A stretch of DNA of 64,000 bases from Mesotaenium endlicherianum (taxonomy: Eukaryota): the NCBI GenBank assembly GCA_009602735.1, contig WELA01001939.1:484846-548845 (forward strand). The letters are read 5' to 3'. The stretch's first letter is position 1. The number at the start of each line of letters is the position of its first letter. The translations under genes and the position numbers were made by a program. Shown in pieces: positions 1-64,000 of this stretch. The notes below the pieces were generated by a model. It saw only the letters and a program-made list of their open reading frames with translations. It was not told the DNA's origin and did no database searches.

Positions 1-1069
1 TTTTGTCAGTCGCAAGAGAGTCGCAGTTGATCGCCTTTAGTTTTGAAGGGAACGACTTCGACATAAGTTGGCGGAGATCGCCGGCGACCAACGGAAATCC
101 CGTATCCAACTCTCCTAAAGTTGGAGGCATGATCTCTGGCACAAGATGCGCTATTGCCGATTTTCCAATGCCCAAACACCAACTGGCTTCAACGGCTCCA
201 AACGGCTCGATGCCGGCCTTATACTTTTGCCAGCTGTTACGCACCACGTACACGACGGGCGAGGTATAGAAGGCATCCAATTTTATAAAGAACCGCACTT
301 TAGATGGGCCCTAAAGCAGATCTGAAGCGGACTAAAAAGAACGTCGTAGAGAGAACCTCACGAGATTACCTATCTCACTTGATAGCGAGCTAGGTATACA
401 TGCCCTCATTTCTAGTACACTACACGTAGGCACTTTCTCTTTGAAATGGAAATCAACTCTAGTGTATGAGTCCAATTTGGCATTGAGCATTTAAAGCACT
501 TATGTATTCAATATTGCAAGATCGTGCATTGCAATCGAGTTTTTGAAACAATCAACAAATGAATTCTTGTGTATGTAATTAGCATATGTATGGTCCTCTA
601 AACTATACTCTCAAACTGGACCACCTTCATAGCACGAACCTTCATGAGAAGTCGAGCATATCAATATTGATCGACTTGGATTTGGCCTTATGGAATTGCA
701 AATGCGGCATTCCCACTTTCTAATTGCTACGTATACGCTACTTGCCCGTCGTTATCGCAAAAGTCATCAAACATTTGTGGAGGTTGTCATCAACTTTCAA
801 GATATGTCACATACCTATGATGCTCTACCACAATGCTACATGAAACGTTTTTGAAACAACAGGATGCTCTGACGCACACAGCGCAGATTTTGAAAATTGA
901 AACAATGAGCGGCTTTTATCACTCGAACTGCATACAAGACTCCATACAATACTTGTGCCACACAAAACAAACTTAATATAGTTTTGGTGGAAGTGAAGTT
1001 TATGTAAAAATTCCTTAACAATGTCAAGGCAATCTTAAAATTGTTGTGCGTTGAGTGTTGGGCCATCAT

Positions 1070-1212
1070 TGTAGTGAAATAGATAGATAAAGTACTTAGC
1101 AAAATAGAATACTTTATTTTGACAAGAATCTTCGAACACAAGTGGTAGCTTCTTGAACGTTCCTATTATTATGGAATTTGGCAAGTACAAGAGTGATTCT
1201 AGAATGCCTCTC
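1070..1212 (-). mobile_element. Left part of an antisense family-A LTR, interrupted by element A1
   Basis: Starts TGTAGTGAAATAGATAGATAAAGTACTTAG and aligns by eye to 57901-58065 and 63757 onward. It is the reverse complement of the 3' end of the LTR at 1213-1688. Confidence 0.8.
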
Positions 1213-1688
1213 TGTAGTGATTTGAGTTATAATATAATAGTTTCTCTTTATTATAATAGTATTGATTATATTTGGAGTAATATTTTGTGGATTCAAGTGT
1301 GAATAGATATTCTAGTGACTTGGTTCATGTCCTTTGAACCTTTTAAGGCATTTTTGAAGTTAGAGAAAATCCTAAAAGAACTCCATGTGGCAAAAGTCAA
1401 ATGTGATATTTTGAGGTCAAAAAGACATGTGTACATTATTCTAGAAAGAAGTGGCAAGTTTTACGATGTGTTGGGTGCCAACACATTTACATGCACCTTC
1501 CTAGAAATTACTTATGTAGCAAGTATATAAACAAGAGCTAGAACATAGAAAGGCATTAGAGAATCACTCTTGTACTTGCCAAATTCCAAAATCATATTAA
1601 CTTTCAAGAAGCTATCTCTCTTTTAAGAAGCTACCACTTGTGTTCAAAGATCCTTGTCTTAAGTACTTTACCTATCTGCTTCACTACA
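1213..1688 (+). repeat. 5' LTR of element A1
   Basis: TG...CA ends with an 8-bp inverted terminus (TGTAGTGA/TCACTACA). Homologous to the reverse complement of 57901-58400 and followed by a PBS. Confidence 0.9.
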
Positions 1689-1689
1689 G

Positions 1690-1701
1690 TGGTATCCGAG
1701 C
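1690..1701 (+). promoter_or_regulatory. Primer binding site, tRNA-iMet-like (TGGTATCCGAGC)
   Basis: 1 nt after the LTR end. One mismatch to the common plant PBS TGGTATCAGAGC. Confidence 0.8.
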
Positions 1702-1725
1702 TAGGCCCCTTGGTAGCACAAGAAG

Positions 1726-2941
1726 ATGGCCGATCCTCGAGACCAACAGCAAGCTTTCGAAGGAAGCCCTTCCTCTCCAAGAGACCCTCCTCCAGCGCCG
1801 ATGGGAGAGCCCACGCAAGAAAATCTGCAACAACAAGAAGCACCACAAGGAGGAGCACCGTCAACTCCCGTGGCAGCCGCTATAGCAAAGTTGACTCCAC
1901 CACAAGGAGTTCCCGCAAATGAGTGGGCAGCCTTCCTAATGACCGTCCACAACCAAGTGGGCTTGGCCACCTATGAAGAAACCGTGCNAAACCGTGCAAG
2001 CATCAAGAGAAGCTATGGCTGCCATGGTTGGCCCTATTGCAAGCAATGCTCAAAATCCAGCCTCGGCTCAAGCGCCTCCACAAGAGCCAGCGAGAGCAAG
2101 GAAACTCATCAAGCCCGGCAAATCCGACACTTTCAACCCCGGGAAAGGAGCCAACCTGAATTTATGGCTCTACCAAGTCGAGACGTACCTCGCATTCCTT
2201 GAAGTACCCGAGGAGGACTACGTTCCCTTTGCCGTTACCTTACTTAGAGGAGCAGCAACATCATGGTGGCGTAACTATCAAGCGGCTATATATCAAGCTA
2301 TGGCGCACCCCATGCTCGGCCAAGAGCCCCCACCATCATATGCAAGATGGGCAGATTTTCGTGAGGCCCTCAAGAAGCAATTCATGCCCATCAATGCGGA
2401 GAAGATTGCCCGAGGAAAGCTCCACCATCTCAAGCAAACGACGTCCGTTCAAGAGTATACATCCAGATTTCACGCCCTCACTCTTGAGATCCCCAACATG
2501 TCTCTCGAGGAGAAGATTGACCGCTACATCTTTGGCCTCAAACCCAAGGTGGCAAAGGAAGTGGAATTACGCGACTTGACGGACTTCTCAAAGATCATTG
2601 AAGTGGCTCAAAAGGTGGATATCTTGGATTTCAAGCACTCCTTGTCTTCATCTTCACGAGCACCGGCGACGCGGGTGTATGCAGCCCCTTTCACATTCGA
2701 ATCTGGACCCACACCCATGGAAATCGGAGTTATTAAAAAGGACCCCGCGACTGCCCGGAAGAGTGAAAGACCCTCCAATGACACTTATGATGCAAGAAAC
2801 CAGCAAGGAGTGAAAGCAAGACTCTCCCCGGCTGGAAAAAAAGCTCTCATGACGGTTGGAATATGCTTTTTTTGTAAGGAAAAAAGCCATCGTGCACTCT
2901 CATGCCCCAAAAAGTTGTCAAAAAACGGACAGCGCTGGTAG
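1726..2941 (+). pseudogene. gag: gag of A1 (retrotransposon gag domain and CCHC zinc knuckle)
   Basis: MADPRDQQ start (same start in copy A2), LRGAATSWW, LKQTTSVQEYTSRF, GLKP, PMEIG and CFFCKEKSHRALSC. There is a frame break at the N at 1988, possibly an assembly artefact. Confidence 0.85.
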
Positions 2942-3814
2942 GCCAGGAGCCTACCAAACCAAGACCCACTTCACAAGAAGACGACAAGCCAAGTGAGGTG
3001 GAGATCCCCGTTGAAGACGACGTTCCAGCCCCAATGAGTTTGACAGGTTACCTTGGAGGAAAGAAGGTCCACATCTTGGTGGATAGCGGAGCTCAAGGCA
3101 ACTTTTTCGTTGCAGATTTTGCCACCAAGCACGGTATTACTGTGCGAACTCTTGATCACGACGAGGAGATTATGATGCCCGACAAATTCACTTATACTAC
3201 CGCTTCCAAGAAGACGTACCCCTTGTCATACTCTATCAAGTCCTTCAAGGATAGAGTAGTGTTCTCCCCCATGCAATTGGGCAAGTACGACGTCATCCTA
3301 GGGACGCCTTGGTTGACCAAGCACAACCCCCAAGTTGATTCAAGGGACGGTACTATCAAGATCAAGAATGACATCACTTCAAGAATCTGTATTTTGCGCG
3401 CAATCCAGAATATCCAGACCCAAGACATCAAGAAGCCGGCACACGAGATACTATTGTCCGCCCTCCAACTCAAGAGACTTGTGAAGAAGGGACACGAGCT
3501 TCTTTTGGCCTTGATCACGCCAAAAGACATCAAGAAAGACATCAAGAGTCAAGAAGGCAGCGCCACTCCCAAGAAGATACAAGAAGTCTTGGAGGATTAC
3601 AAAGAAGTTCTCTCCCGGAATAGCCCAAGGGCCTACCCCCCAAGAGATTCGTAGACCAGAAGATAGAGTTGGGCCCGGAAGCAAGCCCATCTCTCGGCCT
3701 ACTTTTAAGATGTCATACACAGAGCCAGACGAAGTCAAGAAGCAAATCAAGGAGCTACTGGAGCATGGCTTCATTCGACCTAGCAAGTCGCCATTTGGAG
3801 CCCCGGTGCTATTT

Positions 3815-5787
3815 TGTAATGAATCAGTTTATTATTTATTTAATTAATCGCATGTATAAATACAACATTAAATAAGTATTATATCAATATACTCACATGT
3901 GCGAGTTCTTCTAAATGAATGTATGTCAATGTAAAGCGAGTTTACTTACTTTGTCAAAAAGGTCAGCAGGATGACTTTTGAATCATAGTGTAGTTTGCTG
4001 ACTTTGTTGAAAAGGTCAGCAGGATGACTTTTGTATCATAGCATAGTTTGCTGACATTTATATATCTGTTATACATAGGATATAATATCAGTAGGTTGCC
4101 CTATAGTATGCTCGCTTGATATTAGTTAGTATACTTAGCTTCAGTACGCTGAGGATAGATATATTCATTCAGATTACTATTTGTAGATTGGCACATGTGA
4201 TCGTAGTATACTGAAAGTCGGGAGGTCGACTAAGATTTCGGTAAAACGATGTCCTACCAGTGTGGTTAACTCCTGGGTAGGCGGAGCCGTCGTCAGTCAG
4301 GTGAACAGTTAGGACTTCAGTCAATCGACCAATTAAAATGGTCGTTATGCCTAGATCCGTGGGTCCCAACTTCACGGGTTTTGAAAGGGGAGAGGGTGCG
4401 GGGAGTGCGCCCATACACACTCACGCACCCTCACCCGCGAGTGGAAGCGTGCACGAGGACCTTTCCTAGTTGCATACACAAGGTGGAGTGGCCTGGTGGT
4501 ATGCCACCCTTGCAAGAGTTAGAGGGCTACATGAGAGAGGAGTAAAAAAGAACTCACTTTATTAAGAAAAGTCGTGTACAAGATATGAAGGTTTGACTAG
4601 ACTAATTAGGCTAGACTCCCTCTCCTTCTTTGTGCTTCCTATTCATGCTTCAACTCGAAGTGTCCTCTCTAGCAAAGTACCTCCAGAACCTTCTACTATG
4701 GCTCCTTCCATGTAGGTGACCTTGCCTAATTGGACAAGCTAGCACACTCACACGCACACACTCACACTCTAGAATATTCTACTACACAACCCACTAACTC
4801 TCAAGGAGTTTCTAGAAATTCCACAATCACTTCGGCACTCTACGTGATTGTACGTAGTTTCTGGAACCCTCATGATTCAATGTCCTACTTTCTGGACTCC
4901 AACCGAAATTTTCGTCAATGGACCCGTCCTTGTCACTTGATTGAATCTGTGACACTAAAAACTCACTAAAAATTTTCTCAATACTTGTCCAAATGACATG
5001 AAATAAAGGCCAAAGTTCTTCTAGAATCACACTCTATGCACATAAAATGCTAGAAAAAATACAAACTACACTTTGATAACCTTACAAGTTTCCCATGGAA
5101 CGGCGCACCTTGCGCCATGGTCAACCAGGTGGTCACTAGGTACATAGCAGGCCGGGATCTCAAGGTCCCTCATTCTGGAGAGTAGATTTTAGAGTCGGAT
5201 TTTCTACTTGCAAGTCATGTGTGCACTTTTGGGTTTGTTATTATGACCAGCTTTTACGAATATTGACGTGGGTGCTTCGTCTGCGCTTCTAGTGGAGCAA
5301 ACTGGGACATTTTAGAAAAGTCTCGTTAAGATGCGTACGCTGCCGTTGAGTTTGCTGAATTTGGAGTAGTATTGACAGAGTTTTGCCCTCTGACATTTCG
5401 GGATCACACAGCAGACAGATTCTATGGTTTTGCACCTAAGTCAGGGGGATGTGTTTTAGCTACTTTATGGTTATCTGAATGAGAGCGCCTTTGCTAGTCA
5501 GTCCCCTGATGTTGTGTATGTGCTTATACATGCTTGTATGCTTGGTAGGCGAGAGGCCATGAGTTTCTAAAGGAGAAGCTCTAGTCCTCAAGCTCGCCTC
5601 TTTCTTGTGCCTTGTGTTAGTGTGCAACTATGGCACACTACGGTAAGTGAGTCAAGGGTTATAGATGAGTAAACGGAATTCATTCTAAGGGCAAAGATCG
5701 CTCCCTAATTTTACACGCTTTTACCTAACTCTGATCTTATATATTTAAATGAAAAATATTTAACTTGAATAAGCAAGATTCATTTCA
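3815..5787 (+). mobile_element. Solo LTR, family C, inserted in the RT of A1
   Basis: Termini TGTAATGAATC...GATTCATTTCA with perfect 5-bp TSD TATTT (3810-3814 and 5788-5792). Removing it restores [12 protein letters not shown] as in copy A2. Homologous to 29197-30446. Confidence 0.9.
4382..5086. mobile_element. Solo LTR, family D, nested in the family-C solo LTR
   Basis: 705-bp segment absent from the second C copy. Ends TGAAAGG...CCTTACA with flanks GGTTT/AGTTT (5-bp TSD, 1 mismatch). Confidence 0.78.
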
Positions 5788-8700
5788 TATTTGTCAAGAA
5801 GAAGGATGGTACTTTGAGAATGTGTGTGGACTATCGCGCCCTCAACAAGATCACCATCAAAAATCGATACCCGCTGCCGCGCATGGGTGAACTCAAAGAC
5901 CGGCTGGTTGGAGCCAAGTGCTTCAAGAAGGTGGACTTGAGAAGCGGCTACCACCAGATTTGCTTCGCCGAACCTATCATAGAGAAAACGGCATTCAGGA
6001 CAAGATATGGACATTTTGAGTTCATGGTCCTGCCATTTGGACTCACCAACGCGCCAGCAACTTTCATGACTAAGATGAACACCATATTTCAGCCCATATT
6101 GGACAGATTTGTGGTGGTATTCATCAACAACATCCTTATCTACAGCACAACCCTTGACGAGCATGCAAGACACTTGAAAGAAGTCCTCGAAGTATTGAAG
6201 CAAAACAAGCTATTTGCAAAGGAATCAAAGTGCGAGTTTGCCAAACAAGAAGTGGAGTTCTTAGGTCTCCACGTGACTGCTGATGGCATCAAGATGAACC
6301 CCAAGAAGACCACGGTGGTGGAGGAATCGCCAACCCCCACGACCAAGAAAGAAGTTAGAACTCCAATCATTCTTGGGATTTGTCAATTGGTACTGGAGGT
6401 TCATCCAGAGCTTCTCTCACATAGCAGCCCCCCTCACGGATCTACTCAAGAAAGACAAGCCATATGTTTGAACCAAGAAAATTGAGGAAGCATTTGAACA
6501 ACTGAAGCAAAGATTGACGACATCCTCGGTGCTCACACTCCCAAGTCCAAACCCAGATTGGCCCTTCCACGTCATCACCAATGCATCTTCCTATGCAATT
6601 GGAGCAATCCTGCTCCAAGACCAAGGCAAGGGACTGCAGCCAATTGCCTACAAATCAAGGAAGCTAAATCCAGCCGAGCAAAATTATACAACCACGGAGC
6701 GAGAGGCGTTGGCGATTGTACATGCCTTGAAGGTTTGGCGCTGCTACGTTAAGGACGCAAGGTACTGGTCACCACGGACTACGAGGCGTTAAAGCACCTC
6801 CAGACGCAGCCGTATCTCTCAAGGAGACAAGCAAGATGGAGCGCATACTTGCAACAATACAACATCACGATTTAGTACCAGCCCGGCAAGACAAACCCGG
6901 CTCACCCCCTCTCAAGACTGCAATTAAACGCAGTGATGACATCCCTGAAGACAGATCTAGAAGCTCGATTTTCAGCCGCCTATGAAAGAGACCCTTACTA
7001 CAAGAACGGAGAAGCAGCCTTGGACCCATACAAGAAGCAAGAAGGCAATTATTGGATGAGGCAAGACACGGGCCAGAGATTTGTTCCTAATGACTTAGAC
7101 CTCCGACTCTTGCTTCTACGAGAAGCACACGACAACCCTCTTGGAGGACACTTTGGAATCCTCAAGACCACGAGCGTTCTAGCCATGACTTATTGCTGGC
7201 CAGGCATGTCTAAGCAAGTCAAGAAGTACTGCAAGAGCTGTGACACATGCCAAAGAGTCAAGCCCTCATCACAAAAGGCGGGGAGACTCCTCCAACCACT
7301 ACCAATCCCGGAAAGGCAATGGACGGACATCTCAATGGACCTTATCGTGGACGTGCCCGTGACACCTCGAGGCCATAATGCAATACTAAAAGTGGTGGAC
7401 AGACTTACCAAGATGGTTGATATTACTCCCACAATGACTAAGGCTACAACACCACAACTTGCAACACTCATCTTTGACAACATCTTCCGATTCCATGGAC
7501 TACCATCAAGAATTGTGTCGGATAGAGATCCAAGATTCACAAGCCATTTTTGGAAAAATCTCTTCAAGAACTTGGGTACATCGCTGGATATGTCCGCTGC
7601 CTACCACCCGCAATTAGATGGACAAATAGAGCGTATGAATCATACTCTAAAGACCTCTCTAAAGGCTTATGTGTCTACCCTGGAGCAAGACTGGGACATG
7701 TACTTGACCCCCTTGGAGTTTGCCTACATTAACATGACGCGGGCCTCTACCCAAGAGTCCCCATTCTTCCTCAATTATAGCTTCCATCCGACCACGCCAC
7801 TGAGCCTCACGACTGGCCATGATGAAGTACCTGCAGCAACAAAAAGATTTTATGGAGACATTAGAAGCAGCCCTTGCAGCAGCCAAGAAAGCTCTACAAC
7901 ATGCGCAAGATGCTCAAGCGAGAGTGGCAAACAGGTCCAGAAGAGAAATTACGTACAGAGTGGGTGACAACGTGTTACTATCATTCAAGAACATTTCCCT
8001 GAACAACAGGCCTGCCGGCAGCAAATTCTCTCCCAAGTATTTGGGACCCTTCAAGATTATCCAGCAAGTCAACCCCGTTGCTTTCAAGCGAGAGCTTTCC
8101 CGAACTATGCACATCGACCCCGTATTCCACACTTCCCTCTTCAAGCCATATGTGCAACTGGACAACAAGTTCCCAAGACGAGTGACAACCCCCCCAGCCC
8201 CAACAATAGTGGATGATCATCTGGAGTACGAAGTGGAAGACATATTGGCTATGAGAAATTTCAGGAGACAGCAACAGTACTTGATCAAGTGGAAAGGATA
8301 TCCAGATTCTGAGAATAGTTAGGTGGCGGCGCACTACCTTGACAAAGTTCAACGAAAGCTGAAACGCTTCCATGCCGCCAACCCCCATCTTGGACTAGCC
8401 CCAAGTCTCTCTCTTACAAGCCAAAAGATTTCAGGGAGGCAGCTTGCCACCATCCAGAAGCAGCAGAAGACCCCGTGGAGGCAGCCTGCAAGAACCAGAA
8501 AGAGGAAAAATTGACATTAGGCATCCTTCTATTCTCGCAGTTTCTAGACATAAAACTAAAACTGCTACTGCTCATAGGTTTTTGCATATTAAATTTTGAA
8601 AGTTTGCTTGGCTGTAGTCCATGAGTAGGTGGTTTCTTAGAGATGAAGTTTGCTCAATTTGGAGCAGTGATTAGAGAGATAAAAATCTCTGAACACGAGG

Positions 8701-8937
8701 GGGTCAGGCTGCTCGCATTATTCGGGCAAAATATGCCTTCCAACATTGCGCCCTCCCCTGAACTTGGAATGCTCTGAAACTCAAGACTATGATAGAAGAC
8801 CTTACTGCACCCATTTAGAGACTATATTTGCAAAGTTTGAAGAAGTATAGATGGACTTATGATTTTCAGAAATTCCTGCTCAAATTCGGAGGAGTACCTA
8901 CTCTCTCTGCTCTCGACGACACTCCAGAACTTAAAAT

Positions 8938-9098
8938 GTTCTTCTAGGTTCTTCTTCTAATTTTAAAAATGCCGTAGAAGGTTCAAAGAACATGAAACAA
9001 GTCACTAGAGTATCTGTTCACACTTGAATCCACACATAATTACTTTGCAAACATTCAAAATGATAACGAACCAATATATTCTAACTTCTATCACTACA
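8938..9098 (-). mobile_element. Right part of an antisense family-A LTR
   Basis: Aligns to 58231-58400 (AAGGTTCAAAG..CATGAA..CAAGTCACTAGAGTA..TTCACACTTGAATCCACACA) and ends TCACTACA. Confidence 0.8.
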
Positions 9099-9272
9099 AT
9101 TTCCTTCAGACTCATCCACCGATGCGGCTGTAATCTTGTGAAAAGACAACCACGCAAATATTGGCGATTGATGAGTGCATTATTTGGATAAGGACCCCTA
9201 AATAAAAAACTTAATGTGATCATTTGTGCTTCTAATACCGAGCGCTGAGAAGTACATTCATGTGAAATTTGC

Positions 9273-9441
9273 TGTAATGGTTTAAGATTTATTAAGATGT
9301 TGCATTATGGTAACTCAATGACATGATTTAATTTGTTGAACTTTAGTAATAATTTTGTGTAATTACTAGACCAATCATGGAAGGCTGGATTCTTCCTAAG
9401 TTAGCTCGTTGTCACATTCTTTGATAGCCAGCTAATTGCCT
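9273..9441 (+). mobile_element. Old, diverged fragment resembling the 5' part of the family-B LTR
   Basis: Starts TGTAATG and contains GTTGAACTTTAGT and CACATTCTTTGATAGCCAGCT, similar to the B LTR sequence GACACATTCTTTGACAGCCAGCTG. Confidence 0.5.
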
Positions 9442-9630
9442 TACGCGAAACTAGCGAATTTCCTAATAAGTAACTTTCACTACGTGCAAAATTTTTTCAT
9501 TTTTTTGGGTCTTGCAAGGCGTCAACCTGTTACCTCTGGTGGGGGGCACAATAAGCCTTTTTGGAGGTTGCCACTTGCACCTAATTCAGAGTGTGCATGT
9601 GGGAATCTCATTAATAAATATATTTCTTGT

Positions 9631-10000
9631 TGTAATGAATCAATATTGTTGGTAGTATAATAGTCATTCAAATCGTAGTTAATTTAGTCAAGTCTGTTGA
9701 ACTCTAGTTAATACTAAATCTGTTGAACTTTTAATATAATTCAGCATAATGACTCAGCCAAGAGCAGCAGGCTAAGGTCAGCTATAAGTCAGCTTGCTGA
9801 CACATTCTTGCACAGCCAACTGACTGCCGTACTCGATATCAGTGAATTGCCTAGCTATGCAACCAAGTGTGACATACTAGATGAGTAGCCAGATGACACC
9901 CTTGGGTGGATGGCGATTTGGGTCGATGGAGATGGCTATGGGTTTGGTTAGCCGAGGTCCTACCGACTTGGTTAACTCCCGGGTAGGGGGTGCAATCGTC
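9631..10000 (+). mobile_element. 5' half of split solo LTR B3 (family B)
   Basis: Starts TGTAATGAATC and matches the B LTR up to ...CCCGGGTAGG-GGTGCAATCG. Preceded by CTTGT (9626-9630), which is repeated after 31865. Confidence 0.85.
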
Positions 10001-10025
10001 TCTTGAATTGTCCTAATGTTCCTGG

Positions 10026-10745
10026 TGAAATGAATCGACTTACCAAATAGGCGATTAACAATTAATAAAGATCTTTATATCAGCAAGTAATCTTTATGGT
10101 ATTTTTCCATTAAATGATTTAACAGCAAAGGACAACACACTAGCAGTGAATAATACTCGTAAGTCAAATGCAAGTAAACTAGCATCAATAATGCAATCAG
10201 TACACTCCTACATAAGCAAGGTTGGAAGACAGTGCGTATCAATGGCTTCTCGCCTTGGATTCAGATCTCTCTCAGTAAGTTGTACAGGAGAGTTGGCCTC
10301 GTTTTCAAATGCGGAACTCGAGAGCAATACCTAGCATATGTACACGGAATGAGTTTACTGTTCAACGGCCAGTGCGATTGCACCGCCTACCCGGGAGTTA
10401 ACCACGTTGGTAGGACCTCGATTAACCAAATCCACTGCCATCTTCCATCATCCCGAATCGTCATCCATCATAGGGATGTCATCTGGCCATTCATCTAGCA
10501 TACCACACTTAGATATCTATCGAGGCAGTTCGCAGCTACCGAGTACGGAATTCAGCTGGCGGTCAAAGAATGAGTCTGCAAGCTGACTTGAGTTGACTTC
10601 AGCCTGCTGCCCCCGGCTAAGTCCTTAAATTGATAATTACATAACGTCCAGCAGACTCAATACTACATAAAGTTCAGCAGACTGAACTTAATTAACTATC
10701 ATATTTAAATAAATACTATATCTACCTATATGCTGATTTATTACA
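10026..10745 (-). repeat. 3' LTR of B2
   Basis: TGAAATGAATC...GATTTATTACA on the + strand, adjacent to the PPT at 10746-10760. Confidence 0.93.
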
Positions 10746-10857
10746 ATCCCTCCAACTTAACTTGTTGTCGCCTCGACAACATTAAACTGCAGTAGTTTTT
10801 AATCAGGGAACTGAACCTGACCAGCCTCCCCCACTGACTGCCTCTTCAGCCTGTCCT

Positions 10858-12524
10858 CTACGGGGTTGTTCCTGGTGCTTCAGGATCAGGAGACTGAGAT
10901 CTGGACCTAGATTTGGACTGCCCTCTAGGTCTGTCAGCTGGCCTTCTAAAGAATCCCGTTTGTTCTAAAGTTGGACCTCAAGGAGAACGAAGGATGGTAG
11001 CCTGCTCTTCAACCACTTGGGTGTTGATCCCCACATAGACAGGTATTTTAGTAGGATGCTGAAATACATTGGCAAGAGGTACATGCTCCTGAGCGAAGGA
11101 AGAGGCTGGCATACCTCTGGCCACCCCGCGTGTCCCTTTTCTAACACCCTGTCGTCTGGGAATTTTTGCCTTTGTCTGCTGCCAAGTACAGTCAGATAAG
11201 CTTCTTCCCCTGCTTGGGCAGGTGGGCTGGGGGAGCGAGTGCGAGGTTCAGACACCTCCAGGGCCGGGGTCAAATGCCATATTCCTGATCTTGGCTCCTG
11301 AGGAAGCCCCGCTCTTGCCTGCCCCTGGGTGTCCTGAGTACCAGCTCCTGATGCTTCTCCTCTACCTTGTTCTTCTTCCTCATCCTCCTCATCTTCCTCC
11401 TCTGAGAGGGTAGGAGTCTCGTCCACTAAGACGTCCTGCTCCCTGGTAGACATGGAGTAGTCTACTGACCTCCCTTTCTTAAGGCGCGCCGGAGGTTGCT
11501 TGGCCTTCAACCTGCTGATATCTATCCGGCCTGCATTCTTCGCCCATTTGACGAAGGCATGCTTTCCCTTAGAGAAGTAGTTTCTCCCCCTCCTCCTGTG
11601 CTCTTTGGTCTCTGCATTCATATTGCTAAGGCAGCCATTCAGCCTGGGGTCCCAAGGGGCAATGTGAGGTGGTAGGATGAGGTAGCCGTCCAGGCCATAG
11701 TGGAAGTCATCCGGTTGGGCTCGGTCACACTCCTGCTTTTTGTTTGTGACGGTCATCCACCTCCAGTCTGTTGGCTGCTGGTAGTACTGGGGTCCATGCT
11801 CAGCCTTCCTCAGTTTACACGGGAACCAGTGGGGAGAGAACATCTGCTGTCCAGCTTCCTTGGCGAAGTACTCCCAGCTCCTTCTCTCAACTTCATTATA
11901 AGCTGGCAGTAGTGTGTGGTAGAATTCCGTATTCTTAAAGCTATCGGGCCGCATGCTCACCATCTTGATGAGAGTCTGATCTCCTACTATTCTCGGTATT
12001 GGAATCGGCTTGTTCTCTGAATCATCTGCAAGGTACCGGGCCTGCTCTGCTGTATAGCCCACCATCTTGGCATAATCTTTGTAGAGGACCACACCAGTGT
12101 GTGTCTCAATGTACCTATCCAGTGCTGCAGCTCCTTCCCTCTGTAGCAGTGTTGTCTGTTCCAGCTTGTTGATCTCCTGGGCTGCCAGCAATGCTTCCTT
12201 CAGGTTATCAAAGTTTTGGCCACCCACCACAGTATACCTGTAAGTGGCCAAGCTCTTCTGCCTGTCCGCTTCAGCCTTTTTCCTTCTCTTCTCCGCTTCT
12301 TCTTGTTGTTTCTTCTGTCTCTCCTCCTCAGCTTTCCTGAGGTTTTTCGCTTTTTAATCCTTCTTCCTCTGTGCTTCTTCTGCCGCCTCTTGTTGTCGGC
12401 GGACCTTTTCTTGTTCTCTCCTGGTGAGGGACGTCGCCGCCAGCTCCTTCTGGTATTGCTCCATTGTCCTCCTGGCTTCTTCTGCCTTGCACTTTCTGTC
12501 CTCCTTTTGTGTGGTGGGAGCCAT
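10858..12524 (-). pseudogene. Disrupted copy of the family-B extra 3' ORF
   Basis: Collinear with 14275-15951. Premature TAA at 12354-12356 and a frameshift near 11140. Core protein sequence is nearly identical to the B1 copy. Confidence 0.85.
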
Positions 12525-12777
12525 CCTGCACATGTAACCAGGGCACAAGTTAGTAGGATATCGACCTTTGTCATAGGAATTGCAGGAAGGAAGTAATTTC
12601 GTATTAGTATGGTGGATTCGCTCCTGTTTACCTTACAGGGTGATTGCTAGGAGTTGACGTAGTTGCGGTGCGCTAGACATAAACGTATAAATGTGTTTTA
12701 AGGTGCGTTAAGTGATGTATTGCTGTGCGAGGCCCTTTTTCCTTCCGCCCGAGGTGCTTTATGTGGGCCAGGCTGTC

Positions 12778-12853
12778 CCATCTGTCACTATGCTGACACT
12801 TAGGATTCACATAATCGTTCCATCTGTCACTATGCTGACACTTAGGGTTCACA
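12778..12853. repeat. 42-bp period tandem duplication in the B2 pol-to-extra-ORF spacer
   Basis: CCATCTGTCACTATGCTGACACTTAGG(A/G)TTCACA at 12778 and 12820. Absent from B1. Confidence 0.9.
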
Positions 12854-12960
12854 CAACTGTCCCTTTCTTGCTTTCGCACACTAACTGTCATATATTTTCC
12901 CCTCCAACTTAAATGGAGACAGAACCTCCTGTCACCTTCCTGTGTCAACTGAAATGACCG

Positions 12961-13416
12961 TTATGGAGGGGCTCCAGCCGCCCGAAGGTGGAACCGTTTC
13001 AACGCCCCTTTGGCATTGGTGTCCCCAAAGGCATCGTAACCCTTCCATCGAGTGAGGTACTTCATGACATATTTAGACGATCGACGGACCGAGCGCGCGT
13101 CTAAAATCTCCTCAACCTCATATCCCTCACGGTCACCGTCCCGGACAGCGGGGACCGGTCCCGTTTGGACAGGTAACCGACCTGTGAACAGTGTGTCCCC
13201 TTTGATGTTTGGTTCCAAGGACACACTAAAGACCGGATGACCCTTGTATTCTGCTGACATGTTAAGTTTGTAAGCATTCTGACCGACACGGCGCACCACC
13301 GAATATGGACCGACCCAGACAGTACCAAGCTTTTTCTTGACCACACCAGAGTGCTGAGAATGGAGTTTGACCAAATCGCCCTCAGAAAAGGTCAGTTCTC
13401 GACGGTATTGATTAGC
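12961..13416 (-). pseudogene. pol: Integrase C-terminus and chromodomain of B2 pol (downstream of the B1 insertion)
   Basis: VWVGPYSVV...YEVEEILDAR...YLTRWKGYD, with small deletions relative to B1. Continues the IN sequence that stops at 22288. Confidence 0.9.
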
Positions 13417-14161
13417 TGAAATGAATCGACTTACCAAATAGGCGATTAACAATTAATAAAGATCTTTATATCAGCAAGTAATCTTTATGGTATTTCCGTT
13501 AACTCGTTAAACGGCAAAGGACAATATACTAGCAGGGAATACTACTCGTCAGTCAAATGAGAGTAAACTAGCATCAATAATGCAAATCAGTAAACTCATA
13601 CATAAGCAAGGTTAGAAGACAGTGCGTATCAATGGCTTCTCGCCTTGGATTCAGATCTCTCTCAGTAAGCTGTACAAGAGAGTTGGTCTCGTTTCCGAAT
13701 GCCGAACTCGAGAGCAATGCCTAGCATATGTACATGGAATGAGTTTACTGTTCAACGGTCAGTGCGATGGCACCGCCTACCCGGGAGTTAACCACGTTGG
13801 TAGGACCTCGGTTAACCAAATCCACCGCCATCTCCCATCATCCCGAATAGCCATCCATCATAGGGATGTCATCTGGCCATTCATCTAGCATATCGCACTT
13901 AGATGCATATCGAGGCAGTTCGCTGCTACCGAGTACGGAAGTCAGCTGGCTGTCAAAGAATGTGTCAGCAAGCTGACTTAAGTTGACTTCAGCCTGCTGC
14001 TTTTGGCCGAGTCATTAAACTGATAATTATGTAAAGTCCAGCAGACTGATTATTAACTAAAGTTCAGCAGACTGACTACTAACTAAAGTTCAGCAGGCTG
14101 AACTAAATTAACTATTATATTTAAATGAATATTATATCTACTAATATACTGATTCATTACA
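13417..14161 (-). repeat. 3' LTR of B1 (745 bp)
   Basis: TGAAATGAATC...GATTCATTACA. Highly similar to 21517-22287. Confidence 0.95.
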
Positions 14162-14176
14162 ATCCCTCCAACTTAA
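14162..14176 (-). promoter_or_regulatory. Polypurine tract of B1 (TTAAGTTGGAGGGAT)
   Basis: Purine-rich tract abutting the 3' LTR. Same sequence in B2 at 10746-10760. Confidence 0.85.
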
Positions 14177-14274
14177 CTTGTTGTCGCCTCGACAACATTA
14201 AACTGCAAAAGCTTTAAATAAAGAAACTGACCCTGACCAGCCTCCCTTACTGACTATCTTTTCAGCCTGTCACC

Positions 14275-15951
14275 TTAAGGGGTGGTTCCTGGGGCTTCAG
14301 GATCAGGGGACGGAGATCTGGACCTAGATCTGGACAGCCCTCTAGGTCTGTCAGCTGGCCTTCTAAAGAACCCGGTTTGCTCTAAAGTTGGACCTCGAGG
14401 AGAACGAAGGATGGTAGCCTGCTCTTCAACCACTTGGGTGTTGATGCCCACATAGACAGGCATTCCAGTAGGATGCTGAAATACATTGGCTAGAGGTACA
14501 TGCCCCTGAGCGGAGGGGGAGGCTGGCATACCTCTGGCCCACCCGCGTGTCCCTCTTCTGGCACCCCTGTCCTCTGGGGATTTCTGCCTGTGTCTGCTGC
14601 CCAGTACAGTCAGATCAGCTTCTTCCCCTGCTTGGGCAGGTGGGCTGGGGGAGCGAGCGCGGGGTCCAGTTGTCGCCATAACGGGGATCACATTCCACAC
14701 ACCTGATCGTGGTTCTTTAGGAAGTGCCACTGCCTGTCCCTGGGTATCCTGAGTACCTGCTGCTGATGCTTCTCCTCTGCCTTGTTCTTCTTCCTCATCC
14801 TCCTCATCCTCCTCCTCGGAGAGAGTAGGGGTCTCGTCCACTAAGTCGTCCTGCTCCCTAGTAGACATGGAGTAGTCTACCGACCTCCCTTTCTTAGGGC
14901 GCGCTGGAGGTTGCTTGGCCTTCAGCCTACTGATATCTATCCGGCCTGCATTCTTTGCCCATTTGACAAAGGCATGCTTTCCCTTAGAGAAGTAGTCTCT
15001 TCCCCTCCTCCTATGTTCCTTGGTCTCTGCATTCATATTGCTCAGGCATCCATTCAGCCTGGGGTCCCAAGGGGCAATGTGAGGTGGTAGGATGAGATAG
15101 CCGTCTAGGCCATAGTGGAAGTCATCCGGTTGGGCTCGGTCACACTCCTGCTTCTTATTTGTGACGGTCATCCACCTCCAGTCTGTTGGCTGCTGGTAGT
15201 ACTGGGGTCCGTGCTCAGCCTTCCTCAGTTTACACGGGAACCAGTGGGGAGAGAACATCTGCTGTCCTGCTTCCCTGGCCAAGTACTCCCAGCTCCTTCT
15301 CTCAACTTCATTGTAAGCTGGCAGGAGTGTGAGGTAGAATACCGTATCCTTAAAGCTATCGGGCCGCATGCTCACCATCCGGATGAGTCTCTGATCTCCC
15401 ACTATTCCCGGTATGGGGACCGGCTTGTCCTCTGAATCATCTGCGAGATACCGGGCCTGCTCTGCTGTATAGCCCACCATCTTAGCATAATCTTCGTAAA
15501 GGACCACGCCGGTGTGTGTCTCGATGTACCTGTCCAGTGCTGTAGCTCCTTCCTTCTGTAGCAGTGTTGTCTGTTCCAGCCTGTTGATCTCCTGGGCTGC
15601 CAGCAATGCTTCCTTCAGGTTATCGAAGTTTTGGCCACCCACCACAGTATACCTGTAAGTGGCCAAGCTCTTCTGTCTGTCCGCTTCAATCTTTTTTCTT
15701 TTCTCCTCTTCTGCCGCTGCCGCTTCTTCTTGCTGTTTCTTCTGTCTCTCCTCCTCAGCCTTCCTGAGGTTTTCCGCTTCCTGATCCTTCTTCCTCTGTG
15801 CCTCTTCTGCCGCCTCTTGTTGTTTGCGGACCCTTTCTTGTTCTCTCCTGGTGAGGGACGTCGCCGCCAGCTCCTTCTGGTATTGCTCCATTGTCCTCCT
15901 GGCTTCTTCTGCCTTGCGCTTTCTGTCCTCCTTTTGTGTGGTGGGCGCCAT
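14275..15951 (-). CDS. Extra (env-position) ORF of chromovirus B1, 558 aa, unknown function
   Basis: Open from ATG 15951 (MAPTTQKEDRK) to TAA. Charged coiled-coil-like N-terminus, aromatic-rich central region, acidic run and R/S/P-rich tail. Conserved in B2 with mostly synonymous changes where I compared the two. Confidence 0.85.
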   Translation of the reverse strand: MAPTTQKEDRKRKAEEARRTMEQYQKELAATSLTRREQERVRKQQEAAEEAQRKKDQEAENLRKAEEERQKKQQEEAAAAEEEKRKKIEADRQKSLATYRYTVVGGQNFDNLKEALLAAQEINRLEQTTLLQKEGATALDRYIETHTGVVLYEDYAKMVGYTAEQARYLADDSEDKPVPIPGIVGDQRLIRMVSMRPDSFKDTVFYLTLLPAYNEVERRSWEYLAREAGQQMFSPHWFPCKLRKAEHGPQYYQQPTDWRWMTVTNKKQECDRAQPDDFHYGLDGYLILPPHIAPWDPRLNGCLSNMNAETKEHRRRGRDYFSKGKHAFVKWAKNAGRIDISRLKAKQPPARPKKGRSVDYSMSTREQDDLVDETPTLSEEEDEEDEEEEQGRGEASAAGTQDTQGQAVALPKEPRSGVWNVIPVMATTGPRARSPSPPAQAGEEADLTVLGSRHRQKSPEDRGARRGTRGWARGMPASPSAQGHVPLANVFQHPTGMPVYVGINTQVVEEQATILRSPRGPTLEQTGFFRRPADRPRGLSRSRSRSPSPDPEAPGTTP

Positions 15952-16218
15952 CCTGCACATGTAACCAGGGCACAAGTTAGTAGGATATGGACCTTTGTCA
16001 TAGGGATTGCAGGAAGTATGTTAGTATTTAGTATAGTGGCTTCGCTGCTGTTTACCTTACAGGATGATTGCTAAAAGTTGACGTAGTTGCGATGCGCTAC
16101 ACATAAACGTAAGAGTGTGTTTTTATCGCTCTCGCTCACTTACTGTCATATAGTTTCCCCTCCAACTTAAATGGAGACAGGACCGCCTGTCACCTTCCCG
16201 TGTCAACTGAAATGACAG

Positions 16219-19200
16219 TTATGGAGGGACTCCAGCGGCCCGAAGGTGGAACCGTGTCAACGCCCCTTTGGCATTGGTCAAGTGGTCCTTAAACTCCCAA
16301 GTGTCCCCAGAGGCATCGTAACCCTTCCATCGAATGAGGTATTTCATGACATATTTAGACGATCGACGGACCGAGCGAGCGTCTAAAATCTCATCGACCT
16401 CATATTCCTCAGGGTCGCCGTCCCGGACAGCGGGGACCGGTCCCGGTTGGACAGGGAACCGACCTGTGAACAGTGTATCACCTTTGATGTACGGTTCCAG
16501 GAAGGAGACATTAAAGACCGGGTGCCCCTTGTATTCAGCTGACATGTTCAGTTTGTAAGCATTCTGACCGACACGACGGACCACCGAATATGGACCGACC
16601 CAGACAGGGCCAAGCTTTTTCTTGACCACACCAGGGAGGTACAGGTGCTGAGAATGCAGTTTGACTAAATCCCCCTTGGAAAATGTCAGTTCCCGACGGT
16701 GTTGATTAGCGTATTTTTGTTGGTTTTCTTGGGCCGTGTGCAAGTTTCGTTGGACTTCTGACAGGGTGTCAGCAAACTCCTGAGTTAACTGGAGGGAGAC
16801 CGGGTTGTCAATCCCTTCAGGGTGAGTTAAAGATTCCCCTAGCACATCTAGAGGAGACTTAGGGACTCTACCCAGGCTGAGTTCAAAAGGAGTTTTGCCC
16901 GTTGACGCGTGCACCGCACTGTTGACCGCAAACTGAATTTGAGGCAACAGGTCATCCCAATTATCTTGTTTTTGGTTAATATATGCTCTCAGCACCTCCT
17001 GCAGAACTCGGTTAGTTCTTTCAGTCTGCCCATCAGTCTGAGGGTGGTTTGCTGTGCTGAGCAGCTGTTTGACTCCCATTAACCCCATTAAAGCTCTCCA
17101 GAACTTAGAGGTGAATTTTGAGTCTCTGTCTGAGATGATATTAGAAGGGAGCCCATGTTGGCATACTACATGGTTGTAAAACTGTCTCGCTGTTTCGAGT
17201 GCAGTCACTTTGACAGTTGTGGGGATAAAAATGACCATTTTTGTCAGTTTATCCACGACTACCAGTATTGAATCATGCCCGTTGGCAGTTCTTGGTAGTG
17301 AGACCACCCAGTCCATGGATATAGTTTCCCAGCGTCCCGCTGGGATGGGTAGCGGTTGCAAGAGACCTCCGGGTGGTGTGTGCCGAGACTTATTTCTCTG
17401 ACACTGGTCACAGGACTTGACATATTTCAAGACCTCCCGGGGTAACCCCTCCCAATGATAATGTTTTGCCAGTTTGCCAACAGTTTTGGCCTGCCCCAAA
17501 TGTCCACCCAGGAGACTGTCATGAGCTTGACTCAGTAAGAGAGACCTTATTTCCAAGTTATTAGGAATGACCAGCTTCAGCCTGCCTGAAGTGGTTTCAG
17601 TCACCCAGACCCCTCCCTTGAGCTTATACCCGAGTGCAGTAGCACGACACACACCAGTAGTGGGGCTGGGCTCAAATGTTGGGTCAGAAAGGTAGGCTTT
17701 CCTAAGTTGTTCAAGGAAGGACTTTTTCACCTTTAGTGAAGTGAGTGCACACAGGACTTTATCTACAGCATGCTGACTAAAGTTCCTTTCTTGCAAGTCA
17801 GGTCTTCTAGAGAGTGCATCAGCAGGATTCAACTTCCCTGGTTTGTAGTCGATCTGGACTTGGAACTGCTCCAGCATCTGGCTCCAGCGGTTCTCCCTCC
17901 TCGACAGCTTGGACTTCTTCTGAAAGTGGGTCAGAGCTAGATGATCTGTAATCACCTTAAAAGCTTTACCATGTAAGTATGCTCTCCACTGTTTGAGTAC
18001 ATGAATGATAGCTAGCAGCTCTTTATCATGCACTGAGTAATTAATCTCCGCTGGATTAAATTTCATAGACTCATACAACACAGGATGCCACTCCTGCCGT
18101 ACCTTACCATCCTTTGTGGTTTTGTCAGCAGGCTGCAACAAAATAGCACCCATGGCAAAATCAGAGGCATCAGTAACCACCTGCACCGGTTTGCTGGGGT
18201 CATACACGGCTAGCACTGGGGCAGAACAAAGGGCATCTTTAAGGGTCTGGAAGGCAGCCTGCTGCTCTTCCCCCCACACATACCCGATGTCTTTCTTAGT
18301 AAGGTCAGTCAGTTTACTGGCCTTTGTGGAATAATTCTCAATAAATCTCCTATAGTAGTTAGCCAACCCGAGGAAGGATCTAACTTCAGAGACAGACTGT
18401 GGTACTGGCCAGTCCCTTATGGTCTGGACTTTCTTAGGATCCACACTGATGCCCTCTTTACTGACAACGTGGCCTAAGAATTCAATACTTTCCTTAAAGA
18501 AATCACACTTGCTCATTTTAGCATACAAGTGATTTTTCCGCAGAGTGTCCAGCACTTTCTTTAAGTGTTCAGTGTGCTGAGCTTCATCTTTAGAGAAAAT
18601 TAAAATATCATCCAGGAAAACTTGCACAAACTTATCCAAATAAGGTCTGAAAATGTCATTCATAGCACCCATAAAGGTAGCAGGAGCATTAGTCAGTCCA
18701 AATGGCATCACGTTGAACTCATAGTGTCCATAACGTGTGCGGAAAGCAGTCTTGTGTTCATCCCCCTCAGCAATTCTGATTTGATGATAACCACTCTTGA
18801 GATCTATCTTACTGAACACCTTAGCGCCAGACAGGGTATCAAGCAAGTCCTCGATTCTGGGTAAAGCATACTTGTTCTTTACTGTAATTCTGTTCAGGGC
18901 TCTGTAATCCACACACATCCGCATACTGCCATCCTTTTTCTTAACAAATAGGATAGGTGCGCCGTACGGTGATTTACTGGGAGAAATGTAACCATTTTCC
19001 TCCAGCTCTGCAATCTGTGTTTTCAACTCCTCGCTCTCCAAATAAGACAAGCCATAAGTGCGTTGCCAGGGTGGCTGGCTACCAGGTAATAGATCAATCC
19101 TATGATCTACTTCCCTTTTAGGGGGTAGTCCTGGAGGCATGTTAAACACATCAGTGTACTGAGCAACAATTTTTGCAGCAGTAGGGTGCTCCGGAGGGCT

Positions 19201-20028
19201 TACCTTTTTCTCAACCACTTCTTCAGGTTGAGGAGGTACCTCTCTTAGCAGCAGACAGAACATTCTGTCTTCCTTCTGGTTCCAGCTTTTGACGAACTCC
19301 ATTGCATTCAGCAACTTGCATCCTTCTGGAAGCCTCTTCTTTTCCTTCATTTGCCATCCACACAGGACAAGAGGAAGAGCACTGGTGGGTGCCAAGTCAG
19401 TCTGCCCATCACTGGCTCCTCTCACTTTAACTGTACCTCTGCTCCAACACACTTCAGCTTGATGTCTATTAAGCCAGGACCTGCCTAGCACGAGATCATA
19501 AAAGCCAGTGTTGAGTACCTCAAATGTAAGCGTTTCAGTTAGAACTGCAATGCCAGAACCTAACTGGACCTCAATAGGCTTGGTTATAACTCCTCCCGGG
19601 ATACTTGAGGCATCTCCAAGGAATATTTTTCTATTCCCTTGGGTGACAGTAGGCAGCCTTAGCCGCTTAACTAAGTCCTTGTGAATAAAAGTATGTGACG
19701 CCCCTCCGTCAACAAATGCCCTCACCTTCCTACCTGCAATCATGCAATGCAGTAGGATAGGGGGGACTGTCTTTTCCTGACTTTCGCATTGTTCTCCTGA
19801 CGTAGCAAAGAAATGTTGGACATCAGGTGGAACAAGAGCATCCAGAGTGTGCACTCTCTGGACGTCTATATTACTGATGGTCTCCTTTATCTGTTTGTCA
19901 GGCATGCATAGTGAATCCAGTTCAGCAGGACCCATAATACCTGCTACGAGGGCAGCTAGTGACGACTCACTATCTCTAGCATCCTCACAGTCAGTAGACT
20001 GGATTACTGACTGTTGCTGTCTTTTAAA
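16219..20028 (-). CDS. pol: pol polyprotein of B1 (PR-RT-RNase H-IN-chromodomain), probably translated by -1 frameshift from gag
   Basis: Continuous frame with FVDGGA (PR), FLDD (RT), TDASD/ELLAII/ITDH (RH), H-H-C-C, MDWV/SDRD/TER (IN), GPY and chromodomain YEVDEIL...YLIRWKGY...DTWE. The frame is open upstream of ATG 19935 to the slippery site. Confidence 0.95.
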
Positions 20029-21482
20029 GGCTGGTCTTTTCTCTCGACCTTAGGCAGGTGCTTGACCGGACACTGTTCTCTGTAGTGGCCTTTCTGCTGA
20101 CAATGGTAGCAAGTAGATTTTGCTGAGGCTGGTCTCGGCTTAGTCCTACCACCACCCCTTCCATAGCCACCTCGAGAGGGACCACCTCTACCTCTAGACT
20201 GAATAGCATTGTACTCATACTCATATTCATCACCCTGATTATCCTCAGCCTGGTCTCCTTCAACTGCATTGTAGGAACCGTGGGGCTTTTTGACAATCTT
20301 AGACACCAAAGCGTTACTCTGGCGCTTGTGATTGAACTGCTGCTGATCCCAGGCGTCAGCATCCTGGATCAAGTCAGCCAGTTTCTCATACTTTTTCTCA
20401 GCAAAATGACCAGAGACCTCGGATTTCAAGCCATACCTGAAGTATGCTATCCTATACCGTTCTGGCAAATCAGGCTGCTTCATCATGTTCTCTTGGAACT
20501 TTTGAGCAAACTCAGCAACTGAAGTGGTCTGCTTCAGTGTCAGGGAGATCATCGCATAGATAGCTTTCTCCTGCTGGTTGATGACATCAAACTTCTCATG
20601 CAACTTCTCGACAAACTCTACCCACGTAGGGTCACCGAGTTGCCGAGCCTTACGCTCTTCCTTCCAGTAAAGCCACCAGTCTGCGGCACTGCCTTTCAGT
20701 AGCGCACCGGTGTGCCTGACCTTCTCGTAATCTTGCAGTTCTGGGTAGTTCTCCAGCCACTGCTCAACATCCGCGAGAAACTTGATCAGGTAATATTTTC
20801 TGTTTCCCTCAGGATCATAGTCCTGGGGAGGTTTCGGCTTGGGCTTACTAGGCCCTCGGCCACCACCACTAGTGGTGTGAGACCCCAGTTGGTCTCTGTC
20901 CCGGAGTAGGGACATTATGATTCTTTTGTCCTCCTGCTGGGACTGATACATGGTCGCCATTTGCGACTGCATCTGAACGAACAATGCTCCCAAGTCTACA
21001 TTTTGGGGTGGTAGATTAGCAAATGCAGCAGCAGCATTGGCATCTACTCGCTGAGTAGTGTCCTCAACAATCCCTCTTGCTCCTGCAGCAGCAATTCCTG
21101 CCGCATTCAGCCGGTCACGTATTTGACCTAGGGGTACATTGAGTTGTACGGCAGGAGGTGGGTTCAGAACATTGGCCCTTGATGCCATAAGTTCTTCAAC
21201 AGTGCGCTCGTCAGCTGGCTGTCCTTCCCTCCTTTGTATATCTTCAGCGGCCTTTGCTACTTGTTCAGCTTCTAGTCTGGCTATCTCCTCCTCAGCTTGC
21301 TGAGCTGCGACTGAGGCAATAGCAGCTGCCTCATCTGCAGCCTCCCTAGCTGCAGTATCCGCTACTGCTTCCGAATAGGTACGGTTTCCCGCTACATGGC
21401 TTTCCGCCTGGTTTTCGACATTCTCGTTATCCTGGTTCTCCATGTCTCGGGAGTTGCTAGTTTGAGACCTTGTCCTTACCAT
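20004..21482 (-). CDS. gag: gag of B1 (492 aa, CCHC zinc knuckle)
   Basis: ATG about 20 nt after the [28 protein letters not shown]-rich segment and [14 protein letters not shown]. Confidence 0.95.
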
Positions 21483-21503
21483 ACAAAGAAGACTGTGATA
21501 ACT

Positions 21504-21515
21504 GCTCCGATACCA
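21504..21515 (-). promoter_or_regulatory. Primer binding site of B1 (TGGTATCGGAGC, tRNA-iMet-like)
   Basis: 1 nt inside the 5' LTR boundary. One mismatch to TGGTATCAGAGC. Confidence 0.85.
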
Positions 21516-21516
21516 C

Positions 21517-22287
21517 TGAAATGAATCGACTTACCAAATAGGCGATTAACAATTAATAAAGATCTTTATATCAGCAAGTAATCTTTATGGTAATTTCCGT
21601 TAACTGGTTAAACGGCAAAGGACAATACACTAGCAGTGAATAATACTCGTAAGTCAAATGCGAGTAAACTAGCATCAATAATGCAAATCAGTAAACTCAT
21701 ACATAAGCAAGGTTAGAAGACAGTGCGTATCAATGGCTTCTCGCCTTGGATTCAGATCTCTCTCAGTAAGCTGTACAAGAGAGTTGGCCTCGTTTCCGAA
21801 TGCCGAACTCGAGAGCAATGCCTAGCATATGTACATGGAATGAGTTTACTGTTCAACGGTCAGTGCGATGGCACCGCCTACCCGGGAGTTAACCACGTTG
21901 GTAGGACCTCGGTTAACCAAATCCACCGCCATCTCCCATCATCCCGAATAGCCATCCATCATGGGGATGTCATCTGGCCATTCATCTAGCAGGTGGTACT
22001 TAGATGCATATCAAGGCAGTTCGCTGCTACCGAGCACGGAAGTCAGCTGGCTGTCAAAGAATGTGTCAGCAAGCTGACTTAAGTTGACTTCAGCCTGCTG
22101 CTTTTGGCCGAGTCATTAAACTGATAATTATGTAAAGTCCAGCAGACTGATTATTACTAAAGTTCAGCAGACTGACTATTAACTAAAGTTCAGCAGACTG
22201 ACTACTAACTAAAGTTCAGCAGGCTGAACTAAATTAACTATTATATTTAAATGAATATTATATCTACTAATATACTGATTCATTATA
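21517..22287 (-). repeat. 5' LTR of B1 (771 bp)
   Basis: Copy of 13417-14161 with one extra 26-bp repeat unit. Terminal TG mutated to TA. Confidence 0.95.
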
Positions 22288-25200
22288 TTAGCGTACTTTT
22301 GTTGGTTTTCTTGGGCTTTGTGCAGATTGTGTTGTACTTTTAACAGGATGTCAGCAAACTCTTGAGTTAACTGGAGGGAGACCGGATTGTCAATCCCTTC
22401 AGGGTGTGTTAAAGACTCCCCCAAGACATCCAAAGGAGACTTAGGGACTCTACCCAGGCTTAGTTCAAAAGGACTCTTGCCCGTTGACGCGTGCACCGCA
22501 TTGTTGACCGCAAACTGGATTTGAGGTAACAGGTCATCCCAATTATCTTGTTTTTGGTTAATATAGGCTCTCAGTACCTCTTGCAGAACTCGGCTAGTTC
22601 TTTCAGTCTGCCCATCAGTCCGAGGGTGGTTTGGTGTGCTGAGCAGCTGCTTGACTCCCATTAACCCCATTAAAGCTTTACTGAACTTAGAGGTAAATTT
22701 CGAGTCTCTGTCTGAGATTATATTAGAGGGGAGCCCATGTTGGCATACTACATGGTTGTAAAACTGTCTCGCTGTTTCGAGTGCAGTTACTTTGACGATT
22801 GTAGGGATGAAAAGGACCATTTTTGTCAGTTTATCCACGACTACCAGTATCGAATCATGCCCATTGGCAGTTCGTGGCAGTGTGACCACCCAGTCCATGG
22901 ATATTGTTTCCCGGCGGCCAGCTGTGATGGGCAGCAGTTGTAAGAGGCCCCCCGGTGGTGTGTGCCTAGACTTATTCTTTTGACACTGGTCACAAGACTT
23001 AACGTATTTCAAGACCTCCCGAGGTAATCCCTCCTAATGATAGTGTTTTGCCAGTTTGCCAACAATTTTGGCCTGCCCCAAATGCCCACCCAGCAAACTG
23101 TCATGTACTTGACTCAATAAAAGGGATCTTATTTCCAAGTTATTAGGAATGACCAGCTTCATCCTGCCTGAAGTGGTTTCAGTCACCCAAACCCCTCCCT
23201 TGAGCTTATACCCGAGTGCTATAGCACGACACATACCAGTAGTTGGGCTGGGCTCAAATGTTGGGTCAGAAAGGTAGGCTTTCCTAAGTTCTTCAAGGAA
23301 GGACTTCTTCACCTTTAGTGAAGTGAGTGCACACAGGACTTTATCTACAGCATATTGACTAAAGTTCCTTTCTTGCAAGTCAGGTCTTCTAGAGAGTGCA
23401 TCAGCAGGATTCAACTTCCCTGGTTTGTAGTCGATCTGGACTTGAAACTGCTCCAGCATCTGGCTCCAGCGGTTCTCCCTCCTCGACAGCTTGGACTTCT
23501 TCTGAAAGTGAGTCAGAGCTAGATGATATGTAATCACCTTAAAAGCTTTACCATGTAAGTATGCTCTCCACTGTTAGAGCACATGAACGATAGCTAGCAG
23601 CTCTTTATCATGCACTGGGTAATTAATCTCCGCTGGATTAAATTTCATAGATTCATACAACACAGGATGCCACTCCTGCCGTACCTTACCATTCTTTGTG
23701 GTTTTGTCAGCAGGCTGCAACAAAATAGCACCCATGGCAAAGTCAGAGGCATCAGTAACCACCTGCACCGGTTTGCTGGGGTCATACACGGCTAGCACTG
23801 GGGCAGAACAAAGGGCATCTTTAAGGGTCTGGAAGGCAGCCTGCTGCTCTTCCCCCCACACATACCCGATGTCTTTCTTAGTAAGGTCAGTCAGTTTACT
23901 GGCCTTTGTGGAATAATTCTCAATAAATCTCCTATAGTAGTTAGCCAACCCGAGGAAGGATCTAACTTCAGAGACAGACTGTGGTACTGGCTAGTCCCTT
24001 ATGGTCTGGACTTTCTTAGGATCCACACTGATGCCCTCTTTACTGACAACGTGGCCTAAGAATTCAATACTTTCCTTAAAGAAATCACACTTGCTCATTT
24101 TAGCATTTAAGTGATTTCTTCTCAGTGTCCATGACTGTCTCTAAGTGTTCAGCGTGCTGAGCTTCATCTTTAGTGAAAATTAAAATATCATCTAGGAAAA
24201 CTTGCACAAACTTATCCAAATAAGGTCTGAAAATGTCATTCATAGCATCCATGAAGGTTGCGGGAGCATTAGTCAGTCCAAATGGCATCATGCTGAACTC
24301 ATAGTGCCCATAACGTGTGCGGAAGGCAGTCTTGTGTTCATCCCCCTCAGCAATTCTGATTTGATGATAACCACTTTTGAGATCTATCTTACTGAACACC
24401 TTAGCACCAGACAGGGTATCAAGCAAGTCCTCAATTTTGGGTAAAGCATACTTGTTTTTTACTGTGATTTCGTTCAGAGCTCTGTAATCCACACACATCT
24501 GCATACTGCCATCATTTTTCTTGACAAATAGAATGGGTGCCCCGTAAGGTGATTTACTGGGGGAAATATAACCATTTTCCTCAAGCTCTGCAATCTGTGT
24601 TTTCAACTCCTCGCTCTCCACATAAGACAAGCCATAAGTGCGTTGCCAAGGTGGCTGACTCCCAGGTAATAGATCAATCCTATGATCTACTTCCCTCTTA
24701 GGGGGTAGTCCTGGAGGCATATTAAATACATCCGTGTACTGAGCAACAATTTTTGCAGCAGTAGGGTGCTCCGGAGGGCTTACCTTTTTCTCAACCACTT
24801 CTTCAGGTTGAGGAGGTACCTCTCTTAGCAGCAGACAGAACATTCTGTCTTCCTTCTGGTTCCAGCTTTTGACGAACTCCATTGCATTCAGCAACTTGCA
24901 TCCTTCTGGAAGCCTCTTCTTTTCCTTCATTTGCCATCCACACAGGACAAGAGGAAGAGCACTGGTGGGTGCCAAGTTGGTCTGCCCATCGCTGGCTCCT
25001 CTCACTTAAACTGTACCTCTGCTCCAACACACTTCAGCTTGATGTCTATTAAGCCAGGACCTGCCTAGCACGAGATCATAAAAGCCAGTGTTGAGTACCT
25101 CAAATGTAAGCGTTTCAGTTAGAACTGCAATGCCAGAACCTAACTGGACCTCAATAGGCTTGGTTATAGCTCCTCCCGAGATACGTGAGGCATCTCCAAG

Positions 25201-27055
25201 GAATATTTTTCTATTCTCTTGGGTGACAGTAGGCAGCCTTAGCCGCTTAACTAAGTCCTTGTGGATAAAAGTATGTGACGCCCCTCCGTCAACAAATGCC
25301 CTCACCTTCCTACCTGCAATCATGCAATGCAGTAGGATAGGGGGTATTGTCTTTTCTTGACTTTCGCATTGTTCTCCTGACTTAGCAAAGAAATGTTGGA
25401 CATCAGGTGGAACAAGAGCATCCAGAGTGTNTAGTGTGCACTCTCTGGATGTCTATATTGTTGATGGTCTCCTTTATCTGGTTGTCAAGCATGCATAGTG
25501 AATCCAGTTCAGCAGGACCCATAATACCTGCTACGAGGGCAGCTAGTGACAACTCACTATCTCTAGCCTCCTCACAGTCAGTAGACTGGATTACTGACTG
25601 TTGCTGGTCTTTTCTCTCGACCTTAGGCAGGTGCTTGACCGGACACTGTTCTCTGAAGTGGCCTTTCTGCTGACAATGGTAGCAAGTAGATTTTGCTGAG
25701 GCTGGTCTCGGTCTAGTCCTACCACCACCCCTTCCATAGCCACCTCGAGAGGAACCACCTCTACCTCTAGACTGAATAGCATTGTACTCATACTCATATT
25801 CATCACCCTGATTATCCTCAACGTGGTCTCCTTCAACTGCATTGTAGGAACCGTGGGGCTTGTTGAAAATCTTAGACACCAAAGCGTTACTCTGGCGCTT
25901 GTGATTGAACTGCCGCTGATCCCAGGCATCAGCATCCTGGATCAAGTCAGCCAGTTTCTCATACTTTTTCTCAGCAAAATGACCAGAGACTTCGAATTCC
26001 AAGCCATACCTGAAGTATGCTATCCTATACCGTTATGGCAAGTCTGGCTGTTTCATCATGTTATCCTGGAACTTTTGAGCAAACTCAGCAATTGAAGTGG
26101 TCTGCTTCAGTGTCAGGGAGATCATCGCATAGATAGCTTTCTCCTGCTGGTTGATGTCATCAAACTTCTCATGCAACTTCGCGACAAACTCTACCCACGT
26201 AGGGTCACCGAATTGCTGAGCCTTACGCTCTCCTTTCCAGTATAGCCACCAGTCTGCGGCACTGCCTTTCAGTAGTGCACCAGTGTGCCTGACCTTCTCG
26301 TAATCCTGCAGTTTTGGGTAGTTCTCCAGCCACTACTCAACATCAGCGAGAAACTTGATCAGGTAATACTTTTTGTTCCCCTCAGGATCATAATCCTGGG
26401 GAGATTTTGACTTGGGCTTACTAGGCCCTCTGCCACCACCACCCGTGGCTTGAGAACCCTGTTGGTCTCGGTCTCGCAGTAGAGACATTATGATTCTTGT
26501 GTCATCCTGTTGAGACTGGTACATGCTCGTCATTTGCGATTGCATTTGTACAAACAATGCTCCCAAATCCGCACTCTGAGGTGGAAGTCTAGCGAATGCA
26601 GCAGTAGCAGTGGCATCGACTCGCTGAGTAGTGTCCTCAACAGTCCCTCTCGCTCCTGCAGCAGCAATTCCTGCCGCATTCAACCGGTCACGTATTTGAC
26701 CTAGGGGTACATTGAGTTGTACAGCAGGAGGTGGATTAAGAACATTGGCCCTTGATGCCATAAGTTCTTCAACAGTGCACTCGTCCGCTGGCTGTCCTTC
26801 CCTCCTTTCTGTATCTTCAGCGGCCTTTGCTAATTGTTCAGCTTCTAATCTGGCTCTCTCCTCCTCAGCTTGCTGTGCTGCGACTGCGGCAATAGCAGCT
26901 GCCTCATCTGCAGCCTCTCTAGCTGCAGTATCTGCCACTACTTCAGAATAGGTACGGATTCCCGCTACATGGCTTTCCGCCTGGTTATCGACATTCTCGT
27001 CATCCTGGTTCTCCATGTCTCGAGAGTTGCTAGTTTGAGACCTTGTTCTTACCAT
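22288..27055 (-). pseudogene. gag-pol of B2 (disrupted)
   Basis: Collinear with B1 gag and pol. Several in-frame stops (near 26333, 23991, 23574, 23034) and frameshifts. Confidence 0.92.
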
Positions 27056-27089
27056 ACAAAGAAGACTGTGATAACTGCTTCGATACCAT

Positions 27090-27809
27090 TGAAATGAATC
27101 AACTTACCAAAGTAGGCGATTAACAATTAATAAAGATCTTTATATCAGCAAGTAATCTTTATGGTATTTTTTTGTTAATTGATTTAACAGCAAAGGACAA
27201 CACACTAGCTGCGAATAATACTCGTAAGTCAAATGCAAGTAAACTAGCATCAATAATGCAATCAGTAAACTCATACATAAGCAAGGTTGGAAGACAGTGC
27301 GTATCAATGGCTTCTCGCCTTGGATTCAGATCTCTCTCAGTAAGCTGTACAAGAGAGTTGGCCTCGTTTCCGTATGCGGAACTCGAGAGCAGTACCTAGC
27401 ATATGTACACGGAATGAGTTTACTGTTCAACGGCCAGTGCGATGGCACAGCCTACCCAGGAGTTAACCACGTTGGTAGGACCTCGATTAACCAAATCCAC
27501 CGCCATCTCCCATCATTCCGAATCGCCATCTATCATAGGCATGTCATCTGGGCATTCATCTAGCATACCACACTTAGATGTCTATCGAGGCAGTTCGCTG
27601 CTACCGAGTACGAAGTCAGCTGGCTGTCAAAGAATGAGTCAGCAAGCTGACTTGAGTTGACTTTAGCCTGCTGCTTCCGACTGAGTCCTTAAATTGATAA
27701 TTATATAAAGTCGAGCAGGCTCAATACTACATAAAGTTCAGCAGACTGAACTTAATTAACAATTATATTTAGATGAATATTATATCTACCCATATACTGA
27801 TTTATTGCA
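27090..27809 (-). repeat. 5' LTR of B2
   Basis: TGAAATGAATC...TTTATTGCA, preceded by the PBS (27077-27088) and followed by TSD CCTGG. Confidence 0.93.
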
Positions 27810-29196
27810 CCTGGCCACTTCCAGTAGTACCACTCGCAGTTTCAGGTTGCTTCTCTGGCCCTGCTACGATTCAAAAGCTTTTCAGAGAGTGAGGACGCGT
27901 ATCATCATTAAAAAAAAAATACGACGGAACGCGATGAGACCTTGTTGTAAACAAAGAAATCATCATCTGGACGATAGACATAATTACGGTCTTCATGTGT
28001 CACCGACGCCACAACACCGAGTTGCCCAGAACTCGTCTTTTTTTCTCGACTTTTGATCATTCGAGGGACCACTTGCTTTCCCTCATGTTCCGCAGGCAAA
28101 AATGGGGCATCTGTGTCCAAAGGAAACTGTCCCCCTTCACTCTCCTGCTCATCTCGCTCTTCAACAAAAGGTTAGGGTGTGCCCCCTTCACGCTCCTCGT
28201 GGGCTCCTCCCTCTGCTGGCGATCGAAAGGTTTCTGCGCCTCGCCATGAGCGCCAACTCCTCATATCGAAAAATAAAAATAACTACTCCTGTTGCGAAGA
28301 AAACACTTGCATACCACATCTTAAGTTTACCTGATGTCTTGCTTGTCAACTGACCACCCCGTAGCTTTTTGTTGTCCAGTGGCTCTTCTTTATAAGCTGA
28401 AGTTAGGAATTCTGTCGTTGAACGTTTGATCTTGCCCAACGGAGCTGTCCTCTGTGCTTCCTGCTTGTCGTCCTCAAATCCTATCACACCTGACTCCACT
28501 TCTCCGTTTACCTAACGAGTGAATAAAAAGCAAAAACTTGTAATGATTGCAACCATATATACAAACCGTCATGCCAGCACTCTTCCGACCAACTTGAATT
28601 GATGCTTCTTGATCATGTGGTTCTTCAGTACGGCCCACCGTTTTGACTTTGGCTTGGCCTCGTGTTTTCACAGGGTTGGGCTTGTTTGAATCTCTCCTAT
28701 CTAACAGAAAGGGCACATTAGCCCCACCAGAAGGCCTAAAAGCTATTTTTTTCATCGTCAGTTCCTAGTGACACCTCATTCACCTGCCCCTTCAGCAGGT
28801 TGACGTAAACGAGCTCTTCGCCATCCAAGTTCACAATATTACTGCCGGAAAACTTCATCAAGTCCCTTATAATGCGCTACAGTTCCCTTATCAAAAGATC
28901 ATTGCCACTTGCTATAACGTTTGTGCTTCTCGAGAGGATCTTTCCTCGTTATTCAAGGATAATTTAATATCAATGGAAAGAAAATAAAGATATCTTCGAC
29001 GAAAATGACAATCCTCAAGAAAAGCGATAATAATAACTAAGTAGAATTTGTGCTTGTGAGAGTTGCACTCACAATGATTCTTGCAAGTATATATACTTGC
29101 ACAACATGAGGCACTGGAGTGCTTTGAGTCACCACCTAGGGCACTGGTTCATGTTCAACAAAAATACGCGAAGGGGTATAATCCATTCGGCTAAAT

Positions 29197-30446
29197 TGAA
29201 ATGAATCTTGCTTATTCAAGATAAATATATTTCATTAAATATATTAGATCAGAGGTAGATGAAAGCGTGTAAAATCAGGGAGCGATCTTTGCCCTTAGAA
29301 TTTTGTTTGCTCATCATACCCCTTGACTCACTTACCGTAGTGTGCCATAGTTGCAAACTAACACAAGGCACAAGTGAGAGGCGAGCTTGAGGACTAGAGC
29401 TTCTCCTTTAGAAACTCATGGCCTCTTGTCTACCAGGCATATAATCATGTATAGTATATACACAACATCAGGGGACTGAATAGCAAAGGCGCTCTCATTC
29501 AGATGACCATAATGTAGCTAAAACACATCCCACTGACTTAGGTGCAAAACCATAGAATCTGTCCGCTATGTGACTTCGAAATGTCAGAGAACGTAACTTT
29601 GTCAATACTACTCCAAATTGAGCAAACTTAACGACAACGGACGCATCTTGGCAAGACCTTTTCAAGAAGTCCTAGTTCGCTCCATTTATAGCACAGACAA
29701 GGCAGCCATGTCAATTTCCGTGAAAGCTGGTCATAATAACAAATCCAAAAGTGCACATGACTTGCAAGAATAAAATCCGACTTTAAAGCCTACTGTCCAG
29801 AATGAGGGACCACAAGATCCTAGCTTGCTATGTACCTAGTGACCTCTTGGTTGACCACGGCGCAAGGTGCGCCGTTTTGTGGAAAACCCGTGAAGTTGGG
29901 ACCCACGGATCTAAGTTTAACGACCATGTTAATTGGTCGGTTGATTGAAGTCCTAGCTGTTCAGTTGACTGACGTCGGCTCCGCCTACCCAAGAATTAAC
30001 CACACTGGTCGGACATCGGTTTACCGAATCTCAGTCGGCCTCTCGACTTTTGATATACTACGGTCACATGTGCCAATCTACAAATAATAATCTAAATGAA
30101 TGTATCTATCCTCAGCGTACTGAGTCCAAGTATACTGACTATTATTATACGAGCTTACTATATGTCAACTTACTGATGTTATGTCCTATATATATACAGG
30201 TAATCTCAACAAATTATACTCTGATACAAAATGTCATCCTGCCGACCTTCTCGACAAAATCAGCAAAGTGCACTATGATGCAAAAGTCATCCTGTTGACA
30301 TTTTGGACAAAGTAAGTAAACTCGTATTATATCAACTTACATTCATTTAGATGAACTCGCACATGTGAGTATTTTGATATAATACATATTTAGTGATGTA
30401 CTTATATCTGCAATTAACTAAATAAATAATGAAGTGATTCATTACA
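29197..30446 (-). mobile_element. Solo LTR, family C copy 2 (1250 bp)
   Basis: Reverse complement of 3815-5787 without the nested D insert. Flanks TAAAT/TGAAT (TSD, 1 mismatch). Confidence 0.88.
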
Positions 30447-30622
30447 TGAATGCTCGTAAAGCGCCATTTGGCCGTTTGGAGACTTTTCAACTATTTCCAA
30501 AAAAATCGTTTCGTGCCAAAAGGGCGTGTTCGTGTTCACGCGACTTTCCGAAAAAGTCGCGACTGTTCGGTTGGTCACACACGTGTACGTCTGACATGCA
30601 CGAGGAGTTTATATAACCTTTT

Positions 30623-30692
30623 TGGCCTATTGGTCAGGTGTGAACGATTCAAACGAAGGACGAGGGTTCGAATTCCTCCGGATACAAAAAAA
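30623..30692 (+). other. tRNA-like / Pol III A-box and B-box sequence (SINE-head-like, not a full tRNA)
   Basis: TGGCCTATTGG (A-box-like), GAGGG-TTCGAAT-TCCTC (T-arm-like) and a short A run. No convincing acceptor or anticodon stem. Confidence 0.4.
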
Positions 30693-31272
30693 CTTTGTAA
30701 ATTTGTTTTTGTTTGAATTATGACTATCGTGGAATCGTGCTGACGCGGCCGGGAGGTCGCGGGTTCGATTTCGGCCGGTGCCCTTGGGTCGCCGGTTCGG
30801 GTTTTCTTTCGAATTAGCGATTGTCGTTAAGTCAAAACGTTGTGACGGTCATTATCCTGTAATAATGAAAGTCACAACAAATTAATCCGTAGTTTATTAA
30901 CTTAATCGTCTTGTAAATAATTGAAGTAACTTCATGATTAATTGCAATATTCTTTTGCAAAGTATCAAAGATACGTTATCAATAAATTTGCAGGTCGTTT
31001 TGTCAACCGACCGGAATTATTCGGCACACGTGTGTGGCGAGAAATTCGTCAAAATGCAATCTTTCATCGATTCAAAAGTGTAACGTATTTTAGGTAATTA
31101 GGAAAATAATTTAATTACGCCAAAAAGCTCGGATCGTTACACCTGCAGCACAAAATCCAAACGAGGAGCACATAATTAGACCATAATTGACATATCATAA
31201 AAGAAAACCAGTCACGGCAAAAGCTGTGATGTCTGAATAGCTTACATCATTTTGGTTCACATGCTCTCCCTA

Positions 31273-31865
31273 CGTTGAACAGGTAACTCATTCCATGTAC
31301 ATAGGCTAGGTTATGCTCTTGAGTTCGGCATTCGAAAACGAGGCCAAACCTTTGTATCGCTTATTAAGAGAATATCTGAATCCAAGGCTGCAAAGTTGTT
31401 ACACGAACAACTTCTTGCCTTGCTTATGTATGAGTTTACTGATTGCATGATTGAAACTAGTTTACTCGCATTTGATTGTGAGTCTTGCAAATGCTAGTGG
31501 CGGAGTCTTTTCGCTGGTTACCTAGTTCTAAAATACTCCCGTACAGCCTCTTTTGGCCGAATAGTACGTATTGCGATACTCTGTATCGTGATACTCCGTA
31601 TTACGCCTATGACTGGATCTTTCGATTTATTCCGATTTATAGTCGATTTATTCCACCAACACTCACGTATTTTGGCGTATTCAATGTACAGGTTTGACTC
31701 TCGCGTGTTGTTCGCGTGGCGATTCCGTACACACATATGCGGCGTATCCAAATATCATAACTAGGGCGGATTAATAAGTTAACCTGAAAACACCATAAAG
31801 ATTATTTACTGATATAAGTATCCTTATTAATTGTTAATCGCCCATCGATAAGTCGATTCATTTCA
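31273..31865 (+). mobile_element. 3' half of split solo LTR B3
   Basis: Resumes the B LTR at CGTTGAACAG..AACTCATTCCATGTACATA, ends GTCGATTCATTTCA, and is followed by CTTGT (31866-31870), matching 9626-9630. Confidence 0.85.
31521..31765. mobile_element. MITE, hAT-like, inserted in LTR B3
   Basis: 245 bp absent from other B LTRs. Terminal inverted repeat CCTAGTT/AACTAGG, 8-bp flanks GCTGGTTA/GCGGATTA (2 mismatches), and repeated CGTA/CCGA-type subterminal motifs. Confidence 0.65.
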
Positions 31866-34743
31866 CTTGTAGAATCAGAGTCTAGCATTCAATTACTTAA
31901 ACCTTAAGTTGAAATTTTGCTCTCACAAATTGGTCATGAAGCGTGCGTTACAATTTGATGAGAAGATAAAATCTTGCCAAGCCCCTTTGTGCATGTGACT
32001 TTGTGAGTACATAAACAGCCATGATCAACCATGTTTGCCTCTCTCTCTTTCTCACTAAAGCCCTTCCAACACCTTTCTCACAGCGCTAGGCAGCCATGGT
32101 TGCCAACTCGCATAGAGCTGCTCACGACAATACGAAGCGAGCATTATTTTATAAAAAGCAACAAAGGTGGCCCCCTTCTGTGCCTTACTTAAAATTTAAG
32201 TTTTTATCATGCTTTATAGTCGAGAACCTAGGCTTTGTTGTGATTAGATCCATTCTCACCAGGCCCCAAGATTCGACCAAAAAAAACAAAATTTTGAACA
32301 TCCACGCCTGATGTGCATGCTTTTTTGGAACATCCGACATTATTCACAAGATTTCTTATATTCCTTTGTGTTTATGAATAATATCCGACCAATATCCACG
32401 TAAGGCTTCATATGAAAATGAGTGATGTTGTGAAACATCTACTCCTGATGGGATGGGTTTCTTTTGTCGAGGTAACTTGTGAATTGACGAGTTTTAAAAC
32501 ATCTAAAATATGGGAAAACGTGAACTTCATCTCTAATCCAGGGGCCTGATGCCCGCTTTTGAGAGCAATTGAGAGCACTGGAGATAAGTTTGGTACGTAT
32601 TGGCTGCTCGCTTGCCGACCTTGGCATGCTTTAGATTGAAAGCCCGTCTGTTAGTCAACGGAGGGGCATACCAAAGTCGCAATTTCGATGCGTAACGTAT
32701 CGAGAATTGAGACTCAGTTCGTGTCAGTTCGTGTAAGTTCTTGTGACCCCTTCTGAGTCGTGACCAAGGTCGTGACAGCGTAATGGCGTAGCAGGCTGCA
32801 GCAACAGAACCAGGGGGAACCAGGGCCATGACCGACCAGGGCGGAAATTTCAAACCTCACAAAGTTGATGTCAATGTCGTCTTCATCTGATTCAATTGCA
32901 TTGGCACCGGGGTAAATGCATGAAATGTGTGCGAAAACACAGAACCAATTTACTTCTAGCTCCGTCCTCAAACATCAGGGGCGCCATGTCCTTGTTTACT
33001 GAATTCTCTGCGCATTGAGCCTAACAGAGCCTGTTGCGATAAAACTTGCCCCCCACCGCTGGTGCTTACAGAGCTGCTTCATGTCAATGCCCCAACCTGT
33101 CACCACGTGCTCCCAAGCGGCCCTATTTCCGGATTCGGTATCAACCTCACTTCAGAAATACAGCGCAAGGCAAGAAAATTTCATCCACTGGTACCCAACC
33201 ATGTTCCTCTTTCATGTAGCACCTCACTGGGCCTGCCGAACGCTCACTTTCTATATGCGCTGGGATTGACGTTGCATGATTCTGGTCATGACGTGAGCAT
33301 GCGACGAGGTGTCTAGACGCTAGTGGTACCTTATGCGTCAGTGGTAGTGGAACTAGATGCTGGTACGTTGTTGGTTTCTCTACCTAGGAGCTAATTGTTG
33401 ACGCAGAGTTCAGGTTGTGCACTACATGCCAGTCTGGGATGCTGCAGTTCTCCTTCTCAAGTGGCAGCTTCCCTTCGGGTTCTAGAATGCAGCAATCATT
33501 GTTCATTCCAGAGAGTCCAGCGCCATCAAACCATCTTCTGAATGCAGGGGTAGTATGGTACAGCCGTTGGAATGTAGAGAGCTCTCGTTCTAAAAACAAT
33601 ATGGGGGAAAAGCGATGACAGAAAGGGGGGGGGTTTGGGGGTGGCGGTCCTTGAAGGATTTTTTGAGTTTCACTGGTGGCATTAGCAGCTGCACACACAT
33701 GCACCTTGCAGTTGTGCTGGGGCGCTCTTGTGAGGGCTGTCACCCCCTGTTTGCTCTGACGCGTGCCAGCAAGGAGCTTCCGGGGGAAGGCACGCTGTGC
33801 GGGGTGCTGGTGAAGCGAGAGAGGCCCCCGCCAGCTGGCAGACACGCACGCTGAGCTGCGAGAGGGGGCTCTGCCAGCAAGCATGCACACAGAGAGAGAG
33901 AGCTGTGCTCTGCTATGCTTCAATGAGATGATATGGTTTGATATGATACAATAAGCTGTTGTCTGTGTGCATTCAGCTGGCAAGTTTCTATCCCGATGAC
34001 ATCTCCCTCTCGCACCCACCCTTCCACCCGCACCCATTCTTGTTGCATCTGTATGGGCGCACAACACACTAAGCTTCTCACGCTCCCCTCCCCCATCACT
34101 ACCAACAAACAACAAACACACGCCACACCTGTGCTCGCTGCGTTGGTTCTGTGCGGGCCTTGCTAGCAGGCTCCCAGCGCGCCACCTGTCATCCGCCCCC
34201 CGGCATCCTCTCTGCCGCTTGTCGCATTCCCCACCAAAGGCCCTGGTTCTCCTGACACCTGGCACGTGCTTTCCCTCATCTGGCCGGGAGCCCCAGGAGC
34301 TCTGCTGCAGGCGGCACCTCAGCAGCCCCTCGGTTGACCCCAGGGGTGCATTCGACAAGGCGGCTTACCTTACTGCTGGCATAGGCATAGGCATAGGCGC
34401 AGGTCTTGGGTTCAAGGAAACAGGGTTTAAGCGTGTGGGGTTTGTGGGTGCAGGGTTCAAAAGTGCAGGGTTTGAGAGTGCGGGGTTGAAGGGCGGGGGT
34501 TTAAGGGACGCCCTTCGGAGAGGTGCCAGGTGTAGCAGCAAGACAGGCTCTCGGAAGAGTCCGCCAGCTCCCACGCCAGGCAGCAAAGTCCGCAGATCTA
34601 ACCCTAACTCCAATTCTGGCCCTAATCCTAGCTCGAATCAGAAACCAGAGCCGGGGGAGGGCTCGGAATTAGACGACGACTCCGACGATTCCGACGTCAC
34701 CTTGTCAGACCCCCTCCACGGCGAGGCCGGGCGGGGCCGCAGG

Positions 34744-35231
34744 ATGCTGCCAGCTGTCCCGCCCAGCGGGCGCCTGGTGGCAAGCAGCCCCGATGCCATG
34801 CGCGTGTATGCTACGTCTGACCTCCACACGGACTTCCGGGAGAATCTCGAGTGGGTCAGGAGCCTGTCCCCCGATCTGTACCGGCACGACTCGCTCATAG
34901 TGGCTGGCGACGTGGCCGACAGCCTGAAGGTGCGACACCTGGCGCCCCCCTGCTCCTCCCTGCCTCCACCCCCCCCCCTCCCCATCTCCTCTGCAGCTGC
35001 GCCACCTCCCACCCTCCTGCAACCCCGTTCTCAGATTTCGCGGGTTCTTCTTAGTGCACTTCTCAAAAGCTGCCCTCGCCCCAAACCTACTCGTCTGCTG
35101 TGTTTTGACGATTCCGGACCAAGATGGGGCTTAAGTTCTGAGATGCAGGACAGGCCTTTGAGGGCCCTCTGAGATTTTTGGAGACGCTGACTGGGGCGGG
35201 ATGGGGACAAGCATGGGGCGCGCACGCGCGC

Positions 35232-35316
<85 letters not shown>

Positions 35317-38300
35317 ACACACACACACACGGACGCACACACACGCACGCACGCACACACGCAACAACCATCTTCCACCCTCCTCTTCCCCCATCTTCCC
35401 GTCTATTGTCTGTACATTGTAGGTCCGAGAACCAATTACATGACCCTCCTTCACTCTTGGGTCTTCTCCCGCATCGTTTGCGATCGTTTCTTTGTATGTA
35501 CACTCCTTTCCCTTCTCTAAAAAGTACTCATATCTTAGGTATTTGGTGTTTTATTTCTGCGACGTCAATTCCATCCTAAGCACTGAATACTTACTTATGC
35601 ATACCTACATAATACTTGCATTTAATATTTTTGATGACACATGTGCTGCCTCCGAGGGCAGACATTTGAGGAGACCCTGGCGTTGCTGAAGGCAAGGTTC
35701 AAGCACGTCTTCTTCGTCCCGGGCAACCACGACCTCTGGTGCCGCCAGGTGGACGAGCCCTCAGACTCCCTTGCCAAGCTGGACGCCTTGCTGGCGTGCT
35801 GCCAGAGGCTGGGCGTCGAGACGGCCCCCAGGAAGGTGCAGGGCGTGTGGATCGTGCCGCTGCTGTCGTGGCACCACCAGGTGAGCCCGCCACCTGAGCC
35901 CACCACCTCAGTGTGCCAGCTCAGCACTCCACCTCAGCAATGTTGTCATCGTTGCTTCAACCAGTACACCGACCTGCCCTTCTTTCGCTCTGCACCTCAC
36001 CCCCCTCTCCCGCCTGCCTCATCTTCTCCTTAGGGGGCCTCCCTTGCCCTTGTTCTCAAAACTCGAGCATGCAATCATAGGCCACGTCCCTCCTCCTCCT
36101 CTGCTGCTGCTACTGCTACTGCTACTGCTGCTGCTGTTGCTGCTGTTGCTGCTGCTGTGGCTGCTGCTGATGCTGGAACTGCTGCTCTCTGCTGGTGAGC
36201 AGTTCAACATGCTCGAGATGGTTCTCCTTTTCGCTCTTCCTTTCTTGATTGTTTGTCTTGTCTCCTTAAAATCTCTGCTGCTATCACTCTCTGTTGCCAC
36301 CACCTGACTGCCGGTGAGCAGTCGAGCACCTTCGGAAGTTCTTTTTAAGAATTTTATCCCCTGAATGTTGGAGAGGGGGCTTTCTTCTTGCCATCCGTGT
36401 GCTTCCTTTTGGGAACCCCCCACCACGCGTCAGCACCTCTCTCTCTCAAGAGTCCTGTCCAGCGCGCCCTCTTGCACTCCTTCTGACACATGCCTGCACC
36501 TTGTGCATGTGCGTGTATGTGTGTGTGCGTGTGCGTGTGCGCGCGCGCGGGGTGGGGGGNATCCCCTCTTTGAAGCAGGTGTCCTCTCTCCCTCCCTTTC
36601 TGTCTCCCTCCTTTTCCCCCTCCCTGCCTCCCTCGTCTCCTCTCTCTCTCAATTGCACTTTCGCTCCTCTCTCAAAATTCCTCTCTGTCACACACACGCA
36701 CATGCACAGACACACGCACACAGACACGCTGACTCACACGCGCGTACGTATACACATTACACAAGCATGTATACATGCACTCAAAGAAGTTGCACTCACG
36801 CACTCACTCACATCCTGGAGGATACAATGGCTGGTCTCGGCGAAGGCACTCATTGCTGGCAGGAAAACAACGCATGGCAAGGGGGTCAAAGCATGAGAAA
36901 ACCCACTCTGCCGTCTTCTTCCCACCCCCTGACAATATTTCGGAATGTTTGAAAGAAATGCCTTTTTTTTAAGGGACCTCTCCCCCCGCCCTTTCTTCGG
37001 GCACCCGCGCTTCTCTAGCACTCTCTCTCTCTCTCCCTCTTCCTCTTCCTCCCTCTCCCTCGCTCTATGCCTGCCTGCAAGTGTGTGTGAACATGTGCAC
37101 GTGCGTGCGTCGGGGTGCGTCCATCTGCATGTGCGTGTGCGCGCATGCGTGAACGCGTGTGCAGGCTTGTGTGCGCCTGTGCGTGTGTGTGTGCATGTGC
37201 GCGTGTGTGTGCGCACGTGCGTGTCATGGTGCCTCCATTGCTGACACATGTTTGCTGTTACTCATGTAACTGGGTGCTGCCCTCACTAATAAATGCCTTC
37301 TGAAGTGACACTTGGCTTGCGTGCATGCATGCACCTGCATGAGTCTGACCTGGAGCCTGGCAGAGCTGTGTGTGCCCGTGCATGGTTGTCCGCATGCTAC
37401 ACGTTTGTGCATGACGCATGTGTGCGCGTATGCATTTTTGCGCGTGCGCATGTGCACGCTGCGTGTGCGCATCTTCACAAGCATAGAGATGCACATACGC
37501 GAATGAGCGAGCTGGTGCAGTGGGCGTGCTGGGATGTGGCGAGTCTGCGCAGGTGCGAGCCCGCGTGCGGGCTTGCGTGTGTGGTCATGTGTGCGTGTAC
37601 GTACGTGCGAGTGTATGCGTGCGTGCGTGCGTGCGTGCCCACGTGCATACGTGTGTGTACCCGTTTGTGCGTGCGTGCGTGCAGGCAGCAAGTGTGCGCG
37701 TGCATGCGTGCGTACTTGCCTGCGTGCAGGCATGCGTGTGCGTGCGTGCATAGCCTACGATGTGTGCGTGTGGGGCACACGTGCGTGCGCGCGTGCGTTT
37801 GCCGCGTGCTTACGTGCGTACGTGCGTACTGGGAGGCGTGCGTGCATATACTCACGGGGGACTACTTGTGTGCGTGCATGTGTGTGTGTGCGTGCGTGTG
37901 TGCGTGTGCCTGCGGGCTTGCAGGCGTGCATGGACTACAAGGTGTGCAAGTGGGAGGCCCCGCTGGGCAGCGAGGGTGACTCGCTCGCGCGCTTCTTCGA
38001 CGCCATGAACGACGCTGCCGTCGACGCCGACCTCATCCGCGCCGACGCCGACTGCCAAGTCATCTCCTTCTCGCACTTCTTGCCCAGGTGCGCGCTGCCG
38101 CCCAACACCACCCGGCGCAACCTGGTTAAGGATACCCACCACGCAACACCCCCCCCCCCCACCCAACAACCCCCCCAGGCCCCTGCCCCCCTCAGCACCC
38201 CTCTGCCCCCTCTCCCTTCGGGAGCCCTGCTTCTAGCGAGTGCGCACTTTTCCAAGAAAAAGGTTTTTGTGTGGACGCATGCACGTGTGGACGAGTGGAC

Positions 38301-40070
38301 ACGCGTGCTCGCCTCAGGGGAGACATGCGGGGGCAAGGCCCGCTTCTTGCTCCGTGGAGGGTACGTTCGCGGGCGTTCATCAGAGCTCCGGGCCGAGTTC
38401 AGGGCTCCTTGGGCGCTGCCTTGGGGCTGGAGTGGCGGATTGCTTCAGCTGGCATTATCCTCGTGTGTTGTCTTTTGGTTGATTGCGGGATGCCTCGTGC
38501 GGTTCTCTTGCTCCCCCTTCTTGCTCTCGCTCTCCCTTTTCTCTTTTCGCTCCCCCTTGAGTGCATGTTGCGAGCCACAAAGGAGCACAAGTGCACAGCA
38601 CCCCAAAAGGTGCCAAATGGCACGGAGCCGCACGCAGTTGCAGGAGGCTCTCGGTGGGACAGCTGGCGGTGCGGCGCACTGGCAGAACTCCCGTCACCCT
38701 CTTCGCCCTTTGACGAGCATCTGCTCTACAGGATGTTCTGTTCCCCTCTACTGTGGGCCCACATGACCCCCCCGCATGTAGCACCAGTTTTTCAGACCTG
38801 CCTGAGGGTCGAGCATGCGGACGTTTGGGCCTTCAACTGTGGTCCTCCTCCTCCTCCTCCTCCTCCTCCTCCTCCTCACTCCCTCCTCTTCCTCTTCCTC
38901 CTCCTCCTCTTCCTCCTCTTCCTCATATATATGTGTGTGTTCTGTCTGTGTATGGTGTCGTGAGCGCAGGATAGAGCTGTGCCCCGAGAAGCGCATGCTG
39001 TTCTATCCCAACCTGCCCAAGGTGGTGGGATCCAATTGGCTGGAGGCTCGGGTGCGCGCGCTGCACGGGCCACTTGGCAGCCCCTCCGCGTGCCACGTGT
39101 TTGGCCACACCCACTTCTCCTGGGACGCTGTGCTCGACGGCATCAGGTGAGCGGGCCCCCCTCCTCCATGCTGCGTCGATCAACCTTGTTGACTTTTTTT
39201 CCCCTTACCTATCTGATGACCAATGACGCGTGTGTGTTGCACACGAGGTGTGCAAAACGATGTGCTCTTGCCGCTCGCATCTGTGCCTTTGGGAGCTCCT
39301 GCGCTCGCGTGGTTCATTGTATGTTTGTGACTTTCGCCCCTGTGATTTCTTTTCTGTCTGCTAGTTGTGCGTTGATTTTATGCCTCTTCTCGTTTACGGT
39401 GCGCGGGGTACAACCCTCCTAGCCTGCCTCTGGCTTGTGAGTCCCTCTCGCCTGTGACGTGTGTGAAGCTTTCAGCTGACTTGTGACATCTGGCCATGGC
39501 CAGGGCCGTTCCGAGGCGGGGCCTGTGCAGCGTAGTGCGAGCTGATATGCTCATCGTATCGCACAGGGCTGTTGAGGGGGGCATCAGTTGGCTGCGGAGC
39601 TTCGCGCAGCTACTCTTATTACTCCACTGACATGCACCTTGCCTGCAGGCACGCTCCCTTTGCACCGCACTCGCGTTTCAAAGCAGTTCTCTTCTTTGAA
39701 TCCTTTGAAGCGAGCGTCTGCTTCTTGACCTTCCTGATTGTGTGCCCTATTTTTCAAATTAAAAAACAGCCTGGTGGATTCTCTTTGATGGTGAGATGGG
39801 GCTCGTGTTTGCGCTTATTGGAGCTGCAGGTACATACAGGCCCCTCTGGCATACCCCAAAGAGCGGAAGCGTAGGGTGAACGGGGGCGAAGACTGGCTGC
39901 CGCTGCTCTTGTACGATTCCTCAAAGGGAGGGCTCATTGCTGGCCCTCTCGACTGCCACTGGTCGAGTTATTACAGGAGCAACCCCAGAGACCCGAGCAA
40001 AACAACTTTTGCCCCATGGGTTGCCAAGGTGTACAAACCTCTAGTCCCATCTGGCAGTGGTACGGGATAA
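34744..40070 (+). CDS. Calcineurin-like metallophosphoesterase family protein (spliced; start uncertain)
   Basis: Exons <=34744-34929 (SDLH, AGD), 35662-35880 (GNHD), 37924-38087 (SHF), 38970-39146 (GHTH) and 39830-40070, with GT-AG junctions in consistent phase. The frame is open upstream to ~34000 without an ATG, so an upstream exon is possible. A small exon may be missing between 35880 and 37924. Confidence 0.88.
35233..35362. repeat. (CA)n microsatellite, intronic
   Basis: Long, nearly pure AC run. Confidence 0.95.
36101..36185. repeat. (CTG)n-type trinucleotide repeat, intronic
   Basis: Imperfect CTG/CTA/TTG run. Confidence 0.9.
38843..38924. repeat. (CCT)n repeat, intronic
   Basis: Pyrimidine-only CCT/CTT run just upstream of an acceptor site. 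Confidence 0.9.
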
Positions 40071-43000
40071 GATATTCATGAGATTTCACCAGGACAATGT
40101 GTTGGATTGACGTACCCTCTATTGCAAATATTGTGTACAGAGCATGTATAGTATGAAGTTGTTGATAGAAAAGCACAGTCCACAAGTTTGTTTTAGTTCA
40201 GCATTTAGGAATGTGAATCGTTAAGCAGTGTACATGTAGTAGTCAAGAATATGTTGGTCTAATCTTATCATAATAGCGTTACACACACTTCAGAGAATTG
40301 ACACTATTATGGTTCAGAAATGAACAGAATTTTAAGAAAATCTCTTGCACTTCCATTCTCATAAACTCGTGTTTACTTTCAAAGATCGAGCCATACCTTC
40401 GTATGATCCCAGATTACTATCAAATCACACGTGCCGCACGTCATCTACTCAGTTTAAACCTACAGAAACTAATATACAATCTTTTTCATGCTATGTAGTA
40501 GGAAAACAAGCTCAAGACTTGCCGCATTAGTATTGCAGGCAATCTTCTTCTTGTGCTGAGCACCATATTGTCAATAATGACCTGAACCTCACAGAGATTG
40601 AATGTGGATGCGGGCACAATGCATCACAAAACTGCCATCTTTGAGACGGCCAATATGTCACTGCCCAAGCGTGACAGGACCTCCACTGCGATGCACTTGC
40701 TTTTATTCTCCTTCTGCTTTGAGTATAGGCACCACCAGAGGGTGCATTTGTGCAATGTACACAATTGCCCACCTGGACATACACAGAAGCACCAGAATAA
40801 TGGACGGTGGGTCAGACAGTTCCTGAAAGAGCCACGAGCAGAAACTTCGCCGACTCACACTCAAGTACAGTGCAGATTCTCGTCATGACAATGCGATCAG
40901 CATGCAGCATCAATACTGCCCCAGGGGTACTGCTGATATATTGAGAAAGGGTTCAGTCGCTGGGCTAGCCCACAAGAAGCTTTCGTAGTTTGCACCCACA
41001 GTAGCCTTGAGAGAAACCAATCAGATAATAAAGCAGGCCCTCACACTAACCCGGTTTCAGCTTTGCTCATGACAACAAGCACGCTAGGTCCAACCCCCCA
41101 CAAAAGGACACCTCGCCAGCCACATATTGCACTCCAGGTGCGCATTCACACCTGCTTCCATACGAAGTTCCTCCTACCAGGCAAAGTGAAGAGGACAAGA
41201 ATCCCTGCCCTCCTATATGTGACCAGTGAACATGCAAGTACCTCCCCTCAAGGCTAGTTGGATGGAGCAATGAGAAGCATTCAACCAGAACCCCGCTACT
41301 GCTTACCAGCGGCAGAATTTGACTAAGTCGCATAACAGCCAATGGCCACATATCCACAAAATCTCTGACCTTCTAAACTTTTCCTAAAATTTGACAGGCA
41401 TTCCACCACTTCTCCACCTTTGTACACCTCACCCTTCATTACAAACCATCACTGCTCTACACGGTACAGGTGCTGAGCTATATGAACAACTCTAGGAGTC
41501 CATGTGCCAACAAAGTCCTATTCTTTCCGCTTTGATTTGTTACCTACACTAGCACACCATTCACACTGCTCCCAGTCTTCCTCGTCTCACCTTGACCACC
41601 CGCTTCCCCCACTTCTTTCCAGATTAATCAAAAGACACCCTACTGTTTCTTGTCAAGATGCAAAATTAATTCCCGTGTTGACCTTATGCATCTTGATGCA
41701 TCTTACCTCTCTTCTAGCACAATTGTAACTGAGTGTCCACTCTTCTGGCACCTACCAGTACTTGACTAGCTATACGCTACAGTGTGCTGTATGCAGCGAG
41801 ACATCCACTCGTCCCAGGTACATTCTTAGCTATACAGAGTTAGGCAGCACCTTTTCCCCAGACACACCCTCCAGCTCGTCAGGACTTTGAGGCCCATGCA
41901 GGGATCAGTATAAACGAGTTCATGCAGGAATCAGCAATAGCTTCAAACACGGCAATATTATCTGTTGGTCCTTTCAAACATACACATGCGAACAATCTGA
42001 GTCTACAAGTGACAACAAAACAGGGTGATAAATGATCCAGACAGACTGGAGCAGTTTGGCGTGGACCCCCACCTACTGGCCCATGGTCACCTACTGTTAG
42101 AATGGCTTATTTGAACACAATCAACTCATAATGACAGAAACTCACCTAGTCCCAATATTCCATGTCACGCATGGCCTCGCTACGAGTGCAATTCAAGAAC
42201 CATATGATGAAAGGACAAACACTGAAACTTGTTTGACTTAAAGGGAAAGGGGCTGTTCACTTACGTCAAATAGCAGCAGACTGTAGCGAGTATCACCAGC
42301 ATTGTGTGCAACCTGCATGGCAGTCAGAAGTAAGACGGTGTTTTAGCCCGAAAGCGTCCCCAAAGCTTGCAATTTCATAGCTTACGTCGAAACCTCTCCA
42401 GCTATGGGGTCATGACATGAAAGCCCGCCTCAAAACTCATGACACTGCAAAATATGTGCTTACGACGGTGAAGTGAGAAGAGGATGGGACGATGCAGAAG
42501 ACTAATGAGAAAGAAAAGATGTAGGCCACCCTCGAGCAATCTAAATGAACACTTACTTGGTCGTAGAGGGAGATCTTCTAAAACACGTTTTTACAGCAAG
42601 GATGCCTATTAGACCAAAGAGTATGAAAATAAGAGTAGTTACGATGAACCCCATCTTTAAGCTCAACAAAAGCTAACGCTTTTCACTGTCTGCAGCCCGT
42701 CCTGAAAACCTTACGTAACTAGAAGACTTAACAAAGCATCTTAAGGATCAATGGCATGCTGACTACATATATTGATCGAGAACATGGAAGTATATCAGAA
42801 CAGCACTTCGAGTCCTTATACTTTTTATCAGATTATGAAGATATAAAGGGCGTGGCCATAAGCTTACAAGGTCTTCCAAAAAGTACCTCCTCAACAATGC
42901 TATGTAATAAGACGTGACGACTCACGAGATGGACTGTGTACTCATGCCCATGCACGTTGATGCACGCCTCATCCATGCGAGGTTGGTGCACAAGCGAGTG

Positions 43001-43125
43001 CAAGCGAACTCCAGTCCAGACCAGTCCAGACCGACGACGTCAACGAACAAACGTTGTTGGTGCCTGCCGGCGAGGAGCAATCTGGGCAAACTGTAAAAAT
43101 CTGTTACCTTCTGTCCTAAATTCGC

Positions 43126-44157
43126 GGGTGAGTTATAAAACTACCCCTCCTAACTTTCATAATTACAAAATCTACCCATGTTTTCAAATTAATTACAAAA
43201 CTACCCCTCGCGCATGTAAATGTCTTCCACGTAGGCATCACACGTACAAATGACGTCCCACACGAGTTCGCAGGAGACCCCACCTGACACTCCCTTTTCT
43301 CTTTCGTTTGCAACTGGTTTCCAAAATCTGCCATAACCACACTTTTAACTGACCCATCATCACGAAACAAAGTGCCCAACGACGCCAAAAAATTGGTCCC
43401 TCTTATTTTTGCCTGCTGCCTGCGGCTTATCAGCTTGAAATAATTCCTAGCAAGGGCCGACGCATACGTCGAGCATGCCAAACATATCATTAACACAACA
43501 CATTATGCAATAACGGGAAGATAGTCTCTGCAACCTCACTGCGCAAGATACAAATATAGTACACTGACGCTTACTCTTACAAAGTTGCCTCCGAGACCTT
43601 CGCTTGCTTCTTGTGGTCTACCTTGCGACGCACTTCATTGGGTCATAAGACTTCGTGGTATGATGGAGGATTACCCACCTTGAAGAATAATTCAGAAATA
43701 ATTTCGACATTGAAGGGGATTATTCTAGTACCTAAAGTCGTACCCCGAGGACTAGTGGAGGCTTGCCTAACCCGCCGCCGTTGGGACTCAGCTATGGAGA
43801 TGACGAATCGTGTTGAAATTGGAGGCGCGGCGAAGAAATGTTGCGCACTTAAAAGAGTTTAATAAATGCAGAGAGCGAGGTAGCGAGAAGAGAGTGCGCC
43901 CAAAATTTGGCGTCCTTGGGCAGTGTGGACGTGAAGGTGGGTCAGTTAGAAAAGTGGTGGTTGAAGATTTTGGAAACAAGGGAGAAAAGGGAGTGTCAGG
44001 TGGGGTCTCGTGCGAACTCGTGTTGCACGTCATTTGTTCGTGTAAGTCCTACGTGGACGAGATTTACATGCGCGAGGGGTAGTTTTGTATTTAGTTTGAA
44101 AACAGGGGTAGATTTTGTAATTATGAAAGTTGGGAGGGGTAGTTTTGTAATTTGCCC
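43126..44157. mobile_element. Non-autonomous Mutator-like element (MULE) with long TIRs
   Basis: Perfect 9-bp TSD TAAATTCGC (43117-43125 and 44158-44166). Imperfect TIRs of roughly 280 bp, starting GGG and ending CCC. No transposase. Confidence 0.92.
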
Positions 44158-44938
44158 TAAATTCGCTGTTCAATCTGCTCGTGGTTGACTATTGACGATA
44201 TTTTTCTCATTGGGATAGTCGTCGGCAACCTGCTGGTAGACATCATCGGTCGTGGGTGGTCGAGGACAGTCCGTCTTTTTGGTCAACAACATAGAATTTG
44301 GCGGGTCCATGCCGAGACATACTACTGAAACTGAAGGCTAATCCGCCGTGCTCTATGCCCATGCAAGTTGGCCCAGGTAATATTAATATGCGCAGCTCTG
44401 ACTTCTTACAAAATGTATGATCCATATACACGCCTCCAATCGCATATAAACGTGACATTTGAAGAGCCTACCTCTATATGGTTGCTACGAACCGTGGTAA
44501 CCGACTAAAAAGGCTGTGCGAGCTGCCCGATTAAGAGTGAATACGGGCGTTCACTTGAAGTCACGCACAGCTTTCGGATTATGTCAAAATTTCAGCCTGA
44601 AAGAGTCGTGTGAATCCGCGTGCATGCGGATTGGTGCAAAGAACATGACTTCCGAAGTATCCATCCAAAGGAGTTCTGTCAGCTTGAACACGTCTACCCT
44701 GCCTCCAGAGCTGATCATGTGCAGGTAGTAAGTCGAAGCGGTCGATTTTGGCTATATATGAGCAATCAATTTGCAACCATATGTTGGGCGCTTCCCCGCT
44801 CAGTTGATCTAGCAGCCCCACATTAAGCTGACGACTGACAATTAAGTCCAAATTAAGGGTGTGAGAAATGTATAGATTCTTATGCAGCACGGCAAAATCA
44901 TGTCGCAGTGTCCCCTAGATTCTTAAGGTGTCGTGGAC

Positions 44939-47199
44939 ATGGCAAATCGGAAACTAAGCCGTGTGGCTGGCCTTGATGAGGCCATATTCAACCGGATGGC
45001 AGCAAGAAACATCCACACTGCTAAGGTGAGCAGCAAAACGCAGAGTATCAGATCAAAGATAAATTTCTAGCACTCAAAAGAGCTGCGGGAGTACATAGCG
45101 CTTAGCGTTACTCTGGGTCAGTGTCTCAGGGGCATCGTATTCACACTACGAGCGGCAAGTACGGGCGGACAATAGTATCGGCTCTTTCCATCACTTGTCG
45201 CCAACGCTGGTGAAGTGCAATGACGACCCCTTTCCTGCACTAAAGTGGGGCGTCATGCGGTTGCTGCTGGGCCTAGGAATATGCCTCACTCCCAGTGTCG
45301 AAGCACGGCCAAGTTGAGGATGAGATGGAATGTCTTATTGAGCAGTCTTATCAAGCAGTCTTATTAAGTTCTCGTGCAATCTTGACCCCCGGGATGTGCA
45401 TGAGCATCATGACCACCCCTGGGGCTTGCATGCAGGGAAACTCGTAGAGAGTGTACACGAGCGTGAAGACAGATACGAAACTGATTGAAAGTTTTACCAC
45501 ATGCCTTGCGCGCATGAGCATGTCAAAAATCTGGGACCATCAAGCCCATCAGTTTCAGTCCTTTTTTCCCAAATTCATTTATTTTCGACTTTTAGTATTC
45601 ATTTGAGAAAATGAGTGTGCCTGCAGGATGCTCTGAGCAGGACGGAGCTGGACCTGCAGGAGATCCTGGACGTCAGAATTGACGCCCTGGATCGCGCCAT
45701 GCTGGCCATCAGCTGCGCTGTCGCACCCCCCTGCCGCACTGTGAGTCGTAATTTTAGCAAATGGCGGCCCTCTGGCCCTCGTCGCCTTTGGGTGGGGTAG
45801 GACATGCTATCTCTCCTCCTTCCTGCAGCTGAATGAATCGGAGCCGCAGAGACACTCGGTCTGTGTGAAAAGCAGACCCGTGTTTCAGCATGCATGCATG
45901 TTTCTGTGTACGTGTGTATGCGTGTGCATGCGTGTGTGTGCATGACTGTGCATGCCTGTGTGTGTGTGTGTGTATGTGTGTGTGTGTGTGGATGGGTGGA
46001 TGGGTGGGTGGGTAATTACTTGCGTATGTGCACGCGCGCTCTCTCCTGTGTGTGCATGCTCCCGCGCATGTACATCCGCCCTCAGGCCTTGCTACGTGGT
46101 GCGCTCGATGCATGTTTCCGCATGGGCATCGTGGCATACTAAGCCCTTGCCACGTGGCACCACCTGGCACGCGCTTCTCGATCTCCGTGCAGGCCCTAGA
46201 TCTCCTCCAGGAGCGACTCGGGCCGCAGGATGGGACAGCTGGCAGCTACCTTGCCACGCATCTGCCGGCACTCGATGAGGCCCTCTATGGCGGAGTGCCA
46301 TGTGGCGCCATCACGGAGCTCGTGGGCCCCGCTGGCATCGGAAAAACTCAAGTGCGCTCGCTCGCTCCCTCGCTATTTTCCACCATGACTCTTCCAGCCA
46401 TCTCGCACGGAGCTGCTTCCCCCCGTGACAGTGCAAACCTGCCAAAAAACTCCAAGAAATCCTTGCAGACCAGTCACACGCATCAGATGGAGAGACATGG
46501 ACCAAGACTTTCCTTCAGAGAGCAGGCGTGGTAGGTGTTTAGGAAACAGAAAGTTTGAAGTTCCCAGACTCTGACCCAATCCGACATCTCCTGATTCTTT
46601 GTCTGTCTACGGAGGACCTGGGCTTCCCCTGCCGGCGACTTCAGGTGTGCGCATATGAGAGGGGGGGGGGATCGACGATGTCAGCACAGCAGACATGATG
46701 CACGCTACGGATGCAGGCAATTGCGTAGCCAAGAGTGTCCAGAGGGACATATATGCGGTGCACTTGTCATGGCACATGTATGTGTGAGCGTGCGCTGAGT
46801 GGACACGCGATGTGACGGATGCAGGCACTCGGCCGCATGCATTCCAGGAGAAGAGAAGACGAGAAAAGAAATGGCGTGCGTGTGGTACGCGTGCGTGCAT
46901 TTCACAAGCGAGCGCGGGAGTGCGAACGTGCGCCGTCAGTTACGTCGGGGCATCCCGGGTGGGCTCGGCTCATGTGCTCAGCGGGTGCACGGGTGCCATC
47001 TGTCACCCTGATGCATCCTGGGTGAGGGGGGGGGTTTCTTTGGNGAGGGTGGGCAAGCAGCTGTGCCTGATGCTGGCGCTCTTTGCCACCCTGGGGGAGG
47101 ACCAGGGGGGCCTTGCGGGATCTGTGATTTACATCGACACCGAGAGCAAGTTCAGCTCCCAGAGGTCTGCTGCCGCTGCTGCTGCTGCTGCTACTGCTG

Positions 47200-47254
<55 letters not shown>

Positions 47255-50200
47255 TGCTGCTCCTCGCTCGTACGACTAATACTTATTTTCCGTCTGACTT
47301 TCTTCTCTTCTGCTGCCTCCTCCTCAGTTGTTGTTAGATGAATGCGTTTGTGTGTAGATGCATAGACAGGTATATATCGCACATACAGTGTACTTGTATA
47401 TGCCATGTAAATCCATAGTTCTTCTTCGGTGTTTGTACGTGCGTGTCTGATATGTAGACACACATGAACCAGTATGCAGGTTCGGTGCCTACACATCTAC
47501 AAACATGTACGCCCGTGCGCGCGCGCGCGCGTGTGCGCGTGTGCGCATGTGCTCGCACGTACGTGTGTGTCACCTTGCCTTGTCCTCACATCTGGCGCCT
47601 GCCCCGCCCAGAGCAGGCGGCGTCGAGGCCGGCACTCTCATGCGCATGCTCACGCTCACGCTCATGCTCACGCTCATGCTCACGCTCATGCCTGGCGACT
47701 CTCGGGGGCTTGGCCCTCTCCCCCTCTAGACAGACCACGCCACGCCCGGCGCACACGCGTCCACACACGCGCGCGCGTCCGTGCGCGCTCTTGTGCACGA
47801 TTTTGCCCCGCCGCGCTCGCGGCCTCGGCCCCCTGGCCCCCTCCAGGGCCATATACCTCTCAAGCACTGTAGGCGCGCGCGCGGCTCGGCCGTGCTGAGC
47901 TGAGCAGAAGAAGCGCAGGATGCGCTTGCTGCTTTGCGCTGCGGCGCTGCTGCATTCCGCGCTCTGCTTTGCATTTTGTGGGAGTTGGAGGGTGGTCTGA
48001 GCACGCGGGCGCATGTGTGCGAGCGCGTTTGTGGAATGTTTGTTTTGAGTCCTGTAGGCTGGTGGAAATAGCGCGCGCGCGCCTACCCCACGCCTTTGCC
48101 AGCGACGCCGCCATTCACCAGGTGGGACCCACACCCGTCACCTCCACCACCTCTCAGCAAGCCGTCGCAGCAAGCAGCACAGTCATCGCTCGGGTTTGGG
48201 GTTTGGGTGTCGGGTTCAAGGGGTTGGCTGGTGAAGGTGGTGATTGTTTGGAGACTTTGAGGTGCTGGGTTTGGCAACTAGAGTTTGGGGAGACTGCGTC
48301 GGGGGGCTGGAGTTTCGAGGTGCAGATTGGGGCCTATTCCTGCGGCCGTCGGGTTTTGTACTCGAGCCTTGGGTCAAATGCAGGATTGAAGGCTGTCTAG
48401 GGTTTTGGGGGCAAGGCTTCGTGGGTGAAGGTTTCAGAGCCGCTGGGGGCAGGACTGGGCGCGGGGTGTCCGGGGGTGGAGAGCTTGTGGGAGAGGCCAT
48501 GGTAGCTTCAGTCAGCCAAGCGCTTGCATTGGGCTATAGTCTCTCTAATGAACGCATGAGCGTGCACGCGCTTGCACGCGCACACACACGCACGAGAGAG
48601 CCTGGGGCGCCCCTTGGAGGCCAAGAGTACACAGGCTGTCGTAGCCCGTTCCACTCTGCTTCTTCCTGAGCGGGAACGTCAACAGCCCCCCTTCCTCTTT
48701 AGGTTCTGTTGTATTCTGCGGGCTGTGTTAATCCTCCGGGGTCCAGGACGAACTGGCTCCAATGCTGCTGCTGCTGCTGCTGCTGCTGGGGACGAGCCTT
48801 CCCTAGCGCACGTACCTGTCGTCGGTTATGTAGCACCTCCTGTTTGCAGAGAGAGGGGGAAACGGAGGCAGACGATAGGAGGGAGGACAAGAGGCAGCGA
48901 GTGACAAGTGGTGTTACCGAGAGGAGACACAGCCCCTTCTGCTTCGCGATGCCTGCAGCCTCAGAGCAGCAGCAAGAAGAGCGGGGCCGGGATCTCCTCG
49001 GAGCCGGAACTGACTCACCCTTACGCTTGAGAAAGCCCGTTTGTTCGTCCCCCCAACGCCTCCCGCTCAAGTCTCGTCCCCAGCTGCAATTTGCGGCCTC
49101 TTACTCGCGCATGTGGTTGAAGCGGCCCTCTCGTTGTTCTTCATTGTCTCCTCCTTTGGTTTTCTTCTTTTCCCCCGGCCATGTGCGCGCAGCTGACGTC
49201 AAAGGTGCTGGTTCTCAAGCCGCAGTCGGCCACTGAGCTCTTCGAGAGGTGTGGCCCTCAACTCTCTCTTTCTGTGCGTGCCTGCGTGTGTGCGTGTGTG
49301 CATGCATGCGTGTGGGTGTGTGCGAGTGTGTGTGTGCACATGGGCGCATGTGTGTGTGTGTGTGTGCGCGCGCGCGTGCATGGGTGTGGGTGTGTGCATG
49401 CGTGTGTGCGTGCAGTGTGGGTGTGTGTGTGTGTGTGCACGTACGCGTGCATGTGCGTGCATCCATGCCTGTGTGTATGGGGTGTGTGTGTCTGTTGTGT
49501 ATGAATATGCTGGCCGCACGTGTGTACATGAACGTCGCTATGGCAATACAGTCCTTGATCTGGATGGTGACTGCATGCGTGCTGACAGGTGTCCACAAGG
49601 CCCCCCTTAGCTCTGAAACTTACAGACCGGCAGGCATATGGCGCCCTGGAAGCTCAGAACCAGGTCTTGGCACATTCATGTCATCGATGTTTGTACGACC
49701 CACGCATGCATTTTCCAGCCGCACTCTTTAACACACACACACTCACACACACACACAACCACCATACACCTCAAAGACACACTCCTCCCCCGCACACGCA
49801 CACGCACACGCACACGCAGACACACAGTTTCAGGCACTTATTTTGACATGAAGCACAAGAGACTCAACACAGGCTCTATGGGCGCTGGTGCAAATTCGCT
49901 GCTCCCTCTCCCACCCCTGTCCACCCCCACGGCCCCAACCCCGCCTCCTCTCTGCCTCTCCTCCCCCCCTCCCTCCCCCCCCCCTCGTAATCCCTAGAGC
50001 CTAATAACCAAGCCCTCGGATTCTTCGCCCCCCCCCCTCTGCATCTCCTCCCCTGCCAAAATCTCTTGAGCATAGTGCAGGCTGGGGATGCTGGAGGGGC
50101 CAATCATCGAGCGCCAGGTGCGCTTGCTCATCGTCGACTCTGTGGCCGCCCTCTTCCGCAGGCACGCCTCCCCCCCATTTGCACCTAGCCCCTGTTCACA

Positions 50201-53200
50201 CCTAGCCCTGATTCACACCCGGCCCCTATTTGCACCTGCCCCCCCCCCGCCCCCCTCTCACCAGTATGACCACGCACACTGCGCAAGCGAGTCGTGTCAT
50301 TGTGCGTGCTTGCTCACGTGTGTGCCAGGCGCTCGAGCGCGCTTGCACGCTTGCGCACTTGCACGCTTGCACGCTCGAGCTTGTTTGTGCGCGCACGTGT
50401 ACGCTCATGTCTTGCCCGCTGCACCCCCAGCTCCCCTCACGCGTTGCACCAGGGAGCCAGCGCGTGCGCGTGCGCGCGCATGCCTAGCGTGCGTTAGTTG
50501 CTTCGATTCGCGCTGGCACCCACACGCCCACGCACGCACGCACGCACCCCGGTGCGCATGCGCACATGCACAAGTTCAACCACCAGCTTGCTTGTCCCGG
50601 CAGATCTTCGAGTGGGGTCCTAGCTTCTTTGCGCCGGAGCTTGTCGGGTTCTGCTTGAGGGTTTAGTGCTGGACGTATTGGAACGCTGCAATGATTGACG
50701 GCGAGATGCATCGCGACGAACACTCTTGCAGAATGCGGATGAGCCCTGAAAGCTAGGAGGTACAAGCTGGATCTTGAAAGTGATGCGTGGAGAACGTGGC
50801 GCGCGAAACCGTCGCGTCTCTAATGTCACATGGTACAGAGTGCGTACATGTATATCTGTTATGGTATGTAAATTGGATATACTGTATATATATGGTGTTT
50901 TGATTATCTGTGTATGTTATGTACGCCAGGCGTTGTGAAGTGTCTGCATGTCTACAGCTTGCCCCCTCCTCCCTCAGGCTCCCACTCCTCCTGTTCTCCT
51001 CACGCAATGCAGGTAACGATACACCCCATTGCTCCCCAGCCTCCCTCTTGCGCTTCCTCCATCTATCCACCACAAAGTCCTACCTCTACTCAAGTTGGAG
51101 TCAAAATCAAGAGAAATTAAAGTTGGTGGCTTGCAATGGGAGGGAGGGATGTAGAGTAATAAAATAAAAAAATGAAGTGATAAGAGTACCCTGCGTCAAA
51201 GTGGAAAGTGAAGCAGGTGAGCCCCTGGGTTTGGGGGGGTGCAGCGAGGGCGGGAAGGTGAGGATGATGGACCGCATGGACCTTCTCGGCCGCCAGGCGG
51301 CCCTCCTCAAGTGCGCACTCGTCGGGCCCTTCTGTGTGTCTTGCGCCGGGACATGTATTACTAACACTCTCGTTTATGTGCATAAGTATATATATGTATA
51401 TAAGTATATATATGTATCTATATATATGCATCTATAATATCTATATGTGTGCGTTCTGTTTGGGGCGGCAAGGGGGGAGGGGACCCTGTGTGTGTGTGTG
51501 TGTGTTGCGTGTGTACATGGGCGCATGCATGGCTGCGTGTGCACGTGCACGCATGAGTTTTTTTGCGTGCATGTGCCGTGTGAGTGAGCACACATGGGCG
51601 GGTGTGTGCGTGAGCACATGTTTACACGCATGTACACGTGTGTTTGTGTGTGTGCCTGTGCGAGGGTGTATGTATGTGTGTGCACTTGCGCTACATCCGA
51701 ATGCATGGCTGTCTGTGTGGAGACCTTCTTTTTCCTCCATTCGGTTTGCGGCAGGTACTTGGCGGAGACCCTGCGATTGGCTGTTGTGGTGACCAACCAG
51801 GTGATGGCACGTGGCGCGTCGTCAGTGGCGCACTCTGGGCCTGCCTTTGACTTCGGTATCGATTCCCACACCAGTCAAACCTGCTGACACCTCCATGGGC
51901 GCAAAGGCCTGGGGGGTCAAGCACGTCCGCACGATGAAGAAGTCAAAATTTCACCAACTTGTACTGGTATAGCTTCACCATTCAAGTGTCCTGCGGGTCG
52001 ATGTGTTTTTCTGGCTGCCTGGACTCGAGCCAACGCTGCCCGCCCGCACACTGCAGCAGCATGCTCACTGCTCGGGATCAGCATCAAATTGCCCTACAAG
52101 TCAATCTTTTAATTGGCTGCCTAAACTCGAGCCAGCGCTGCCCACCCGCATACCGCAGCAGCGCGCTTGCCGCTACAAGTCACTCTTTTTTTTTTGGCTA
52201 CCCCGACTTGCCTCGAGCAAGTGCTGCCCGTCAGGACGGACGCAATGTACAGCTGCTTGCGCGTGCGTGGCAGTGCGAGCGCATGCCCAACTTGCGGCGG
52301 GGCCCCCCAAGCTTCCAGCGCCGCCCCTTTCCTGCGCGAGAAAGCCCCAGCCCATGCTGCACGTTCTCTGCCCCCTTATTGGATCGCAAGTTCCGGGTTT
52401 AGAGCTCAGAGTCTTCGGCCCGACGGAGCGGGGGCCTTGGTCTCCTCGAGCCAAAAAATTGCTTCTCCAGTCGTAGTGCGCCACTTGGAGGGTTGTGACG
52501 AGCTCCCGCTGACAGAGCATTCCCGGAAAAAATAAAAAGGTAGACTGTATTAAAAAATGGCCATCACGCACCGAGCCCCTGCGGAGCTCCTTTTTCAGTT
52601 CTCAAAATGCTCGCACGAAATCATGGCTGCCGCGAGCGTGAGCGTTCGGTGAATGTCTGACTGATGTCGGCCATTGGCACGACCAGCGCTGCGTGGTGTG
52701 TACGAGCGACTGGACGGCCGAATGCGTGTTCTGTTATCTGCTTGTCCATGTGCCTGCGCCTGTGCGCCTGTGCCCCCATGCATGTGCCCAGGCTGGCGCG
52801 CACATTCCCTCAATGCCTGCAACGGCGTAAGGAGCATAGCACAAAAGTTGTTGCAAGCCATTGGATGTTTCATTGGAGCCCTCATATCGTCATTTTATAA
52901 ACAGAACTCTGCGCCCCTTTCCAACACCTGTCCTTCATGCCCCTCTCGGCAAATCGTTCACCCCTGTGCTGTGCTGCAGTGAGGGGCCAGCAAGGCGGCG
53001 GAGGAGGCGGGGGAGGGGGAGGGGGAGGCGATGCAAACGAGCCCTTCCCGGGCGGCGCCGCCGCAGCCGGGGGCTATTTGACGGCGGCTCTGGGCACGAA
53101 GTGGGCCCACAGTGTGAACATCCGCCTCGTGCTTGAAGCTCTAGAGGGTACCGCCAGCTCATCCCCTCCTAAGCCACCAAGCCCAAGACCTCACACCCCA

Positions 53201-55279
53201 AACCCGAAACCCCCTTGACCTGCACTTTGCACGACTGGAACGTAAGTCCTCTCAGCCCTGAGCAGTGAGGATTGCTCAGAGGTTGTTCCTACTCCCCAAT
53301 CGCTAAAGCCTGTACTTGCACCCTCGGCACAGCCCCCCCTCGGCTCAGCCTAGGGCCCGGCTGACCTCAGCGCAGCACTCTTGTCTCGGCGTGGCGGGGG
53401 GGAGTTTGACTTGAGCTGACTTTGTTGCTGGCCTGGAGGCTGGCTGGCGCTGCTGGCGCCCTTCTGCTTCCACTCACGCCACATGTCAAGGAAGCACACG
53501 CCACGTGTCAAGGCCCAGGTCTGAGGGGAGCCACTTTGTCAACTGTTGACTACGTGTGCCTCTGGCCCAAAGCTGGGGTCTGACCTTTCAGGTCAACCCG
53601 AGGTCAATGCAGGGCCAATGCAATGGAATACACGAGAGCTCGCACAATTGGCAGAGCTCCCTGCAGGCACAGGACCGCGGGCGCATGCGCCCTCATAGGC
53701 TAGCACAGACGCTCCATGCTCGACAGCTGGCACGTGCAGGCAGCGGCGCAATACGTGGCAGCGGCAAAGCCTATCAGAATTTGGTGGGCATCGGCGTGCA
53801 GGGTGCTCACTCAGACCGCAGAAAAGAGAGTCAATACTTTGGCGATCTCAGATGCTGCATTGCATCTGCCTCGCATCTGCCCCCCCGCCGACGCCCCAGG
53901 GCCCAGTGCATGTGTGCTGGGCTGAGGGCAGGGGCAGGGGCAGGGGCAGGGCAGGGCAGGGCAGGGCAGGGCAAGACAGGCACGGCAGGGGCTGCAGGGC
54001 TGAGGGGAGGGGGTTGAGGGGAGGGGGCAGTGGAGGTCGGCAGAGATCACATTGCCATCGCGTCGCAGCTCTGGCTCTCCGGTTGCAATCCCCCCCTCTC
54101 GCAGCACGTGCACGTCCACCTGTCTCAAGTGAGTGCTCTTTTGTGAAGGGCGTCCCTCACCACTTCCATAGCTTACTCGTGCAACACATGAAACACTGGC
54201 TGCTTCCGGACAAGTGGCAGGAGCTGCCGCAACATGACGACGGGCGTGATCGCCCTCGCACCACGAGTCATGATAGTCGGCGCTGTGGCCCGTTGCGCTT
54301 GCAGGCCAGAGGTTTCTGAAGGTAGCCAAGGCGCCCATGTCGGCAGTGCTGGCGTTCCCGTACCTCATCACTGGGGCGGGCCTCGAGCTCGCGGGAGACG
54401 AGGTCCACGAGGCCGACGACGGGGGCGCCATGAGCATTCGCAACCAAGGTCCGTTGCCTCTCTCTTGTGGAGGATTGAAGTTTGAAGCTTTCACGCCCTT
54501 GGTGAATGTGCCCCTCTGTGTGTGCGCGCGTATGTCTCTTTCTTGTGCGTGCTTGCGCGTGCCTGCATGCGTGTGTTGTGCATGTGTGCGTGCGGCATGT
54601 GTGCGTGTGCAGATGTGTATGTGTGTGTGTGTGTGTGTGTATGTGTGTGTTGTGCATGTGCTCGTGCGTGCATGTGTGCGCGTGCAGACGTGTGTGTGTG
54701 TGTACGTATGTGTGTATGTTGTTGGAGTAGTTACAAGCTTGGCTGGGAGCTTGGTCCATGTAGGGACGTTCTCGCGTGAGACATCTCTTTGTAAGTTTGT
54801 CCAACGTCAAGTGAAAGTTCACCGAACAAGGTATGGTAGCCCGTGCTGTGTCCTTGTTACACTTGAGACATCGAAGTATCAAAAATTTTATGGTCTTAAA
54901 TACTCACCATCCTTTTCCCCCCCAATGTTCTGTTGAACAACAATATTAGCTATATGAAGGGCAGTATGAAAGGCAATTACGACGGGGATGCCAACACACG
55001 ACCCATTTTTTTGTCGAAGAAGCGTACAATCAAATTTGGGCCAGCTTAACGCTTCATGAGTTGTGGCTCTAGCCTTTGTATTAATAGGCGTACAAGGTGA
55101 TGCATCCTCGCTCACGAGTTGCGGTGCCTTACAACCATGTGGTTGAGAAATTTGCACTTGGTATGTACCATCTTCAATTCCCTGATCTTGTTTGATCCCT
55201 TCATGTATGCATGTGATGGTGGTCGTTGTGCGTGCATGCAGGGAGAGTGGAAGGAGGAATGATGCTTGACGCCTCGTAG
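44939..55279 (+). CDS. RAD51B: DNA repair protein RAD51 homolog 2 (RAD51B), 12 predicted exons
   Basis: Exons 44939-45025 (MANRKL..AARNIHTAK), 45627-45740, 46193-46351 (Walker A GPAGIGKT), 47061-47164 (YIDTESKFSS), 48058-48121, 49193-49248, 50081-50161 (Walker B LLIVDS), 51245-51310, 51755-51855 (VVTNQV), 52980-53147 (ALGTKWAHSVNIRL), 54305-54448 and a tentative last exon 55242-55279. Phases are consistent and motifs match plant RAD51B as I recall it. Confidence 0.93.
47167..47262. repeat. (CTG)n repeat immediately after a RAD51B donor site
   Basis: Near-perfect GCT run. Confidence 0.92.
52013..52220. repeat. ~102-bp period imperfect tandem duplication in a RAD51B intron
   Basis: GGCTGCCT..ACTCGAGCCA.CGCTGCCC.CCCGCA.AC.GCAGCAGC at 52013 and 52115, with a partial third start near 52196. 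Confidence 0.75.
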
Positions 55280-57900
55280 GGTTGTGGATCTTTTAGCGTT
55301 AGAGTTTTGGGTTTAGGGTTAAGGGTTTAGCTCTACCTTTATGAGGTGACCATGCATAGGCGCTCCTATCATGATGCTCATTGGTGCACTCCTGAAGACG
55401 TGACACAAAGCTTTTGGATTGGGCTACTGCCCACTTTTCGCTCTGAAACTGGTCCAATCGGCAACCGCCAAACCTTGGTCGACTTTGCTCCCCTTCTTTG
55501 CCCATAGCGCCGAACAGTTTTGGGGCTGCGAGCACTGCACGCGTAGACAAAGGCTCAACTTTTGTACGGGAGAGGGTTATCTTTGCCTCTAGTGCCAACA
55601 AAACGTACGCCCTGGAATATAATGAACCCGCAGCGCCATTCAGTTGCAGCGTTCTCAGACTTGTGGAGGCATGTCCTTGTAATCCATTGATTGTACATCC
55701 TTGCTGGAAATTTAGGAGAAGTGCACGCTATTGACAAAGTAGCATTGACGATGAGGCCCACCTTCATTGTGCCACACGATGCCAACTTGGCTCACGGTCT
55801 CGTCAGTGCGAGCTGCTACTGTCAAATTATGCAAGTTCAAGCAAACCCACTTTTGCGTGCATCCGCACTGGCAATAATTGCCATAATTGTCATAAGGTCC
55901 TGCACGTGACTAGCTCCTCCTTGCGTATTTCTCGCACACGTCGCAATATTGATGTGCATTGTATGCCCAGTAAGGGATTACTTGCATATTGGTATGTGAG
56001 AGACGTACCACACCACACACTTTGACGCATGTTTTAAATCGCAACCTAAATACACAGTAAGGAATCTTTGGCGTATTGCGTATGTCAAAAATGAAGTCGT
56101 TCTTTAGTTGCTCCTTCATGTTGTAGCAATCATTCATAACCAGTCGAGCTCAAGCTTTGACATCATCTTGAAACGTATATAGTTTGCCGACTTTCTCAAG
56201 AACCTCAAAATTCCATAATAAATTGCACGCCTAAATCGTATATGTATATGTTATATGTACTTTACTAGGTTTGTATGTCATCCTTCTTTCAATATGCTAG
56301 CTGTTCCGGTTGATTATGGTGTAGCAACAAAAGAACATATATGTACATACTTTCAATAGGATGGCATGTGGACCTCATTTAAAGCCCCAATTGTCTTGCA
56401 TAAAGAGTTCGTGCGTGCCTAAGCAATAAAAGCACAAAATAATAGGAGTCTCTTAGCAGACTCTGTTGCAATGTCGTGCGTTAAGAGGTCGGGTGTGCAT
56501 CAGCACTGTTAAACAATGCGAGTCTGGTCAATAGACTTTGTTGCAATGATGTGTGTAGTACATGCAGCCTCATGGCCAAAAAAAGGGGCAATGGTTTAAA
56601 TATCTTATTTGAGAGTAGTACCAATTACAGTGAGCACCTCAAGGCTGAAAATTGGAACGAGAACTGATGAAAATCTGGCCGAAAAGATTACTAATAGCAC
56701 ACCCGTATGACCTTCTTGAGTAGTCCTTGCAAGGATAGTAACCTTGTGCCTTTGCTCACCACAATGAAGTTCTTCAAGTGACTGGGAAATTGGCCTAGAT
56801 AAGCTGGATTGCTTTTCACAAGAGTGACAAGTGTCTTGAAAACACAAGAGAGATGAAAGTGTCACCTTTACTGATAACTCCGGGACTTACGGCTTGCCAC
56901 AAAGGACTTGTAAAAGATGCCTTACTCAAGGTATCCTATGGAGTTATATATTCCAAAGAAACCGGCGGATGATGCGCGAGTGCAGTACAAGGAGTCATAA
57001 TCTAGTATCTACCTACTCACATGTACACATGTACCTAGTGAGCTAGCATTTTCATAGGCTACTCATTATTCAATCCAAATAAAACTTAGATGTAAGAATA
57101 AACCAAATGCTTGTGACTGGCTGAATCTTTCCGACCAATATGTACTAAATAAAGCCTCAAAAGTAGATTTGCAAATGTAGGAAGCTTCCTCCAACAGTCA
57201 TCAAGTTATGGGTGATTTGGCGTGCCATTACCATGGAAATGTGAGCCTTTAGTGCCAACGGAGGGTCGCAAGTTTGGGCATAAGCTAATGAAAGATTTTG
57301 GGGCCACAAGAGGCCAAAAGGGCAACCTTTGGGAGCGATGAATAATGTCATAAGGTTTCGGGTGTTCACACTTGATCGCGCTAAGCGCCAAGAGGTCTCT
57401 TTCACTGTAATGTGAATATCTCACGCAATATATATTAAAATGACGCGAAGCCCGTTGCATTGGAAAATTGGCTTGATGCACAACATTTCTAAAGAGTATC
57501 CACACATTATGAAAATGGAGATGCCTTGGTGAGCACTTAGGCAAGAGCAAGCTTTGTATTCAAGCTTTGGCAACGAGGTGTAATTACTTTGTTCGAAACT
57601 CTGCCCAAGATTGCCTTGTGAGTGTTTGTCAATTGCAAAATCTGAGTGCATGTTCTTAAATTTACTTAGTAATTTATTGTACGTTGGTTAATTAGGAGAT
57701 TTGAGTGAGAGATATGCGTGTGCGAATTGAGTTGCTTGTTGCTATTGTGAATTTTGATTTGGATTTTTGATAGCTTTTTTTGATTATTTTCTCGTGATCA
57801 ATTTCCGGCACTAAAGCTTCACCTTCAACGGCCATTTCCCACGGGCGAGAAGTGCCTCGCCGAATGAACTTAAAGAGGGAATTTGTCGGAGGAGTCATTC

Positions 57901-58400
57901 TGTAGTGAAACAGATAGATAAAGTACTTAGTGAAATATAATACTTTATCTATTCAAGACAAGGATCTTTGAACACAAGAGGTAGCTTCTTGAAAGAGAGA
58001 TGGCTTCTCGAAAGTTAATATATTTCTGGATTTTGGCAAGTACAAGAGTGATTCTCCAATGTCTTTTGTTCTAGCTCTTGTTTATATACTTGCTACATAA
58101 GTAATTCCTAGGAAGGTATATGTTGATGTGTTGGCACCCAACACATCCCAAAACTTGCCACCTCTTTCTAGAATAATGTACACATGTCCTTTTGACCTAA
58201 AAATGGCACATTTGACTTTTGCCACGTGGAGTTCTTCTAGGTCTTTCCTCTAACTTCCAAAATGCCTTAGAAGGTTCAAAGGACATGAACCAAGTCACTA
58301 GAGTACCTATTCACACTTGAATCCACACAATACTACTCCAAATATATTTGAAAACATTTAAATATATGCAAACTAATATATAATAACTCAAATCACTACA
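57901..58400 (-). repeat. 3' LTR of A2 (500 bp)
   Basis: TGTAGTGA...TCACTACA. Matches 63757-64000 and the reverse complement of 1213-1688. Confidence 0.93.
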
Positions 58401-59153
58401 TCACCCCCCCGACAGAAAAAGCGACGTCTCGGCGCGTCAAGTAAGGTCTTACACATGTGGAGCAGACTAGTCAACAGCTTCAAGTCAGATGCCACACATG
58501 TGAAGAGGATTAGTCCAAGGCGCCAAGTCAAGTGCTACACATGTAAGGTAGACTAGGCAAGGTCGTGGGTGGTGTGACCTTATTGGCTAGCCTACTCCTT
58601 GATGATAAAGAAAATTGTACAAGTTGGCCCAGAATCTGCCACAAATACAAAAATCTATAGCATCTATACAACTGCTCTAAATCTACAAATTTGAGTGCCA
58701 GACGGACCGTGTTGGACAAATCTACCGTTTCACCAAATTTGAGAGCATTCTAATTTCTGGAGTGTCGTTGAGAGCTGAGAGAGTAGGCACTACTCCAAAT
58801 CTGTGCAGAAAATTCTGAAAATGATTCGTCCTTCTATACTTCTCCAAATTCTGCAAACTAAGTCTCAAACTGGGCGCTGTAAGATGTTCTACCAGAGTCT
58901 TGAGTTTCAGAGCATTCCAAGTTCAGGGGAGGGCACAATGTCAGAAGGCATATTCTGCCCTATTAATGCCAGCAGCCTGACCCCCTTATACTTAAAGCAT
59001 CATATCTCTCTCACCAATGCTCCAAATTGAGCAAACTTGGACTCTAAATGACCGGCTACTCATGGACTACAGCCAGGTAAATTTTCAGAATTTATTATGC
59101 AGAGACCTATCACCTTCTGTCCAGAAACTGCGAGAAGAGACAAGTGTCTAATG

Positions 59154-62100
59154 TCATTTTTTCCTCTTTCTTGTTCTTCCAAGCTGCCTCCAAGGGGTCT
59201 TCTGCTGCTTCTTGATGGTGGCAGGCTGCCTCCCTGAAGTTGTCGAGCTTCTAGTAGAGAGACTTGGGGCTGGTCCAAGATGGGGGTTGGCGGCATGGAA
59301 GCGCTTCAACTTTCTTTGAACTTTGTCAAGATAGTGCGCCGCCACCCAACTATTTTCCGAATCTTGATATCCCTTCCACTTGATCAAGTATTGCTGCTGT
59401 CTCCTGAAATTTCTCATAGCCATTATGTCTTTCACTTCGTACTCCAAATGATCATCCACTATTGTTGGGGCTAATGGGGTCGTCACACGACCTGGGAACT
59501 TGTTGTCGGGTTGCACATATGGCTTGAAGAGGGAAGCGTGGAATACGGGATCGATGTGCATAGTCTGGGGAAGTTCTAGCTTGAAAGCAACGGGGTCGAC
59601 TTGCTCGATAATCTTGAAGAGTCCCAAATACTTGGGAGAGAACTTGCTGCCGGCAAGCCTGTTGTTCAGGGAAATGTTCTTGGATGATAGTAACACGTTG
59701 TCACCCACTCTGTACGTAATTTCTCTTCTGGATCTGTTCACCACTCTTGCTTGAGCATCTTGCGCGTGTTGTAGAGCTTTCTTCGCTGCTGTAAGGGCTG
59801 CTTTAAATGTCTCCATAAAATCTGTGTCTGCAGATACTTCATCATGGCCAGTCGTGAAGCTCAGTGGCGCGGTCGGACGGAAGCCATAGTTGAAGAAGAA
59901 TGGGGACTCTTGGGTTGAGGCTTGCGTAGTGTTGTTGTAGGCAAACTCCAAGGGGGTCACGTACATGTCCCAGTCTTGCTCCAGGTGAGACACATAGGCC
60001 TTTAGAGAGGTCTTTAGGGTACAATTCATACGCTCAATTTGCCCATCTGATTGCGGGTGGTAGGCGGTAGACATATCCAGCGATGTACCCAAGTTCTTGA
60101 AGAGATTTTTCCAGAAATGGCTTGTGAATCTTGAATCTCTATCCGACACAATTCTTGATGGTAGTCCATGGAGTCGGAAGATGTTGTCAAAGATGAGTCT
60201 TGCAAGTTGTGGTGCTGTAGCCTTAGTCGTCGTGGGAATAAAATGAGCCATCTTGGTAAGTCTGTCCACCACCGTGAGTATTGCATTATGGCCTCGAGGT
60301 GTCACGGGCAGGTCCACGATAAGGTCCATTGAGATGTCCGTCCATTGTCTTTCGGGGATTGGTAGTGGTTGGAGGAGTCCTCCCGCCTTTTGCGATGATG
60401 GCTTGATTCTTTGGCATGTGTCACAGCTCCTGCAGTACTCCTTGACTTGCTTAGACATGCCTGGCCAACAATAAGTCCTAGCTAGAACGCCCGTGGTCCT
60501 TAGGATTCCAAAGTGTCCTCCAAGAGGGTTGTCGTGTGCTTCTCGTAGAAGCAAGAGTCGGAGGTCTAAGTCATTAGGAACACATCTCTGGTGTGATGAA
60601 TCAGTATATTAGTAGATATAACATTCATTTAAATACACTAGTTAATCATGTTCAGCCTGCTGAACTCTAGTTTAATAATCAGTTTGCTGGACTTTATATT
60701 TAATAGCAGTTTAATGACTCAGCCGGAAGCAGCAGGTTGAAGTCAACTTAAGTCAGCTTGCTGACACATTCTTTGACAGCCAGCTGACTTCCGTACTCGG
60801 TAGCAGCAAATTGCCTCAATATGCATCTAAGTATGATAGGCTAGATGAATGGCCAGATGACATCCCCATGATGGATGGCAATTCGGGATGATGGGAGATG
60901 GCGGTGGATTTGGTTAACCGAGATCCTACCAACGTGGTTAACTCCCGGGTAGGCGGTGCCATCGCACTGGCCGTTGAACAGTAAACTCATTCCATGTACA
61001 TATGCAAGGATTGCTCCCGAGTTCGGCATTCGGAAACGAGGCCAACTCTCTTGTACAGCTTACTGAGAGGAATCTGAATCCAAGGCGAGAAGCCATTGAT
61101 ACGCACTGTCTTCTAACCTTGCTTATGTATGAGTTTACTAAGTGCATTATTGATGCTAGTTTACTCGCATTTGATTTACGAGTATTGTTCGCTGCTAGTG
61201 TGTTGTCCTTTGTCGTTTAATCAGTTAACGGAAAATCCATAAAGATTACTTGCTGATATAAAGATCTTTATTAATTGTTAATCGCCTATTTGGTAAGTCG
61301 ATTTATTTCATCTGGCCCGTGTCTTGCCTCACCCAATAATTGCCTTCTTGCTTCTTGTATGGGTCCAAGACTGCTTCTCTGTTCTTGTAGTAAGGTTCTC
61401 TTTCATAGCCGGCTGAAAATTGAGCCTCCAGATCTGTCTTCAGGGATGTTATCACTGCGTTTAATTGCAGTCTTGAGAGGGGGTCAGCCGGGTTTGTCTT
61501 GCCGGGCTGGTACTGAAATGTGATGTTGTATTGTTGCAAGTATCCGCTCCATCTTGCTTGTCTCCTTGAGAGATACGGCTGCGTCTGAAGGTGCTTTAAC
61601 GCCTCGTGGTCCGTGGTGACCAGTACCTTGCGTCCTTCAACATAGCAGCGCCAAACCTTCAAGGCATGTACAATTGCCAATGCCTCTCGCTCCGTGGTTG
61701 TATAATTTTGCTCGGCTGGAATTAGCTTTCTTGACTCGTAGGCAATGGGCTGCAGTCCCTTGCCTTGGTCTTGAAGCAGGATTGCTCCAATTGCTTAGGA
61801 AGATGCATCGGTGATGACGTGGAAGGGCCAATCTGGGTTTGGACTTGGGAGTGTGAGCACCGGGGATGTCGTCAATCTTTGTTTCAGTTGTTGGATTGCT
61901 TCCTCCTCTTTCTTGGTCCAAACATATGGCTTGTCTTTCTTCAGTAGATCCGTGAGAGGGGCTGCTATGTGTGAGAAGCTCTGGATGAATCTCCTGTACC
62001 AATTGGCAAATCCCAAGAATGATTGGAGTTCTTTCTTGGTCGTGGGGGTTGGCCACTCCTCCACCACCGTGGTCTTCTTGGGGTCCATCTTGATGCCATC

Positions 62101-63487
62101 AGCAGTCACGTGGAGACCTAGGAACTCCACTTCTTGTTTGGCAAACTCGCACTTTGACTCCTTCGCAAATAGCTTGTTTTGCTTCAATACTTCAAGGACT
62201 TCTTTCAAGTGTCTCGCATGCTCTTCAAGGGTCTTGCTGTAGATAAGGATGTCATCGATGAATACCACCACAAATCTGTCCAACATGGGCTGAAATATGG
62301 TGTTCATCATAGTCATGAAAGTTGCTGGCGCGTTGGTGAGTCCAAATGGCAGGACCATGAACTCAAAATGTCCATATCTTGTCCTGAATGCCGTCTTCTC
62401 TATGTCCGGTTCTGCGATGCGAATCTGGTGGTAGCCGCTCCGTAAGTCAATCTTCGTGAAGTACTTGGCTCCAACCAGCCGGTCCATGAGCTCATCCATG
62501 CGCGGCAGCGGGTATCGATTCTTGATGGTGATCTTGTTGAGGGCGCGATAGTCCACACACATCCTCAAGGTACCATCTTTCTTCTTGACAAATAGCACCG
62601 GGGCTCCAAATGGCGACTTGCTAGGTCGAATGAAGCCATGCTCCAGTAGCTCCTTGATTTGCTTCTTGACTTCGTCTAGCTCCGTGTATGACATTTTGAA
62701 CGTAGGCCGAGAGATGGGCTTGCTTCCGGGCTCCAACTCTATCTTGTGGTCTACGAATCTTTTGGGGGGTAGGCCCTTGGGCAATTCCGGGGAGAACACT
62801 TCTTTGTAGTCCTCTAAGACTTCTTGTATCTCCTTGGGAACGGGGCTGCCTTCTTGACTCTCGATGTCTTTCTTGATGTCTTTTGGCGTGATCAAGGCCA
62901 AAAGAAGCTCGTGTCCCTTCCTCACAAGTCTCTTGAGTTGGAGGGCGGACAATAGTATCTCGTGTGCCGGCTTCTGGATGTCTTGGGTCTGGATATTCTG
63001 GATTGCGCGCAAAATACAGATTCTTGAAGTGATGTCATTCTTGATCTTGATAGTACCGGTCCTCCAATCAACTTGGGGGTTGTGCTTGGTCAACCAAGGC
63101 GTCCCTAGGATGACGTCGTACTTGCCCAATTGCATGGGGGAGAACACTACTCTATCCTTGAAGGACTTGATAGAGAGTGCCAAGGGGTACGTCTTCTTGG
63201 AAGGGGTAGTATAGGAGAATCCATCGGGCATCATAATCTCCTCGTCGTGGTCAAGAGTTCGCATAGTAATACCGTGCTTGGTGGCAAAATCTGCAGCAAT
63301 GAAGTTGCCTTGAGCTCCGCTATCCACCAAGATGTGGACCTTCTCTCCTCCAAGGTAACCTCTCAAACTCGTTGGGGCTAGAACGTCGTCTTCAACGGGG
63401 GTCTCCACCTCACTTGGCTTGTTGCCTTCTCGTGAAGTGGGTCTTGGGGTGGTAGGCTCCTGGCCTACAGGCGCTGTCCATTTTTTG
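59154..63487 (-). pseudogene. pol: pol of A2 (PR-RT-RH-IN-chromodomain), one stop plus a solo-LTR insertion
   Basis: 61795-63408 (LVDSGA, FIDD, TDAS then TAA), 61303-61680 (RNase H) and 59154-60554 (IN, chromodomain, basic tail). Confidence 0.92.
60592..61310 (+). mobile_element. Solo LTR, family B, inserted antisense in A2 pol
   Basis: TGTGATGAATC...GATTTATTTCA with perfect TSD TCTGG (60587-60591 and 61311-61315). Reverse complement of the B1/B2 LTRs. Confidence 0.95.
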
Positions 63488-63719
63488 ACAACTTTTTAGG
63501 ACATGAGAGTGCACGATGGCCCTTTTCCTTGCAATAAAAGCATAGTCTAGCCGTCATGAGAGCTTCTTTTTCAGCCGGGGAGAGTCTTGCTTTCACTCCT
63601 TGCTGGTTTCTTGCATCATAAGTGTCATTAGAGGGTCTTCCACTCTTTTGGGCAGCCNNNNNNNNNNNNNNNNNAGGGCTTCCTTCGAAAGCTTGCTGTT
63701 GGTCTTGAGGATCGGCCAT
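63465..63719 (-). pseudogene. gag: gag of A2, mostly hidden by an assembly gap
   Basis: MADPQDQQ start and CFYCKEKGHRALSC end, joined across 17 Ns. Confidence 0.8.
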
Positions 63720-63756
63720 CTTCTTGTGCTACCAAAGTGCCTAGCTCCAGGAAGGG

Positions 63757-64000
63757 TGTAGTGAAACAGATAGATAAAGTACTTAGTAAAATAGAATACT
63801 TTATCTATTCAAGACAAGGATCTTTGAACACAAGTGGTAGCTTCTTGAAAGAGAGATGGCTTCTTGAAAGTTAATATATTTCTGGATTTTGGCAAGTACA
63901 AGAGTGATTCTGGAATGTCTTTCTATGTTCTAGCTCTTGTTTATATACTTGCTACATAAGTAATTTCTAGGAAGGTGTATGTTGATGTGTTGGCACCCAA
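63757..64000 (-). repeat. 5' LTR of A2 (partial)
   Basis: Near-identical to 57901-58143. Confidence 0.92.

Follow-up and report, generated by a model that had tools for sequence, protein, structure and literature searches.

The locus described here raises the question of whether a 558-codon open reading frame that follows pol and precedes the 3’ LTR of a chromovirus is a gene in its own right and, if so, what it could do for the element that carries it. The frame (ORF3 from here on) occurs in both full elements of the window, that is, of the whole 64,000-nt stretch of Mesotaenium endlicherianum DNA that we analysed. The two elements, B1 and B2, are full chromodomain-bearing Ty3/Gypsy elements on the minus strand, and self-comparison assigns them to one family (family B), with B1 nested in the integrase of B2. 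Their parts, together with a solo LTR of the same family, are as follows.

10026..27809 (-): B2, the older full element, with LTRs at 27809-27090 and 10745-10026
21517..22287 (-): B1 5’ LTR (from junction sequences and self-comparison)
13417..14161 (-): B1 3’ LTR (from junction sequences)
22292-22288 and 13416-13412: B1 target-site duplication, 5 bp (from junction sequences)
U3 of the B1 5’ LTR (-): 26-bp tandem repeat, 3.7 copies
21504..21515 (-): primer-binding site, assigned by consensus to the initiator tRNA-Met type
20004..21482 (-): B1 gag, 492 aa, intact, with capsid and CCHC knuckle (ORF and Pfam)
19985..20030 (-): predicted -1 frameshift signal in the gag-pol overlap, a slippery heptamer followed by a 10-bp hairpin
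16219..19935 (-): B1 pol, PR-RT-RH-IN-SH3-chromodomain, intact (ORF and Pfam)
14179-14162 (-): B1 3’ polypurine tract with hairpin, directly ahead of the 3’ LTR
60592..61310 (+): family B solo LTR with a 5-bp target-site duplication, in a family A pol

By every structural test element B is a chromovirus: it has TG...CA ends (one B1 terminus reads TA, not TG), a 5-bp target-site duplication (B2 has its own), a primer-binding site and a polypurine tract, and gag is followed by domains in the order PR-RT-RH-IN and, in B1, by a C-terminal chromodomain (Pfam Chromo, E 2e-8). The LTR pairs are 2.0% diverged in B1 and 6.7% in B2. The B1 pol frame opens further upstream than listed above, overlapping the end of gag, and the slippery site of the predicted frameshift signal is gone from B2 through a 14-nt deletion. 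At the true polypurine tract, the hairpin has z scores of -2.5 and -2.35. Along the element (16222-21482 compared with 22287-27089), synonymous divergence between B1 and B2 ranges from 0.016 to 0.32, being 0.016 in the gag C-terminus, 0.04-0.05 in RH and PR and 0.23-0.32 in RT, IN and the gag N-terminus; because dS swings in this way between segments, we regard B1 and B2 as recombinant mosaics of subfamilies. Old LTR fragments related to family B, with ~77-82% identity, were also seen at 9628-9998 and 31273-31478, and these suggest that older B-like subfamilies exist in this genome and that B has resided there for a long time.

The initial annotation had described a sense ORF located after pol and before the 3’ LTR, intact in B1 and disrupted in B2, and this is what we found, with every motif that had been quoted for the protein present in the translation.

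14275..15951 (-): B1 ORF3, 558 aa, intact, in sense orientation with respect to the element
14917..15291 (-): ORF3 residues 221-345, its most tightly constrained block, dN/dS 0.04
10859..12524 (-): B2 copy of ORF3, disrupted after insertion, start at 12524

ORF3 lies inside the LTRs, 267 nt past the pol stop (16219) and 113 nt ahead of the 3’ LTR (14161-13417). Its product begins with a long charged helix (residues ~4-100), followed by a constrained core (96-345), a basic patch (351-356), an acidic run and an Arg/Gly/Ser/Pro-rich tail with an RS repeat at 540-549. Within the core, the block at residues 221-345 is rich in W, Y, H and C, carries a net charge of +7 and ends in a predicted basic helix (~311-334, low confidence). 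In the B2 copy, stops fall at codon 57 and at the position of codon 519, one base has been deleted near codon 462, and a net in-frame loss of 12 nt is seen near codons 78-84. The other family, A, has no ORF of this kind, as had been claimed; about 750 nt of non-coding sequence separate its pol from its LTR. The CpG o/e of ORF3 (0.40) equals that of pol, unlike that of the host genes (0.74-0.76), which indicates that ORF3 is an old resident of the element, and its codon use is likewise like that of pol and unlike that of host exons.

Comparison of the two copies by the Nei-Gojobori method gave a dN/dS of 0.21 for the whole of ORF3 and, for core codons 96-345, 31 synonymous versus 16 non-synonymous differences and a dN/dS of 0.12 (bootstrap interval 0.06-0.23, Fisher p 1e-11), a value well below 1 that bears out the earlier proposal of purifying selection, for the two copies on which it is based. 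Constraint is not even along the protein: dN/dS falls to 0.04 over residues 221-345 and is 0.08 over the basic-acidic stretch (346-400) and 0.25, with a wide interval, over the N-terminal helix. The tail had been said to diverge, and it is indeed the least constrained part, but it is not simply diverging, as its dN/dS read in the B1 frame is 0.43 (0.25-0.82). In the core stretch that had been compared by hand (15061-15170 versus 11646-11755), there are four differences in 110 nt, all synonymous and identical to the four codon pairs named at the time. Elsewhere in the element, dN/dS is 0.22 for gag, 0.16 for pol and 0.12 for each of RT and IN. A chance ORF is ruled out by the core value and its Fisher p, set against 1.17-2.44 in the non-ORF3 frames; the codon-aligned antisense frame is the exception at 0.18, but it carries 12 stops, which speaks against an antisense gene. 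On these codon comparisons, ORF3 is a real gene under selection, with a core as constrained as RT. Since the core dN of 0.028 is close to the dN of the low-dS segments (0.009-0.031), we infer that most core replacements arose as the inserted copies decayed, and that the active lineage was under stronger constraint than the 0.12 measured between two copies.

What kind of protein ORF3 encodes can be narrowed down in part. The claim that it is not an envelope protein held up: a hydropathy scan (maximum 0.73 over 19 residues) together with the charged N-terminus revealed neither a transmembrane segment nor a signal peptide, and the absence of both excludes an envelope. Two NLS-like motifs (84-87 and 351-356) are present, the most constrained block contains Arg-rich residues at 314-317, a loose export-signal pattern spans residues 278-288, and the tail contains RG and RS repeats. 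Inspection by eye showed no deaminase, dioxygenase or nuclease motif. Searches with the sequence gave no relative. An exact look-up in a protein collection returned nothing, a word-indexed search with residues 95-350 found none among 3576 candidates (of lengths 306-977 only), and phmmer against 1.84 billion representatives gave no hit at E 0.001 and hence no cellular homolog there. None of five pattern matches in viral contigs and none of 78 metagenome contigs were related to ORF3, and there was no match to the 80 related loci described below (tblastn) or to 120 pol relatives (blastp). PHROGs and PDB sequences gave chance-level rows only, and in Pfam and the ESM Atlas no movement or capsid protein matched above lead level. 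The best ESM Atlas score was 0.87, or, for residues 185-345, 0.91 and 0.90 (an unnamed cluster and FAM237, with 125 and 120 shared features); these fall under the level typical of true family hits and were taken as noise. The gag of B1 is also missing from the protein collection by exact look-up, so the host has probably not been annotated in it and the lack of close ORF3 relatives is partly a sampling gap.

The initial annotation had put forward a coiled-coil-like start followed by a probable globular core, and had proposed HHpred/Pfam and AlphaFold plus Foldseek as checks. Pfam yielded sub-threshold matches only, to Borrelia P83 (over the charged helix of ORF3), Obc1_C, HsdM_N and DUF6462, none near the curated cut-off. 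Single-sequence AlphaFold supported the first part of the layout, predicting the N-terminal helix with confidence (blocks between residues 11 and 90 reach pLDDT 73-92), but not the second, as in two runs residues 97-378 stayed at pLDDT <50. With core confidence this low, the Foldseek searches were uninformative.

The chromodomain of B1 has aromatic cage residues (as judged by eye), a form which, among plants, is limited to algae, mosses and club-mosses (PMC6317226; PMC3350952). Among named relatives of its pol, the top scores belong to Haematococcus and Closterium sequences, and Chara and seed plants rank lower (~38-54% identity); in an RT tree of 121 sequences, built without clade reference elements, B1 falls beside two unnamed metagenomic RTs with support 0.81, the deeper nodes being unsupported, and is assigned to no named clade (Chlamyvir, Tcn1, Tekay, Galadriel, Reina, CRM). 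For a wider comparison we used related loci with 35-55% identity to pol, the best 80 of those scanned together with one viral contig. Of the 80, 47 reached the chromodomain. We dropped three whose pol end had been mis-assigned on a permuted contig, and downstream sequence of at least 1.9 kb was present for 13 of the other 44. None of these 13 distant relatives carried a sense ORF of at least 200 aa within 3 kb, apart from gag (by Pfam) and pol (by eye). Three metagenomic chromovirus pol proteins (P0040, P0070 and P0074) are unusually long, at 1731-1916 aa, with no gag domain listed, and they have no blastp similarity to ORF3.

How does ORF3 compare with extra ORFs already on record? Thousands have been catalogued in plant retrotransposons; hardly any has been assigned a function, and doubts have been raised about their relevance, according to one survey (PMC6317226). 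There, a 3’ forward extra ORF of at least 250 codons was recorded in 18% of 782 Tekay elements and a 5’ one in 33%, while none is listed at the 3’ end for Chlamyvir (44 elements), Tcn1 (1500 elements), Galadriel, Reina or CRM. The rule that chromoviruses typically encode gag-pol only, on which the initial annotation relied, is therefore overstated in view of Tekay and stands for Chlamyvir and Tcn1, the algal and moss clades in the survey, as far as that listing goes; sunflower Tekay is also reported to have a conserved, NLS-bearing 5’ ORF (PMC11728184). ORF3 resembles the plant 3’ sense extra ORFs (eORF-3’F or aORF-3S, reviewed in PMC7264820), those of Tekay included, in its slot, its sense orientation, its length of over 250 codons, its conservation within a family and the absence of a known domain, which most of them share (PMC6317226; PMC7264820). 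It differs in having no Pfam match to the domains listed for plant eORFs (Athila ORF-1, plant mobile domain, Transposase_28, DUF390/601/1204/1633; PMC6317226), and it lacks the transmembrane segment of the Bagy2/Athila env-like ORFs; moreover, element B has an aromatic-cage chromodomain, as is typical of algal and moss clades, and the survey records no eORFs in those clades. The earlier description of ORF3 as unrecognised agrees with our Pfam comparison, in which no domain of the described extra-ORF families came near the cut-off. The 314 Ty3/gypsy eORF groups of the same survey, compared here through the domains listed for them, might include a relative.

Enzymatic modules form a further group. 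DAM and DNMT modules occur in algal chromovirus-like elements (10.64898/2026.05.21.726589) and DEDDy and GDSL ORF3s, made from spliced messages, in rotifer LTR elements (PMC5408684), and they are, like ORF3, extra coding units 3’ of or within pol. In contrast to such enzymes, ORF3 has no Pfam match to any of the four and no recognisable catalytic motif. In the mostly open-access literature covered, PMC2774666 included, we found no description of the ORF3 protein, nor of any algal chromovirus with a 3’ ORF that has neither a domain nor a membrane segment. Our verdict on the sequence comparisons is that the slot of ORF3 is of a known kind and its protein is one that this literature does not describe.

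The spacer between pol and ORF3 contains candidate signals for expression of the gene.

15949..15988 (-): predicted splice signals, with a TACTAAC branch point at 15982 and a 3’ splice-site AG that ends at 15953
16154..16180 (-): 27-nt block identical in B1 and B2, with a 13-nt copy of the polypurine tract (16170-16158)

The predicted acceptor, a GCAG, ends one base ahead of the ORF3 ATG and resembles the acceptors of the two adjoining host genes, which mostly have GCAG ends. A stretch of 40 nt running through the ATG is identical in B1 and B2 and is the longest identical run in the 90%-identical spacer (p ~0.01 under random placement of 27 mismatches in 270 nt); a branch point and acceptor so placed appeared in ~1% of resampled spacers. 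The ORF3 mRNA is thus likely to be spliced, judging from these predicted sites. Conserved donor candidates in B are many, the simplest being one near the 3’ end of the 5’ LTR (intron first base 21534) and one in the spacer (16055). Use of the former would yield an env-style subgenomic RNA with the ORF3 ATG as its first in-frame start, and use of the latter would point to an internal promoter. Within coding sequence of the pol frame there is a donor-like site at 19970; a GTAAGT at 16143 and a first TACTAAC at 16026 are not conserved in B2 and were dropped.

The internal polypurine copy, ~50 nt past the pol stop in both B1 and B2, may act as a second plus-strand primer; the hairpin ahead of it is not significant (z -1.04 and -0.24). 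In B1, a second 12-mer is common to the regions after pol and after ORF3, and shared words of at least 12 nt arose in only 14-20 of 20000 shuffling trials. These 13-nt and 12-nt words flanking the cassette suggest that ORF3 was gained through recombination at an old 3’ end. The spacer of B2 includes ~166 nt (12699-12864) that are missing from B1 and that contain a short direct repeat.

Family B also differs from family A in its CG and CWG content. The five B LTRs have 23-26 CG and 26-36 CWG sites each (o/e 0.75-0.84 and 1.45-1.9), while the A LTRs (1213-1690 and 57915-58400) have 1-2 CG and 0-1 CWG in ~447 nt; avoidance of CG and CHG sites in the LTR has been described as a strategy for ONSEN (PMC3907296). 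The difference extends to coding sequence: the ratio of CAG to CAA among Gln codons is 66:37 in B gag and pol versus 15:45 in A (p 2e-6), and CTG makes up 51 of 160 Leu codons in B versus 12 of 112 in A (p 4e-5). Among control codons, Glu shows no difference and Lys differs in the opposite direction. In 1-kb windows, B is like the host-gene region and unlike the other repeats, with a CWG o/e of at least 1.4 in 16 of 18 windows versus 10 of 46 elsewhere, all 10 of them in the host-gene region at 33-54 kb. None of the 80 related loci reached a CWG o/e of 1.7. One part of A, the ~750 nt of 3’ non-coding DNA at 58410-59150, which has no long ORF, is unlike the rest of that family at a CWG o/e of 1.55. 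At third positions in B, transitions were in excess at CG (26/84) but not at CHG (26/203; CHH 85/646), and in the B LTR pairs there was no excess at CG (4/78 versus 18/298) or at CHG; neither family had a significant recent CHG excess (p 0.08 for A, 0.32 for B). Streptophyte algae are reported to have CMT-like CHG methylation (PMC13398078). The footprint compares one family with one other and does not by itself assign a cause; horizontal arrival from a CG-only host would leave the same pattern. Of the 6-8-mers in the non-coding DNA of B, none reached significant enrichment (lowest corrected p ~0.07).

Taken with the motifs, these observations make it probable that ORF3 encodes an accessory factor that works in the nucleus on behalf of family B, in an anti-silencing or an RNA-export form. 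A nuclear accessory role was already the suggestion of the initial annotation; it fits the NLS-like, acidic and RS motifs, but it was offered there as an inference with three functions, among which we lean slightly to anti-silencing over RNA export. Our tentative preference, as one possibility among several, is for a factor acting in trans in the nucleus, through which family B would stay transcribed and escape CHG-type silencing. The mRNA would arise by joining the donor near the 5’ LTR end (or that of a short spacer intron) to the acceptor ahead of the ATG; the long charged helix would let the protein oligomerise, the two basic motifs would direct its nuclear import, the core, constrained and basic, might bind element DNA or nascent RNA, and the acidic run could contact histones or the transcription machinery. 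Family B would then be treated like a gene, with CG body methylation and no CHG, which would let its LTR retain the methylatable sites that have been lost from ORF3-less family A. In favour of this preference are the core constraint, the identical branch-point and acceptor block, the CG/CWG contrast between B and A, and the reported capture of epigenetic modules by algal chromovirus-like elements (10.64898/2026.05.21.726589). VANC of VANDAL elements offers a parallel as an accessory gene, with a family seemingly escaping non-CG methylation (here a compositional footprint), and VANDAL and B share a copy-number-variable tandem repeat in non-coding DNA, the 26-bp U3 repeat in B; yet VANC belongs to a DNA transposon and binds dense motif arrays, while B is a retrotransposon with its one U3 repeat and no significant 6-8-mer (PMC5735166), and Pfam, word-indexed and phmmer searches gave no homology of ORF3 to VANC. 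Against anti-silencing stand several points: no homolog or fold in the Pfam, PHROGs, PDB and protein searches ties ORF3 to a chromatin or methylation activity; there is no significant motif array, and the RG/RS tail favours RNA over DNA; the contrast is not uniform, given the A 3’ non-coding stretch, and the CHG excess is insignificant; and the contrast could be explained by arrival from a CHG-free host or by insertion preference, with ORF3 uninvolved. Set beside the possibility of horizontal arrival, the B-like LTR fragments, ~20% diverged (9628-9998 and 31273-31477), suggest long residence. A bolder version, in which ORF3 is an anti-silencing protein of a new family made from an env-style spliced RNA, the host treats B as genes and A survives by purging CG and CHG, is distinctly doubtful as a whole. 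If it were true, two opposite escape strategies would lie adjacent in one genome, and if anti-silencing in general were true, the VANC principle would extend to retrotransposons.

The RNA-export form, analogous to Rev and CERV, is a close rival, though somewhat unlikely in itself; it would have the product of a spliced RNA oligomerise on unspliced genomic RNA and license its export, or block its splicing or decay. The conserved acceptor, which turns the gag-pol region into a potential intron, would suit it, as would the Arg-rich stretch in the tightest block, the RG/RS tail, which is still constrained at dN/dS 0.43, the NLS-like motifs and the loose export pattern. Precedent comes from CERV of the C. 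elegans element Cer1, a spliced, nuclear protein of 517 aa that derives partly from an env-position ORF and is needed for genomic RNA export (PMC10309623); in the same source, CERV is like ORF3 in being a lineage-restricted, non-envelope product of the env position of a Ty3/Gypsy element, of similar size, with a helical N-terminus, an NLS-like motif and, as predicted for ORF3, a spliced mRNA, and unlike it in that its N-terminal half comes from gag exons, while ORF3 has its own ATG just past the acceptor. On the other hand, no sequence or fold links the proteins (Pfam, word-indexed, phmmer and PDB searches gave no homology to Rev, Rex or CERV), short NLS and NES patterns often arise by chance, constraint on ORF3 is lowest in the RS/RG tail, the spacer RNA has no unusually stable structure (z -0.56) and no Rfam match of note, and an export role alone leaves the CWG contrast unexplained. 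Were it correct, it would mean an independent origin of a ‘complex’ retroelement, probably in the green lineage. A cytoplasmic or particle accessory (an assembly scaffold, or a factor that brings the integration complex into the nucleus, targets integration or serves cell-to-cell movement) seems unlikely to us: the long N-terminal helix could be a spacer or tether, and plant env-position genes have been proposed as chaperones or in movement (PMC7264820), but there is no membrane segment, no movement or capsid match rose above lead level, and the NLS-like, acidic and RS motifs suit the nucleus better. Capture of a host gene, as a passenger or conserved for host benefit, is highly improbable; although the polypurine copy and the second shared 12-mer flank the cassette as 3’-end recombination would leave them, constraint equals that of RT even though both copies are in mobile elements, B2 decayed after insertion, CpG o/e and codon use are those of pol rather than of host exons, and no cellular homolog appeared among the 1.84 billion representatives. 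Among extra ORFs, ORF3 matters because it combines RT-level constraint, an intact young element, a predicted expression route and a family-level footprint that separates anti-silencing from RNA export.

The rest of the window holds other repeats and two intron-rich host genes. Family A copy 1 has a repeat inserted at 3815-5792, with a relative in inverted orientation at 29193-30446 (86-87% identity). The host genes, both on the plus strand, encode a calcineurin-like phosphoesterase (34700-40050; Pfam) and a Rad51/RecA-family protein (45620-54130; Pfam), RAD51B-like by eye, the latter with an intron near 50161 that seems to use a GC donor. The introns of both genes are rich in CA/TG and CTG microsatellites, and between the genes lies a MITE-like pair of 188-nt inverted repeat arms (43126-43313 and 43970-44157), 89% complementary and 656 nt apart.
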